DNA from: an uncultured Acidimicrobiaceae bacterium
Lineage (GTDB): Bacteria > Actinomycetota > Acidimicrobiia > Acidimicrobiales > RAAP-2
NCBI GenBank assembly: GCA_963812965.1
Contig: CAWEXG010000004.1
Location: forward strand, 79,702 to 143,701
DNA: 64,000 nucleotides
Direction: 5' to 3'
The notes under the pieces are model-generated. The model had not been told where the DNA came from. It saw only the letters and a program-made list of their open reading frames with translations, and did not search any database. Below, in pieces: positions 1-64,000 of this stretch (the first letter of the stretch is position 1; every line of letters begins with the position of its first letter). The translations under genes and the position numbers were made by a program.

Positions 1-2753
<2,753 letters not shown>

Positions 2754-2858
2754 GGCCAGGGTCGGGCAGTTCAGGCAGCGTCCCAGATCTCAAGCGCGCC
2801 AGGAGTCCTGATCGCACCATCCGCGCTCTGGGGCACGCGCCCGAGAGGAAGGAACACC

Positions 2859-4424
2859 ATGGGTAGGGTGCTCGTCACCGAGAAGTTGGCCCAACGAGGC
2901 CTCGATCTGCTGGCCGATGCCGGCCACGAGGTGGACGTGCAGCTCGGACTGTCGCCCGAGGAGCTGGTCGCCGCCATCGCCGGCGCCAACGCCCTGATCA
3001 TCCGTTCGGCCACCACGGTCACCCCCGAGGTGCTGGCCGCCGGGACCGACCTGGTCGTGGTGGGACGAGCCGGCATCGGGCTCGACAACGTGGACGTCGC
3101 CGCGGCCACCGACCGCGGTGTCATGGTGGTGAACGCTCCCCAGTCGAACATCCTGTCCGCTGCCGAGCAGGCCATGGCCCTGCTGTTGGCCCAGGCTCGC
3201 AACATCCCCCAGGCCCACGCCGCCCTGGTGGCCGGGAAGTGGGAGCGTTCCAAGTGGGAGGGCGTGGAGCTGCACGGGAAGACGCTCGGCGTGGTCGGCC
3301 TGGGCAGGGTCGGAGCGCTCGTGGCCCAGCGGGCGCTGGCCTTCGGGATGCGCCTCGTCGCCTACGACCCCTTCGTCTCGGCCGACCGGGCCAGGCACAT
3401 GGGGGTGGAGCTCATGGGTATCGAGGAGCTGGTGGCCGAGTCGGACTTCGTCACCATCCACCTGCCGAAGAAGCCGGAGACCCTCGGCCTCTTCGGACGT
3501 GACCTGCTGGCCAAGGCCAAGCCGGGACTGCGCATCATCAACACCGCCCGGGGCGGGATCGTCGACGAGGACGCGCTGGCCGAGGCCATCAAGGACGGCC
3601 AGGTGCAAGGCGCAGGGCTCGACGTGTTCGCCAAGGAGCCGACCACGGAGTCGCCGCTCTTCGAGCTGCCGTCGGTGGTGGTGGCCCCCCACCTCGGCGC
3701 GTCGACGGCCGAGGCCCAGGACAAGGCGGGCGTGACCATCGCCGAGCAGGTCATCCTGGCCCTCAACGGCGACTTCGTCCCCTACGCCGTCAACGTGTCG
3801 GCCACCGATGTGTCCGAGACGGTGCGACCGTTCATGGGGCTGGCCGAGCAGTTGGGCCGGATCTTCGCCTGCCTCAACGACGGGCTGCCCGATGCCCTGG
3901 ACATCGAGTACCAAGGCGGCCTGGCCGGAGCCGGGACCGGGATCCTCACCCTCTCCGTCTTGAAGGGCATCTTCGCTGCTGGGACCGAGGAGCCGGTGTC
4001 GTACGTGAACGCACCGCAGCTGGCTGCTGAGCGAGGGCTGGTGATCCGGGAGACGTCGACGGTCACCGCCCACGACTACGTCAACCTCGTCACCTTGCGG
4101 GGCGGTGACCACTCGGTGGCTGGAACGCTCACTGGCCCCCGTACCGAACCTCGGTTGGTGATGGTGGACGATCACACGGTCGAGGTGCCACCCGCTCCCA
4201 ACATGTTGGTGGTTCGCAACGACGACCGTGCCGGGATGATCGGTTTGGTCGGCACCGTGCTCGGGGAGGCCGATGTGTCCATCTCGTCGATGGCGGTCGG
4301 CCCGTCTGCCACCGGCAACACAGCGCTGATGGTGTTCTCGACGGACCGCCTGGCGCCCGACGACGTCCTCAGCCGACTACGTGCCGCCCCCGGCATCAGC
4401 GACGTTCACACCATCCAGCTGTAG
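2859..4424 (+). CDS. serA: D-3-phosphoglycerate dehydrogenase (long form with C-terminal regulatory domains)
   Basis: Intact 521-aa ORF. It has the NAD-binding GVVGLGRVG motif and a D-2-hydroxyacid dehydrogenase core, and its length fits the long actinobacterial SerA with an ASB/ACT-like C-terminus. RBS GAGGAAGG lies upstream of the ATG. Confidence 0.9.
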   Translation: MGRVLVTEKLAQRGLDLLADAGHEVDVQLGLSPEELVAAIAGANALIIRSATTVTPEVLAAGTDLVVVGRAGIGLDNVDVAAATDRGVMVVNAPQSNILSAAEQAMALLLAQARNIPQAHAALVAGKWERSKWEGVELHGKTLGVVGLGRVGALVAQRALAFGMRLVAYDPFVSADRARHMGVELMGIEELVAESDFVTIHLPKKPETLGLFGRDLLAKAKPGLRIINTARGGIVDEDALAEAIKDGQVQGAGLDVFAKEPTTESPLFELPSVVVAPHLGASTAEAQDKAGVTIAEQVILALNGDFVPYAVNVSATDVSETVRPFMGLAEQLGRIFACLNDGLPDALDIEYQGGLAGAGTGILTLSVLKGIFAAGTEEPVSYVNAPQLAAERGLVIRETSTVTAHDYVNLVTLRGGDHSVAGTLTGPRTEPRLVMVDDHTVEVPPAPNMLVVRNDDRAGMIGLVGTVLGEADVSISSMAVGPSATGNTALMVFSTDRLAPDDVLSRLRAAPGISDVHTIQL

Positions 4425-5699
4425 ATCGAGCACCCGGAGGCACCGTGAGGCCCGGTCGGCGATCAGGTCGACGAGCCTGCCTGGCAGAGGCCGATCGAGC
4501 ATCTTGACGTCCGGCACGTTGGCTGCCTCGGCAAACGCGTCGGCAACGACGGAGGCCAGCTCGCGTACCCGGGCCGCCAGCCGGTCGGGGTCGATGCCGA
4601 GGTCCCGGGCCGCCGCCGGCCAGGTGTTGCGCTGAGGGAAGACCCGATAGTCACCGCCGATCTTCATGGCGAGCCGGAGCTTCTTCTCGTGGGTACCGTA
4701 CGGCAGTGCCGAGGCCACGTCATACAGAGGGGCAAGGCGAGCCTGCTTGTCGGCGAGCAGGACTGAATAGTTCTTGGCGTGGGCGTCTGTGCCACCGATG
4801 AGCCAGTTCCAGATCAGGGCATCAGCGAACTGCCAGATGGCGGAGTCGGCGATCCGAGGTGGCAAGGCTCGTCGCAGAAGCCCGGCGATGTCCGAGGGGG
4901 TCGGGCCACCTTCGTTCTGGTACTTGCGAGACGGGGGGACTCCCAGGGCCTGACACATATCCTCCTGATGCACCCGCACGATCCGGTCGGTCCGCAGGAT
5001 CCGGTCATAACGGTCGACGACCACGGCCGATTCGTCCCCGAACCGCGCCACTCTGGTACGGACGGCGAGGAGTCCGGCACGTCGAGCCGCATCGAGACAC
5101 AGGTGCTCGTTGAGATCGTGATCGTCGAAGCCAGATACCGCTGGCTTGAGGATGTGGGTGGTGGGGATCGATCCGGATGGAACGCCCCATCGACCGTCTT
5201 GGAGGAGCAGTGCTGTCTTCGCCTGGGCCCCGGCCAGGCTGAACTGACCGGTAAAGGAACGTCCCAGCCATGCCGTGGAGTCCTCCCGCAGATCACGTAA
5301 GCGCTGGGCGACCTCGTCATCGGTCAGCCATCGGACGTCGCCGGTTCGGGTGAGGACGCGGTCGAGCTGATCCGGTGGTGTGAAACGCACGGCTCCGGCG
5401 CAGTCCTCGCCGATCGGTGAGGCAAGGAGCGTGAACGGTGATGAGGCAGAGACGTGGAACTCTCGCGCCCAACGGCTAAGAACAGCCTCGTTGTCCGGCA
5501 GAAGACCCCAGAGCCACGGGGTGATGACGTGGTCGAGATGTGACGGAACCTGGGTAGGCATGGACAGTGACAGCGGCGTCGGATTCGAGTGCTTTCGGTA
5601 GTTGTCGTCGTACTCGAAGCGCAGCCGTTCTCCGCGGGGAGCGCGCGTAATGGTCCCAGCGACGGTGTCGCCGAGAAGGACGATGAGCGTGTCGGTCAT
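4377..5699 (-). CDS. hipA: HipA-family serine/threonine kinase toxin (full-length, 440 aa)
   Basis: Intact ORF with the HipA N-terminal coupling region, P-loop-like SLAGAQAKTALL and catalytic-loop GGTDAHAKNYSVLL. Its start overlaps the hipB stop (ATGA at 5696-5699). Its last 16 codons overlap the serA 3' end. Confidence 0.85.
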   Translation of the reverse strand: MTDTLIVLLGDTVAGTITRAPRGERLRFEYDDNYRKHSNPTPLSLSMPTQVPSHLDHVITPWLWGLLPDNEAVLSRWAREFHVSASSPFTLLASPIGEDCAGAVRFTPPDQLDRVLTRTGDVRWLTDDEVAQRLRDLREDSTAWLGRSFTGQFSLAGAQAKTALLLQDGRWGVPSGSIPTTHILKPAVSGFDDHDLNEHLCLDAARRAGLLAVRTRVARFGDESAVVVDRYDRILRTDRIVRVHQEDMCQALGVPPSRKYQNEGGPTPSDIAGLLRRALPPRIADSAIWQFADALIWNWLIGGTDAHAKNYSVLLADKQARLAPLYDVASALPYGTHEKKLRLAMKIGGDYRVFPQRNTWPAAARDLGIDPDRLAARVRELASVVADAFAEAANVPDVKMLDRPLPGRLVDLIADRASRCLRVLDLQLDGVNVADAGGGT

Positions 5700-5977
5700 C
5701 GGTCCCGGTACTCTTCCAGGAGGGCGTCAAGGTCGACCAACGCCGTGACGGAATCTCCACCGTCCGCATCGATGATTTCGAGTTGCATGGAGAGGTCCAG
5801 AGCATCCAGGAGGCGGATGATCAAGCCGAGTTCGGCGGTCGGCTTACCGGTCTCGATCTTGCTCAGCCAAGGTCGCGAGACGCCGGCCCGGACTGCCAGG
5901 TCGGCCTGACTCAGGCCCAGACTGATTCGGCGCCCCCGGACTACGGCGGCCAGGTCCTGAACAGAGATGATTCTCAT
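5696..5977 (-). CDS. hipB: HipB-type XRE-family HTH antitoxin/repressor
   Basis: 93-aa ORF. GLSQADLAVRAGVSRPWLSKIETGK is a Cro/C1-type HTH. It is translationally coupled to hipA. Confidence 0.85.
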   Translation of the reverse strand: MRIISVQDLAAVVRGRRISLGLSQADLAVRAGVSRPWLSKIETGKPTAELGLIIRLLDALDLSMQLEIIDADGGDSVTALVDLDALLEEYRDR

Positions 5978-6012
5978 GGCGCCCTTTCCTACGTATGCCG
6001 ACCCAGCTTTTC

Positions 6013-6111
6013 TGTAGCCGTACGGCTACAAGTATATCATGTAGCCGTACGGTTACAAGTGATTCCTGTAGCCATACGTTTACAAAAACACGATGTAAAC
6101 GAACGGCTACA
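6013..6111 (-). promoter_or_regulatory. Four phased 18-bp palindromic operators with an embedded promoter upstream of hipB
   Basis: Sites: TGTAGCCGTACGGCTACA (6013-6030, perfect palindrome), TGTAGCCGTACGGTTACA (6040-6057), TGTAGCCATACGTTTACA (6067-6084), TGTAAACGAACGGCTACA (6094-6111). Start-to-start spacing is exactly 27 bp. On the hipB sense strand, TTGTAA (6058-6053), 16 nt, then TATACT (6036-6031) looks like a -35/-10 pair. A GGAAAGGG RBS precedes the ATG at 5977. Confidence 0.75.
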
Positions 6112-6288
6112 AGCACCGAGCGACGACTCGGGTGGGAGCCCAGCCAGAGGCGGGTCGATGCCCGGTTAACAGGCCGGTTTGGTCCTACAAGAGGCCAACG
6201 ACGTCGTCGCCAGGTCGGGATCGTTCAGGCCGCGAACAGATCGGCGATGGTCCTCGGCGGTGAGGGCTTTGGCGAGGAGCCCTTGTCG

Positions 6289-6447
6289 TCAGCCGGGTGC
6301 GACAGGTACGGGCGGCCAGGTGTCGCCGCCGATCCCGGGGAACAGCCCGGAGTCGTTCCCGGTCACACCGTTCCGGCTGCTGATCACCTTGGCCACCACC
6401 CCTACGCCGACAGCAACGAGCGCGAGGAACGCGAACTTCTTCACCAT
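6289..6447 (-). CDS. Possible 52-aa small membrane peptide (below the ORF-track size cutoff)
   Basis: Hand translation gives MVKKFAFLALVAVGVGVVAKVISSRNGVTGNDSGLFPGIGGDTWPPVPVAPG-stop. It has one N-terminal TM-like helix and is followed by a weak hairpin (AGGGCT..AGCCCT at about 6262-6282). There is no homology evidence. Confidence 0.3.
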   Translation of the reverse strand: MVKKFAFLALVAVGVGVVAKVISSRNGVTGNDSGLFPGIGGDTWPPVPVAPG

Positions 6448-6456
6448 CACCACACC

Positions 6457-6819
6457 CTACGACGATCGGCGACCATCTCGGGCCTGATTGGTTGTTGCCG
6501 GGCCGTGGTCAACGAGCAAGCCCACTGCTTCGACCACTTGTGTGGCAATGGCGACCATAACCGTCGCCTCGGCCGAGTCAACTGCTGGTAGGTCAGCTGC
6601 ATACCGGCCGTTGACGACCCAGGGATCCAAAGTATCAAGGTCGTCTTCATCCAAACCCGGTCGAGCGGCGTCGGGATACGAAGCGAGAAGCCTGGTGAGG
6701 CCGTGAATCTTCGGGAACTGCTGGTTTGTCGAGATCAGACCCGCCTTGAGCGCCTTCTCTGCGGCCTGTTGCGAGAGAAAGCACGCGATTCGGGGCGTAA
6801 CGTCCTCCATGCCAAGCAT
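6457..6819 (-). CDS. HEPN-domain toxin of an MNT/HEPN pair (N-terminus probably extends to about 6902 across a frame break)
   Basis: ACFLSQQAAEKALKAGL..HGLTRLL..VNGRYA matches the HEPN fold pattern. The first helix (ANRWYRLAQEDLAAARAML) continues upstream of the first ATG, with no start codon, up to the MNT stop. An ATG at 6902 (MSGNPLPDSHQP) is one frame off. Confidence 0.7.
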   Translation of the reverse strand: MLGMEDVTPRIACFLSQQAAEKALKAGLISTNQQFPKIHGLTRLLASYPDAARPGLDEDDLDTLDPWVVNGRYAADLPAVDSAEATVMVAIATQVVEAVGLLVDHGPATTNQARDGRRSS

Positions 6820-6879
6820 GGCACGAGCCGCGGCCAGATCTTCCTGTGCGAGGCGGTACCAGCGGTTGGCTGGTGAGAG

Positions 6880-7263
6880 TCAGGCAGCGGATTGCCGCTC
6901 ATAGACGACAACATCATGATTGGCGGGTTCGTACTCGGTCGTCCCGATCACCGACCGGTTTCGCTCAAAGTCTGCAGTGCTCGTAACGAGCAGATCCCTT
7001 GGGATGTCGAGATCTCGGGTGGAGCGTCGTAGCGCCACCATTAGCTCGCGCCGCCGATCGGGAGGGGCCTCGTCCAATACCACGAGCAGATCCAGGTCGG
7101 AATCGGGTCCGTCGGTGCCGTCGGCAACCGACCCGAACAGGATCACCTTGGTGGGCTGAAACCGTTCGACGATCAGCGCGGTGACGTCGTCTACCCACTC
7201 GCGAAGAGGCCGGCCGCCCCACGACGACTTGCCATTTCGCACCTCGTAGGTCAACGCCTGCAC
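6880..7263 (-). CDS. Minimal nucleotidyltransferase (MNT) antitoxin
   Basis: 127-aa ORF with the LFGSVADGTDGPDSDLDLLVV (GS-X9-DxD) polymerase-beta-type nucleotidyltransferase motif, immediately upstream of the HEPN gene. Confidence 0.8.
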   Translation of the reverse strand: MQALTYEVRNGKSSWGGRPLREWVDDVTALIVERFQPTKVILFGSVADGTDGPDSDLDLLVVLDEAPPDRRRELMVALRRSTRDLDIPRDLLVTSTADFERNRSVIGTTEYEPANHDVVVYERQSAA

Positions 7264-7498
7264 CCCTCTATGATGCCTTACCAGGGACGGGAGGCGTGAT
7301 TTATACCGCTAGTGCGGGTGTCTACAACGATGCGCATGACACTCTCCGGGTTTTTCTCATTACAATTTTCTGACTGAATAGCGTTACATTCTCCCGGTTG
7401 ACGTAGCGTCGCTGAGGGGTGTTCGCATCCGCCGCGGAGATGGACAATTTCGTCATTGCCCACGCTGGCGGCCACGCAGGTCAGTCGGTTCGAGCGGG

Positions 7499-9625
7499 CT
7501 ACTCGGGTGCCAGGTCGCTCTTCGTGGTGGCGGTCTTCTGGTGCAGGGAGGCGGGCCACCAGAAGTGCCATCCTCGGAGCGCGGCCAACGTCGGCACGAT
7601 CCGTGTCGACAGGATGTTGGCGGCCAACAACACACCCAGCGCCACGGCGAGGCCGATCTCCTCGAGCAGCTGGATCCCCGTCAGCAGCAACGAGGCGAAC
7701 GTGCCGGCCAGGACGAGGGCAGCAGCCGATACGGCAGGAGCACCGTGCACGACGGCAAGACGTGCGGCCTCTCTCGGTGGTTCACCAGCGTTGAACTCCT
7801 CACGCAGGCGCGACGCGATCAGGATGTTGTAGTCGGTTCCGATCGCCATGACGAAGAGGTAGACGATGATCGGGATCGTGAAGTCGAGCCCTACGAACCC
7901 GAAGCCCTTCAGGAAAACCAGCACGATGATGCCCAAGGTGGCTGCGTAGGTGACGACGACCCCGACCAGGAGGTACAGCGGTGCCACGATCGCCCGGAGC
8001 AACAGGGCCAAGATGACGGCCACGATGCCCAATGCCAGCGGGAAGACATGGTCCATGTCGTGGCGTAGCGCGGTGCGTACGTCGACCAACTGTGATGTCG
8101 TGCCCCCGACGACCACATTGGCGCCGGGGACGGAGTTGTCCGCCGCTGTTCGGATCGGTCCGGCAACGGTGTCGATGGCGGTGATCGAGTAGGGGTCGTA
8201 CTTCAGCGCCACCTGGATCATGGCAGCGTCACCGCTTGGCGCGTACTGGGTCGGCAGGACACCGGCGACGCCGGTGGTCTTGGCGAGCTTGGCCGAGAGC
8301 GCGTTGACGTCTGCCTGGTTCAACGGTGACGGTGCGGTGACGAACACCTGGGTCGGTCCGAGGTAGCCGGGGGGGAACGCCGAGGCCATGGTGTTGAAGG
8401 CCTGCTGGGACGGCGTGGAAGCCGGGAGCTCGGCGAGCTGGTTGTACGTGGTTTGGTAGCCCAGGATCCCGAACGCCAGGCCGACCAGGATCCCGCCGTA
8501 GACGAACAGCACAACGGCCGGCCGCTTGGCGACCATGGCGCCGATCCGTTCGGACCGTGTTCGGTGCCCCGGGACAGGTGGTTTCGGGTACGACGGCCAG
8601 AAGAGCCGTCGATCGAGAAGGCTCATGATGGCAGGAACGAGGGTGAGGGCGGCCGCCAACATGAGCGCCACACCCACGATCAGCCCGGGCGCCAGGGTCC
8701 TGAGCGATTCGAGGCTGGCGACCAGCAGCGCTGCGAACGCCGCCATCACGGTCGCTGCTGCCGACGCGATGACCTCACCGACACGGATGATGGAGAAGCG
8801 AAGGCTGTCTGCCGGTTCGTCGCCTTTCGAGATCCGTTCCCGGTGTCGGAACAGGAGGAACACGATGTAGTCGGTGCCGACGCCGAACATCACCACGACG
8901 AGCAGGGGGGCGAGCTCGGGTCCGACCACGAAGCCGAACCAGTCTGCGAGGCACGCCGTGATGGACTGCGCGATCTGGTGCACCACCCCGATGACGAGGA
9001 TGGGAAGCACGGCGATCGCCGGGCTGCGGAACACGAACCCGAGGAGGAGAAGGATCAGTAGGACCGTGGCGATGGCGATGATCTTCTCGGCGTTGGCAAA
9101 GGCGGTCGTGCTGTCGACGCTGATGGCAGCATTGCCCGTGAGCCCACCTCGGAGACCGGAGTTGGCAAGGAAGGCGTTGGTCCGGTCTCGCACCACGGGG
9201 ACGGCGGCGTTCGGTCCCGTGCCTCCCGCTTGGCCGGAGAAGACGACCTGGATCAGCTGCACCTTCTGGTTCTCCGACAGATATGCCAGTGAGGTCGTGA
9301 CCGACGTGACGGACGGGATGTGGTCGTTGGTGAGTGATGCGGCGAGTGCACTGACTTGCTGTTGGTCTGCTGCTGTCAGCACGCCCCCGTTCACACGGCT
9401 CACGACGATGGAGCCGCTGGCGCCGGCTACGACCGGAAAGTCCCGCTGCGCGACCTGCTGAGCCTGAACGGACTGATAGGAGCTTGGAAGAAACGACGAG
9501 TTGTTGTTGGAGGTGAATGTGGCGAGCTTCGGTGAGAGGGTGATCACGACGACGGCGAACGCTGCCCACACGATGATCACCCGCCACGGATGTGCAACGA
9601 CGGACTTCGCTAGTTTCTGGAACAT
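7499..9625 (-). CDS. MMPL-family (RND superfamily) membrane transporter
   Basis: Intact 708-aa ORF with two TM bundles, each carrying the MMPL signature (GVGTDYIVFLLFRHRE and AIGTDYNILIASRLREE), separated by soluble loops. Confidence 0.85.
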   Translation of the reverse strand: MFQKLAKSVVAHPWRVIIVWAAFAVVVITLSPKLATFTSNNNSSFLPSSYQSVQAQQVAQRDFPVVAGASGSIVVSRVNGGVLTAADQQQVSALAASLTNDHIPSVTSVTTSLAYLSENQKVQLIQVVFSGQAGGTGPNAAVPVVRDRTNAFLANSGLRGGLTGNAAISVDSTTAFANAEKIIAIATVLLILLLLGFVFRSPAIAVLPILVIGVVHQIAQSITACLADWFGFVVGPELAPLLVVVMFGVGTDYIVFLLFRHRERISKGDEPADSLRFSIIRVGEVIASAAATVMAAFAALLVASLESLRTLAPGLIVGVALMLAAALTLVPAIMSLLDRRLFWPSYPKPPVPGHRTRSERIGAMVAKRPAVVLFVYGGILVGLAFGILGYQTTYNQLAELPASTPSQQAFNTMASAFPPGYLGPTQVFVTAPSPLNQADVNALSAKLAKTTGVAGVLPTQYAPSGDAAMIQVALKYDPYSITAIDTVAGPIRTAADNSVPGANVVVGGTTSQLVDVRTALRHDMDHVFPLALGIVAVILALLLRAIVAPLYLLVGVVVTYAATLGIIVLVFLKGFGFVGLDFTIPIIVYLFVMAIGTDYNILIASRLREEFNAGEPPREAARLAVVHGAPAVSAAALVLAGTFASLLLTGIQLLEEIGLAVALGVLLAANILSTRIVPTLAALRGWHFWWPASLHQKTATTKSDLAPE

Positions 9626-9840
9626 CGCTCAGTACCCTGGCCCTTCGTTGCCGTGATCCGTGTCAGGGAGCTCACGATTGACCGTTGTTTGCCGGCGACT
9701 ATAGCCCGCTGTCCACGGCGATCCAGGGTATCGACGTGTGTTGACGTCGAGAGCTGTGGGTGGAGTATCTCCTGGTCGGAGGGGTGGCAGTGCGACGATC
9801 GGGTCGAGGTGGACCGCCTCGGCGACCCTGGGGAGTCAGG

Positions 9841-10433
9841 TCAGCGGGTGACCGGGAGCCAGGAGGCGCGCTGTTCCTCGTACGTGTCGATCTCGTCGAC
9901 GTAACGCAGGGTCAAGCCGATGTCGTCCCAGCCGTTGACCAACCGTTCACGGGTGAAGTCGTCGAGCGGGAACTCGGCCTCGATCCCTGCCGCCGGGGCG
10001 TCGACGGTGCACCGCTGCACGTCGATGGTGATCTCGAGTGACGGATCGGCCATCACCGCGTCGAGCAGTGCACGGCCGACCTCTGGGGTGACCTGGACGG
10101 GTACCAGGCCGGACTTCGTGCAGTTGTTCCGGAAGATGTCGGCGAACCGCGGCGAGATCACCGCCTGAAAGCCGTAGTCCTGGAGCGCCCACACCGCGTG
10201 CTCCCGGGACGATCCGGTTCCGAAGTTGTTCCCGGCCACCAGGATGTTGGCTCCGGCGTACTCCTCCTTGTTCAGAACGAAGTCGCGGTCGTCCCGCCAC
10301 TCGCCGAACAGGCCGGCGCCGAACCCGGTCCGCTCCACCCGCTTCAGCCAGTCGGACGGGATGATCTGATCGGTGTCGACGTCGGAGCGGTCCAGGGGGA
10401 CAGCCGTACCGGTGACGACCTGTACTGCTTCCA

Positions 10434-10434
<1 letters not shown>
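9841..10434 (-). CDS. leuD: 3-isopropylmalate dehydratase small subunit
   Basis: 197-aa ORF with DTDQIIP..GNNFGTGSSREHAVWAL. It abuts leuC. Confidence 0.92.
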
Positions 10435-11846
<1,412 letters not shown>

Positions 11847-11852
11847 CTGGAT

Positions 11853-12341
11853 TCAGTTCCCTACCTTGACGATCTCGACACGTAGATTGCCGCCGGGGGC
11901 GGCGTACTCGACCACGTCGTTGACCACCCGGCCGAGGAGGGCCTGGCCCAAGGGTGATCCCGGGGAGACCACGGTGAGGCCCCCCTGGCGCTCCTCGATC
12001 GATCCCACGAAGAAGTCCTGGGTGTCGTCCTCGTCGTCTCCCTCGTAGCGAAGGGTGACCACGGTGCCGGGTCCGACCGTACCGTCGGACGGCGTCGTGT
12101 CGTTGTCCACCACCTGAGCGTCCTTGAGCAGAGCCTGGAGCTGACGAACCCGGGACTCCATCTTTCCCTGGGAGTCCTTTGCCGCGTGGTAGTCCCCGTT
12201 CTCGGACAGGTCGCCCAGCGCTCGGGCCGACTCGATGGCGGCGGCGATCTCCACCCGACCCCGGGTGGTCAGGTCTTCGAGCTCGGCCTGGAGCCGGTCG
12301 TAGGTATCACGCGTCAACTGGGTGGCAGAGGTATCGCTCAC
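11853..12341 (-). CDS. greA: Transcription elongation factor GreA
   Basis: 162-aa ORF with a coiled-coil N-terminus containing GDLSENGDYHAAK and a GreA C-terminal globular domain. Confidence 0.92.
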   Translation of the reverse strand: MSDTSATQLTRDTYDRLQAELEDLTTRGRVEIAAAIESARALGDLSENGDYHAAKDSQGKMESRVRQLQALLKDAQVVDNDTTPSDGTVGPGTVVTLRYEGDDEDDTQDFFVGSIEERQGGLTVVSPGSPLGQALLGRVVNDVVEYAAPGGNLRVEIVKVGN

Positions 12342-12420
12342 GGCTCACCAGGTTAATCGGCGTTACCGGTCACCCCGATTGGCCGACCCCTTGTTCTCGG
12401 TCGGCACAGGCGGTCTCGGC

Positions 12421-14109
12421 TCAGCGGAGGTCGACCTGGCCGTCACACCGGAGCTTGCCCAGGAGCCCGCACCCCTCCTCGGTCACCAGCATCGCCAGCT
12501 GGTCGGGATCGGTCACCGTGGCCCAGGCGCGCCTTCCCTCAGGGGTGCGGCAAGCCACGACGCCCCGCTCCACAGCGTTGTCCCGGTCGAAGATCACGGT
12601 ATAGGTCTCCACCGTGACCTCCCCTTGCGCGTCGGCATCAGGGGCGCACTGGGGAAGCGCGCCTACCGCTGCCTGGGGATCGGTCCACCGGAACCCGGCC
12701 GCCGTCTCCACCGCAACGTTGTCGGACACGGCACGACCGGACACGGCACGACCGGACACGGCGTCGTCAGACGCGGTGGCATCGAGCACGGCGTCAGGGG
12801 TCGTTCGGTTGAGACCAGGGTCTGTTCCGTAGACCCCGATGGAGTGCTTGGTCAGGTACCACCCGAGACCGGTCACCACACCGAGCGACCCCGGGTCTTC
12901 CCTGAGCACGTCGACCATGGTGGCGATGGCGTGGGTGCTGTAGTTGTTGCCCGGTCCCCCGAAGAAGGTGAGCCCGCCGGTGACGGTCAGAGGTCGTGGG
13001 TCGTCAACGGAGATCCCCAGCTCGTCGGCGACGATCTGCACCACTGACGGAAAGCACGAGTACAGGTCCAGATGGGCGACGTCGTCGATGTCGATGCCTA
13101 CCTGGGCCAGCGCCGACCGACCGCAGAGCCGCATGGCCGGCGACGAGTGGAAGTTCGCTCGATGGGAGAGGAACCAGTGATCGTTGGCGTCTGAACCGGC
13201 CAGGGGGAATACCCATCGATCCCGGGGCACCCCGGCGGCCTCTGCTGCCTCGGCTGAGCACATGATCAGGGCGGCACCCTGGTCGACCTGCATGTTCGCC
13301 GTGAGTAGCTTCGTATAGGGGTAGGAGACCATCCGGTTGGCCTCGGTGACGGTGACCAGATCTTCGGCGGAGCGAGGCTCGGTCAGCCAGGCGTTCGGGT
13401 GGCGGGAAGCCACCTGCGAGAACCGTGACCAGATGTCACCGAGCCGTTGCTGGTGCTTGTCCAGGGAACGCCCTGCCTCGGCTCGGAGGGCGTTCTCGAA
13501 CAGAGGGAAGACGTGGATGGGCAGGTCGATGCCGCTGGCTTCCTCGGCTTCGGTGGCACCACGCCGTTCGGTGCCGATGAGCACCGGCTCCTCCGTGTCG
13601 GCTGTCTGTGTCGTCCAGGGCAAGACCGGTCGATCCGGATGCTTGCGAGCTGCCGTCGTGGTGAAGACGCAGTCGGCTCCCAGCACCACGGCGACCTCGA
13701 GCTCGCCTCGGCCAATGGCCAGAGCGGTTCGGTTGACGGACAGCTGGGGAGCGTTACCACCGATGGCGGTGACGGCCAGTTCCCGGGGCCATAGCGACAG
13801 CCGTTCTGCCACCAGGGCGGCCGGATTGCGGTAGTGCGAGCTGAGAGGGGCGACTGCACGGATCGACTCCGCTCGTCGGAGCAGGTTGCGCCCGGCTGGG
13901 GCCTGCCCCCCGGCTCTGGCGCCGTCGCAGTCCTCGGCCGCACGGTGGAGGGCACGGACCATCAGCTCCACCGGCTCCGGTCGTTCGACCAGTTCGACGT
14001 TCGGGTCGGGGTGGTTGGTCACCTGCCCAACCCCCACGATGACCGGAGTACGCAGGGTCGACGGCAGGCATGAGGACCCCGAGCGTACCGGCGCGCCAGC
14101 TGCTGTCAA
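12421..14109 (-). CDS. Thiolase-fold protein fused to a C-terminal OB-fold (DUF35-like) domain
   Basis: Lower about 560 codons of ORF 12421..14727. A thiolase-like core (VIVGVGQVTNHP.., ..LDLYSCFPSVVQ.., GGLTFFGGPGNNY) is followed by a low-complexity linker and a roughly 90-aa OB-like tail. I propose the TTG at 14109 as the start, with low certainty. The part of the ORF above about 14110 is antisense to rpiB and was rejected. Confidence 0.7.
   Translation of the reverse strand: MTAAGAPVRSGSSCLPSTLRTPVIVGVGQVTNHPDPNVELVERPEPVELMVRALHRAAEDCDGARAGGQAPAGRNLLRRAESIRAVAPLSSHYRNPAALVAERLSLWPRELAVTAIGGNAPQLSVNRTALAIGRGELEVAVVLGADCVFTTTAARKHPDRPVLPWTTQTADTEEPVLIGTERRGATEAEEASGIDLPIHVFPLFENALRAEAGRSLDKHQQRLGDIWSRFSQVASRHPNAWLTEPRSAEDLVTVTEANRMVSYPYTKLLTANMQVDQGAALIMCSAEAAEAAGVPRDRWVFPLAGSDANDHWFLSHRANFHSSPAMRLCGRSALAQVGIDIDDVAHLDLYSCFPSVVQIVADELGISVDDPRPLTVTGGLTFFGGPGNNYSTHAIATMVDVLREDPGSLGVVTGLGWYLTKHSIGVYGTDPGLNRTTPDAVLDATASDDAVSGRAVSGRAVSDNVAVETAAGFRWTDPQAAVGALPQCAPDADAQGEVTVETYTVIFDRDNAVERGVVACRTPEGRRAWATVTDPDQLAMLVTEEGCGLLGKLRCDGQVDLR
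12723..12763. repeat. 15-bp tandem repeat x2.7 (cggacacggcacgac), in frame in the thiolase/OB linker
   Basis: Read directly. It encodes AVSGR-AVSGR-AVS on the minus strand. Confidence 0.9.
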
Positions 14110-14190
14110 CCGGTCGTTGTTCGTGCTGGTGCCCGGGTATTCGTGCTGTGCAGGCCAGTGGGTGGGGGTCCCCCTCGGTAGACTTCGTGG

Positions 14191-14739
14191 ATGCGAATTG
14201 CCGCCGGTTCTGACCACGCCGGCTACGACCTGAAGACCGCGTTGGCCAAGCACCTGGTGGACAACGGCCACGAGGTCGTCGACCTGGGCACGGACTCGCC
14301 GGACGTGTCGGTGGACTACCCGGACTTCGGCGAGGCGGTGGGCGAGGCGGTGGCAGCCGGCCACGTTGCGTTGGGGCTGTGTGTCTGCGGCACCGGCATC
14401 GGGATCAGCATCGCCGCTAACAAGGTGCCGGGAGTACGGGCTGCGCTGGTGCACGACGTGACCACCGCCGGGCTGGCTCGGCAGCACAACAATGCCAATG
14501 TGATCTGCTTCGGAGGTCGGACCACCGGGATCGTCGTTGCTACTGACGCGCTCGACACCTTCCTCACCACTGCGTATGCAGGCGGCCGCCACCAGCGCCG
14601 TATCGACGAGATCTCGACGTACGAAGCCAGTCACCACGACGTCGAGCGCCACGACACTGAGCGCCACGACACCGGGCAACGCAACGAAGGTCAGCACGAA
14701 GCAGACCGACACAGGGAAAGGCAGCAACCAACATCATGA
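14191..14739 (+). CDS. rpiB: Ribose-5-phosphate isomerase B with a His/Arg/Glu-rich C-terminal tail
   Basis: [37 protein letters not shown] is RpiB/LacAB family. The stop overlaps the glyA start (ATGA at 14736-14739). Confidence 0.9.
14644..14673. repeat. 15-bp tandem repeat x2 (gagcgccacgacacY), in frame in the rpiB tail
   Basis: Read directly. It encodes [10 protein letters not shown]. Confidence 0.85.
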
Positions 14740-16043
14740 GCTTCTCCTACGCCGCCACGCCGTTCGACACCTGGCTCGGAGACGATCCCGAGGTGTCCCA
14801 CATCCTCGACGAGGAGATCGACCGCCAGTCGACCACCCTCCAGCTGATCGCCTCGGAGAACTTCACGTCGCCGGCTGTGCTGGCGGCATCGGGATCGGTC
14901 CTCACCAACAAGTACGCCGAGGGCTACCCCGGCCGCCGCTACTACGGGGGGAACCAGTTCATCGACGAGGTGGAGAACCTGGCCCGTGACCGGGCAACGG
15001 CTCTCTTCGGGGCTGAGCACGCCAACGTGCAGCCACATGCCGGCGCCAACGCCAACCTGGCCGTCTACCAGGCGCTGCTGCGAGCCGGGCGACACCATCC
15101 TCGCCATGCGCCTCGACCACGGTGGGCACCTGACCCACGGTTCCCCGGCCAGCATCACCAGCAAGATGTGGCGGTTCGTCTCCTACGGGGTCTCGGCCGC
15201 CAGCTCCGATCCGGACAAGCCGGGCGAGATCATCGACTTCGATCAGGTTGCCGACGTGGCTCGGCGGGAGCGCCCCCGAGCTGATCGTGGCCGGATCGAC
15301 CGCCTACTCCCGGATCATCGACCCGCTCCCGTTCCGTGAGATCGCCGACTCGGTCGGCGCTCTGTTCATGTTCGACGCCGCTCATCCGGCTGGTCTCATC
15401 GCCGGCAAGGTCCACCCTTCTCCGGTGGGTGTGGCCGACGTGGTGACCCTCACCACCCATAAGACGCTGCGGGGTCCGCGTGGTGGCGCCATCCTCACGA
15501 CGGCCGAGCACGCCAAGGCCATCGACAGCGCGGTGTTCCCCGGCCTCCAAGGAGGCCCCCTGGAGCACGTGGTGGCGGCCAAGGCCGTGGCCTTCGCCGA
15601 GGCCGCCCGCCCCGAGTTCCGTGCGCTATGCGGCTCAGGTCGTTGCCAACGCCGCTGCCCTGGGGAGCTCGTTGACCGAGGCCGGGTTCCGTCTGGTGTC
15701 CGGTGGCACCGAGAACCACCAGGTGCTCGTGGATCTCCGGACTTTCGATGCCGAGCTCACCGGAAAGGTGGCCCAGGAGGTCCTGGACCGGGCCGGTATC
15801 ACCTGCAACCGCAACACGATCCCCGACGATCCCCGGTCGCCCTTCGTGACCTCGGGCCTCCGGCTGGGCTCGGCCGCCCAGACCACGACAGGTATGGGTG
15901 AGACGGAGCTGGCCGTGGTGGGCGAGCTGATCAGCCGCACCCTGCGGCATCGTGACGACGAGCAGGAGCTGGCCGTCGTCCGGGAAGAGGTGCGGGCTCT
16001 GTGCGAAGCGTTCCCGCCCTACCCCACACTGGCAAGGTCGTGA
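14736..16043 (+). pseudogene. glyA: Serine hydroxymethyltransferase, frame broken 3 times as assembled
   Basis: The gene is split across four ORF-track pieces. They are [28 protein letters not shown] (14736..), [18 protein letters not shown] (14986..), [22 protein letters not shown] (15248..) and [23 protein letters not shown] (15480..16043). Shifts are near 15081, 15270 and 15625. Confidence 0.9.
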
Positions 16044-16083
16044 TCGTCGGTACCGGTCAGGTTGTGGTCGAAAGCTTGCCTCT

Positions 16084-17285
16084 GTGACGTCTGGCGTGTC
16101 GTTCGGCTGGTATGGCCTGGTGCTCGTGGTGGCCATGCTGGCCTCATACCTGTGCACCTTTCCGGTCAGGAACATCGCCAGCCGGATCGGCTACATCGCC
16201 CAGCCCGATGCCCGCAAGATCCATCAGCAGGTGACACCGGAGGCAGGTGGGGTGGCCATGTTCGTGGCCCTGCTGGTGGCGGTGTCGGTGGCGGCGTTGC
16301 TGCCCAAGTTCCGTCCGGAGTTCCAGGGTTCGTCGGAGCCCCTGGGCCTTCTGCTCGGGGCCACGGCCATCTTCGTGGTCGGGGTCATCGACGACATCCG
16401 GGACATGTCGGCCCCGGCCAAGATGGCCGGCCAAGTGCTGGCAGCCACCATCCTGTACTTCCTGGGTGTCACCTGGTTCCAGTTCAAGGTGCCGTTGGCC
16501 GGGTTCGTCGTGCTCTCACCCGATCTGACGCCGCTCCTCACTGCCCTGTGGGTTATCGGTATCACCAACGCCGTCAACTTCATCGATGGCCTCGACGGTC
16601 TGGCTGCCGGTGTCGTCGCCATCGCCTCGGGTGCGCTCGCTCTCTACGGACTGCACCTCCAGCATCTGGGCAACCTGTCGACGGACAACATCGGCCCGCT
16701 GGTGGCGGTGATCACCTGTGGCATCTGCATCGGCTTCCTGCCCCACAACTTCTACCGGGCCAAGATCTTCATGGGAGATTCCGGCGCCTTGCTCATCGGT
16801 CTGTTGATGGCTGCCGCCACCATGCTCATCGGGGGGCGTTCGGCGGGCCAGGTCAAGACCGGGCAGACCTACTTCTTCTTCGCCCCCCTCTTCATCCCGT
16901 TCTTCATCCTCGGCGTGCCCCTCTTCGACATGGCGTTCGCGCTTCGTCCGGCGTACGGCCAACCGGACCGGGTTCGCAACGCCGGACAAGAACCACCTAC
17001 ACCACCGTTTGCTACGGTTGGGGCACGGGCATCGCCGTAGCGTCCTCATCCTGTGGGCGTGGACGGCGTTGCTGTCGGGCTTCATCCTGTTCCCGCTCTA
17101 CGTGTCGAGCGTGAACACCTTCGTCCCCTTCGGGGCACTGGCGCTGGGGGCTCATCCTCTACACGCTGTTCCACCCGGGGCTCCGGCGCCAGGCCGATGA
17201 CCCCGAGGCTGAGGATCTTGAGACCGACGATCCCCAGATTGCGGGTCCTGAGGCTGTGGCACCCGTCGACACGACCGCTCTGTAA
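16084..17285 (+). pseudogene. wecA: Polyprenyl-phosphate N-acetylhexosamine-1-phosphate transferase (WecA/Rfe, MraY family), frame broken twice as assembled
   Basis: Family motifs are DDIRDMSAPAKM, NAVNFIDGLDGLAAG and FMGDSGALLIGLL. After a shift near 16942 the protein continues FVRRTANRTGFATPDKNHLHHRLLRLGHGHRRSV. A second shift sits at a G5 run (17146-17150), and translation then runs to the TAA at 17283-17285. The GTG start at 16084 is tentative. Confidence 0.8.
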
Positions 17286-17305
17286 CGGGCCTGTAACAGC
17301 ACGGT

Positions 17306-17327
17306 GAACGGAATGATTCCCCGTTTT
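17306..17327 (+). terminator. Candidate terminator after wecA (GAACGGAA-tga-TTCCccGTTTT)
   Basis: Bulged hairpin followed by a short T run, read directly. Confidence 0.3.
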
Positions 17328-17507
17328 GCCGGACTGCCTGCCCAGGTGCGATGATGAGGCCCGTGATGTTCTCCCATCTCGCTGTGGTTCGGGGCGATAG
17401 TCGTGTGTCCGGACCATGTGGCGACGGCGCCCGACGCGCTACGTGACTCCGGGATATTCGGTTGAAGCACCTTCTCGCTACCTCTACTGACGCGGCACGG
17501 CACAGCG

Positions 17508-17786
17508 ATGGCGGACGACTCCCCAATTCCAGGTTCGCAGCCCGATTCGCAGCTGCCGCCGGACCAGGGAGCTCACCCTCACTCCGATCCGAACCCCACG
17601 CCGAGCATCATCGACTTCCTGACCATGGGTGTGGCCAGCGCACTGTGCCTGGTCCTAGGTGGGGGCATCGGGTATGGGATCGACGCGTTGGCGCACACCA
17701 CACCGGTTCTGACCTTCGTGGGCCTCGGCTTCGGGGTGGTCGCTGCGGTGTTGGTCACCGTGACGCAGGTCCGCAAGTACCTGTAG
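17508..17786 (+). CDS. AtpZ/AtpI-family small membrane protein (putative F0F1-ATPase accessory subunit)
   Basis: 92-aa ORF with two TM helices. GGGIGYGIDALAHTTPVLTFVGLGFGVV resembles the AtpZ motif. It is the first gene of the atp operon. Confidence 0.6.
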   Translation: MADDSPIPGSQPDSQLPPDQGAHPHSDPNPTPSIIDFLTMGVASALCLVLGGGIGYGIDALAHTTPVLTFVGLGFGVVAAVLVTVTQVRKYL

Positions 17787-17825
17787 CGGGGCGGCGACAG
17801 CCAATGCAGAGGCACGGGGCCTGAC

Positions 17826-18302
17826 GTGTTCGCTCGCTTCTCTCTGCCCGACGTCCCTTCGGTCTCCCGGCGCACCGTGACGGCGGCGCTCATCGTGGGG
17901 GTACTGGCCCTGGCCGCCGCCATCTCCTTCGACAAAGCGCTCCTCGGTGTCGGTGCCTGCGTCGGCCTGGCTCTGGGAACCCTCAACTTCCGCTTGGTGG
18001 GCTCCTCGGTGGTCAAGGTGGGTGCCAGGGAGGACGAGAACAAGAGGCGTCCGTTGGCCATGAACACCCTGACCCGGATGGGGATCATCTCGGTCATCAC
18101 CATCGGGCTGCTGTTCCTCTCGTTCGAGCTCGGCTTCGGGGTACTGGCCGGCCTGGCCGTCTTCCAGATGCTCCTGCTGGTCAACGTGGCCCGGTCGATG
18201 CTGAAGCTCGGCCCGCCGACCGACAGCGGCGAGGGCGTTCTCGACGTCGACGTTCTCGGTGTGGTCGAGGCGTCCTCCGATGACAGCCGTGGGGGTGTCT
18301 GA
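17826..18302 (+). CDS. atpI: ATP synthase protein I-like membrane protein
   Basis: 158-aa hydrophobic ORF (4 predicted TM helices) directly upstream of atpB. The assignment rests on position and topology only. Confidence 0.55.
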   Translation: MFARFSLPDVPSVSRRTVTAALIVGVLALAAAISFDKALLGVGACVGLALGTLNFRLVGSSVVKVGAREDENKRRPLAMNTLTRMGIISVITIGLLFLSFELGFGVLAGLAVFQMLLLVNVARSMLKLGPPTDSGEGVLDVDVLGVVEASSDDSRGGV

Positions 18303-18306
18303 CCTG

Positions 18307-19092
18307 ATGGGCCTCGACGTGAACTTGCTGAGCGCACACCTGCTGGCCACCGATGTCTCCGTCGGTGACCACGTGACGAAGAAGGTGCTCGGTCTCACCC
18401 TCAACATGGACACGGTATGGGCGACTGTCGCCGCCGGCATCATCACCATCGCCCTCGGCCTGGCCGTCCGATTTCGTGCCACTGCCAGCGTGCCGGGCAA
18501 GTTGCAGCTGGTGTGGGAGATGGGCGTCACCGCCGTCAAGAAGCAGGTGGACTCGAACATCGGTCCTCGGGGTGCTCGCATCGTCCCACTGGCCGTGACG
18601 CTGTTCGTGTTCATCTTCGTGTGCAACCTGTTCGAAGTGGTGGGTCTGGGGAGCAGATACGAGTGGCTTCCCGCTCCGACCGCCGATATCAACCTGCCGC
18701 TGGCCCTGGCTGTCTTCGTCATCGTGCTGGTCCACATCGCCTCGATCCGATCCCGAGGCATCGGCGGCTACCTGAAGCACTACCTGCTGCAGCCGTTCCC
18801 CATCTTCCTGATGCCGTTCAACCTGTTCATCAACCTGGTGGAGGAGATCGCCAAGCCGCTCACCCTGGCCCTTCGACTCTTCGGCAACCTGCTCTCCGGC
18901 GGCCTTATGCTGTCGCTGCTGGCGTACCTGGTCGTGTGGAAGATCGGGGTCATCCCGGTGGGCGGGATCCTCTTCCTCGTCTTCGATCCGGTGTGGAAGC
19001 TGTTCGACCTGTTGATCGGCGCCATCCAGGCGTTCATCTTCGCCCTGTTGACCATCCTCTACTTCGACACGGCGATGAGCGACGCCCACTGA
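18307..19092 (+). CDS. atpB: F0F1 ATP synthase subunit a
   Basis: LALRLFGNLLSGGLML carries the essential Arg motif of subunit a. The ATG at 18307 (MGLDVNLL) is preferred over the ORF-track start at 18259. Confidence 0.9.
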   Translation: MGLDVNLLSAHLLATDVSVGDHVTKKVLGLTLNMDTVWATVAAGIITIALGLAVRFRATASVPGKLQLVWEMGVTAVKKQVDSNIGPRGARIVPLAVTLFVFIFVCNLFEVVGLGSRYEWLPAPTADINLPLALAVFVIVLVHIASIRSRGIGGYLKHYLLQPFPIFLMPFNLFINLVEEIAKPLTLALRLFGNLLSGGLMLSLLAYLVVWKIGVIPVGGILFLVFDPVWKLFDLLIGAIQAFIFALLTILYFDTAMSDAH

Positions 19093-19177
19093 TCGCCCGG
19101 TAGACAGCTACAGCTGGTAGGCAGTTCGTTTCACACCGCACTCTTCAACCACAACCGACACAGAAGGAGAAGCACCA

Positions 19178-19441
19178 ATGGCAGACAACTCAATGGCGGA
19201 GGCCGTCAGACTGGCCGGCGCCATGGTTGGCGGCGGCTTGGCACTGGGAGGCGGCGCTGTGGGCGCTGCCGTGGGTGACGGCCTCGCCGGTAGCCAGACG
19301 ATTGCTGGTGTGGCCCGTCAGCCTGAGGCACAAGGTCGGCTGTTCACCATCATGTTCCTGACGGTGGGCCTGGTCGAGGCCATGTACTTCATCAACCTGG
19401 CTTTCACCGCGCTCTTCGTCTTCTCGCTGTACAAGAAGTAG
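19178..19441 (+). CDS. atpE: F0F1 ATP synthase subunit c
   Basis: 87-aa hairpin proteolipid with the [10 protein letters not shown] loop and an ion-binding Glu in [23 protein letters not shown] upstream. Confidence 0.95.
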
Positions 19442-19547
19442 GCCCGTGGCGCGAGCAGGCTCTGCCGGACAGGTGACCGTCGGTGACGGCCGTCAGAACG
19501 GCGGCGGCAACGGCAACGACCGAACGACGAAGCGAGGCTGACAGAAG

Positions 19548-20093
19548 ATGCCCATCGCAACCAGTAACTTCCTCGTCCCCAACGGGACGTTCTTCTTTGA
19601 GCTGATCGCGTTCATCATCGTGCTCGGTGTCATCGCGTGGAAGGTGCTGCCCCCCCTCAACAAGATGCTGACCGAGCGCCAGGAGCAGATCCGGGGCGAG
19701 CTCGACGCTGCCGACCAGGCCAAGGCCGATGCGGAGCACGCTGACCTGGAGCGTCGCAGCGAGTTGGAGCAGGCACGGCAGCACGCCCGGGAGATCGTGG
19801 CTCAGGCCCATGCCACCGCCGACCAGGTGACCGCCTCCCGCCAGGCCCAGGCGCAGGCCGAGTACGAACGCATCGTGAACTCGGCAGAGGCCGAGGTCAT
19901 CCTGGCCCGCCAGGCTGCGGTCGAAGAGGTGTCGTCCCGTGTCGGGGAGATCGTCCTCGCCGCCGCCGAGCGGGTGATCGGTCGAGAGATCCGAGCCTCG
20001 GACCACCGGGATCTGATCGACGAGGCCATCGCCGCCGTGTCTGCCGAAGCTGCAGGTTCGGTCGCCGCCGCTACACCCAGGAGCGGCGGGTGA
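19548..20093 (+). CDS. atpF: F0F1 ATP synthase subunit b
   Basis: 181-aa ORF with one N-terminal TM helix followed by a long charged Ala/Glu/Arg/Gln helix. Assignment also rests on operon position. Confidence 0.88.
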
Positions 20094-21097
20094 ACCCTGC
20101 CCTCCAGGGCTACCTGCCGCGGTGTCGTCGAGACGCTGGCCGATGCCGGCGTCGTGGCCGACACCGCCGCCGAGCTACAGGCAGTGGCGTCGATGGTCGA
20201 CGGCAGCAACGAGCTGAGCCTGACGTTGAACGACGCTGCCGTGTCGGTTGCGGCCCGGCGCGCCGTGCTCGACGACCTGCTCGACGGCAAGGTGCGATCC
20301 GAGGTGCGGAACCTGGTGGCCAAGGCGGTCACCGTGGTCCCGGCATCCGACGTGCTCGCCGCGTTCCACTGGATGGCATCCGAGGTGAACCTGGAGGCCT
20401 CCCGCCTGGCCGACAGTCCGGACGAGCTGGCCAATGAGAGCGTGCTCGGTCGGATGGGGTCCCGGAACCGGGTGACGGGGTTACGCCGCCGCCGTGCTCG
20501 AGACCGTCTCCCTCGAAGAGATCGAAGAGATCGAGGACCAGGTGTTCCGGTTCGCTCGCACGGTCGAGTCGAACCGCGCTCTTCGGCTGGCACTGGGCGA
20601 TCGGGACCTGCCCCTGCCGGCTCGCACCGGCATCATCGACCGATCTGATCGGTGAACAGGTGCTCCCTGCCACAGCTGCGCCTGGTCGTCTTCGCTGTCC
20701 GGGGCGGTCGTGCCCGGGACATCGTCTCCACCCTCGACGACATCGTCGAGGAGGCAGCTTCCGCCCGTGGCTGGAGGGTGGCCAGGGTCCGCTCCGCCGA
20801 GGACGTGGCTGACCCTCAGCGCCAGGGGTTGGGCGACGCGCTGGCTCACCTGACTGGCTCGCCGGTGGAGCTCCAGGTGACCATCGACCCGGCACTGCTG
20901 GGTGGTGTTGTTGTCCAGGTGGGAGACCTCCTGGTCGATGGCAGCGCCCGCCACCGGTTGGACCAGCTGAAAGAACACCTGCTCACGTCCGAGGCGGAGT
21001 ACCGGATCGGAGGGCCCTCCGGGGTCCCAGAGGAGCAGATTTCGGGAGTCCCAGGCTCTGGGAACCCAGGAACCACAGAAGGAAGGGAAGAGAGCTG

Positions 21098-21098
<1 letters not shown>
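20090..21098 (+). pseudogene. atpH: F0F1 ATP synthase subunit delta (OSCP), long form of about 335 codons, frame broken at least 4 times as assembled
   Basis: Pieces are MNPALQGYL; AVVETLADAGVV..NELSLTLND..RRAVLDDLL; GYAAAVLETVSLEEIEEIEDQVFRFARTVESNRALRLALGD; and LRLVVFAVRGGRARDIV..ELQVTIDPALLGGVVVQVGDLLVDGSARHRLDQLKEHL. Shifts are near 20115, 20478, 20640 and 20685. The stop overlaps the atpA ATG (21096-21100). Confidence 0.8.
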
Positions 21099-22622
<1,524 letters not shown>

Positions 22623-22625
22623 CCC

Positions 22626-23642
22626 ATGGCCGGCGGTCAAGAGCGCGTCCTGAGGCGACGGATCAAGAGCATCCAGTCGACGAAGAAGATCACCAAGGCG
22701 ATGGAGCTCATCGCTGCATCGCAGATCGTGCGCGCTCAGAACCGCATCGCCGCCGCCCGCCCCTACCAGGAGGCCATGGCTCGTATCGTGCTCGAGACCG
22801 CCACTGGTGACGAGGCTGCGGCCGGACGGCTGCTCGGTACCCCGGAGAAGATCGAGAAGGTCGCCGTGCTGGCCATCGTGGCCGACCGGGGCCTGTGCGG
22901 GGGGTACAACACGGCGGTCTTCCGAGCCACCGAGCGGCTGATTGCCACCGGCTCTTTTGGTTCTGATAATCCTTCCGGCTCTTCCGTCGGTTCCTCTGGA
23001 CCTGCCGGCTCGGCTGACGGTGTCGAGTACCGCCTGTTCACCACTGGGAAGAAGGCGCAGAGCTACTTCCGCTACCGCCGCATACCCGTCGAAGCGTCCT
23101 TCACCGGCTTCAGCGAACGCCCGACGTTCGAGGCGGCCCGCGACGTCACCCGCGCCGTGGTGACCCCGTTCGTGGAGGGTGAGGTGGACCAGGTCGTGGT
23201 GGTCTCCACCCGCTTCCTGTCGGCAGGCACGCAGCGGGTCGAGGCCAGGCAGCTCCTGCCGTTGATCGATCCACGCCAGACCGACGACCCTGACGAGCAG
23301 ACGTTCGTGTCGGCCGACTCGGGAGACGCCCGTCTGGGGTACACCGAGTTCGAGCCCGATGCCGCCACGCTCCTGGAGACGCTGGCGCCGACGGCGGCCG
23401 AGACCGAGATCTTCGCAGCGCTCCTGGAGGGATCGGCGGCCGAGCTGACCGCTCGCCAACGGGCCATGGCCGCAGCCACCGAGAACGCCGAGGAGCTCAT
23501 CAAGAAGTACTCCCGGATTATGAACCGTGCTCGCCAGGACACCATTACCACCGAGATCATGGAGATCGTCGGTGGTGCCGAGGCGTTGCGGGCCGGCGCC
23601 GACGGCGATGACGGCGGCTTGATGATCCGGGCCGGTGTGTGA
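22626..23642 (+). CDS. atpG: F0F1 ATP synthase subunit gamma (with a roughly 24-aa Ser/Gly-rich insertion)
   Basis: Intact 338-aa ORF. It starts with IKSIQSTKKITKAMELIAASQ and ends with QDTITTEIMEIVGGAEAL. Confidence 0.93.
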   Translation: MAGGQERVLRRRIKSIQSTKKITKAMELIAASQIVRAQNRIAAARPYQEAMARIVLETATGDEAAAGRLLGTPEKIEKVAVLAIVADRGLCGGYNTAVFRATERLIATGSFGSDNPSGSSVGSSGPAGSADGVEYRLFTTGKKAQSYFRYRRIPVEASFTGFSERPTFEAARDVTRAVVTPFVEGEVDQVVVVSTRFLSAGTQRVEARQLLPLIDPRQTDDPDEQTFVSADSGDARLGYTEFEPDAATLLETLAPTAAETEIFAALLEGSAAELTARQRAMAAATENAEELIKKYSRIMNRARQDTITTEIMEIVGGAEALRAGADGDDGGLMIRAGV

Positions 23643-23668
23643 ACCGTGCGTACACCGACCAGCACTGA

Positions 23669-25225
<1,557 letters not shown>

Positions 25226-25243
25226 TCGGCTCGGTCCGGATCG

Positions 25244-25777
25244 ATGGCTGACGACAACCTCTTCTTCGTGCAGGTGGTGGCGCCGGAACGGGTGCTGCTC
25301 GCTGACGAGCACGCGGAGCAGGTCATCATGCGGACGGCCGATGGCGACATCACGTTCCTGAACGGGCACACCCCGCTGGTCGGTGCCGTGGAGCCGTGCG
25401 TGGTCCGGGTGGTGCACGACGGCGGTGACGAGGAGAAGGTCGCCGTGCACGGTGGCTTCGTCCAGGTGGAGCAGCATGCCGATGAGCAGGGCACGGAGCC
25501 TGTCGGCGGGGCCGGTACGACCGTGGCCGCCGGCACCCGCGTCACCGTGCTGGCCAGCGTGGCCGAGCTGGCCGAGGAGATCGATGCCGAGCGGGCACGA
25601 GTCGCTCTCGAGTCTGCCCAGGCCCGGGTGACCGAGCTCACGGCGGCAGCGTCCGGCCGGGGGGGCGGGGCGGACGAGGACGAGACCGATACGGAGCTGG
25701 TCGACGCAGAAGCGGCTGTGCGTCGGGCGGAGGTCAGGCTCGAGGCCACCGGCGCCGGAGCAGGCGTCAACGCCTGA
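25244..25777 (+). CDS. atpC: F0F1 ATP synthase subunit epsilon (extended, 177 aa)
   Basis: N-terminal beta-sandwich (VQVVAPERVL..TFLNGHTPLVG) followed by an enlarged helical, acidic C-terminal region. Confidence 0.85.
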   Translation: MADDNLFFVQVVAPERVLLADEHAEQVIMRTADGDITFLNGHTPLVGAVEPCVVRVVHDGGDEEKVAVHGGFVQVEQHADEQGTEPVGGAGTTVAAGTRVTVLASVAELAEEIDAERARVALESAQARVTELTAAASGRGGGADEDETDTELVDAEAAVRRAEVRLEATGAGAGVNA

Positions 25778-25815
25778 TCACCCGGCCGGTGCGGGGTGCA
25801 CGTGTTGCCTGGGCA

Positions 25816-26811
25816 CTAGTTGAACTCGATGGCGCTGTACTCGCTCAGCTTGTGCAGGGGATGGTGGGCGGAGATGAGCCGGACCGTTCCCGACTTTGAT
25901 CGCATGACCAGTGATTGGGTGATGGCCCCCGCCTCGTTGTAGCGGACACCGTGCAGCAGCTCGCCGTCGGTGATGCCGGTGGCGGCGAAGAAGCAGTTGT
26001 CGCCCCGTACCAGATCGTCGGTGGTGAGGACCTTGTCCAGGTCGTAGCCGGCATCCAGGGCGGCTGAGCGCTCGCTGTCGTCCCTGGGCCACAGGCGCCC
26101 CTGGATCTCGCCGCCCATGCTCTTCAGAGCGGCGGCGGCGATGACCCCTTCGGGGGTGCCGCCCACACCGAAGAGAATGTCGACGCCGGACTCGGGCCAG
26201 GCAGTGGCGATGGCACCGGCCACGTCGCCATCGGTGATCAGGCGGATACGGGCTCCCGCTTCCCTGATCTCGCCGATGATCTCGGTATGTCGGGGGCGAT
26301 CGAGGATCACGGCGGTCACGTCCCGTACCGAGGTTCCCTTGGCCTTGGCCACTGCTTCGAGGTTCTCGGCGACCGGCCGGGTGATGTCGATAGCGCCGAT
26401 GGCGCGCGGTCCGACGGCCAGCTTCTCCATGTAGACGCACGGTCCCGGGTCGAACATGGTGCCCTCTTCGGACATGGCGATGACCGCCAGTGCCCCTCCC
26501 CGGCCCAGAGCAGTGGGCGTCGTCCCGTCGATGGGGTCGACGGCGATGTCGGCCTTCGGGGGCGTGCCGTCACCGATCCGCTCGCCGTTGAAGAGCATGG
26601 GCGCGTTGTCCTTCTCGCCCTCGCCGATGACGACGACACCGTCCATGGCGATGGACGACAGCACGATGCGCATGGCGTTGACGGCGGCGCCATCGGCACC
26701 TTCTTTGTCGCCCCGTCCCATCCAACGGGATGCAGCGAGGGCAGCAGCTTCGGTGACCCGGACGAGCTCCATGGCCAGGTTGCGATCAGGGGCTTGCGAG
26801 GATGAGTTCAC
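25816..26811 (-). CDS. glpX: Class II fructose-1,6-bisphosphatase
   Basis: [44 protein letters not shown] is GlpX. The GTG at 26811 gives a typical 331 aa. The ORF track extends to 26964. Confidence 0.88.
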
Positions 26812-27011
26812 AAGTGTCGACGATAGTTGCTGTACCTCGTGCGGACCGGATCCGTTCCATCGGCTGAGACCGGCTGTGGCCTCCGTCCCAGGTGGATGTG
26901 GGAACAGGGTGCGCTTGCCCGGAAGGAGCCACATTGAGTGGGCAATATAGGGGGGCTCGCCCACGATAGGTAGTCACCCGGTTGCGTTGTTGGGCGGGGC
27001 ATACTGTTTCG

Positions 27012-28307
27012 GTGCCATTGCTGGAGGACCGGTTCGTCGTCTCGTCCAACGGACCACTGTCGGGAACGGTCCGAGCCGGCGGCGCCAAGAACTCGGCGCT
27101 GAAGCTCATGGCGGCGTGCCTGTTGGCGGACGGTCGCCATGTCCTGACCAACGTTCCCCAGATCACCGACGTCGACATCATGGCCGAGGTCCTCACCGCC
27201 ATGGGTGTCACCGTGACCCGGGGCACCACTCCCGACGAGCTGGTGGTGGACACCCCGGTCGACGTGCTGCCCGAGGCGCCGTACGACTTGGTGGAGAAGA
27301 TGCGTGCGTCGGTGGTGGTGCTCGGCCCGTTGCTGGCCCGGCACGGCAGGGCACGGGTGTCGATGCCTGGAGGCGACGACTTCGGGTACCGCCCCATCGA
27401 CATGCACCTCCACGCCCTCGAAGCGTTGGGTGCGGCGTTCGAGTCGTCCCATGGGTATGTCGAGGGAACGGTGGAGAGCACGGTGGCGGGGAGACCTCGG
27501 CTGGTGGGCACCCGAGTGGTCTTGGAGTACCCGAGCCATACCGCCACCGACAACGTGTTGATGGCCGCGGTGCTGGCCAAGGGCACCACCGTCATCGAGA
27601 ACGCCGCCCGTGAGCCCGAGCTGTGCGACCTGGCCGCGTTCCTCAACGCCATGGGGGCCAAGGTCCGTGGTGCCGGCACCTCTCGGATCGAGGTGGAGGG
27701 GGTCGACTGCCTGCATCCCGCCCGTCATCGGGTCGTCGCCGACCGGGTGGTGACCGCCACGTTTCTGGCCGCCGCCGGTCTGGCCGGTGGCGCCGTTGTG
27801 GTGGAGGACGCTCGTATCGACCACATGGACATGCTGGTCCGGAAGCTGACCCAGACGGGGATGCACATCACCCAGGGCCCCGATGGGCTGCGGGCCGAGC
27901 GGGATCCGGCACACCGGCCCCGGGCAGTCGACATCGCCACGCTGCCGTACCCCGGGGTGGCCACGGACTATAAGCCGCTCATGGTGACCTTGCTCACCGT
28001 GGCCGACGGGGTGAGCATCGTGACCGAGAACCTGTTCTCCGGTCGGTTCCGTTATGTCGAGGAGCTCCGGCGCATGGGCGCGGACATCCGCACCGAAGGG
28101 CACCACGCCGTGGTCCGTGGTGTGCCCCGCCTGTCGGGTGCGCCCGTCCGGTCGTCCGATATCCGAGCCGGTGCGGCGTTGGTGCTGGCCGGGTTGGCGG
28201 CCGAGGGGGAGACCTCGGTCTCCGGCGCCCACCACGTGGACCGGGGCTACGAGGACTTCGCCGGCAAGCTGCAGTCGCTCGGCGCCAACGTCGTCCGAGC
28301 CACCTGA
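27012..28307 (+). CDS. murA: UDP-N-acetylglucosamine 1-carboxyvinyltransferase
   Basis: [32 protein letters not shown].. is the MurA fold. This copy has Asp in place of the usual active-site Cys (GGDDFG), as I recall for actinobacterial MurA. The GTG at 27012 is preferred over 26982. Confidence 0.9.
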
Positions 28308-28357
28308 TCCCACAGGCTGGCGAGCCGGTCCCCGACCCCGGATACGCTTCGAACCCG

Positions 28358-29392
28358 ATGCGAAACCACCGCTCTGCCGATCCCGCCACGCTGTTCGACG
28401 CCGCGTGCGCCGGGGACCGTGCGGCGCTGGCCCGCCTCCTCTCGTTTGTCGAGCGGGGAGGGGAGCAGTCCCGCAACGTTGCCCGCCTGGTCTATCGAAC
28501 GCCCGGGCAGGCCTACACGGTGGGGATGACCGGTGCACCCGGGTCCGGGAAGTCGACCTTGACCGATCGCCTGGTCGCCGCTGCTCGTCAGGACGGGCTT
28601 CGTGGCAGCTCCCTGCAGCCTGCAGGCCCTGATCAGGTCGCAGTCCTGGCCATCGATCCCTCGTCTCCGTTCACCGGTGGCGCCATACTCGGGGACAGGG
28701 TTCGCATGCAGGGCCACGCCCTCGACGACGGCGTCTACATCCGCTCCATGGCTACCCGGGGCCACCTCGGCGGGCTGGCGTTGGCTGTGCCCGACGCTGT
28801 TCGGGTCCTGTCCGCCGTGGGTCTACCCCTCGTGTTGGTGGAGACGGTCGGAGTCGGCCAGGTCGAGGTGGAGGTGGCGTCGGCCACCGACACCACCGTG
28901 GTGGTGGTGAACCCCGGTTGGGGTGACACCATCCAGGCCAACAAGGCCGGTCTGCTGGAGATCGCCGACCTGTTCGTCATCAACAAGGCAGATCGGCCCG
29001 GTGCCAAGGAGACCCGCCATGACCTCGAGGGCATGCTCGACCTCACCGAGCTGGGCGAGTGGCGGCCGCCCATCGTCGATACCGTCGCCTCTACCGGTGA
29101 CGGTATCGAGGAGCTGTGGTCGGCAATTGCCGACCACCGGACCTACCTGGTCGACAACGACCTTCTGGACACCCTCCGGCGTGAGCGGCTGGAGCGGGAG
29201 CTCCACCAGGTCTTGGTGGCGCGGGTTGCAGAGCAGGTCGAGGCGTTGCGGGAAGCATCCGGGTATTCCGCCGTGATCGAGGCGCTGGCTGCCGGCGAGC
29301 TCGATCCCTACGAGGCCAGTGATCGGCTCCTGACCGGTAGTGGCTTGCCGGTTCTTAACGAAGAGCTGTCACGGGGACAGGACCCGTCATAG
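28358..29392 (+). CDS. meaB: Methylmalonyl-CoA mutase-associated GTPase (MeaB/ArgK family)
   Basis: 344-aa ORF with P-loop GAPGSGKSTL, then ETVGVGQ and NKADR. Confidence 0.85.
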   Translation: MRNHRSADPATLFDAACAGDRAALARLLSFVERGGEQSRNVARLVYRTPGQAYTVGMTGAPGSGKSTLTDRLVAAARQDGLRGSSLQPAGPDQVAVLAIDPSSPFTGGAILGDRVRMQGHALDDGVYIRSMATRGHLGGLALAVPDAVRVLSAVGLPLVLVETVGVGQVEVEVASATDTTVVVVNPGWGDTIQANKAGLLEIADLFVINKADRPGAKETRHDLEGMLDLTELGEWRPPIVDTVASTGDGIEELWSAIADHRTYLVDNDLLDTLRRERLERELHQVLVARVAEQVEALREASGYSAVIEALAAGELDPYEASDRLLTGSGLPVLNEELSRGQDPS

Positions 29393-29434
29393 GGAGAGCG
29401 GTAGATCACACCGTACCGTGGGCTACCGTGCGGT

Positions 29435-30257
29435 GTGGCTCCTGACACAACTGCCGACGCAGCTCGTGAACCCGCTTCGAGCACCGACGCGTTCGTCTCT
29501 CTCGAACGCCGGGACGACGGTGTCGCCCTGGTCCGTCTCGACCGTCCGAAGGCGAACGCCCTCTCGGCCGAGCTGCTCACCCAGCTGCGTGCCGTAGTCG
29601 ACGAGCTGGCCTCCGACCTTGCCTGGCGCCGTGGTCGTGTGGGGCGGCCCCCGTATCTTCGCCGCCGGTGCCGACGTCTCCGAGTTCGCCGCTCCCGGTG
29701 CCGCCGGAGGAGTTGCCGACCGTTTCCGTGCCGTTGGTGATGCACTGGCAGCGTTACCCCGGCTGGTCGTCGCTGCCGTGAACGGGTACGCCTTGGGCGG
29801 CGGGTGTGAGCTGGCGCTGGCTTGCGACCTGCGGGTAGCGGCAGACAACGCCACGTTCGGCCAGCCCGAGGTGCTGCTCGGCATCGTCCCCGGCGGTGGC
29901 GGCACCCAACGCCTGGCCCGGTTGGTCGGTCCGTCACGGGCCAAGGATCTGGTGCTCACCGGTCGCCAGGTCCGGGCGGAGGAGGCGTTGGCCATGGGGT
30001 TGGTCGACCGGGTGGTCCCCCGGGATGCGGTACTCACCGAGGCCCTGGCCATCGCTGCTGCCGTGGCCGGTGGGGCCGTAGCTGCCCAGGCGTTGGCCAA
30101 GCAGGCCATCGACGGCGGACTGGACACCTCGCTGGCTCACGGTCTCGACGGCGAGAAGGCAGCGTTCGTGGCGTCGTTCGAGACGGAGGACGCCACCATC
30201 GGCATCGAGTCGTTCCTCGCCAACGGTCCCGGTCAGGCGCGTTTCACTGGGCGATGA
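29435..30257 (+). pseudogene. Enoyl-CoA hydratase/isomerase (crotonase family), one frame break as assembled
   Basis: The N-terminus (LDRPKANALSAELLTQL) is in ORF 29435... After a shift near 29620 the rest is in ORF 29619..30257 (FAAGADVSEF..NGYALGGGCELALACD..LLGIVPGGGGTQRL). Confidence 0.85.
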
Positions 30258-30261
30258 AGGG

Positions 30262-32153
30262 ATGAGCGAGCCCGTCCTGTCCACGTCCGGTTCGACCGGC
30301 TCTCTCTCTGTGCCCCGCTCTGCCGCACCCGGTTCTGCCATGCCGAACCCCACCGATCCAGACCCCACCGGTCCTACTGCGGAGCAGCTCATCCAGCAGC
30401 CAGTGGCTGCGACCGTGCCCACACCGGCAGGAGAACCCCTGCCACCACCGGAGCAGGATCCGCGCTGGTTTCAGCGAGCGGTCTTCTACGAGGTGCTCAT
30501 CCGGGGCTTCTTCGACGGGAACGACGACGGCACCGGCGATCTGCCCGGCCTCATCGCCAAGCTCGACTATCTCCAGTGGCTCGGTGTCGACTGCCTGTGG
30601 CTCCTTCCTTTCTACCCTTCGCCCCTTCCGCGACGGTGGCTACGACATCAGCGACTACTTCACGGTGCACCCCGACTACGGCACGGTGGAGGACCTGCGG
30701 ACGCTGTTGCGGGAGGCCCACGCTCGTGGCATCCGGGTCATCGCCGATCTGGTCATCAACCACACCAGCGACCAGCATCCGTGGTTCATCGAGTCCCGTC
30801 AGAGCCGAGACAATCCCAAGGCCGACTGGTACGTCTGGAACGACGACGACCAACGGTGGCCCGAGGCCCGTATCGTCTTCGTCGACGTCGAGCGGTCCAA
30901 CTGGGCCTACGACCCGGTGCGTGAGCAGTACTACTGGCATCGCTTCTACTACACACCAGCCGGATCTCAACTACGAGAACCCCGAGGTGGCCGACGCCAT
31001 TCTCGACGTGGTCCGGTTCTGGCTCGATATAGGGCTCGACGGCTTCCGACTCGATGCGGTGCCTTTCCTCTACCAAGAGGACGGGACCGCAGGGGAGAAC
31101 CTGCCAGCCACCCACGCGTTCATCCGGAGGGTTCGATCCGAGCTCGACATCAAGTACCCCGGGCGGATCCTCCTGGCCGAGGCCAATGGGTGGCCGGCCG
31201 ACGTGGCCGACTACTTCGGTGACGACGACGAGTGCCATCTCTGCTTCCACTTCCCGTTGATGCCGCGGTTGTTCATGGCCGTTCGGCGTGAGCAGCGGTA
31301 CCCGATCACCGAGATCCTGGCGCAGACGCCAGCGGCTCCGCCCGGTGGCCAGTGGGCCATCTTCCTCCGCAACCACGACGAGCTCACCCTGGAGATGGTG
31401 TCCGACGAGGACCGGGACTACCTGTTCGCGGAGTACGCCAAGGACCCTCGTATGAAGCGGCACATGGGCATCGGCCGGCGGTTGGCCCCGTTGATCGACC
31501 GTGACCGCCGGTTGGCCGAGCTGCTCTACGCGTTGCTGCTGTCCCTGCCCGGAAGTCCCGTCCTCTACTACGGGGACGAGATGCAGATGGGCGACAACCT
31601 CTATCTAGGGGATCGGGACTCGGTCCGGACTCCGATGCAGTGGACGCCCGACCGGAACGGTGGTTTCAGCCGTGCCGACTTCGCCCAGCTGTACCTGCCC
31701 CCGCTCATGGACCCGGTCTACGGGTTCCAGGCGGTGAACGTGGAGGCCCAGCAGCGCAACCCGAGCTCGTTCCTGCACTGGATCCGACGCATGCTGGGTG
31801 TCCGTCGTGACTTCCCTGTGTTCGGGACGGGTGAGTTCGAGGTCCTGCCCTGCTCCAACCCGTCCGTGTTGGCGTTCGTCCGTATCGAGCAGGCGACCGA
31901 CGGAAATCCCGTGCTGTGCATCCACAACTTGAGCCGGTTCGCCCAGCCGGCCGAGCTCTACATGGGACGCTGGCACGGTCTCCAGCCGGTGGAGCTGTTG
32001 GGCCGGGTACCGTTTCCCCTGGTGGGCATCGATCCGTATCCGGTCACACTCGCACCCTACGGCTACCAGTGGTTCGAGCTGGTGGAGCCGGTGGTGTCGC
32101 TGACCGGGGAGCTGTCGCTCGTGGTGGACGCTTCTGTCGAGGCACTGTCGTGA
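30262..32153 (+). pseudogene. treS: Trehalose synthase (maltose alpha-D-glucosyltransferase), frame broken twice as assembled
   Basis: GH13 motifs are spread over three frames: [27 protein letters not shown] | [27 protein letters not shown] | GFRLDAVPFL..LLAEANGWP..FLRNHDELTLE. Shifts are near 30625 and 30955. Confidence 0.9.
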
Positions 32154-33487
32154 ACGTCTTCGAGGCACCCGACACCGAGCTGCCACCGGCGTCGAACCAG
32201 GCGCGCTGGCCGAGCTGGTGGTCGCGTTCGTCTACCGCCAATCGGGGTGGATGGGCACCGCTGGGCAGGCAGTGGTCGAACCTCGAGCCGTCGTCGGTGT
32301 CGATCGCGCAGTGCCGACGTGATCCGTTCCGGGCGCCCCGGTCTGATCTCGGTGGTGTCCGAAGTGGTCGGCATGGTCGTGCACGTCGTGTTGGGACTGC
32401 GGGCTCCCGGGGACGACGTCCAGTTCCTGGCCGACGCCGACGACGCCCCGCTCGGTCTGCTCGAGGACGAGCACGGGATGGCCGTGGTCTTCGACGCCCT
32501 CTCCGACGCCGAGCTGGCCCTGCTGCTACTGGGCACGGTGGCCGAGGACCAGGGCGAGCTGCAGCGGGTGCGCCGTGGATCGGTCACCGCCGACTCGCTC
32601 ACGCTGACCTTCGACGACCGCCTGTCGTTCACCGTCTTCCAGCAGCTCCCCGTGGAACCGGGACCGCACACCGGGCTCGAGCTTCGTCGTTGCCCTCGAC
32701 GAGGTGGGGTTCAACCATGTGCCCGCCCCCTGTGCCTTATGGCGTCGGGACGGGAGGGATCTCGGCATCGTTCAGGAGTACCAGGCCGGTGGCACCGGCG
32801 GGTGGGCCCTGGCCCTGACGTCGCTCCGTGATCTGTACGCCTCGGGTACATCGCCCGAGCACGCCGGGGGGGACTTCGCCACCGAGGCTCGACATCTCGG
32901 CACCATGACGGCGCGCATGCATCTCGCTCTCGACCAGGCCTTCGGTCACCGGCCGGGCAACGTCGCCACGTGGGCTACGTCGATCGAGGAGGTGGTCCGT
33001 TCTGCCGACCCTGCGCTGCTCGACGACGATGGCGTTGCCGACCTGCTCGCCGACCTCCGGCTCCTGTCCCGCCAACAGCGCTGCGATCAGGACCCACGGG
33101 GACTTTCATCTGGGTCGGGTGGCCCGAACGGACGAGGGGTGGTTCGTCGCTGACTTCTCGCCTGGGGGGACCTTAGGACCAACGGTCGCTTCCCTGTCGT
33201 CTGCCGATCCGGTCTTTCGCTCCCCGCTGGCCGACGTGGCCGACATGTTGTGGTCCTTCCACCACGTCGCCGACGTGGCAGCCATCGAACGCGATCCGGC
33301 TGGTCGTCTGCAGCTGTCCGAGCTGGCCATGGCCTGGGAGGTCCGGAACCGGTGGGCGTTCCTGATGAGCTACTTGGCGACGCCGGGGATCGATGCACTG
33401 GTGCCTCCGGTCCATGACGTGGTGCGCAACCTGACGGCAGCGTTCGAGCTCGAGCGTTCGGCTACCAGGCAGACACTGCGTACCTGA
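32150..33487 (+). pseudogene. pep2: Maltokinase (Pep2/Mak), frame broken at least 4 times as assembled
   Basis: A GTGA overlap joins it to the treS stop. Fragments include LGIVQEYQAGGTGGWALALTSLRDLY and the kinase core IRTHGDFHLGRVARTDEGWFVADF..RSPLADVADMLWSF. Shifts are near 32200, 32330, 32690 and 33085. Confidence 0.8.
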
Positions 33488-33500
33488 CCCTGCGCTGGTG

Positions 33501-33523
33501 CCGATCACTGCTTCAGTGATCGG
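33501..33523. terminator. Perfect 10-bp inverted repeat (CCGATCACTG ctt CAGTGATCGG) between convergent pep2 and galT
   Basis: Read directly. The position fits a bidirectional terminator. There is no U-tract. Confidence 0.4.
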
Positions 33524-33591
33524 GTCGGTATCTCGGGAGTGACCTAGTCGGTATCTCGGGGCTCTACGTCGGCCCCAGGGGACGCCTGTTC

Positions 33592-34584
33592 CTAGCCCAC
33601 GTCGGCGACGGGAAACGGCACAGCCAGCTGCTCGGCGGCCTGCTCGGGATTGACGATGTTGATCAGCACACCGGTCCCCAGCTCGAACCCGGCCACGGTG
33701 GTCAGCTTCGGTGCCACGTGGACGTGCCAGTGATAGGGCTCGGGGGCCCGGTAGGGAGCAGAGTGGAAGACCAGGTTGTAGGCCACGTCACCGACCACGT
33801 CACGGAGACGACCGAGCACCGTTCGAAGTGCACGTCCCACGGCGACCAGGTCGGCCGGCGGGCTGTGGTGGAGGTGAGGACCGTGGGCCCGGGGGATCAC
33901 CAGCATCTCGTACGGGGTCCCGCTCCAGAACGGGCAGATCACCAGGACTCGTTCGTCGGCATAGACCACCCGGTAGCCGACGTCCTCTTCGGCATCGACA
34001 GTGGTGCACAGCAGACACCGCCCGGCGAACCGGGCGAACCCGGCCTGCTCCTCCACCAGCTCTCGGGGGACGAAGGACATGCCGAGCAGCTGGCCGTGGG
34101 GGTGCTCGATCGAAGCGCCCGCCTCTCGACCGGCGTTGACGATGGCCTGGCTGTAGCGCAGCCCGGGGATATGGGAGTGCTCCTCGATGCGGTCCCGGAT
34201 GGCGGCCATGACCAGCCCGGTCTGGTTCTCGCTCAGCATCGACCACGAGTCCTGATGGTCGGGGGAGAGGACCAGGACCTCGTGGATACCGCCTGCCGTG
34301 GCCTGGGTGAAGATCGGGCCCCGGTTGGTCACCACGAACGGCTCGTCGCCCTCGAACGCCGGGTAGAGGTTGGGAACGACCCGGACCCGCCAACCGCCTT
34401 CGGGGCCGTAGGTCTCCAGGGCCGGGGGGTTGGACTCTTCGTTGCCAGGGCAGAAGGGACACGGTCGACTGGTGTCGGCCTGGATCGGGACGAGCCGGGG
34501 GGAGAATGCCCTGGGGCGCTGTGCTCGGTCGGTGCTCACGACTACCCACCGTCCGGTCATGGGATCGAGACGGAGTTGGTTCAT
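33592..34584 (-). CDS. galT: Galactose-1-phosphate uridylyltransferase
   Basis: RLDPMTGRWVV, zinc site CPFCPGNE, active site HPHGQL. The ATG at 34584 is preferred; the ORF track starts at 34647. Confidence 0.88.
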   Translation of the reverse strand: MNQLRLDPMTGRWVVVSTDRAQRPRAFSPRLVPIQADTSRPCPFCPGNEESNPPALETYGPEGGWRVRVVPNLYPAFEGDEPFVVTNRGPIFTQATAGGIHEVLVLSPDHQDSWSMLSENQTGLVMAAIRDRIEEHSHIPGLRYSQAIVNAGREAGASIEHPHGQLLGMSFVPRELVEEQAGFARFAGRCLLCTTVDAEEDVGYRVVYADERVLVICPFWSGTPYEMLVIPRAHGPHLHHSPPADLVAVGRALRTVLGRLRDVVGDVAYNLVFHSAPYRAPEPYHWHVHVAPKLTTVAGFELGTGVLINIVNPEQAAEQLAVPFPVADVG

Positions 34585-34758
34585 GTCGGAGGGGTGATTC
34601 CGGTAGGCCTGACTGCAGGCAGAGTGTCCATGGGCAATCCGTGACATGTGCTAGTAGTTCGATGTTCTTCTGTAAACGTAGCAACGGAGAACCCTCCGTT
34701 GTATTCATGGGTGTGCCCGAAGCCACGATCGGTGGTCGGCAGCGCGAGAATCCCCCGC

Positions 34759-35256
34759 ATGGAACCCGCAGCCACCCTCCTCGCAGCGTCCTCCACGACC
34801 GGTCCGGCCTACGACATCGTGCTGCTGGTTCATATCCTGACAGCTTTCATCGGCTTCGGCGCCGTAGCTGCCGCCGGCGTCAACGCGCTGCTGCTCCGGC
34901 GGTCCGGGACCCCGTCGGACACGGTGCTTCGCTACTACCGGCCGGGCACCAACTGGGCCGGCCGGGTCCTCTTCGCTGTACCGGTGCTGGGCGTGGTGTT
35001 GGTCGAGATGAGCCATGGGTCCTTCGGGTACGGCGATAGCTGGATCATGATCGGCCTCATCCTGTGGGTGGTGGCGGCGATGGCCAGCGAGATGGTGCTG
35101 TGGCCGGCGGAACGTCAGCTGCAGCGCTTGGTCGCCGATCAGGCTGGGGACGACGATCGCCGGCGTTCCATCACCCTGCAGGTAGCGGCGACCTCGGGCG
35201 TCCTGATGGTGGTGTTCGTGGTGGCCATGGTGGTCATGATCGGCAGGCCCCACTGA
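34759..35256 (+). CDS. Integral membrane protein, unknown function (4 predicted TM helices)
   Basis: Hydrophobic ORF, with MEPAATLL at 34759 as the likely start. I recognise no family motif. Confidence 0.55.
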   Translation: MEPAATLLAASSTTGPAYDIVLLVHILTAFIGFGAVAAAGVNALLLRRSGTPSDTVLRYYRPGTNWAGRVLFAVPVLGVVLVEMSHGSFGYGDSWIMIGLILWVVAAMASEMVLWPAERQLQRLVADQAGDDDRRRSITLQVAATSGVLMVVFVVAMVVMIGRPH

Positions 35257-35359
35257 AAGACTCGGTGGAGAGGCAGTCCAGGCTCACCGTTGAGGGGTCG
35301 GTACGACGCTTGCTGTCGTGGGCGCGTCAGTGCCGTCCGGACTACGCAGGTGTGAACCT

Positions 35360-36028
35360 TTAGGTGGAAGAGGACGCCTCGATCGAGGTTCGGAGCAGTT
35401 GGCGGGCATCGTCGATGCGGCCGGCCCGGACCAGATCGGTGACGGGGCCGGAGAGGATGGCCGACCAGTCGACGGTCTCGGTGGACCGCCCCTCTGCCTG
35501 GACCCATCGGCGGGCCTGAGAGAGCAGGGCGGCCAGGATCCCGGCCTCGTCGCCGATGGCAGCGGCCACCTGATCACGGAGCCAGCCGGCCAACGCCGGG
35601 CTGGCGCCTCCGGTGGAGACGGCCACGGTGACGTCGCCACTCCGGTGTATGGCCGGTAGCAGGAACGTGCAGTTGGCGACGTCGTCGGCGCTGTTCACCC
35701 ACACCCCGGCAGCGTCGGCGTCGCCGGCCACGGTGTGATCGACCTCGGGATCGCCGGTGGCGGTGACCACCAGCCGGTAGCCGCCTGCCTCACCCGGCTC
35801 GTACCGCCGTTCGTGAAGGACCAGCGACCCGGCACCCGGCTCCTCGGCGGTATGCCGAGCGAGCAGGCGGAGCGGATCGACGATGTCCGGGGCCACGACG
35901 ACGACGTCCGCTCGGCAGCGGAGCAGCCCTTCGACCTTCCGGGTGGCGATCGGCCCGCCTCCCACCACCAGACAACGCCGTCCGCCCACCGACAGGGCGA
36001 CCGGGTACAGCGGTGCGTCGTGGGACAC
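35360..36028 (-). CDS. Precorrin-2 dehydrogenase / sirohydrochlorin ferrochelatase (siroheme synthase N-terminal-type, SirC/Met8-like)
   Basis: 222-aa ORF with Rossmann motif CLVVGGGPIATRKVEGLL and length typical of the CysG N-domain. It lies downstream of cysDN. Confidence 0.75.
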   Translation of the reverse strand: MSHDAPLYPVALSVGGRRCLVVGGGPIATRKVEGLLRCRADVVVVAPDIVDPLRLLARHTAEEPGAGSLVLHERRYEPGEAGGYRLVVTATGDPEVDHTVAGDADAAGVWVNSADDVANCTFLLPAIHRSGDVTVAVSTGGASPALAGWLRDQVAAAIGDEAGILAALLSQARRWVQAEGRSTETVDWSAILSGPVTDLVRAGRIDDARQLLRTSIEASSST

Positions 36029-36041
36029 CGGTTGGCTGTCC

Positions 36042-37394
36042 TCAGCTCGAGCCAGCAGGACCGACGGAGACGTCGGGCAGGCCGATCATCCCGGCGGCGA
36101 CCGTGCCGTTGGTGGCCGGATCGATGAGCACGAAGCTTCCGGTGATGCGGTTCCGTTGATAGGGATCTGCCGCAAGCGGGGAAGCAGTGGCCAGGACCAC
36201 GGTGCCGATGTCGTTCTCGCCCAACGACTCGGTGGGCGAGATCTCCAGATCGTTGACGTCGAGCCGTCCGGTCACCGACACGACCCGAGCTGGGGTCACC
36301 CGGGTGGTGTGCTTCAGCCGGAACTGGCTGCCGACGGCGAGTGGTCGCCTGTCGAACCAGCACACGGTGGCTTCTATCTCCGACACGACTTCGGGTGGCT
36401 CGTCGGCGGCGGCCAGGAGGTCGCCCCGGCTGATATCCACGTCGTCGGCCAGGTGGACGGAGACGGACAGTCCCACCGACGCTTCGTCGAGGGAACCATC
36501 CAGCGTCTCTACGTCGGTCACCGTGGTTCGATGTCCACCGGGAAGCACCACGACCTCATCGCCGGGCCGGATCGGTCCACCGTTGACCATGCCGGCGTAG
36601 CTCCGGCCTCCTCCGGGCTGCCGGAGCACCCACTGGACCGGTAGTCGGGCGCCCGACCCGTGGTGGGCGCCGTGCACGCCGGCCCACGCTCCGGCCGGCG
36701 CCTGTTCCAGCGCCTCGAGAATGGTGGGCCCCTCGTACCAGGGAGCTGCATCGGAACGATCGGCCACGTTGTCGCCGTAGAGGGCGGACACCGGGACGAC
36801 GGTGCACGATTCGACGCCGAGCCGCTCGGATAGCAGAGCCATGTCGGTGACTACCCGCCCATAGGCGGCTTCGTCCCAGGCGACCTCGTCCATCTTGTTG
36901 GCTGCCACGATCAGCTGGCGGACCCCGAGCAACGCGGCGATACAGACGTGGCGACGGGTCTGCTCACGCAGGCCCTTGGACGCGTCCACGACGACGAGGG
37001 CCAGATCGGCGGTGGAGGCGCCGGTCGCCATGTTCCGGGTGTACTGGACGTGACCGGGACAGTCGGCGATGACGAACTTACGCGTCGGCGTGGCGGCGTA
37101 GCGGTAGGCCACGTCGATGGTGATGCCCTGCTCCCGCTCGGCTCGGAGACCGTCGGTGACGAAGGACAGGTCGACACCGTCAACCCCACGACGGCGCGAC
37201 GCCGTCTTCACCGCTTCCAGCTGGTCGTCGAAGAGCTGTTTCGTGTCGTGGAGGAGGCGCCCGATCAGTGTCGACTTCCCATCGTCGACGGAGCCGACGG
37301 CGGCGAACCGCAAGAGGTCCATGACCGGTTCTGGAGCACCGTCTGTGCTGCCTGTGTTGGTGACGGCGGCCGCGCCGTCTGTGGCTGCGGCCAT
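36042..37394 (-). CDS. cysN: Sulfate adenylyltransferase subunit 1 (GTPase; no APS-kinase domain)
   Basis: 450-aa ORF with G-domain motifs GSVDDGKSTLIGRLL, DCPGH and NKMD, and EF-Tu-like barrels. Confidence 0.92.
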   Translation of the reverse strand: MAAATDGAAAVTNTGSTDGAPEPVMDLLRFAAVGSVDDGKSTLIGRLLHDTKQLFDDQLEAVKTASRRRGVDGVDLSFVTDGLRAEREQGITIDVAYRYAATPTRKFVIADCPGHVQYTRNMATGASTADLALVVVDASKGLREQTRRHVCIAALLGVRQLIVAANKMDEVAWDEAAYGRVVTDMALLSERLGVESCTVVPVSALYGDNVADRSDAAPWYEGPTILEALEQAPAGAWAGVHGAHHGSGARLPVQWVLRQPGGGRSYAGMVNGGPIRPGDEVVVLPGGHRTTVTDVETLDGSLDEASVGLSVSVHLADDVDISRGDLLAAADEPPEVVSEIEATVCWFDRRPLAVGSQFRLKHTTRVTPARVVSVTGRLDVNDLEISPTESLGENDIGTVVLATASPLAADPYQRNRITGSFVLIDPATNGTVAAGMIGLPDVSVGPAGSS

Positions 37395-37397
37395 TGG

Positions 37398-38342
37398 CTA
37401 GAAGTACCCCTCGCGCTTGCGGTCCTCCATGGACGTCTCGGAGAAGCGGTCGTCGGCCCGGGTGGCTCCTCGTTCGGACACCCGTGAGACGGCGACCTCG
37501 TCGATGATCTGGGCAACGGTGGTCGCTTCGGACCGGACCGCACCGGTGCAGGTGGCGTCGCCGACAGTCCGGAAGCGGACGGTCTCGACCACCGCCGACT
37601 CGCCGGCTCCCGGGGTCACCCACTCCGACTCGGCCAACAGCATGCCGTCGCGCTCGATGACCGGCCGACGGTGCGCGTAGTAGATCGACGGCAGCTCGAT
37701 CGACTCCCGGGCGATGTACTGCCAGATGTCGAGCTCCGTCCAGTCCGAGAGCGGGAACGCCCGAAGGTGCTCTCCCGGCTGGACCTGGCCCGAGTAGAGC
37801 TGCCAGAGCTCGGGCCGCTGGCGCTTCGGGTCCCACTGGCCGAACGTGTCACGGAAGGACAGGACGCGCTCTTTTGCTCGTGCCTTGTCCTCGTCCCGGC
37901 GGGCACCGCCGATGCAGGCGTCGAAGCCGTGCTCACCGATGGCGTCGAGGAGAGCGGTGGTCTGGAGCCGGTTGCGCATGCCTTCGGGGCCGGGGTCGGC
38001 CACCCGGCCGGTGTCGATGGAGTCCTGAACCGATGCCACCAGGAGTCGTTCGCCCAGCTCCTTGACACGTCGATCCCGGAACTCGATCACCTCAGGGAAG
38101 TTGTGCCCGGTGTCCACGTGGAGAACCGGGAACGGAAGGCGGCCAGGACGGAAGGCCTTCTCGGCCACCCGCAGCAGCACCGCCGAGTCCTTCCCGCCGC
38201 TGAACAGCAGCACCGGATGCTCGCACTCGGCCGCCACTTCCCGCATGATGAAGATGGCATGGGCTTCGAGAAGGTCGAGATGGTCGACCCCGGTGCTCGG
38301 GCCTGCCGTGGCGGCAGCGATGGGATCGAAGATCGTCGTCAT
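37398..38342 (-). CDS. cysD: Sulfate adenylyltransferase subunit 2
   Basis: PAPS-reductase-fold motifs LFSGGKDSAVLL, VDTGHNFPE and GGARRDEDKARAKERV. The ATG at 38342 (MTTIFDP) is preferred over 38435. Confidence 0.92.
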   Translation of the reverse strand: MTTIFDPIAAATAGPSTGVDHLDLLEAHAIFIMREVAAECEHPVLLFSGGKDSAVLLRVAEKAFRPGRLPFPVLHVDTGHNFPEVIEFRDRRVKELGERLLVASVQDSIDTGRVADPGPEGMRNRLQTTALLDAIGEHGFDACIGGARRDEDKARAKERVLSFRDTFGQWDPKRQRPELWQLYSGQVQPGEHLRAFPLSDWTELDIWQYIARESIELPSIYYAHRRPVIERDGMLLAESEWVTPGAGESAVVETVRFRTVGDATCTGAVRSEATTVAQIIDEVAVSRVSERGATRADDRFSETSMEDRKREGYF

Positions 38343-38712
38343 GGCGAAGCCGTCCTTTCTCGTGCGGGGTTGGCGCTGCTGGGGTTCCAGGGCTTTGGGG
38401 CCTGGTAGATCCGGTATCTGGTAGATGTCTGGCACCTACCCGTTCATTCCCATATTCGATTGTTCAAAATCCTGATCTGGTTAGTCATATATACTCCCGT
38501 ATGGGTCGTTGAGCAAGGCGGTACAACCGTTCTAGAGGAACTGGGGTACGGCGTTGACCAGGAAGAAACCCTATGGATTCAGTAGAGAATGGCGTCGCTC
38601 CCCGGCGTCAGCAAGGGCAGGTTCGAAGGCCGTTCACCTCCCCGTACACCCTCGTACGGTGGCGAGAACGGCTGCATTCAGATCGACTCCATCGATCGAA
38701 AGTTGGTACCCA

Positions 38713-39391
38713 ATGCCAAGCGATCAAGAACTGAAGACACTCCGTGAAGAGCTGGCCGAACGGTCGGCGGCGTTCGAGACCGAGCCGGCCGGCGCCGTCA
38801 TCGCCTGGGCCGTCGAGCGGTTCGGGTCCGGGGTCTGCGCTGGCTTGCTCGTTCCAGGACGCGGTCATCGTGGACCTGGCCGTCGCCGTCGATCCGGGGA
38901 TCGAGGTCGTCTTCTTGGATACCGAGGCCCACTTTCCGCGAGACCCTCGAGTACGTCGAGACGATCCGTGCCCGTTACGACCTCAACCTGACCGTGACGA
39001 AGCCGGTGGCCAGGGCGCCGAGTCGTTCCCGTGCGGTTCGGCCCAGTGCTGCCAGTACCGCAAGGTGTTGCCGCTACGGGACGCCCTGGCCGGGAACGAG
39101 GCATGGCTGACCGGGCTGAAGCGGGTCGACGCCCCCACCCGGGGCGCCGCACCCATCGTCTCCTACGACGACAGCTGGGGCATGGTCAAGATCAACCCCC
39201 TGGCCACCTGGACCGACGCCGACATCGCCGGGTACGAGTCCGATCACGACATCCCTCGCCACCCGCTGTTGTCGGAGGGGTACCTGTCGATCGGGTGCGC
39301 ACCCACCACCCGGCCGGTGGCCGAGGGTGAGGACCCCCGCGCCGGACGGTGGTCGGGTACCGACAAGGTCGAGTGCGGGCTGCACGTGTGA
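38713..39391 (+). pseudogene. cysH: (Phospho)adenosine phosphosulfate reductase, APS-reductase type, frame broken 3 times as assembled
   Basis: MPSDQELKTLREELA..; SFQDAVIVDL..FLDTEAHFPETLEYVETIRARYDLNL (restored by hand); CCQYRKVLPL..WLTGLKR..SIGCAPTT..KVECGLHV. Shifts are near 38840, 38939 and about 39010. Confidence 0.85.
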
Positions 39392-41284
39392 TGGCCCGGG
39401 ACAAGGACAACCTGTACGGGATGCAGTTCCGGGGGAACGAGCGGTCCCTCCAGTTCGTCGACCCCTACCGGACCATCGGTGAGCTGAACACCGTCGAGCA
39501 GCAGAAGCTCGACGGCACCCCTTCGAGGTGGTCGACGCCATCATCACCCGCTACTCGGTGGAGGGGCCGGGGGCCATCAACTCCATCCCTGGCGAGGTGG
39601 AGCGGTTGAAGTGGGCTGGGCATCTATCCGCAGAAGCAGGGCGGCGACGCCTTCATGCTGCGGATCAAGGTTCCCGGCGGCTTCCTCACCGCAGCCCAGG
39701 TCCGGGAGATCGGCATCGCGGCCGACGCCTTCGGCGAGGGACCGGACGGCACCGAGAGCGCTGTGTTCGGGGCCGCTACGCCGACATCACCACCCGGCAG
39801 TCCATCCAGCTCCACTGGATTGCGCATGGAGGACATGCCCCGGGTGTGGCGAGCGGTTCAAGGATGTGGGGCTGACGACCTTGCAGGCGTGCGGAGACGG
39901 GATGCGCAACGTGCTCAGCTGCCCGGTGTCCGGGGTGGACGCCCACGAGGCGTTCGACGCTCTTCCCGTTGCCATGGCGGTATCGGCGTTCTTCACCGGT
40001 AATCGCGAGTACGCCAACCTCCCCCGGAAGTTCAAGGTCAGCGTCTCTGGCTGTGTCGAGGACTGCGCCCAGGCCGAGATCAACGACATCGGGCTGTGGG
40101 CGGCCCGGGCAGAAGACGGCACCCTTGGCTTCAACCTGCTCGCCGGTGGCGGCCTTTCCGACGGCGAGCGCATGGCGTCGGACATCGACGTCTTCGTCGC
40201 ACAGGACCAGGCGGTGGAGGTCGTCCGTGCCATCGCCCAGCTCTTCGGCGAGCTCGGCAACCGGGAGAACCGTGGGCTGGCCCGCATGCGCTACCTGGTC
40301 CAGGAGCTGGGACCCGAAGGTTTTCGGGAGGCGTTGGCGGCACGGGCCCACTTCGAGCTGCCCACCGCCGGCGAGGCCCTCACGACGCGGTACCGGGGCG
40401 ATCACGTGGGCGTGCACGCCCAGAAGCAGCCCGGCCTTGTCTACGTGGGCTGCTCGGTGCCGGTCGGGCGCATGTCCGGCATCGAGCTGGTCGAGGTGGC
40501 CCGGTTGGCCGAGACCTACGGCGACGGCACCGTCCGGACCGGGACCGACCAGAACTTCATCTTGACCGGCGTCCCCGAGGACCGGGTCGACGACCTGCTG
40601 GCCGAGGGGCTGTTGCAGAAGTACTCGCCGTTCCCCGGGCCGTTCTCCCGGGGCGTGGTGGCGTGCACGGGCAGCGAGTTCTGCCGGTACGCCATCGTCG
40701 AGACGAAGGAGCGGGCGGTCAAGTGGGCGCGGTTCCTCGACCGTGAGCTGGCCGGCGAGCCGGTGGGTGCGCTGCCGGTGCCGGGACGCTCGCCCGATCG
40801 GGAGGATGCCGGAATCATCCGGATGCACTTCTCGGGATGCTCGGCGTCGTGCGCCCAGCCCCAGATCGCCGATGTGGGCTTCCGGGGAGAGGTGGCGCAC
40901 GTGGGCACCCACCTCTCGGAGGCTGTGGACATCGGGCTGGGCGGGTCGCTGGGGACCGATGCCGGGTTCATCGACTGGGTGGAGCACGCCCTCCCGGTCA
41001 ACGAGGTTCCCGACGCCATGCTGCGGTTGGTCCGCCGGTACCAGGCTGAGCGCCGCCCGGACGAGCCGTTTTACAACTGGGCTCGGCGGGTGCCGAACGA
41101 AGATCTGCGGGGCACGCTGCTCGAGTCGGGGGTCGGGACGCCGGTGACGTTGGCGCCGACCAAGAAGGCGGCTGCAGCTGGTGCGTCTGCTGCCGGCGGG
41201 AAGTCCAGCGGGAAGAAGGCTGTGACGTCTCCCAAGGCGGCGACGACACAGACGAAGACGACACAGACGAAGAAGGGGCGATGA
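39391..41284 (+). pseudogene. sir: Assimilatory siroheme/[4Fe-4S] sulfite reductase (ferredoxin-type, NirA/Sir family), frame broken at least 5 times in its first 460 bp as assembled
   Basis: The ATG overlaps the cysH stop (TGATG). Hand-joined N-terminus: ..RLKWAGIYPQKQGGDAFMLRIKVPGGFLTAAQVREIG..RYADITTRQSIQLHWI... An intact 3' 1.4 kb follows, with the cluster/siroheme Cys motifs VACTGSEFCRYA and FSGCSASCAQP. It ends in a Lys/Ala/Thr-rich tail. Confidence 0.85.
41243..41272. repeat. 15-bp tandem repeat x2 (acgacacagacgaag), in frame in the sir C-terminal tail
   Basis: Read directly. It encodes TTQTK-TTQTK. Confidence 0.9.
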
Positions 41285-42606
41285 AGGCGTACCGCATCCG
41301 TGACGAGATGAACGGGATCGCCGAGCCACCGGGCAAGACCTGGTTCTGGGAGCTCGAGGCAGCCGTTGTCGAAGCCGATCGATGCATCCAGTGCGGGACC
41401 TGCATCGCCGCCTGCCCGTCCAACTCCATCGGTATCAACGAGGACACGTTGCTGCCCGAGCTGGTGAAGATGTGCACGGGATGTTCGCTGTGCTGGGACT
41501 TCTGCCCCCGTGGCGGCCTGCGTTACGAGGCGCTGTGGCCGCCGTCGACCCCCGGTGTCGTACCTGCGTCCTCGTCTGCCGCCAACGGCGCTACGACGAA
41601 CGGCGCAGCTGATGTCGGCGACGGCATCGCCAACCAGACGGTGGTGCGGACGGACTCCTCCGATCCGTACTGGAAGATCACCGGTGGCCCTCCCGGTGAC
41701 GGCTTGGGCGCGGTCCTCGGGTCGTATGCCGTGCGCGCCGGCACCCGTCCGGACGACGCCCAGGACGGCGGTGTGGTCTCCGCCCTGCTGATCGCGGCGC
41801 TGGCGGCAGGAGACATCGACGGCGCCTTGGTGTCCAAGCCGAGCTCCGACCCTGACGAGCCGTGGAAGGGGATCACCACCATCGCCACCTCGGCCCAGGA
41901 GATCCTCGACGCTGCCGGCAGCTTCTACAACCAGACCATGGCGCTGGCCGGTCTCGACCTCACCGGCTACGACCTTCCGGCCAAGCCCCGCCTGGCTGTC
42001 GTGGGCACCCCGTGCGAGATCCAAGGCATCCGGGCCATGCAGTCTCGACGGTGGCCGACCGGTGCGCACCGGGTCGATGCGGTGGTGCTGACCATCGCGT
42101 TGCTGTGCACGAAGAGCTTTGACTACGAAGGACTGATGCTCCGGAAGCTGCGGGACGAGCGCAATATCGATCTCGACCGGGTCAGCAAGGTCGATGTGAT
42201 CCACGGCCGGATGATCGTGGAGTACCGGGACGGGCAGGTGGCTGTGGACGAGCCGGTCAAGGACTTCCACGGCGCCGCCCTCAAGGGCTGCGACGAGTGC
42301 GCCGACTTCTTGGGCCGCAGCGCCGACCTGTCGGTGGGAAGCGTGGGGTCGATGGACGGCTGGTCGAGCGTGCTGGTGCGGACCGAACGGGGCAAGCTGG
42401 CGCTCGACAACGCCCGCGGTCGGCTCGACTTCCGAGAGCTCGACAACCCCGAGGCGTTGGTGAAGCTGGACAACTTCGATAAGAAGGTGGCTCGCAAGGC
42501 GCTGCAGCGCGAGCTCGACCCCGATGGCCCGCTTTTCATCGACTTCGAGGAGCACCTGGAGACCTACGGCGGGACGGATCGCTCCCCGGTGGTCCTGGAC
42601 CGATGA
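41281..42606 (+). CDS. FrhB/FdhB/FpoF-family protein (coenzyme F420 hydrogenase/dehydrogenase beta-subunit family) with an N-terminal 2x[4Fe-4S] ferredoxin domain
   Basis: Intact 441-aa ORF whose ATG overlaps the sir stop (ATGA at 41281-41284). It has CIQCGTCIAACP and CTGCSLCWDFCP. The FrhB-like core is DGGVVSALLIAAL..GDIDGALV, VGTPCEIQGIRAM, LLCTKSF and GCDECADFLGRSADLSVGSVGS..WSSVLVRTERG. Confidence 0.75.
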   Translation: MKAYRIRDEMNGIAEPPGKTWFWELEAAVVEADRCIQCGTCIAACPSNSIGINEDTLLPELVKMCTGCSLCWDFCPRGGLRYEALWPPSTPGVVPASSSAANGATTNGAADVGDGIANQTVVRTDSSDPYWKITGGPPGDGLGAVLGSYAVRAGTRPDDAQDGGVVSALLIAALAAGDIDGALVSKPSSDPDEPWKGITTIATSAQEILDAAGSFYNQTMALAGLDLTGYDLPAKPRLAVVGTPCEIQGIRAMQSRRWPTGAHRVDAVVLTIALLCTKSFDYEGLMLRKLRDERNIDLDRVSKVDVIHGRMIVEYRDGQVAVDEPVKDFHGAALKGCDECADFLGRSADLSVGSVGSMDGWSSVLVRTERGKLALDNARGRLDFRELDNPEALVKLDNFDKKVARKALQRELDPDGPLFIDFEEHLETYGGTDRSPVVLDR

Positions 42607-42631
42607 GCACAGATCGGATGGGTACAGACCG

Positions 42632-43024
42632 ATGAGCAGAGAGCACCCTCGACCGCCGGGCAGGAAGGGCAAGAGCGAGCGCACGGTGGCGCTGCCCGAG
42701 TTCATCGAGGTGGCTGGTGGACCTCGGCTGGACCTCCCTCGGGAGCCGGTCGAGCTGCGGGATGGTCTGCGCGATGTTCTTCTTGCAGGGGGGGACTGGG
42801 GTGAGGGTCTCAGCGACGATCACGACATCGCCCTCTGGCTCTGGCGCCAGTGGCAATCGGTCCTGGAGCCTGCCGGCTTCGGTCAGGACGAGCTTGCCGA
42901 AGTCGTGATGGCCACGAGGCGAGAGCTGTGGCTGTGGTTGCTCGGTGACCGGATCTGGAACCAGTACGTTGCCGGTCTGGCCGGACGAGTCCTGCGCCGG
43001 CTCCCGCAACCATCGGTCACATAA
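42632..43024 (+). CDS. Hypothetical protein (130 aa), last gene of the cysH-sir-frhB-like string
   Basis: The ORF starts 26 nt after the frhB-like stop. It is Trp/Leu-rich (ALWLWRQWQ, LWLWLLGDRIWNQY). I recognise no family motif. Confidence 0.45.
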   Translation: MSREHPRPPGRKGKSERTVALPEFIEVAGGPRLDLPREPVELRDGLRDVLLAGGDWGEGLSDDHDIALWLWRQWQSVLEPAGFGQDELAEVVMATRRELWLWLLGDRIWNQYVAGLAGRVLRRLPQPSVT

Positions 43025-43116
43025 CTCACAGAATAGGTCCAGTGGCCAGGGTGGTGCTCGCTCGAGGGGCCTGACGGTCACACTCGTACCCGTAGCAGTA
43101 CTGCCATACTCCCTCC

Positions 43117-43848
43117 GTGGAAAAGCTCATCTACCTGTTGTGGGGTGAGGGAGGACCCGAGCACGGCGATCAGTTGCGTGATCGTCTGCTCGATGAGACT
43201 GCGCCCAAACTGCTCTCGTTCGGTGTACGTGGTGTGGGGGTGAACGTGCACGACGCCGACGCTGCACCGGCACCCTCGCCTGCTCCCGCTCCCCATGGCG
43301 AACACCCCCACATAGCCGAGGTGTCGGTGTGGGTGGACGGTTACGACCGGCGAGGATCTCTCGACGAAGCGATCTCGATGCTCGGGATGAGCTATGCCGG
43401 CTACCTGGTGGTGGAGTCTCTCTACGACGACTACGGCACCACACCGCACGCCGCTGCCCGGAGCTGGCCCGATGGCCAGCGTTCGCCGGGAGTGTTGACG
43501 GTGGCCACCATTCACCGCCCCGAGGGTCTCGAGTACGACGAGTGGATCCGCCGTTGGCACGGTACCCAGTCGCCGGTCTCCGGGGAACTGCAGCCACGCA
43601 CCCGGTACGTGCGCAACGAGGTGGTCCGGTCGATCACCGAGGATGCACCGGAGATCCACGGGATCGTCGAGGAGGGCTGGCCGTCGGTCGAGCACGTCGC
43701 CGATCCCATGCTGTTCTTCAACGCCGGATCGTCTCAGGAGCTGCAGGCCAACGTGGGCCGGATGATCGACAGCGTGAACGCGTGTCTCGACCTGGGTCGG
43801 CTTCGCAGTGCCACGATGAGCGAGTATCTGGTCAAGACGGTCCCCTGA
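43117..43848 (+). CDS. Hypothetical protein, possibly a tandem EthD-like (dimeric alpha/beta-barrel) protein
   Basis: 243-aa ORF. Both halves begin with an EthD-like pattern (MEKLIYLLWGE.. and GVLTVATIHRPEGLEYDEWIRRWHG). Motif-level guess only. Confidence 0.4.
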   Translation: MEKLIYLLWGEGGPEHGDQLRDRLLDETAPKLLSFGVRGVGVNVHDADAAPAPSPAPAPHGEHPHIAEVSVWVDGYDRRGSLDEAISMLGMSYAGYLVVESLYDDYGTTPHAAARSWPDGQRSPGVLTVATIHRPEGLEYDEWIRRWHGTQSPVSGELQPRTRYVRNEVVRSITEDAPEIHGIVEEGWPSVEHVADPMLFFNAGSSQELQANVGRMIDSVNACLDLGRLRSATMSEYLVKTVP

Positions 43849-43948
43849 ACCGCGTCCGGCTTCGCGTCCAGGTCGGCTCTCGATCGGGGGTGCTGCTGGA
43901 TCCCCTACGCTGGCGAGTCGGCCCGTCACAACGCTGGAGGAAGCATCT

Positions 43949-45052
43949 GTGGGACTGTCGATCGGCATCGTCGGCTTGCCCAACGTGGGGAAGTCGACGC
44001 TGTTCAACGCTCTGACCCGGAACGAGGTACTGGTCGCCAACTATCCGTTCGCGACGATTGAGCCCAACCTGGGAGTGGTGGCCGTTCCCGACCCTCGTCT
44101 GGAGCGCCTGGCCGAGCTCTTCGCCAGCGAGAAGATCGTCCCGGCCACCGTCACGTTCGTGGACATCGCCGGCATCGTCCGCGGTGCATCGGAGGGTGAG
44201 GGGTTGGGCAATAAGTTCCTCGCCGCCATCCGCGAGAGCGACGCCATCTGTCAGGTGGTCCGGGTGTTCTCCGACCCTGACGTGATCCACGTCGATGGGC
44301 GCATCGAACCGGCCGGGGACATCGCCACCATCAACACCGAGTTGATCCTGGCCGATCTTCAGACCGTCGACAACCGGTTGGTGAAGTTGACCAAGGAAGC
44401 GCGCAAACAGCAGGAGCTGGTTCCCGTGCTGGATGCGGTCACTGCGGCCCGCGACATTCTCGACTCGGGTCGGACCATCGCCGACGCCATCGTTGCCGGG
44501 GACGTGGACCCTGCCCTGCTGGCCGATCTCCATCTCCTGAGCGCCAAGCCGTTCATCTACGTCTTCAACGTCGACGAGGAGCGGTTGGCCGACGATGCTC
44601 TGTGCGCCGAGCTGACCGCGCTGGTGGCTCCGGCGCAGGCAGTGGTGCTCTGCGCCCAGATCGAGTCGGAGGTAGCTGCCCTCGATCCTCAGGACGCCGC
44701 CGAGCTGTTGGCCGAGTACGGCCAGGATCGTTCCGGGTTGGAGCAGTTGGTCCACATCGGGTTCGAGACCCTGGGGCTCCAGACGTTCCTCACCGCCGGC
44801 CCCAAGGAGTCTCGGGCGTGGACCATCCATATCGGCGATACCGCACCCGAGGCCGCCGGCGTCATCCATACCGACTTTCAGCGAGGCTTCATCAAGGCGG
44901 AGATCGTGGGGTACGACGATCTCGTCGATGCCGGCTCGGTGGTTGCCGCCCGGTCTGTCGGCAAAGCCAGGGTCGAGGGTAAGGAGTACGTCATGCACGA
45001 CGGCGACGTGGTCGAGTTCCGCTTTCAGGCATCGTCAGGCAACCAGCAGTAA
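43949..45052 (+). CDS. ychF: Redox-regulated ribosome-binding ATPase YchF
   Basis: 367-aa ORF with [38 protein letters not shown] and a TGS-like C-terminus ending [16 protein letters not shown]. Confidence 0.95.
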
Positions 45053-45101
45053 GGGGTCTATATTGACCAATATTGACTGGTCAACATAGACTAGGTACAT
45101 G

Positions 45102-47056
45102 GTGCGTCCTGAAAGCTGGACCAGACCTGCGGGTGCAAGTCCCGCCTGGGTAATCGCCGGAGAGCCCAGTAGCAGACCCCGGTCCGTCGCCGAGAGGCGG
45201 CGGGCTGAGCGGGGTGTCAAAAGCCTCTTTGGAGGGAGCAAGCGTGCGGGCCGTAGTGCCACCAGGCACGAGTCCTGCAGCCTCGTCAAAGTTACAACGG
45301 AGGAGCCGAGCCGCTCATGCCACGGCGAAGGCAGTATTCGACCAACTGGCGCACCGGACATGCCCCTGGTCGAGTCCTTCCGGGGTATGGGGAGCGGCAC
45401 GTACGCACGGTGTGGTTCGGAACAGGAGAGGCCCGTCTTCCCAGCCTTGTCAGCAAAGACCGCTCGGATAAGCCAATGGTGAAACCGAACGGAGGGAAGC
45501 GGGAGTCCGACGGGGTCGTAGTACTGATGAGCGCCGGGATGAACCCGGCAGGAGGGAAGGACCCCGACTTCGGTCACGCCGGGAACGAAGGAACGAGCGA
45601 GGGCATGGCCGGGACCGCCCGGCCCATCTCCCCCCTGGGACAACCGTCCCAGGCCAAAGTTCGACGCCTCCAGAACCGGCTATGGGCTGCGGCCAAGCAG
45701 TCTGAGGGTCGGCGTTTCCACGCCCTGTATGACCGCATCTACAGAGACGACATCCTGTGGGAGGCGTGGAACCGAGTCCGAGCCAATCGTGGAGCTGCTG
45801 GGGTCGATCATCTGACCCTGGCAGACGTGGAGGACGACTACGGAGTCGAGCGTCTGCTCATCGAGCTCCGGGACGACCTCCGTGCAGGCAACTACCGCCC
45901 GGCACCAGTTCGCCGGGTGGAGATTCCAAAGCCCGACGGCACGAAGCGGCCACTGGGTATCCCAACGGTCAAGGACCGGGTGGTCCAACAGGCAACCAAG
46001 CTCGTCCTCGAACCTATTTTCGAGGCTGACTTCCTGCCCTGCAGTTTCGGGTTCCGCCCGAAGCTTTCGGCCATCGACGCCTTGGAGAAGATCCGGGTCG
46101 GCTTCATCAAAGACAAGCACTTCGTCTTTGAGGCCGACATCCAGAACTTCTTCGGCGAGATCGACCACGAGCGATTGCTCTCCCTGGTCGGCCAACGGGT
46201 CTCTGACAAACGGGTGCTCAAGCTGCTTCGGCTGTGGTTGCGTGCAGGCGTGTTGGCAGACGGGGTGGTGTCTGAGTCGGTCTCTGGCACTCCCCAGGGC
46301 GGGGTGATCTCACCGCTGCTCGCCAACGTCTACCTGCACGCCTTCGACCAGGCCTGGGCTGAGCGTGGCACGGGAGAAGTCGTCCGCTATGCGGACGACT
46401 TCGTGGTGCTGTGTTCGTCTCAGAGACAAGCTGAGGAAGCCCAACGGCGGGCGACCGCCATCTTGGGCGACCTCGGTCTCGGACTCCATCCGGACAAGAC
46501 CCGAGTGGTCGACCTCGGGGAGGGGAAAGAGGGCTTTGACTTCCTCGGGTGCCACCTTCGTGCCCGCATGTCCGGCAAGCTCTGGGAGCAAAAGCGGGTC
46601 ATCCGCTACTACCTCCACCGCTGGCCGTCACAGCGGTCCATGAAACGAGCCCGGGCGAGGATCAAGGCCATGACCGGTCGAAGCCAGGTCGGACAGGAGT
46701 TGGAGACCGTCATCGGACGGCTCAACCTGTTCCTTCGGGGATGGGGCAACTACTTCCGCAACGGGAATGCGGGCGACAAGTTCATAGCAATGGACCGCTA
46801 CGTGGCATGGCGGCTGAGACGCTTGCTCATCAAGAAGCGTGGCCGCAATCTGCGAGCGGGACAGTGGGACACTTGGACCCGCACCTGGTTCCACGACCAG
46901 GGCCTGCACAAGCTCATGGGCACTATTCGATACCCGAAGGCAGCGTAACCATGTCCAGACGACCGTCGGTAAGCCGTGTGCGGGAAAACCGCACGCACGG
47001 ATTGAAAGGGGGATGGGGAACCGGGCTCGCGTTGCGAGTACTGCGCCCCTGACTAC
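45102..47056 (+). mobile_element. Bacterial group II intron (about 1.95 kb) with the ORF in domain IV
   Basis: 5' GTGCG at 45102-45106. A domain V-like hairpin AAGCCGTGTGCGG-GAAAA-CCGCACGCACGGATT lies at 46971-47003. It is followed by a domain VI-like region ending ..CTGACTAC at about 47056. An RT/maturase ORF lies inside. Boundaries are +/-10 nt. Confidence 0.8.
45476..46948 (+). CDS. Group II intron reverse transcriptase/maturase (no endonuclease domain seen)
   Basis: RT blocks: RRVEIPKPDGTKRPLGIPTVKDRVVQQA, FRPKLSAIDA, DIQNFFGEIDH, GTPQGGVISPLLANVYL, RYADDFVVLC. The maturase X region is LRGWGNYF. The ATG at 45476 (MVKPNGGK) is preferred over 45317. Confidence 0.9.
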   Translation: MVKPNGGKRESDGVVVLMSAGMNPAGGKDPDFGHAGNEGTSEGMAGTARPISPLGQPSQAKVRRLQNRLWAAAKQSEGRRFHALYDRIYRDDILWEAWNRVRANRGAAGVDHLTLADVEDDYGVERLLIELRDDLRAGNYRPAPVRRVEIPKPDGTKRPLGIPTVKDRVVQQATKLVLEPIFEADFLPCSFGFRPKLSAIDALEKIRVGFIKDKHFVFEADIQNFFGEIDHERLLSLVGQRVSDKRVLKLLRLWLRAGVLADGVVSESVSGTPQGGVISPLLANVYLHAFDQAWAERGTGEVVRYADDFVVLCSSQRQAEEAQRRATAILGDLGLGLHPDKTRVVDLGEGKEGFDFLGCHLRARMSGKLWEQKRVIRYYLHRWPSQRSMKRARARIKAMTGRSQVGQELETVIGRLNLFLRGWGNYFRNGNAGDKFIAMDRYVAWRLRRLLIKKRGRNLRAGQWDTWTRTWFHDQGLHKLMGTIRYPKAA

Positions 47057-47058
47057 CA

Positions 47059-47286
47059 ATGACGAAGACGGTCAAGGTGCAAGACGCGAAGACCCACCTG
47101 TCGGCGATTCTCGCCGAGGTCGAGCGTGGAACCGACGTGGTGATCTCCCGCGGGAACACCCCTGTGGCCAGGCTGACACCGATCACCGAGCTTCCGGATA
47201 GGGAGTGGGGGTTCGTGCCCTATGAGATCCCGTCGTCGTTCTTCGACCCGCTTCCCGACACCGAGGTCGAGGCGTGGGAACAGTAG
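47059..47286 (+). CDS. vapB: Phd/YefM-type antitoxin
   Basis: 75-aa ORF. VKVQDAKTHLSAILAEVERGTDVVISRGNTPVARLTP is the Phd/YefM fold signature. It overlaps the PIN gene by 13 nt. Confidence 0.85.
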   Translation: MTKTVKVQDAKTHLSAILAEVERGTDVVISRGNTPVARLTPITELPDREWGFVPYEIPSSFFDPLPDTEVEAWEQ

Positions 47287-47681
47287 TGCCGCATCGACTG
47301 ATGCTCGACACTCATGTGTTGCTATGGATGTTGACCGACCCGACCCTGCTCTCAGAGGACATGCGAGGAACACTGGCCGATCGCAGCACCCCACTTTTTG
47401 TGTCAGCGGCATCGGCTTGGGAGATCGCAACGAAACAACGGCTGGGCAAGTTGCCGCAGGCCGAGGTCTTGGTGCGGGGCTATGAGCAACATCTGGATCG
47501 CTTGGGCGTGGAGAGCGTCAACGTCACCGCTACACACAGCCTGTTGGCAGGATCCATGGAATGGCCTCACCAGGATCCTTTTGACAGGATGATCGTCGCC
47601 CAGTGCATGATCGAGTCGTTGCCGCTCGTGACGGCGGACAAGGCGTTCGGAGCACTCGCTGGGGTCACCATCCTGTGGTGA
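47274..47681 (+). CDS. vapC: PIN-domain ribonuclease toxin (VapC-like)
   Basis: 135-aa ORF with acidic PIN residues in LMLDTHVLLW, SAASAWEIATK and HQDPFDRMIVAQ. Confidence 0.85.
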   Translation: MGTVVPHRLMLDTHVLLWMLTDPTLLSEDMRGTLADRSTPLFVSAASAWEIATKQRLGKLPQAEVLVRGYEQHLDRLGVESVNVTATHSLLAGSMEWPHQDPFDRMIVAQCMIESLPLVTADKAFGALAGVTILW

Positions 47682-47798
47682 CCGAGACGGACGGTGATGT
47701 GCCCTCAGGGAGGTTGTTCAACAGGCTCTTGGACAACCTCGGGCCGTGCTTCATCAACGTGTAAGGCCGGGTTGGCGCTGGGCGGCAGACTGGTGGCC

Positions 47799-48641
47799 AT
47801 GGCCACGGACCCTGCTTCTTCGCACGCGCCTCATGCGCCGCACACCCCGCAGCCGCTGGCTGTCCATCTCGAAGGCGTGGCCGTGGTTCGTGATGGAAAC
47901 GCTCTCCTGGACGACATCTCCTGGGACGTCCGCTCCGGCGAGCGGTGGGTGCTGCTCGGGCCGAACGGTTCGGGGAAGACCACGCTGCTGCGGGTGGCCG
48001 GCTCGATACTGTGGCCGACCCGGGGAACGGTGGAGATCCTGGGCGACCGCTTGGGTCGTGTGGACATGCGGGTGCTCCGACAGCGCATCGCCATGGTCAG
48101 CGCCTCGGTGGCCCGGGCACTGCGCCCGACGCTCTCGGCTCTCGATGTGGTGCTGACCGGGCGGCACGCCGCCCTCGAGACGTGGTGGAACGAGTACAGC
48201 GACGACGATCGGGCGCAGGCCGATCGGTTGCTGCAGGAGGCTGGGTTCGGGGGCGCCGTCTTCGACGAGCGTCCCTTCGGGCTCCTGTCCGAAGGTGAGC
48301 GCCAGCAGGTACTGCTGGCCCGTGCCCTGATGGGCAGTCCCGAGCTGGTGTTGATGGACGAGCCGGCGGCCGGCCTCGATCTGGGTGCACGGGAGCGGTT
48401 GGTGAAGCGCCTCGCTGCTCTGGCCGAGGATCCCTCGGTTCCCCCGCTCGTTCTGGTGACCCATCACGTCGAGGAGATCCCGCCGGGGATCACCCATGCG
48501 GCGCTGCTCCAGCGAGGTCGCCTGCTGATATCCGGGCCCATCGACGAGGTGCTCACGTCGGCGTCTGTCTCTCAGTGTTTCGGCGTCTCGGTCACCGTGG
48601 CCCGGACACCAGAGGGGCGGTGGACGGCCCGGTCCATCTGA
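47799..48641 (+). CDS. ABC transporter ATP-binding protein (orphan; no permease in the window)
   Basis: Walker A GPNGSGKTTLL, signature LSEGERQQV, Walker B LVLMDEPAAGLD, H-loop VTHH. The ATG at 47799 is preferred. Confidence 0.85.
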   Translation: MATDPASSHAPHAPHTPQPLAVHLEGVAVVRDGNALLDDISWDVRSGERWVLLGPNGSGKTTLLRVAGSILWPTRGTVEILGDRLGRVDMRVLRQRIAMVSASVARALRPTLSALDVVLTGRHAALETWWNEYSDDDRAQADRLLQEAGFGGAVFDERPFGLLSEGERQQVLLARALMGSPELVLMDEPAAGLDLGARERLVKRLAALAEDPSVPPLVLVTHHVEEIPPGITHAALLQRGRLLISGPIDEVLTSASVSQCFGVSVTVARTPEGRWTARSI

Positions 48642-48871
48642 AGAAGCGGTCACCCGGCGCGCCTCGAGGGGTGCTCACCCCGCCTCACCTGGGGAGCAAG
48701 AAACCGGTTGAGCCGGCCGTCGTTGCGGTGTACAAAAGCGGGAAGCAACAACCGGGGAGGGCGTTGTAACCGTGTCATGCGGTCTTTGTCGGCGCGGTCG
48801 TCCCCGACCATCCACCACTGTCCGTATAACCATCGTTAGGGTTTTTCGGCAAGGAAGGTTAGGTCGAGGAG

Positions 48872-49615
48872 TTGACGCTAGTGGTCCTGGTGGTCCTTGC
48901 AGTGGTGTGGTTGATCATTCTGGTCCCCCCAGCATTGCGCCGATACCACCGTGGAGGAGGAGACTCCATCTCCCACTTCCATCGCCAGCTTCGCATCCTC
49001 CAGCGCAGCGGACCGAACGCCCCGCCTCCTGCGTACCGGCTGCAGAGTGTTCCCTCATCCGGGTTGGCGACGATCAACGGTGTGCCGTCGTCCGTGGCAC
49101 CGGTGCTCACGGTTGTGGGCAGTGGCGACATGCCGCGACCGGCGCTTGCCTACCTGGCTGAGCAGCCGCCGTACGTAGCCGCCGCAGACTCCAGGGTGTC
49201 GAGCGAGATGTCCGAAGAGGACCGGCGAAAGGCGCTCAGGGAGGCGCAGAGCTTCCTGGCCCCGTCCTCGCAGGAGTCCTCAGGATCGTACGAGAGCTAC
49301 CGTCCTCCTGATCCCTACGCTCGCCAGCTGGCGTGCAAGCGCCGGAGGGACACGTTGATGGTGCTGGTGCTCACGTTCGCTTGCAGCTTGTTCGTCGGCA
49401 TCATCCCGGCTGTCCGCCTGGTGTGGGTGGTCACCGCCATCTCCGGCGTGATCATGGTGGCGTACGTGGCGCTGCTGGTGCACCTCCGCAGCATGGCGGC
49501 GGAGCGGGAGCGCAAGCTCCGGTATCTCCGTCCGCAGGAGGAGTACGGCGCGCTGTCGGGGTACCAGGACGCTTCGTACGGCCATCCGGCCGAGCGTTCT
49601 GCCGCCGCCCGCTGA
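48872..49615 (+). CDS. Membrane protein, unknown function (1 N-terminal and 2 C-terminal TM helices)
   Basis: 247-aa ORF with a non-ATG start (TTG) preceded by GGAAGG/GAGGAG. I recognise no family motif. Confidence 0.5.
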   Translation: MTLVVLVVLAVVWLIILVPPALRRYHRGGGDSISHFHRQLRILQRSGPNAPPPAYRLQSVPSSGLATINGVPSSVAPVLTVVGSGDMPRPALAYLAEQPPYVAAADSRVSSEMSEEDRRKALREAQSFLAPSSQESSGSYESYRPPDPYARQLACKRRRDTLMVLVLTFACSLFVGIIPAVRLVWVVTAISGVIMVAYVALLVHLRSMAAERERKLRYLRPQEEYGALSGYQDASYGHPAERSAAAR

Positions 49616-49673
49616 CCGCCACTCGGCACGCCGGATCCGGACTGCCTATCCGTTCGGTCTTTGAAGAAGCCCG

Positions 49674-50863
49674 TCAGCCGAGCTCGCTGCCGACCACGGA
49701 CACGAAGGAGACCATCTCGCCGGGGTACCCGCCCAGGTTGTGGGTGAGGGCCAGGGTCCGGTCGGTCTCGATCTGCCGCTCCGGCGTGGCCTCTCCCCGC
49801 AGCTGGAGCCACGTCTCGAAGAACATGCGCAGACCCGAGGCTCCCACCGGGTGGCCGAAGCTCTTCAGACCGCCGTCGGGGTTGACCGGGAGGGAACCGG
49901 TGCGATCGAAGGTGCCGGCGAGCACCTCCTTCCAGGCGGTGCCACGTTCGGCGAACCCGAGATCCTCCATGAGCACCAGCTCGGTGGGGGTGAAGCAGTC
50001 GTGCACCTCGGCCATGGCCAGCTGTGACCGGGGGTCGGTGATGCCGGCCTGCTCGTAGGCGTCCCGGGCGGCTGCCTCGCACTCGGGGAAGTGGGTGTAG
50101 TCGTAGCCGGGATCGATCAGCCCTGAGCCGCTCCCTGCTGCGAACGAGAGTGCCTTGATGTAGATCGGCTTGTCGGTGTAGCGATGGGCGTCCTCGGCCC
50201 GGACCACGATGGCCGCCGCCGCCCCGTCGGCCACCCCGGCGCAGTCGAACACGCCGAGCCGCCCGGCCACCCGGGGGGAGGCGCAGATGGTCTCGATGGA
50301 GACCTCCTTGCGGAACTGGGCTCGGGGGTTGCGAGCCCCGTTCTGGTGGTTCTTCCACGAGATCCGGGCCAGGACCTCAGTCAGCTCGTCCTCGCTCACC
50401 CCGTACTTCTTCCCGTAGGCGGGGGCCACCATCGAGAACATGGCTGCTGCCGTCAGCGTCCGTGACGTCCCGTCGTTGGGGATGGGAAAGGCGTTCAGCC
50501 CTTGATAGCCGGAGTCCTTGACCTTCTCGGCACCCACGGCCATGGCCACGTCGTAGGCGCCCGACGCCACGGCGTAGGCGGCGGCGCGCAGCGCTTCCGA
50601 TCCGGTGGTGCAGTAGTTCTCCACTCGGGTCACCGGCTTGTTCTGCAGCTGCAGCGGCCGGGCCAGGGTGATACCGCTCATCCCGGACTGTGCCGTGCCG
50701 AACCAGTAGGCGTCGACGTCGTCCTTCCGGATACCCGCCGAGGCGAACGTCTCCTCGGCGGCGTCGACGATGAGGTCGTCGAGACCCTTGTCCCAATGTT
50801 CGGCGAAACGGTGCATCCCATGCCCACGATCGCCACCTGATCCTTGATTCCGTGCGATGCCAT
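49674..50863 (-). pseudogene. Thiolase (SCP-x / lipid-transfer-protein type), one frame break near its 5' end as assembled
   Basis: MASHGIKDQVAIVGMGCT (ORF 50678..50863) joins RFAEHWDKGL.. (ORF 49674..50816). The nucleophile context ENYCTTGSEALR and the C-terminal EVHDCF and HNLGG motifs are present. Confidence 0.85.
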
Positions 50864-50884
50864 CGCTCGTCTCCTCAGCCCTTC

Positions 50885-52388
50885 TCAGTGCTTGGCGGCG
50901 TCTGCCGCAGCGTGGTTGTCGATCGCAGTGTGGTTGTCGATCGCAGTGTGGTTGTCGATCGCGTCCTGGCTGCCGGCGCCGGCCCGTACGGGCTTGGCCT
51001 TCCAGAAGTAGTCATGGATCCCGTCCGCAGTGAACAGCTTGCGGAAGGTCATCTCCACCCGGTCCCCGATGTCCACCGTGTCGGCATCGACATCGGTGAG
51101 CTCCACCGGGTAACGCCCGCCACCGTCGAAGTCGACGACGGCGAAGACGATGGGAGGGTTGGGAGAGTACGCCAGCCTGTCGATGGTGTACGTGACGATG
51201 GTGGCCAGACTGTCGGCTCGCTGCACCGGCTCCATGTCGTCGACGGCGCCGCCCTGCATCGAGACTCGGGACGGCGGCAGGTGGACCGCCTCACTGGTGC
51301 GGTCCTGCGAGCCGACGAAGCCGAACTTCCACGCCTCGCTGCGCCATGCCGCCGTGGCCGAGACTCGCTGGGGCTCCGGGCGGCGGGGCGGCTCGGGGGT
51401 GAGCATCCCTCGCCAGATGAGGAACCTCCCGTAGGGGAGATCCACGGCGTTGGCCACCTGATCGGCCACCGGCAGGGTGCTGGTCCATGACGACGGCGCG
51501 TCGGTGGTCCGGAAGACCAGGACGTCTGCGCCGTCGGCCAGGTTCACCACGGCGATGACCTGTCCCGGGTCGGCCTGCTCCAGGAGTGACGCCAGCACCA
51601 GACCGGCATGGGCCGTTTCCCGTCTGTCCGACCGTGGTGGTCAGATTGTCGGCCAGGGCCTCGGGCCGCACCCCCAGCTTGCGGGTGAGCGCCTTGGCTG
51701 CCCGACCGTGCATCCCGGTCACGACCACGGCATCGACTTCTTCGGCGGTGACCCCAGTGGCCTTGAGCGTGGTCTCCCACGCCTCGGCTCCCAGTGGGAC
51801 GTACCGGGTCTCCCCGAACCGCTCCTCCCAGACCTTCGAGCGTCGGTCGCCGACCGTTCGCCACCGGTCGAGGAACTCGTCGGTGATCGAGGCCCCTCCC
51901 AGGTACTCGGCGATCACCGGTGTGCCGGGGCTGTCGTCTCCCACCAACAGTGCCGCCGCACCGTCACCGCCGGTTGACTCATCGGCCGAGGTGGGGAGGC
52001 CGTCTCGGGTATCGGCCAGCACGACCAGGGTGGCCCCGGCCCCCTCGAGGGCAACGCGGAGCGCACCGACCCCCGAGCGCAGCGCCCCTCCGAAGTCGAA
52101 GGCGGCGACGTCGCTCTGCTGGAGCAGCGCGGCGTGGATGGCGGCGGCGTTGGTCTTGTCCAGGTAGGCCGGGGTGGATGTGGCGAACCAGATGGCGTTT
52201 GGGGCTGACGCCCCGACCGAGCGCAACACCAGCCGGGCCGCCTCGACGGCCATGGTGGTGGTGTCCTCGTCGGGCGAGGCCACCGACCGGGTCCCCTTCC
52301 CCCCGCCGGATCCCAGGAGCTGGGACACCGCGGACCGCTGTAGCCGACGGTAGGGGATATAGCCCCCGGAGCTGACGATGCCTCTCAT
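50885..52388 (-). pseudogene. HMG-CoA-synthase/KAS-III-like domain fused to a DUF35 OB-fold domain, one frame break as assembled
   Basis: The N-terminal part (MRGIVSSGGYIPYRRL..DEDTTTMAVEAA..) lies in ORF 51291..52442. After a shift near 51615 it continues AHAGLVLASLLEQ.. in ORF 50885..51598. That part includes the OB-fold region GGRYPVELTDVDADTVDIGDRVEMTFRK. Confidence 0.7.
50912..50963. repeat. 18-bp tandem repeat x2.9 (gtggttgtcgatcgcagt), in frame at the C-terminus of the HMGS-like::DUF35 gene
   Basis: Read directly. It encodes AIDNHT-AIDNHT-AIDNH on the minus strand. Confidence 0.9.
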
Positions 52389-52603
52389 AGCTGTGGCAAA
52401 CCTCTCATGTGCGTGACGATCTCTCTCGTGTGGTGCCTGCATCGGCGGCGCCTGGTCCCGGTTGCTGCCCTCTGGTTCTTGACCGTATGGCTTCGGCCGT
52501 TGGTCCCGGCCGCTCCGCCATCCTATGATGCCAACAGTATCTGACGGTCAGTCAGGAAACTGCGGCAGCGCGCCGTAGCGGGATCACGGAGGGCCCTATT
52601 CCC

Positions 52604-53785
52604 ATGGACTTCGAGTTCACAACGGAGCAGCTCGACTTCGTCGACGAGGTGGAGCGCTTCCTCGATGCCAACAACGACCCGGACGTCTTCGACGTCACCA
52701 GGGAGAACATGGCCCAGATCGTCGACACCCCGAAGCGACGCCAGTTCATGGCCAAGCTGGGTGAACAGGGATGGCTGGGCATCACCTGGCCCAAGGAGCT
52801 CGGTGGGGCAGAGAGCGACGGCTTCTACGAGTACCTGTTGAACGAGGCCCTGGCCGGCCGGGGAGGCCCCCAGATCGGGAAGGGCGTCGGCATCATCGGG
52901 AAGACCATCATCAGGCACGGCAACGACCGCCTGAAGAAGGAGTTCCTCCCGAAGATCCTGAAGAACGAGGTGGAGTTCGCCGTCGGCTACTCCGAGCCCA
53001 ATGCCGGCTCTGATGCAGCTTCGATGCAGCTCAAGGCCACCCGTGACGGTGATGGTTGGCGCCTGAACGGGCAGAAGACGTGGACGACCTCCGCCCACTT
53101 CGCCGAGTGGTACTGGGTGGGTGCACGCACCGACCCCGATGCGCCGAAGCATCACGGCATCACCTTGTTCCTGGTTCCCCTCGATCACCCCGGGATCACC
53201 ATCAAGGAGATCTGGACCATGGGCGACGAGCGGACCAACGAGGTCTACCTCGACGACGTCTGGGTCTCCGACGACTACGTGGTGGGCGAGTTGAACCACG
53301 GGTTCCAGTACATCTCCGAGGCGCTCGACCTGGAGCGCTTCACCATGTTCACCTACGCGCCCATCGCCCAGCGCCTGGAGGTGCTGACCGAGTACGTGGC
53401 CACCACCACCCGTGACGGCAAGCCGTTGAAGGACGACGCGGTGGTGCGTCAGCGGATCGCGCAGCTCCATACCGACGCAGAGGTGGCTCGGGTGCTGGGA
53501 CTGAAGTTCGTGTTCTTGTCGGCGCGGGGTGGCGCGGCACCGACGTCCGAAGCGTCCGAGTACAAGCTGTTCACCACCGAGTACTCGAGACGGTTGGCCA
53601 ACGCCTCCATGGACCTCGCCGGTCCCGGGAGCCAGCTCCGGGTGAAGACCGAGGACGCTCCGCTCCAGGGTCGGGCCGAGTCGACCTACCGCTACACGGT
53701 GATCGACACCATCGGTGGTGGCGCCTCCGAGATCCAGAAGAACATCATCGCTCGCCGCAAGCTCGGCCTGCCGAAGAACTTCTGA
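52604..53785 (+). CDS. Acyl-CoA dehydrogenase
   Basis: Intact 393-aa ORF with YSEPNAGSDAASM, WRLNGQKTWTT and the C-terminal GGGASEIQKNIIA (catalytic Glu context). Confidence 0.9.
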   Translation: MDFEFTTEQLDFVDEVERFLDANNDPDVFDVTRENMAQIVDTPKRRQFMAKLGEQGWLGITWPKELGGAESDGFYEYLLNEALAGRGGPQIGKGVGIIGKTIIRHGNDRLKKEFLPKILKNEVEFAVGYSEPNAGSDAASMQLKATRDGDGWRLNGQKTWTTSAHFAEWYWVGARTDPDAPKHHGITLFLVPLDHPGITIKEIWTMGDERTNEVYLDDVWVSDDYVVGELNHGFQYISEALDLERFTMFTYAPIAQRLEVLTEYVATTTRDGKPLKDDAVVRQRIAQLHTDAEVARVLGLKFVFLSARGGAAPTSEASEYKLFTTEYSRRLANASMDLAGPGSQLRVKTEDAPLQGRAESTYRYTVIDTIGGGASEIQKNIIARRKLGLPKNF

Positions 53786-53807
53786 GTCGAGCAGTCCTGC
53801 ACTGATC

Positions 53808-55097
53808 GTGTCCGAACCACGCCCTCCTGCCGGCGCCGATCCCGGCGCCTTCCCTGGTCACGCGCCCTCTGACGTCGGCGTGCCGCCGGCGCCGCCGGCG
53901 CCGCCGGCGCCGCCGGCGCCTCCGGGCCCGTTGGCCGGCATCACCGTGCTCGACCTGGCCAGTGTCGGTCCGGCGGCTCGTTGCACGCGGCTTCTCGCCG
54001 ACTACGGCGCCACCGTGGTGAAGGTGGGTCCGGTTCCGGGCGGGTCCGGGGCGCCCATCGTGCCGCCGTTCTACGCCTACAGCGGCCTGCGGCACATGCA
54101 GCGGATCAACATCGACCTGAAGGACTCCGACGGACGCGATGCGTTCCTGGCCATGGTGGGCACGGCCGACGTGGTCATCGAGAGCTTCCGTCCCGGTGTG
54201 ATGGACCGGCTGGGCATCGGCTACGAGGCGCTCCGGGCTGTCAACGGCGGCATCATCCTCTGCTCCACGACCGGGTACGGCCAGACCGGGCCGCGCTCGA
54301 CGTGGGCAGGGCACGACATCGACTATTTGGCGGTAGGGGGCTTCCTGGCATCGAGCGGCCCCCGGGCTGATGGCGGGCCACCGCTTCCCGGCGCCACCAT
54401 CGCCGATGCGGCAGGCGGAGGGATGCACGCCGCTCTGGCGGTGATGTCGGCGCTGATCGGCCGTGGGACCACGGGCGAAGGGACCTATCTCGACGTGTCC
54501 ATTGCCGATGGTGTCCTGTGGCTCACCTCGCTGGCGGTCGACGAGCATCTGGCCACTGGCGCCGAACCGGGTCCCGGCCACGACATCCTGAGCGGTCGCT
54601 ACGCCTGTTACGACACCTACCAGGCCAGGGACGGAAAGTGGTTGGCTGTGGGCGCCATCGAGGGGAAGTTCTTCGCCAACCTGTGCCGGCTGCTGGGCTG
54701 CGAGCAGTGGTCTGCTCACCAGCTCGACGACGACGTTCAGGACAAGATCCGTACCGATTTTCGTGCCGCCTTCGCCACCCGAGACCGTGACCAGTGGGTA
54801 TCCGACCTCTCCGACGCTGATGCCTGCGTGGCTCCGGTCCAGCGCGTGGCCGAGGTGGCCGACGACGATCAGTTCGCTGCCCGCCACGCCATCGTCGAGG
54901 CGGTGACCAGCGGTGATTCTGATGTGCCGGCGAGGTCGTTCCGGCAAGTGGGCCGGGTTCTGGCGGGTATGGCGCCGGTCGAGGAGCCGATCCAGGTGCG
55001 AGACGGGTCGGTCACCGACGTCGACGTGCTGCTCCAGCGTGCCGGCCTGGACTCGGAGCGAATCGCAGCACTGCGAAGGAAGGGGGTGGTGGCATGA
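53808..55097 (+). CDS. Family III CoA-transferase (CaiB/BaiF / alpha-methylacyl-CoA racemase-like) with a Pro/Ala-rich N-terminal extension
   Basis: LAGITVLDLASVGPAARCTRLLADYGATVVKV, ADVVIESFRPGVMDRLGIGY, GYGQTGP..GHDIDYLA. The GTG at 53808 is the proposed start. Confidence 0.85.
   Translation: MSEPRPPAGADPGAFPGHAPSDVGVPPAPPAPPAPPAPPGPLAGITVLDLASVGPAARCTRLLADYGATVVKVGPVPGGSGAPIVPPFYAYSGLRHMQRINIDLKDSDGRDAFLAMVGTADVVIESFRPGVMDRLGIGYEALRAVNGGIILCSTTGYGQTGPRSTWAGHDIDYLAVGGFLASSGPRADGGPPLPGATIADAAGGGMHAALAVMSALIGRGTTGEGTYLDVSIADGVLWLTSLAVDEHLATGAEPGPGHDILSGRYACYDTYQARDGKWLAVGAIEGKFFANLCRLLGCEQWSAHQLDDDVQDKIRTDFRAAFATRDRDQWVSDLSDADACVAPVQRVAEVADDDQFAARHAIVEAVTSGDSDVPARSFRQVGRVLAGMAPVEEPIQVRDGSVTDVDVLLQRAGLDSERIAALRRKGVVA
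53882..53920. repeat. 9-bp tandem repeat x4.3 (gccgccggc), in frame in the CoA-transferase N-terminus
   Basis: Read directly. It encodes (PPA)n, i.e. VPPAPPAPPAPPAPPGP. Confidence 0.9.
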
Positions 55098-55656
55098 GCG
55101 CCACCGGTATCGCCGAGATCGATGCGTTGATCGGGGTGGAGCAGTACGAGGAGGAGGGGGAGTTCCCCGTCGAGCGAGGCTACATCTGGACGAGCTGCTC
55201 GTCGGTGGAGAACGGCAACCCGCTGTTCTGGGACGACGAGGTGGCCGAGGAGCTCACCGACGGTCCGACGGCGCCGCCGACCATGCTCTCGGTCTGGTTC
55301 CGTCCCCATCACTGGGCACCGGGACGGTCGAAGCAGGCCCTACCGCTCCAGATCCACTTCGACCTCAAGGCCGCGCTCGACCTTCCCGAGGCGGTCATGA
55401 GCGACAACACGATCGTCTTCTACGAACCCGTGCGCCCCGGTGATCGACTGCGTACGCGGCAGATCCTGCGGTCGGTGAGCGACGAGAAGACCACGAAGCT
55501 GGGCACCGGCCGTTTCTGGGTGATCGACGTCGAGTACCACAACCAGAACGGGGAGCTGGTGGGGTGGAGAGCTACACCGGGTTCGGCTACCGCCGGGCCG
55601 CGGCCGTCGCTGTTGACACCACCGACAACACCGATGCGAAGGGTGGTGCGGCATGA
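55094..55656 (+). pseudogene. MaoC-like / FAS1-like dehydratase hot-dog subunit (ChsH1-like partner), one frame break near the 3' end as assembled
   Basis: FPVERGYIWTSCSSVENGNPLFWD..FYEPVRPGDRL..GTGRFWVIDVEYHNQNGELVG. A shift at a G4 run (55561-55564) then leads to ..VESYTGFGYR..GGAA-stop at 55654-55656, overlapping the next ATG. Confidence 0.7.
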
Positions 55657-56096
55657 GCGGCGTATCGACGAAGCCGACCCTCCTCCACGGTGACGTGGCG
55701 GTGGGGGACGAGCTGGCCGACCTGAGCTACGAGGTGAGCGCCACCACCGTGGTGCTCGGTGCTCTGGCCACTCGGGACTGGCGGCCCATGCACCACGACA
55801 AGGATTTCGCTGTCGAACGGAACGGGATCCAGGACATCTTTCTCAACACGCCCAACCAGGCGGCGTGGTTCGAGCGCTTTCTCACTGATTGGACCGGTCC
55901 TCATGGCCGACTGCGGCGCATGACCTTCCGGATGAAGGGTTCGGTGTTCCCCAACGACACCATGGTGTTTCACGGTGTGGTGTCGGACACCGGGATCGAC
56001 GACACCGGCTGCGGCTGGGTGACCGTGGACATCTCGCTGAGCGTGGATGGCGGTGTGAAGACGACGTGTGCGGCCACGGTCGCGTCCGCCTATTGA
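55653..56096 (+). CDS. MaoC-like (R)-specific enoyl-CoA hydratase hot-dog subunit
   Basis: 147-aa ORF with ATRDWRPMHHDKDFA..FLNTPNQAAW..GVVSD. It is translationally coupled to the preceding hot-dog gene. Confidence 0.8.
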   Translation: MSGVSTKPTLLHGDVAVGDELADLSYEVSATTVVLGALATRDWRPMHHDKDFAVERNGIQDIFLNTPNQAAWFERFLTDWTGPHGRLRRMTFRMKGSVFPNDTMVFHGVVSDTGIDDTGCGWVTVDISLSVDGGVKTTCAATVASAY

Positions 56097-56280
56097 TGCT
56101 GACGACAACCCGTGGGCCCGGCGGGCCGACCGGTGGCGGCCATGAGCAGCGTGCCGGTTGTGGACAGAGACGGCCGTTCCGTGACGGCACCCTCGCCTGT
56201 AGCGGCACCTTCGGGAGCACAGCCACCCCCGAGTGCCAGAAGAGCAGTACCAGACGTCACACCAGCAGAGGAGAGCTGAC

Positions 56281-57417
56281 ATGTTGGACCTCGAATTCAC
56301 CGGCGAACAGGAGATGCTGCGCCAGACCGTGCGCGGCGTCTGTGCCACCTACAGCCCTTTCAGCGTGGTGCGCCAGCTGGAGGACGATCCCGTCGGCTAC
56401 TCACCCGAGCTGTGGAAGCAACTGTCTGAGCTCGACTTGATCGGGCTGTTGCTCCCCGAGGAGTACGGCGGCTCGGGCATGACACTGCTCGAGGGCGTCG
56501 TCGTCTACGAGGAGCTCGGGCGTTCACTGGCACCGTCCCCCCACTTCGTCAGCTCGGTGCTGAGCGGTGGGGCGCTGGCGCTGGCCGGCAGCGACGAGCT
56601 GAAGAGCGTGTGGTTGCCGGGGATCGTCACCGGCGAGGCCATCCTCACGCCGGCGTGGCTGGAGCCCGAGAACGGGTTCGGGCCGCACGGTGTCCAGCTG
56701 CGGGCAGTGGCAGACGGTGACGGTTTCGTGTTGACCGGGACGAAGCGGCACGTGGCGTTCGCCACGGCTGCGAACCGGTTGGTGGTCCTGGCTCGGACCG
56801 GCGATGGCGACGAAGACGTCGATCTGTTCCTGGTCGATCCGACCGCCGAGGGCGTCACCTTGTCCCAACAGTTCTCTCTCGGCTCGGACACCCAGTACCG
56901 GGTCGATCTCGACAACGTCCGTGTCGCCACCACCGACCGCATCGGCCCCGCCGGATCGGGCTGGTCCACCTGGGACACTGTGCTGCACGACGGGATCGTG
57001 CTCGCTGCCGCTCAAGCGGTGGGCGGTGCTCAGTACGCGCTGGAGATCACGGTCCAGTATGCGAAGGACCGTCATCAGTTCGACAAGCCTCTGGGGGCGT
57101 TCCAAGCCCTGGCCCACTACCTGGCCGATGCAGCGACGACCGTGGACGGCGCCACCGTGCTCGTGCACGAAGCAGCGTGGGCACGGTCGGAGGGCCGCTC
57201 GGTTGCCAAGCTGGCGCCGATGGCCAAGCTGTTCGTGTGCAAGACCTTCCGTGACGTGACGGCTATGGCTCAGCAGATCTTCGGCGGGATCGGGTTCACC
57301 GTGGAGTTCGACATCCAGCTGTACTTCCGGAGAGCAAAGCAGCTGCAGCTCTCGTGGTGGGACGATCGGTATCTCGAAGAGCTGGTCGCCGCGGCAGTGC
57401 TCGACACCCGGAGCTGA
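56281..57417 (+). CDS. Acyl-CoA dehydrogenase family protein (possible partner subunit of 52604..53785)
   Basis: 378-aa ORF with the ACAD fold pattern (MLDLEFTGEQEMLR.., ..FVLTGTKRHVAF.., ..QYAKDRHQFDKPLGAFQAL.., ..IFGGIGFTVEFD..). Confidence 0.85.
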   Translation: MLDLEFTGEQEMLRQTVRGVCATYSPFSVVRQLEDDPVGYSPELWKQLSELDLIGLLLPEEYGGSGMTLLEGVVVYEELGRSLAPSPHFVSSVLSGGALALAGSDELKSVWLPGIVTGEAILTPAWLEPENGFGPHGVQLRAVADGDGFVLTGTKRHVAFATAANRLVVLARTGDGDEDVDLFLVDPTAEGVTLSQQFSLGSDTQYRVDLDNVRVATTDRIGPAGSGWSTWDTVLHDGIVLAAAQAVGGAQYALEITVQYAKDRHQFDKPLGAFQALAHYLADAATTVDGATVLVHEAAWARSEGRSVAKLAPMAKLFVCKTFRDVTAMAQQIFGGIGFTVEFDIQLYFRRAKQLQLSWWDDRYLEELVAAAVLDTRS

Positions 57418-57466
57418 GCTGAGCTGGATCGCTGACCGAGGGGGAGCGGGCGGCGGGTCACTGCGG

Positions 57467-59302
57467 TCAAACCACTGACCCGGCGGCCTCCTCTGTCTTG
57501 AGCAGACGAGCGAGCTCCTCGGCCACTGCTCGCTCGTGCTCTTCCTCGTCCTGCTTGGCCTTCCGCGGGCTCCACCGCCCACGGGTCAGCCAGATGGTGG
57601 GGATGAAGACGACCATCCCTGCGATGTCCACCCAGAACCAGTGCTGCCACTGCTTGGGCGAGTTCTTGACCGTGTTCTGGAGTTGGAGCAGATGGGACTG
57701 GTGGGCTGCAAGGAACGTCAGCTGCTTCTGGTAGGGGACCACCAGCGTCTCGAACTGTGTCTTCAGCGTGTTCAGTGTCAACGCGTTCTTGAGACCGATC
57801 GCAGCTGCCACTGCTGCCTGGTTGGCAACCGTGGGATCGAGGGCCGCTCGTTCGACAACCGCCTCGTGCTGCTCCACCAGGGTTAACAGGGCGGCATGCT
57901 GCTGGGCAAACGCCACGGAGTCGGCGTGCTCGGCCACGAAGTTCTGGATGGGTTCGCCCGCCACCACCGTCGTCGCCAACGGTTGGTTGTCCACCACCGG
58001 GTCGACGCTGTTGACGACGATCGGGAGGAAGATGAAGGAGATGGCCACCACCAGCCGGAGGATCCACCCCCACAGGGCCAGGCCGGTCCCTACCAGCGCA
58101 GGGTTCTTCGCCTCAATGGTCTCGGTGTACCCGGCCATCCACGGCGCGTACGCGAGCGACAAGAACACCGCCAGGATCGCCGACGTGAGGGCGATCACCC
58201 AGTAGGCGGTGTGTGGATGGGTGGCGTAGGACAGGAAGACGATGAGGGTGATGATCCCCCCCACGGCGCCGATCACCATGAGAGGCTTCCGTACCCGCAG
58301 CTTGTCCGACAGCATGCCCACGATGATGAGGGCCACGATGTCTGCGCCCCAGAACCAGGTGTTCAACCCGTTCACCTGCGACGTGGAGTAGTTCACGCCG
58401 TTCGCGTTCTGGAAGGTCACGGAGTAGTAGATGGTGAAGAACGCCGCCGCCGCGAAGTAGATGAGGAGGAACACGGCGATCCCGAACGACGATCCGACCA
58501 GGTCCCACTTTACGATCTGGCGCCAAGGGTGTTCGGTGGCCGCTTGCACCTCGGACGTCGAGAGGCCCCGAGCCCTCGCTTCCACGAGGGCTCGGTCCCG
58601 CATCGAGACCATCAGCTCGCCCCGGATCCTCGTCGACAGGTCCTTCATGAACATCAGGGAGATGACGAACACCACCAACGCCGTGATGCCCGAGATGATG
58701 AACTGGCTCTGCCAGTCGACGAAGTGGCTCAGCGTGCGGTTGGCGACGACGCTGGTGATGAGGCTGCCGGCGACTGGCCCCACCGTCCAGAAGCCCATGG
58801 CCGACGCCCGGCCCAGCTGTGGGCTGAAGTCGCGCACCATGGCCGGCGTCGCCACCAGGATCGCCCCTTCCACCAGGCCGATAGCCGAGATGACCACCCC
58901 GAACGACAGCTCCGAGTGGGTGTTCGGTACTCCGACGGCCACGAGCAAGCCGACGATCAGCAGGCCGTAGATGATGACGTTGGCCCGGCCGAGCCTGTCT
59001 GTCTTGCTCGCCGGGAGCGATGCGAACGCGCCGATCGCGTTGGAGATGATGACGATCCACACGTAGTAGTGAAACGACATGTGGTAGTACCGTAAGAGAT
59101 TTGGTGTTACACCAGTCTGCGTGTAGTACGTGTAGTACAGGACGATCGTGGCGAGTACGGCGAGCGCCAGGTAGAAGCTGCGCTTACCGGTGGTCGGGTA
59201 GTCGTTGATCTCGTGGTCGAAGAGGAACCGGTACAACGGACCGTGGCTCGGTCTCGAAGTGGGCATCTCGGACGCTGTCGGCGCACTCCCTACTACGGCC
59301 AT
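57467..59302 (-). CDS. MFS transporter with a roughly 170-aa C-terminal helical extension and an extra TM helix
   Basis: 611-aa ORF with about 12-14 TM helices. A Gln/Ala/Leu-rich soluble segment, one more TM helix and a charged tail follow. Confidence 0.75.
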   Translation of the reverse strand: MAVVGSAPTASEMPTSRPSHGPLYRFLFDHEINDYPTTGKRSFYLALAVLATIVLYYTYYTQTGVTPNLLRYYHMSFHYYVWIVIISNAIGAFASLPASKTDRLGRANVIIYGLLIVGLLVAVGVPNTHSELSFGVVISAIGLVEGAILVATPAMVRDFSPQLGRASAMGFWTVGPVAGSLITSVVANRTLSHFVDWQSQFIISGITALVVFVISLMFMKDLSTRIRGELMVSMRDRALVEARARGLSTSEVQAATEHPWRQIVKWDLVGSSFGIAVFLLIYFAAAAFFTIYYSVTFQNANGVNYSTSQVNGLNTWFWGADIVALIIVGMLSDKLRVRKPLMVIGAVGGIITLIVFLSYATHPHTAYWVIALTSAILAVFLSLAYAPWMAGYTETIEAKNPALVGTGLALWGWILRLVVAISFIFLPIVVNSVDPVVDNQPLATTVVAGEPIQNFVAEHADSVAFAQQHAALLTLVEQHEAVVERAALDPTVANQAAVAAAIGLKNALTLNTLKTQFETLVVPYQKQLTFLAAHQSHLLQLQNTVKNSPKQWQHWFWVDIAGMVVFIPTIWLTRGRWSPRKAKQDEEEHERAVAEELARLLKTEEAAGSVV

Positions 59303-59383
59303 ACAGGACCCCCCTGTGACTCGTGTTCACAACATATCTGTTGCTGTACAAGCGAACTTACTGCAACTTTGGATGTTGTGCGC

Positions 59384-60367
59384 TCACGTCTTGCCGTTGT
59401 TCACACCCTGGACAACGACGGGTACTGTGTCCGTGGGACCGGCACTGTCTAGGGAAACGTTGGTTGCCGATGGTTTGTGGAATTTGCGCGCTTCGGCCAG
59501 AAACTCGCTCGGATCGTTCGGGTCGGCCGATCCAGCTACCAGTGGAGACTGGGCCAAGGTTGCGATCCCGGAGACGAGCACGAGCAGGGACAGACATTCG
59601 AGGGGTATCCATACACCTCCGGTGCGGAGTCGGTCGCCGAAGAGCGTTACTCCCAACACGATGCTGATCAGCGGGTTGCCGGTGATGAGCGTTGTCCGTG
59701 ATGCCGTGATCGGGCCGGCGTGCAGGGCATTCTGCAGCAAGAACACTCCGAAGAGGCCGGTGACGACCAGCCCATAGGGTTCGAAGTGAGTGAAGACGTG
59801 GCCCCACCCTTCGGTGATGTAGGTGGTGGTCGCCTTGATGAGCGCAGCGTTGTAGGCGTTGGTGATCGCCGCTGCCAACCCGAAGGATGCCGCTCGCCAC
59901 CAACGTGGGCCGCGCTGAGCGGCAAGGATGGCCACCACGACTGCACTACCGCCGATGAGGCCTGCCGTCCACCACTGCTGGCCGTCGGGGAGGAGCCTGC
60001 CCCCGACTGGTGCGGCGACCACGAAGAACGCACCCAACCCGATCACGACAAGGATCGATCCGGCCCACTCTCGCCGGTGGATCGGGTAGTGGAAGGCGAT
60101 GCCGAGGATCGCCACCAGGAACAGCAGCTCGGTGCTGGCTATGGGCTGCACCACGCTGAGCTGACCGAACCGGAGTGCCACCGCCAGCAGGGCGCCGGCC
60201 AAGAGCATGAGCCCGAAACCGGCCAGCCAGATCCCCCGCCGTAGGGCGTGGGTGATCAGGCTGAGGTGCATCGACGAGCTCGACGGCGCCGACTCCACGC
60301 CTATCCGTTGGAAGACCGACGTCAACGCATTGACGAACGCCGTCGCTGCGGCCAACACGAATACCAT
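59384..60367 (-). CDS. DMT-superfamily-like integral membrane protein
   Basis: 327-aa ORF with about 9-10 TM helices in two similar halves. The family call is topology-based only. Confidence 0.55.
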   Translation of the reverse strand: MVFVLAAATAFVNALTSVFQRIGVESAPSSSSMHLSLITHALRRGIWLAGFGLMLLAGALLAVALRFGQLSVVQPIASTELLFLVAILGIAFHYPIHRREWAGSILVVIGLGAFFVVAAPVGGRLLPDGQQWWTAGLIGGSAVVVAILAAQRGPRWWRAASFGLAAAITNAYNAALIKATTTYITEGWGHVFTHFEPYGLVVTGLFGVFLLQNALHAGPITASRTTLITGNPLISIVLGVTLFGDRLRTGGVWIPLECLSLLVLVSGIATLAQSPLVAGSADPNDPSEFLAEARKFHKPSATNVSLDSAGPTDTVPVVVQGVNNGKT

Positions 60368-60491
60368 CAGATCATCCCGAAGGGACCGGCGGCTTCAGCC
60401 GTCAAAGAAGTCACGCAACACGTTCTAGCGCTGGGGGACGCCTCGTGTCCGTTCGTCTATCCAGCAGCAGCCGAACGGTCTGTTGCGATCG

Positions 60492-60609
60492 GCCGGGTGC
60501 CGGGTGCCGGGTGCCGGGTGCCGGGTGCCGGGTGCCGGGTGCCGGGTGCCGGGTGCCGGGTGCCGGGTGCCGGGTGCCGGGTGCCGGGTGCCGGGTGCCG
60601 GGTGCCGGG
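60492..60609. repeat. Heptanucleotide microsatellite (GCCGGGT / GGGTGCC) x about 17, perfect
   Basis: Read directly. It spans 118 bp with no interruptions. It starts 125 bp upstream of the DMT gene start and ends 5 bp downstream of the rhodanese stop. Confidence 0.97.
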
Positions 60610-60614
60610 CAGCT

Positions 60615-61013
60615 CTACGGCGTAGTGCTGGCCCCTCGTGCCTCGTGGGCTTGCCATGTCAGCCACGCTTGGTAGCCACCGATCAGGTCGGCGGCATGCC
60701 GGTACCCCAGCACCCGGAGGTTGTCGGCAGCCAGGCTCGAGGCGTAGCCCTGCGAGCAGACCACCACGACCGTCGTGTCGTAATCGGTGACCTCTGGAAG
60801 TCGGTGATCGCCCGACGGATCGAGGCGCCATTCGAGGACGTTGCGCTCCACCACCAAGGCTCCAGGGAGCTCGCCTTCCTCGGCTCGTTGGACAGCCGGG
60901 CGGATATCGACGATCAAGCCGCCACCATCGACGATGGTCCGGAGCTCGTTCGGCTCTACCCGGGAGATCCGCGTGCGAGCTGCAGCCACCAACTCGTCCG
61001 GCGAGGGACTCAC
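60615..61013 (-). CDS. Rhodanese-domain sulfurtransferase
   Basis: 132-aa ORF with the active-site loop VVVVCSQGYASS. It overlaps the upstream cupin gene by 4 nt. Confidence 0.8.
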   Translation of the reverse strand: MSPSPDELVAAARTRISRVEPNELRTIVDGGGLIVDIRPAVQRAEEGELPGALVVERNVLEWRLDPSGDHRLPEVTDYDTTVVVVCSQGYASSLAADNLRVLGYRHAADLIGGYQAWLTWQAHEARGASTTP

Positions 61014-61630
61014 GACGGGTCGTGGTCGCGAGTGACGTCGAACGGCCCGACCGGCTCGACATCCTCTGTCCGGACGGCGTTAAGCCGGCCAGTGCCCGAA
61101 AGGCGATAGTACGTCATCGTGCTCAATTTTGGCCCGTAGACATGGACACTTACGCCGCACTCATCGCTGTCGTTGACGATGTCGTGGATGTAGTGCGGGC
61201 CGAACGTGCGATGGTCGCCGGCGTGAAGGTCGTGCGAGCCCACGACGGCAACGCCGTGGCTGGTGGGTCTGAAGGTGGTCTCGAACAGAGACCCCCTTGC
61301 CACCACGATCGCACCGCTGGATGCGCCGTGATCGTGCAGCTCGATCTTCCCTCCCGACGGCCAACCGATGGCCCACGCTTCGAACAGATCGGTGGCAGCC
61401 AGCAGGACCCACCGGCGTTCGGTGACGTTCGCCAGCTCGGGAATGTCGGCGGCGGATACGGCGAAACCTTCTGCGATAGCCAGGAGGTCGACGTGACGCC
61501 GGGGTCGAGCAGCCGAGGGCTGGTTGGTGGGAGCGGCACACACGGGGTCCACCTCGACCACGCTGAGGTTCGACGTGGAGGGTGGGGAGATACCGACAGG
61601 GGAGCGGGGCTCGAGGAGCGTTGATGCCAC
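61010..61630 (-). CDS. Cysteine dioxygenase-like cupin (CDO type I family)
   Basis: 206-aa ORF (GTG start) with the cupin metal motif IELHDHGASSGAIVV..HDIVN..VSVHVYGP. Pairing with a rhodanese is typical of actinobacterial CDO homologues, from memory. Confidence 0.6.
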   Translation of the reverse strand: MASTLLEPRSPVGISPPSTSNLSVVEVDPVCAAPTNQPSAARPRRHVDLLAIAEGFAVSAADIPELANVTERRWVLLAATDLFEAWAIGWPSGGKIELHDHGASSGAIVVARGSLFETTFRPTSHGVAVVGSHDLHAGDHRTFGPHYIHDIVNDSDECGVSVHVYGPKLSTMTYYRLSGTGRLNAVRTEDVEPVGPFDVTRDHDPS

Positions 61631-61661
61631 ACGGCTACTGTAGGTTCATAAATATGACTAA

Positions 61662-62291
61662 TCAAGTCGGATTTATAGAATTCTGGTCGCATCCGCCGCT
61701 GTCCCGCTGCCCCAGGTCGTATCCGGACAGGAAGATCGTTGCGTCGTGGACCCGAGGGAAGCGTGCCTCGAGCTCGTAGAAACGGCGTGAGTGGCCCCCT
61801 TCGAGGAGGTGAGCCAGTTCGTGGACGATGACGGCGTCGAGCACCCAGCCTGGCACGGGTCGAAGACGGTCGGAGATGCGGATCTCCCTCGTTGATGTTG
61901 TGCACGACCCCCAGCGCTTCTGCTGGCGGGACGACCATCGGATGGACGCTGGGCGTACCCCGTCGAGATACCGGTCGCCGAGCTCCGCGGCGCGATCGGC
62001 CAAGAAGTGATCGGAGGCGTGCAGGTTGGGCAGGGTCTTCAGCACTCGACCCACCAGGTGATCGACCATGTCGTCCAGTTCGGCACCCCGTAGCCAGTGG
62101 GGAGCGAGCACCACGATACGGTCGCCTTCCCACCGGGCGGCGGCCGACTTCCGCCGACGAGTGCTGTGTCGCACCTCGACCGCCGGTGCTGGTGGTGCCG
62201 CCGGTGCCGGTGGTGACGCCTGCGGCTGTGGCGGCGCCTGCTCGGTCTCGACCGGGAACAACTCGGTTGGGTTGTGAAATGGGAGGGTCAT
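61662..62291 (-). CDS. YgjP-like (DUF45, M48-related) zinc metallopeptidase
   Basis: HEXXH in VIVHELAHLLEGGHSRRF, preceded by RWGSCT. The ATG at 62291 is preferred over 62351. Confidence 0.7.
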   Translation of the reverse strand: MTLPFHNPTELFPVETEQAPPQPQASPPAPAAPPAPAVEVRHSTRRRKSAAARWEGDRIVVLAPHWLRGAELDDMVDHLVGRVLKTLPNLHASDHFLADRAAELGDRYLDGVRPASIRWSSRQQKRWGSCTTSTREIRISDRLRPVPGWVLDAVIVHELAHLLEGGHSRRFYELEARFPRVHDATIFLSGYDLGQRDSGGCDQNSINPT

Positions 62292-62440
62292 CTCTCTTAC
62301 CGTACGGAGCAGGTGTGACGGCCTGGGACCACGGATTCCGGCTCGTCGCACCGATCGGGCGCCAGTCGCAGCGTATGCCAGATCACAGGGGGAAGGCGGT
62401 GACCCGAATAGGCCGGGGCTGGGTCGAGAGGTACGCTGAA

Positions 62441-62884
62441 ATGGTGGGTAGGTACTTCACGGGCCGCTGTATACGGATGCACATGACGCTGCTCGTGCTG
62501 CTTCCGGCGTTCGGCGTCCTGACCTGGTGGCAGCTCAATCGAGCCGAGTCCGGGAACACGCTCAGCTGGGCATATACGTTCGAATGGCCGCTGTTCGCCG
62601 GGTACGCCTGCTACATGTGGTGGCACCTCATCCACGACACGCCCGAATCGAGGCAGCTGAGGACGGAGAGCGGCGAGATTGTTGCTGGTGGGGAATCAGG
62701 TGCCGTCGAAGCGCCGGTGGGCTGGGCTCTGGGCAAGCCCCGCCATGCCGAGCCCGTCGTCACAGAACCGTTCGCCGATGCAGCCGAGGCTGGGGTCGAC
62801 GACGACACCGAGGATGAGGCGTTGGCCGCCTACAACCGGTATCTTGCCGAGTTGAACGTTTCTGGTGGTCAAAAGACCTGGTGA
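62441..62884 (+). CDS. Small membrane protein, unknown function
   Basis: 3' part of ORF 61892..62884, with two TM helices (LLVLLPAFGVLTWW, WPLFAGYACYMWW) and an acidic tail. Start is at 62441, 62477 or 62483. Confidence 0.45.
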   Translation: MVGRYFTGRCIRMHMTLLVLLPAFGVLTWWQLNRAESGNTLSWAYTFEWPLFAGYACYMWWHLIHDTPESRQLRTESGEIVAGGESGAVEAPVGWALGKPRHAEPVVTEPFADAAEAGVDDDTEDEALAAYNRYLAELNVSGGQKTW

Positions 62885-62935
62885 GCACGGCCCTTCCGGC
62901 TCGCTCTCCATGATCGGAGCCCGACGAGTGAAGGA

Positions 62936-63259
62936 GTGGCTGTGAGCGGAGCACTGCTGCGGTACCGGATCATGGCCTACATCGTGGGGACCGGCCTCAT
63001 CATCCTGGTGTTCGTGGGCATTCCGCTGCAGATCGCTGGTCATCCTGGCGTGGTCGGTGTGGTCGGGACCCTCCACGGGTTTCTCTACATCGTCTACCTG
63101 GTCGCCGGTGCTGATCTGGCCCGGCGGGCACACTGGTCGCTGGGGCGGATCGTCATGGTGGTGGCAGCCGGGTTCGTCCCGTTCGTGGCGTTCATCGTGG
63201 AGCGCAAGGTCACCCGCCAGATGAAGGAGTCCGGCGAGCTCGAGGTTGCGAACGGCTGA
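62936..63259 (+). CDS. DUF3817-family membrane protein
   Basis: 107-aa ORF. LRYRIMAYIVGTGLI..LHGFLYIVYL..AAGFVPF matches the DUF3817 pattern as I remember it. Confidence 0.65.
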   Translation: MAVSGALLRYRIMAYIVGTGLIILVFVGIPLQIAGHPGVVGVVGTLHGFLYIVYLVAGADLARRAHWSLGRIVMVVAAGFVPFVAFIVERKVTRQMKESGELEVANG

Positions 63260-63262
63260 CGG

Positions 63263-63312
63263 GTTTCCTGGACCATCAACTCCTTATCCGTTGAGCCTCC
63301 AGGTCCCGAAAC
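63263..63312 (+). terminator. Long imperfect hairpin after the DUF3817 gene
   Basis: GTTTCCTGGA..(TCAAC..GTTGA)..TCCAGGtcccGAAAC, read directly. Confidence 0.25.
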
Positions 63313-63470
63313 TACGTTTGAGAGGTGGTGTCCTATGAAGGGACACGAGCATGGAGAGACCGCGTGACCGACCGATTCGCTGGACAAGCCTCACCGTGGT
63401 GCGTGTACCGGACGGTGAAGCGCGCCAGGTCTCTTCCCGTTCGTCACAGGCCAGGGTCTCGGTCGACGTC

Positions 63471-64000
63471 GTGACTGATCTTCACGCCCGTCCTACCTCG
63501 GTGCATCTCGACGACAAGTTCTTGGCAACGGACGGCCGGGTACTGCTCTCGGGCATCCAGGCGCTGGTTCGTCTGACCCTCGATCAACGCAGGTTGGACG
63601 CCGGACGCGGCCTTAATACGGGTATTTATGTCAGCGGGTACCCGGGTTCCCCATTGGGTGGTCTGGACCTCGAGTTCGGCCGTGCCCGACGTTTGCTCGA
63701 TTCCGACAGGATGGTGTTCCACCCTGGTCTCAACGAGGAGATCGCTGCGACCTCGGTGGCGGGAACACAGCTCCTCAGGCACGTTCCGGGACGTACCCGC
63801 GACGGGGTGACCGGCTTCTGGTATGGGAAGAACCCTGGTCTCGATCGTGCAGCGGACGCCATTCGTCACGGCAACATCGCCGGCACAGCCCCCCTCGGCG
63901 GCGCTGTTGCATGGATCGGGGACGATCCGGCATGTAAGTCGTCGACCCTCCCGAGCGGGTGCGAGCTCCTGGCGAGGAGCTTGCATCTGCCGCTCTTGGC
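63471..64000 (+). CDS. Indolepyruvate:ferredoxin oxidoreductase-family protein, N-terminal fragment (runs off the right edge)
   Basis: Not in the ORF track (GTG start, no stop in the window). Hand translation gives ..LDDKFLATDGRVLLSGIQALVRLTLDQRRLDAGRGLNTGIYVSGYPGSPLGGLD..GLNEEIAATSVAGTQ..GFWYGKNPGLDRAADAIRHGN.. Confidence 0.75.
   Translation, partial: MTDLHARPTSVHLDDKFLATDGRVLLSGIQALVRLTLDQRRLDAGRGLNTGIYVSGYPGSPLGGLDLEFGRARRLLDSDRMVFHPGLNEEIAATSVAGTQLLRHVPGRTRDGVTGFWYGKNPGLDRAADAIRHGNIAGTAPLGGAVAWIGDDPACKSSTLPSGCELLARSLHLPLL

Follow-up and report, generated by a model that had tools for sequence, protein, structure and literature searches.

The window, a 64-kb (64,000-nucleotide) stretch of DNA from a soil actinobacterium of the order Acidimicrobiales, carries a sulfite reductase gene (sir) that overlaps the gene for an FrhB/FpoF-family iron-sulfur flavoprotein. 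Both belong to the gene string cysH-sir-frhB-orf130, and genes for the two sulfate adenylyltransferase subunits and a siroheme synthase (49% identical to its homologue at locus L001) lie on the opposite strand (Table 1). A first-pass annotation, made from the sequence alone, had described a tight co-directional string. The order and the overlaps were indeed present, but cysH and sir are not open frames as deposited. The cysH/sir junction reads TGATG, with the cysH stop at 39389-39391 and the sir ATG at 39391-39393, and the sir stop and the frhB-like start share the sequence ATGA at 41281-41284. The gap between the frhB-like gene and orf130 is 25 nt, not 26 nt as first given. Profile searches agreed with the initial naming of cysH and sir.

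Table 1. Features of the cysH-sir-frhB-orf130 locus and its divergent neighbors (window coordinates)
Feature	Position	Strand	Basis
Siroheme synthase (precorrin-2 dehydrogenase/ferrochelatase type)	35360..36028	-	Pfam NAD_binding_7, Sirohm_synth_M, CysG_dimeriser
cysN (sulfate adenylyltransferase GTPase subunit), after cysD	36042..37394	-	Pfam GTP_EFTU E 7e-43, GTP-eEF1A_C
cysD (sulfate adenylyltransferase small subunit), divergent from cysH	37398..38435	-	Pfam PAPS_reduct E 8e-41 over 345 aa
cysH (APS/PAPS reductase)	38713..39391	+	Pfam PAPS_reduct E 2.4e-30; NCBIfam phosphoadenylyl-sulfate reductase
sir, NirA/SirA-type monomeric siroheme-[4Fe-4S] sulfite reductase	39391..41284	+	Pfam NIR_SIR E 9e-50, NIR_SIR_ferr
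Sir C-terminal tail, Lys/Ala/Thr-rich, low complexity	41150..41281	+	Translation; tail end = frhB-like start codon
FrhB/FpoF-family protein, 441 aa, putative aFsr-beta electron-input subunit	41281..42606	+	PF04422, PF04432, Fer4
2x[4Fe-4S] ferredoxin domain of FrhB-like protein, N-terminal, residues 28-78	41362..41514	+	Fer4_21 E 1.5e-10
FrhB-aligned cofactor-residue region of FrhB-like protein	41734..42441	+	Residue alignment to FrhB
orf130, Trp-rich helical protein, conserved	42632..43024	+	Homologue clusters; AF2 model

The FrhB-family assignment was borne out by the Pfam search (FrhB_FdhB_N, E 1.7e-17; FrhB_FdhB_C, E 3.8e-36), which also found a 4Fe-4S dicluster domain, and NCBIfam profiles agreed with it. 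The two CX2CX2CX3CP motifs noted earlier lie at C35-P46 and C65-P76, and the core blocks QDGGVVSALL, GTPCEIQG, and GCDECADF...ADLSVGS are present. The Fe-S cysteines are conserved without exception (12/12): C35, C38, C41, C45, C65, C68, C71, and C75 are invariant in 120/120 Acidimicrobiales homologues, and C245, C276, C337, and C340 align with Cys104, 134, 192, and 195 of FrhB. S354-V355 align with FrhB S209-V210, and 306-VIHGR aligns with FrhB 163-IGKGK. Conservation extends to the QDGG and SVGSVGS loops, the FAD/F420 loop features are as in FrhB, and every testable cofactor feature of the family is retained. The S-V loop is kept in 120/120 Acidimicrobiales homologues, as is a basic turn, [RHK]-G-[RK], that aligns with the proposed F420-phosphate turn of FrhB. 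The best PDB sequence matches were 8riu_B (5e-38), Fsr (7np8, 6e-36), and FrhB (1e-30). The AF2 model (pLDDT 81), which has a disordered linker of roughly 60 residues (residues 89-140), gave F420-reducing subunits as its top Foldseek matches, with 8RIU_B at E 1e-26 and TM 0.80. The nearest solved relatives by sequence and fold (8riu_B, Fsr, FrhB, and FpoF) are all F420 reactive.

Gene order was surveyed in 81 Acidimicrobiales loci, 80 of them from species-representative genomes. The sir-frhB adjacency was conserved in 81/81 loci, and so was the order cysH-sir-frhB-orf130 as far as each contig reaches; the 4-nt stop/start overlap of sir and frhB was kept in 69 of the 73 loci where it could be scored. 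Judged from the sequences, this conservation of order and overlap exceeds chance. More distant relatives, 43 to 50% identical, also come immediately after an NIR_SIR gene in an operon (L084, L085, and the haloarchaeal L086). L083 is probably paired in the same way, the overlapping upstream gene being a cut fragment, and at L087 the frhB gene lies inside cysH-sir-frhB-cysD-cysN-siroheme synthase. The pairing recurs in distant Actinomycetota and haloarchaea while the other neighbors change, and the homologue survey found the clade in these two groups only.

The pair had initially been read as a possible split, bacterial analogue of Fsr, in an arrangement believed not to have been described. The first part is supported, because the adjacency, the overlap, the distant pairings, the cofactor features, and the F420-subunit fold all point to a NirA-type Sir with a separate, co-translated FrhB/FpoF-type partner. 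The claim of novelty did not stand: in 2012, Susanti and Mukhopadhyay had given the name aFsr to a haloarchaeal pair of aSir and an Fsr-N homologue, a putative F420H2-dependent assimilatory sulfite reductase with two subunits, and their trees already held Rubrobacter and Thermobaculum sequences (PMC3448663). We found no experiment on any aFsr in the literature searched. The operon described here is probably a bacterial example of this already predicted enzyme.

We lean toward the view that the FrhB-like protein is a dedicated electron-input subunit of Sir, most likely with F420H2 as the donor, and that the four genes form one sulfate assimilation operon, diverging from cysDN and the siroheme synthase gene. 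CysH would make sulfite, and Sir, as a NirA/SirA-type siroheme-[4Fe-4S] enzyme, would reduce it to sulfide. The ATGA overlap may lead to synthesis of Sir and the FrhB-like subunit in a fixed ratio, and the two proteins would form a physical complex. On the FrhB-like protein, FAD would accept a hydride from a donor of two electrons, most likely F420H2, and release single electrons to the core [4Fe-4S] cluster, from which they would reach the two clusters of the N-terminal ferredoxin domain. This domain would stand in for soluble ferredoxin, the usual docking partner of NirA-type enzymes. It may dock on Sir itself, much as the zeta subunit of 8RIU is held to CODH by its equivalent ferredoxin domain (PMC11493965). 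Three donor molecules would be consumed per sulfite. If this scheme is true, the operon would be the bacterial counterpart of the haloarchaeal putative two-subunit aFsr.

A variant of the same Sir partnership, in which the donor is not F420H2 and either the FAD is reduced by NAD(P)H or some other carrier or the protein is only an Fe-S relay that a further partner reduces, appears unlikely but deserves to be weighed. F420 is found in Actinomycetota and in haloarchaea, the only groups in which the clade was seen, and this speaks against another donor, as do the F420 use of all characterized close relatives, the lack of a nicotinamide-binding domain in the family (Pfam), and the invariance of the basic turn and S-V loop among the Acidimicrobiales homologues. 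F420 biosynthesis has been reported in another Acidimicrobiia order (PMC7771536), and F420 has been reported for haloarchaea in the literature. On the other side, a Pfam scan of ORFs in the 64-kb window, mainly those of 150 aa or more, turned up neither F420 biosynthesis genes nor F420-dependent enzymes, and in the wider aFsr-beta clade the turn is not constant, reading TDGV, VGNG, or KSGE in haloarchaeal and other relatives. The FrhB fold also occurs in the ferredoxin-dependent HCAR, a far more distant family member (16% identity in the structure search), and a 2021 review places F420-reactive FrhB-family enzymes in Euryarchaeota only (PMC8498797). An F420-bound Fsr structure is lacking, so the specificity residues are poorly defined (PMC10229431).

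The best PDB matches of Sir were plant ferredoxin-nitrite reductases (8e-83) and NirA (SirA/NirA, 1zj8) of Mycobacterium tuberculosis (8.6e-70), members of the same family. These enzymes use free ferredoxin, and we know of no FrhB-family gene adjacent to the mycobacterial SirA/NirA cluster. The Sir tail varies among relatives in length and composition, from absent to about 50 aa. The best NCBIfam match was likewise a ferredoxin-nitrite reductase, so the enzyme could be an assimilatory nitrite reductase or have a dual function, with the pair working in nitrogen instead of sulfur assimilation. ANME FsrII, a related protein, turned out to be a nitrite reductase (PMC9295563), and sulfite reductases often reduce nitrite too (PMC3448663). 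Nevertheless, we regard this reading as very unlikely. Sir is overlapped by cysH, with cysD, cysN, and siroheme synthase genes adjoining; the pair at L087 sits within a complete cys operon; and no nitrate/nitrite transporter or nitrate reductase gene was found near the operon in a scan of the window genes. In addition, Sir has GIYPQ and LQACGD at the places where F and S stand in plant nitrite reductase, a pattern that would fit the Tyr-Cys pair reported in the sulfite reductase of M. tuberculosis by Schnell et al. (2005).

As deposited, cysH and sir contain eight single-base indels within 1.1 kb (38837 to 39851), as mapped by protein-guided frameshift alignment. Three are in cysH (at about 38837, 38940, and 39011), and five are in sir (at about 39513, 39622, 39774, 39823, and 39851). 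Taken at face value, these would make both genes true pseudogenes in a decaying cluster, its downstream genes being relics or repurposed, a reading that we consider even more improbable. After correction, CysH (191/220 residues identical to the intact CysH of locus L002) and the 630-aa Sir (515/587 identical to the intact L002 Sir) are free of in-frame stops, and their 87 to 88% identity to intact relatives is spread evenly over the whole length. The essential gene glyA, in the same window (14730-16040), is broken in like manner, and in the related loci the sir or cysH matches were split only in MFD-named assemblies (8/50, versus 0/30 of the others). For these reasons, the breaks are most likely sequencing or assembly errors and not gene decay; the frames of the frhB-like gene and orf130 are intact. 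Least credible of all is an adjacency without functional meaning, with the FrhB-like protein serving an unrelated pathway: direct interaction with Sir is only predicted and L087 has a second FrhB paralogue away from sir, but the conserved order and overlap, and the repetition of the pairing in distant lineages with different neighbors, stand against it.

The resemblance to haloarchaeal aFsr extends to an aSir/NirA-type alpha gene followed directly by an Fsr-N/FpoF-like beta gene and to a beta subunit with an FrhB core and, at its N terminus, two clusters of ferredoxin type. P0133 and P0153, from haloarchaeal-looking contigs, are 43 to 50% identical to the window protein and rank, behind the Acidimicrobiales sequences, among the next-closest clusters of full length. 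However, the host here is a bacterium, and the gene pair is set between cysH upstream and the lineage-specific orf130. The window protein does not have the ...Y-E-x-x-C C-terminal tail of several non-Acidimicrobiales relatives, including haloarchaeal ones; acidic N-terminal extensions rich in Cys occur in some haloarchaeal-looking versions, and a haloarchaeal Sir can carry a fused rhodanese domain.

Group I Fsr of Methanococcales (7NP8, 7NPA) has in its N-terminal half a 2x[4Fe-4S] ferredoxin domain and an FrhB-type F420H2 oxidase (FAD, one [4Fe-4S]), matching the FrhB-like protein in fold as well (E 1e-22), and the logic of F420H2 to FAD to Fe-S chain to siroheme to sulfite would be alike. 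In contrast, Fsr is a single polypeptide whose reductase half is Dsr-like, with a single repeat and extra ferredoxin clusters, whereas Sir is a NirA-type, two-repeat assimilatory enzyme; Fsr is also a tetramer, functions mainly in detoxification, and occurs in strict anaerobes. The best sequence and fold matches were the F420-reductase subunits of "Ca. Ethanoperedens" CODH and formylmethanofuran dehydrogenase (Fwd) (8RIU_B, 8RJA_E), stand-alone subunits that combine a ferredoxin domain with an F420-reductase domain and a C-terminal extension and that attach through the ferredoxin domain to normally ferredoxin-linked enzymes (PMC11493965). They differ in that they work in the opposite physiological direction, reducing F420, in archaeal catabolic complexes; they are 24 to 29% identical to the FrhB-like protein in structural alignment and do not have its disordered linker.

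The trailing 130-aa ORF, with its 7 Trp residues, was found as initially described; it may be a third subunit. Its homologues form 85 clusters, none with a Pfam domain, and all source names giving a taxon are Acidimicrobiales/Acidimicrobiaceae or Actinomycetota. In 81/81 loci, the gene next downstream of frhB is a homologue; orf130 was absent from the distant sir-frhB clusters outside Acidimicrobiales. The AF2 model (pLDDT 86) had no PDB fold match in the structure search. An alternative GTG start at 42686 may give a 112-aa product. A 112-aa homologue (P0271) covers 86% of orf130, and its 157,124-bp contig also encodes an identical FrhB-like protein.

The gene string cysH-sir-frhB-like-orf130, whose last two products are proteins of 441 and 130 aa, belongs to a sulfate-assimilation locus, since cysD, cysN, and a siroheme synthase gene lie divergently upstream of it. 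The window has a GC content of about 67%, and its proteins have their nearest relatives in metagenome-assembled genomes of Acidimicrobiales. The first-pass annotation had described a TGATG junction between cysH and sir and an ATGA junction between sir and the frhB-like gene, and both were found at exactly the positions claimed; the gap before orf130, given as 26 nt, was measured at 25 nt. Promoter, terminator, and Rfam scans returned nothing informative inside the operon.

Genes of the sulfate-assimilation locus and their profile matches
Gene	Coordinates	Strand or orientation	Profile matches
siroheme synthase	35360-36028	divergent, upstream of cysH	
cysN	36042-37394	divergent, upstream of cysH	
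cysD	37398-38435	divergent, upstream of cysH	
cysH	38713-39391	+	Pfam PAPS_reduct
sir	39391-41284	+	Pfam NIR_SIR, NIR_SIR_ferr
frhB-like (441 aa)	41281-42606	+	Pfam 4Fe-4S dicluster, FrhB_FdhB_N, FrhB_FdhB_C
orf130 (130 aa)	42632-43024	+	no Pfam or NCBIfam match

The cysH leader, part of the 277 nt that separate the divergent cysD and cysH, contains an imperfect inverted repeat of 19 nt (38629-38672; 79% complementary, 6-nt loop), which had no Rfam family match. Close to the sulfate-assimilation genes there is also a GalT/HIT-family gene (galactose-1-phosphate uridylyltransferase-like; 33592-34647, minus strand), and a gene of this family is similarly placed at the related locus L001 (3159-4151). 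Some enzymes of the GalT/HIT superfamily use adenylylated nucleotides as substrates, and it is conceivable that the gene is tied to APS metabolism.

The gene string seen in the first-pass annotation is real, but eight frameshifts in cysH and sir had been overlooked. Three-frame translation and protein-guided frameshift alignment showed that both frames are interrupted in the deposited sequence by eight single-base indels within 38837-39851, of which cysH has three and sir five. After frameshift correction, CysH was identical to the intact protein from the related locus L002 at 191 of 220 residues and Sir at 515 of 587, and both corrected proteins were evenly conserved from end to end with no stop codons. 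The essential gene glyA (serine hydroxymethyltransferase; 14730-16040) is likewise split over three frames, its sequence being otherwise conserved. At the related loci, sir or cysH matches were split in 8 of the 50 MFD-named assemblies versus none of the 30 others; MFD assembly names and contig labels resemble those of long-read assemblies. Because the corrected proteins are conserved, glyA is broken in the same way, and the splits occur only in MFD-named assemblies, the indels in cysH and sir are most likely assembly errors. A pseudogene reading was rejected, since eight indels acquired by decay should have brought many damaging substitutions and the corrected proteins are conserved. Two other parts of the window (1-2478 and 28300-33100) contain nothing but short ORFs or genes with a Pfam match that begins part-way into the profile, such as an enoyl-CoA hydratase gene at 29598 and an alpha-amylase gene at 30258. 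Indel errors seem to occur in patches throughout the assembly.

The assignment of the 441-aa protein to the FrhB family was borne out by a profile check against PF04422 and PF04432, in which both domains scored above the Pfam gathering thresholds: FrhB_FdhB_N (PF04422) reached 63.7 bits (threshold, 22) over residues 152-223, and FrhB_FdhB_C (PF04432) reached 124.7 bits (threshold, 23.3) over residues 237-387. The FrhB core thus covers residues 152-387. A 4Fe-4S dicluster domain was matched by Pfam at residues 28-78, and the two CX2CX2CX3CP motifs reported earlier were confirmed at residues 35-46 and 65-76. The best NCBIfam matches were FrhB and FpoF, all of them under the models' own cutoffs; therefore, the protein is neither FrhB nor FpoF proper. 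By sequence, its nearest solved relatives were 8riu_B, the F420-reducing subunit of the Ca. Ethanoperedens CODH (E value, 5e-38), Fsr (7np8; 6e-36), and FrhB (about 1e-30). An AlphaFold2 model had a mean pLDDT of 81, with residues 89-129 and 137-140 falling below 50 as a disordered linker. The best Foldseek matches were the same proteins as the best sequence matches, with target-normalized TM-scores of 0.80 to 0.86 against 8riu_B, 6qgr_B, and 4ci0_C; the ferredoxin-dependent HCAR was much more remote by fold search (16% identity). The domains are laid out as ferredoxin domain, linker, FAD/[4Fe-4S] core (with predicted FAD binding), and C-terminal extension.

An alignment check for flavin- and F420-binding residues took as its reference the features that Mills et al. 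2013 defined for FrhB, and the cluster cysteines, the S-V loop, and the basic turn were all present. C245, C276, C337, and C340 align with Cys104, 134, 192, and 195 of FrhB, the ligands of the core [4Fe-4S] cluster, S354-V355 aligns with the S209-V210 loop beside F420, and 306-VIHGR aligns with 163-IGKGK, a basic turn near the F420 phosphate. Across 120 Acidimicrobiales homologues, the S-V pair was invariant, as were 11 of the 12 Fe-S cysteines, the twelfth (C340) being found in 119. The turn had R, H, or K at position 308 and R or K at position 310 in all 120, but its equivalent in the wider clade was not basic, so that it is of limited worth as an F420 marker. Five homologues from outside Acidimicrobiales (P0133, P0134, P0135, P0138, and P0153) carry a conserved C-terminal tail, ...NPAR-x-x-Q/H-Y-E/D-x-x-C, ending in a cysteine, a tail that neither the window protein nor its close relatives have. 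Three haloarchaeal-looking homologues (P0125, P0157, and P0209) have an acidic N-terminal extension, with a CxCxxCxC-like motif in P0125 and P0209.

The first-pass annotation had proposed that the sir and frhB-like products are partners, and the conservation of their adjacency indicates that this was largely right. Scanning a single genome for each species gave at least 531 loci encoding relatives; the closest 80, all Acidimicrobiales-like, were read, together with one locus fetched separately. In these 81 loci, the order cysH, sir, frhB-like gene, and orf130 homologue was kept as far as the contigs reach, with no deviating locus, and a 4-nt overlap of the sir stop and the frhB start (ATGA or GTGA) was found in 69 of the 73 that could be scored. 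More distant relatives, 43 to 50% identical, have the same sir-frhB pairing among other neighbors. The two genes overlap by 4 nt in L084; a NIR_SIR gene and frhB follow CbiX and adjoin cobalamin genes in L085, from an Actinomycetota genome; a rhodanese-NIR_SIR fusion precedes frhB in L086, whose contig carries haloarchaea-specific domains; and cysH, sir, frhB, cysD, cysN, and the siroheme synthase gene form a single string in L087. Since the pairing persists while the surrounding genes change, there is strong evidence, drawn from gene order, that the two products are functional partners. A separate scan of viral contigs found no relatives.

Apparent Sir-FrhB fusions of the Acidimicrobiales type (P0159, P0146, P0172, and P0155) were discarded as frameshift artifacts, with Sir lying out of frame upstream of the junction. 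The Sir of the window ends in a low-complexity tail rich in Lys, Ala, Thr, and Pro (41150-41281) that reaches the frhB start codon. This tail, noted also in L002, L003, L006 to L008, L011, L014, L024, and L025 and called as a separate 39-aa ORF in L001, ranges in relatives from long to entirely missing, and it might act as a flexible tether. In L085 (1-9311), the NIR_SIR-frhB pair sits directly behind CbiD, CbiG, CbiC, and CbiX, which are cobalamin and siroheme genes. This placement could mean that the FrhB-like partner works with NirA-family proteins of tetrapyrrole contexts as well; a simpler possibility is that CbiX is the siroheme chelatase. A second FrhB-family paralogue is encoded in L087 (87-1229); it has 380 aa and ferredoxin motifs, and its gene, about 7 kb away from the cys operon, adjoins no reductase gene.

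None of the 85 homologue clusters of orf130 had a Pfam domain, and wherever source names gave a taxon, it was Acidimicrobiales/Acidimicrobiaceae or Actinomycetota. The homologues share a conserved core of about 90 residues, including four invariant tryptophans. The predicted structure was confidently helical (pLDDT, 86) and matched no solved PDB fold. The constant position of orf130 suggests that its product works with the enzyme. Small ORFs of 53 to 71 aa follow frhB in L083 (1739-1900) and in the haloarchaeal L086 (9314-9529); they are unrelated to orf130.

We compared the cluster with known F420-linked systems. Fsr is a single polypeptide made of Fsr-N and a Dsr-like reductase with additional ferredoxin clusters, whereas the window has separate ORFs joined by a stop/start overlap and a NirA-type Sir, which matched dsrA and dsrB only weakly (E values, 3e-5 to 6e-5). 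The window system therefore falls outside Fsr proper. The first-pass annotation had taken the arrangement to be undescribed, which was wrong: a putative two-subunit aFsr, consisting of an assimilatory Sir and an Fsr-N homologue, was named for haloarchaea by Susanti and Mukhopadhyay in 2012 (PMC3448663), and their trees took in sequences from Rubrobacter xylanophilus and Thermobaculum terrenum. The enzyme was still "putative" in the literature of 2022, and in the literature searched we found no report of an experimental aFsr or of a bacterial F420-dependent sulfite reductase. Three aFsr features have their counterparts here: the alpha subunit is a NirA/aSir-type siroheme reductase (NIR_SIR and NIR_SIR_ferr, with NirA-family PDB matches down to 8e-83), an Fsr-N homologue forms the putative beta subunit, with an FrhB core and two N-terminal ferredoxin-type [4Fe-4S] motifs, and the genes are adjacent, overlapping in ATGA. 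By pairwise identity alone, the FrhB-like protein is closer to haloarchaeal-context proteins (43 to 50%) than to shorter clusters of about 340 to 370 aa (32 to 40%). On these sequence features, the cluster is probably a bacterial member of the predicted aFsr type. As far as can be told, what is added here is the uniformity of the cluster across Acidimicrobiales, the consistency of the stop/start overlap, and the co-conserved orf130.

NirA-type reductases normally receive their electrons from free ferredoxin. From this and from the domain layout, we infer that the ferredoxin domain of the FrhB-like protein would stand in for free ferredoxin on Sir. F420H2 would donate to the FAD of the FrhB-like protein, and the FAD would turn this two-electron hydride donor into single electrons. 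The same layout is found in the N-terminal half of Fsr, in which three clusters carry electrons from FAD to the reductase (PMC10229431), and in the zeta subunit of 8RIU, which docks on CODH via its ferredoxin domain (PMC11493965). By analogy, F420H2 is most likely the donor, because the characterized close relatives all use F420. Its potential under physiological conditions is about -380 mV compared with -116 mV for the acceptor (PMC10229431), so that the redox span would be adequate. Pfam scans found no F420 genes among the 38 window ORFs of about 150 aa or more, a result that concerns the 64-kb window and says little on the whole genome; F420 biosynthesis has been reported for another Acidimicrobiia order (PMC7771536). 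That sulfate assimilation in Acidimicrobiales runs on F420H2 through a three-component enzyme of Sir, the FrhB-family subunit, and orf130 is a tentative idea that we regard as rather doubtful.

The Acidimicrobiales are an abundant, aerobic soil lineage, and little is known about what F420 does in the physiology of aerobic soil bacteria. The cluster offers a well-supported lead on F420 function in such bacteria, and one that can be tested directly. A 2021 review (PMC8498797) gives Euryarchaeota as the only group with the FrhB-type redox-coupling family. If the three-component idea is true, the FrhB family would gain its first F420-reactive member from bacteria, and F420 would have a central anabolic role there. 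Confirmation would connect a core biosynthetic pathway of a widespread soil order to F420, give the 2012 aFsr prediction its first experimental test, and add a third case, alongside Fsr and the CODH/Fwd complexes of ethanotrophs, in which an FrhB module switches a ferredoxin-type enzyme to F420. The label "coenzyme F420 hydrogenase subunit beta", which automatic annotation gives to these proteins, is misleading for organisms without that hydrogenase.

Elsewhere in the window, a group II intron lies just 3' of ychF (45127-46945), with an Rfam group-II-D1D4-4 match at 45127-45261 (99 bits) and an ORF at 45257-46945 whose product has reverse-transcriptase and maturase domains. On the minus strand, a gene at 4380-5726 encodes a toxin kinase of the HipA type, with HipA_C and Couple_hipA domains.
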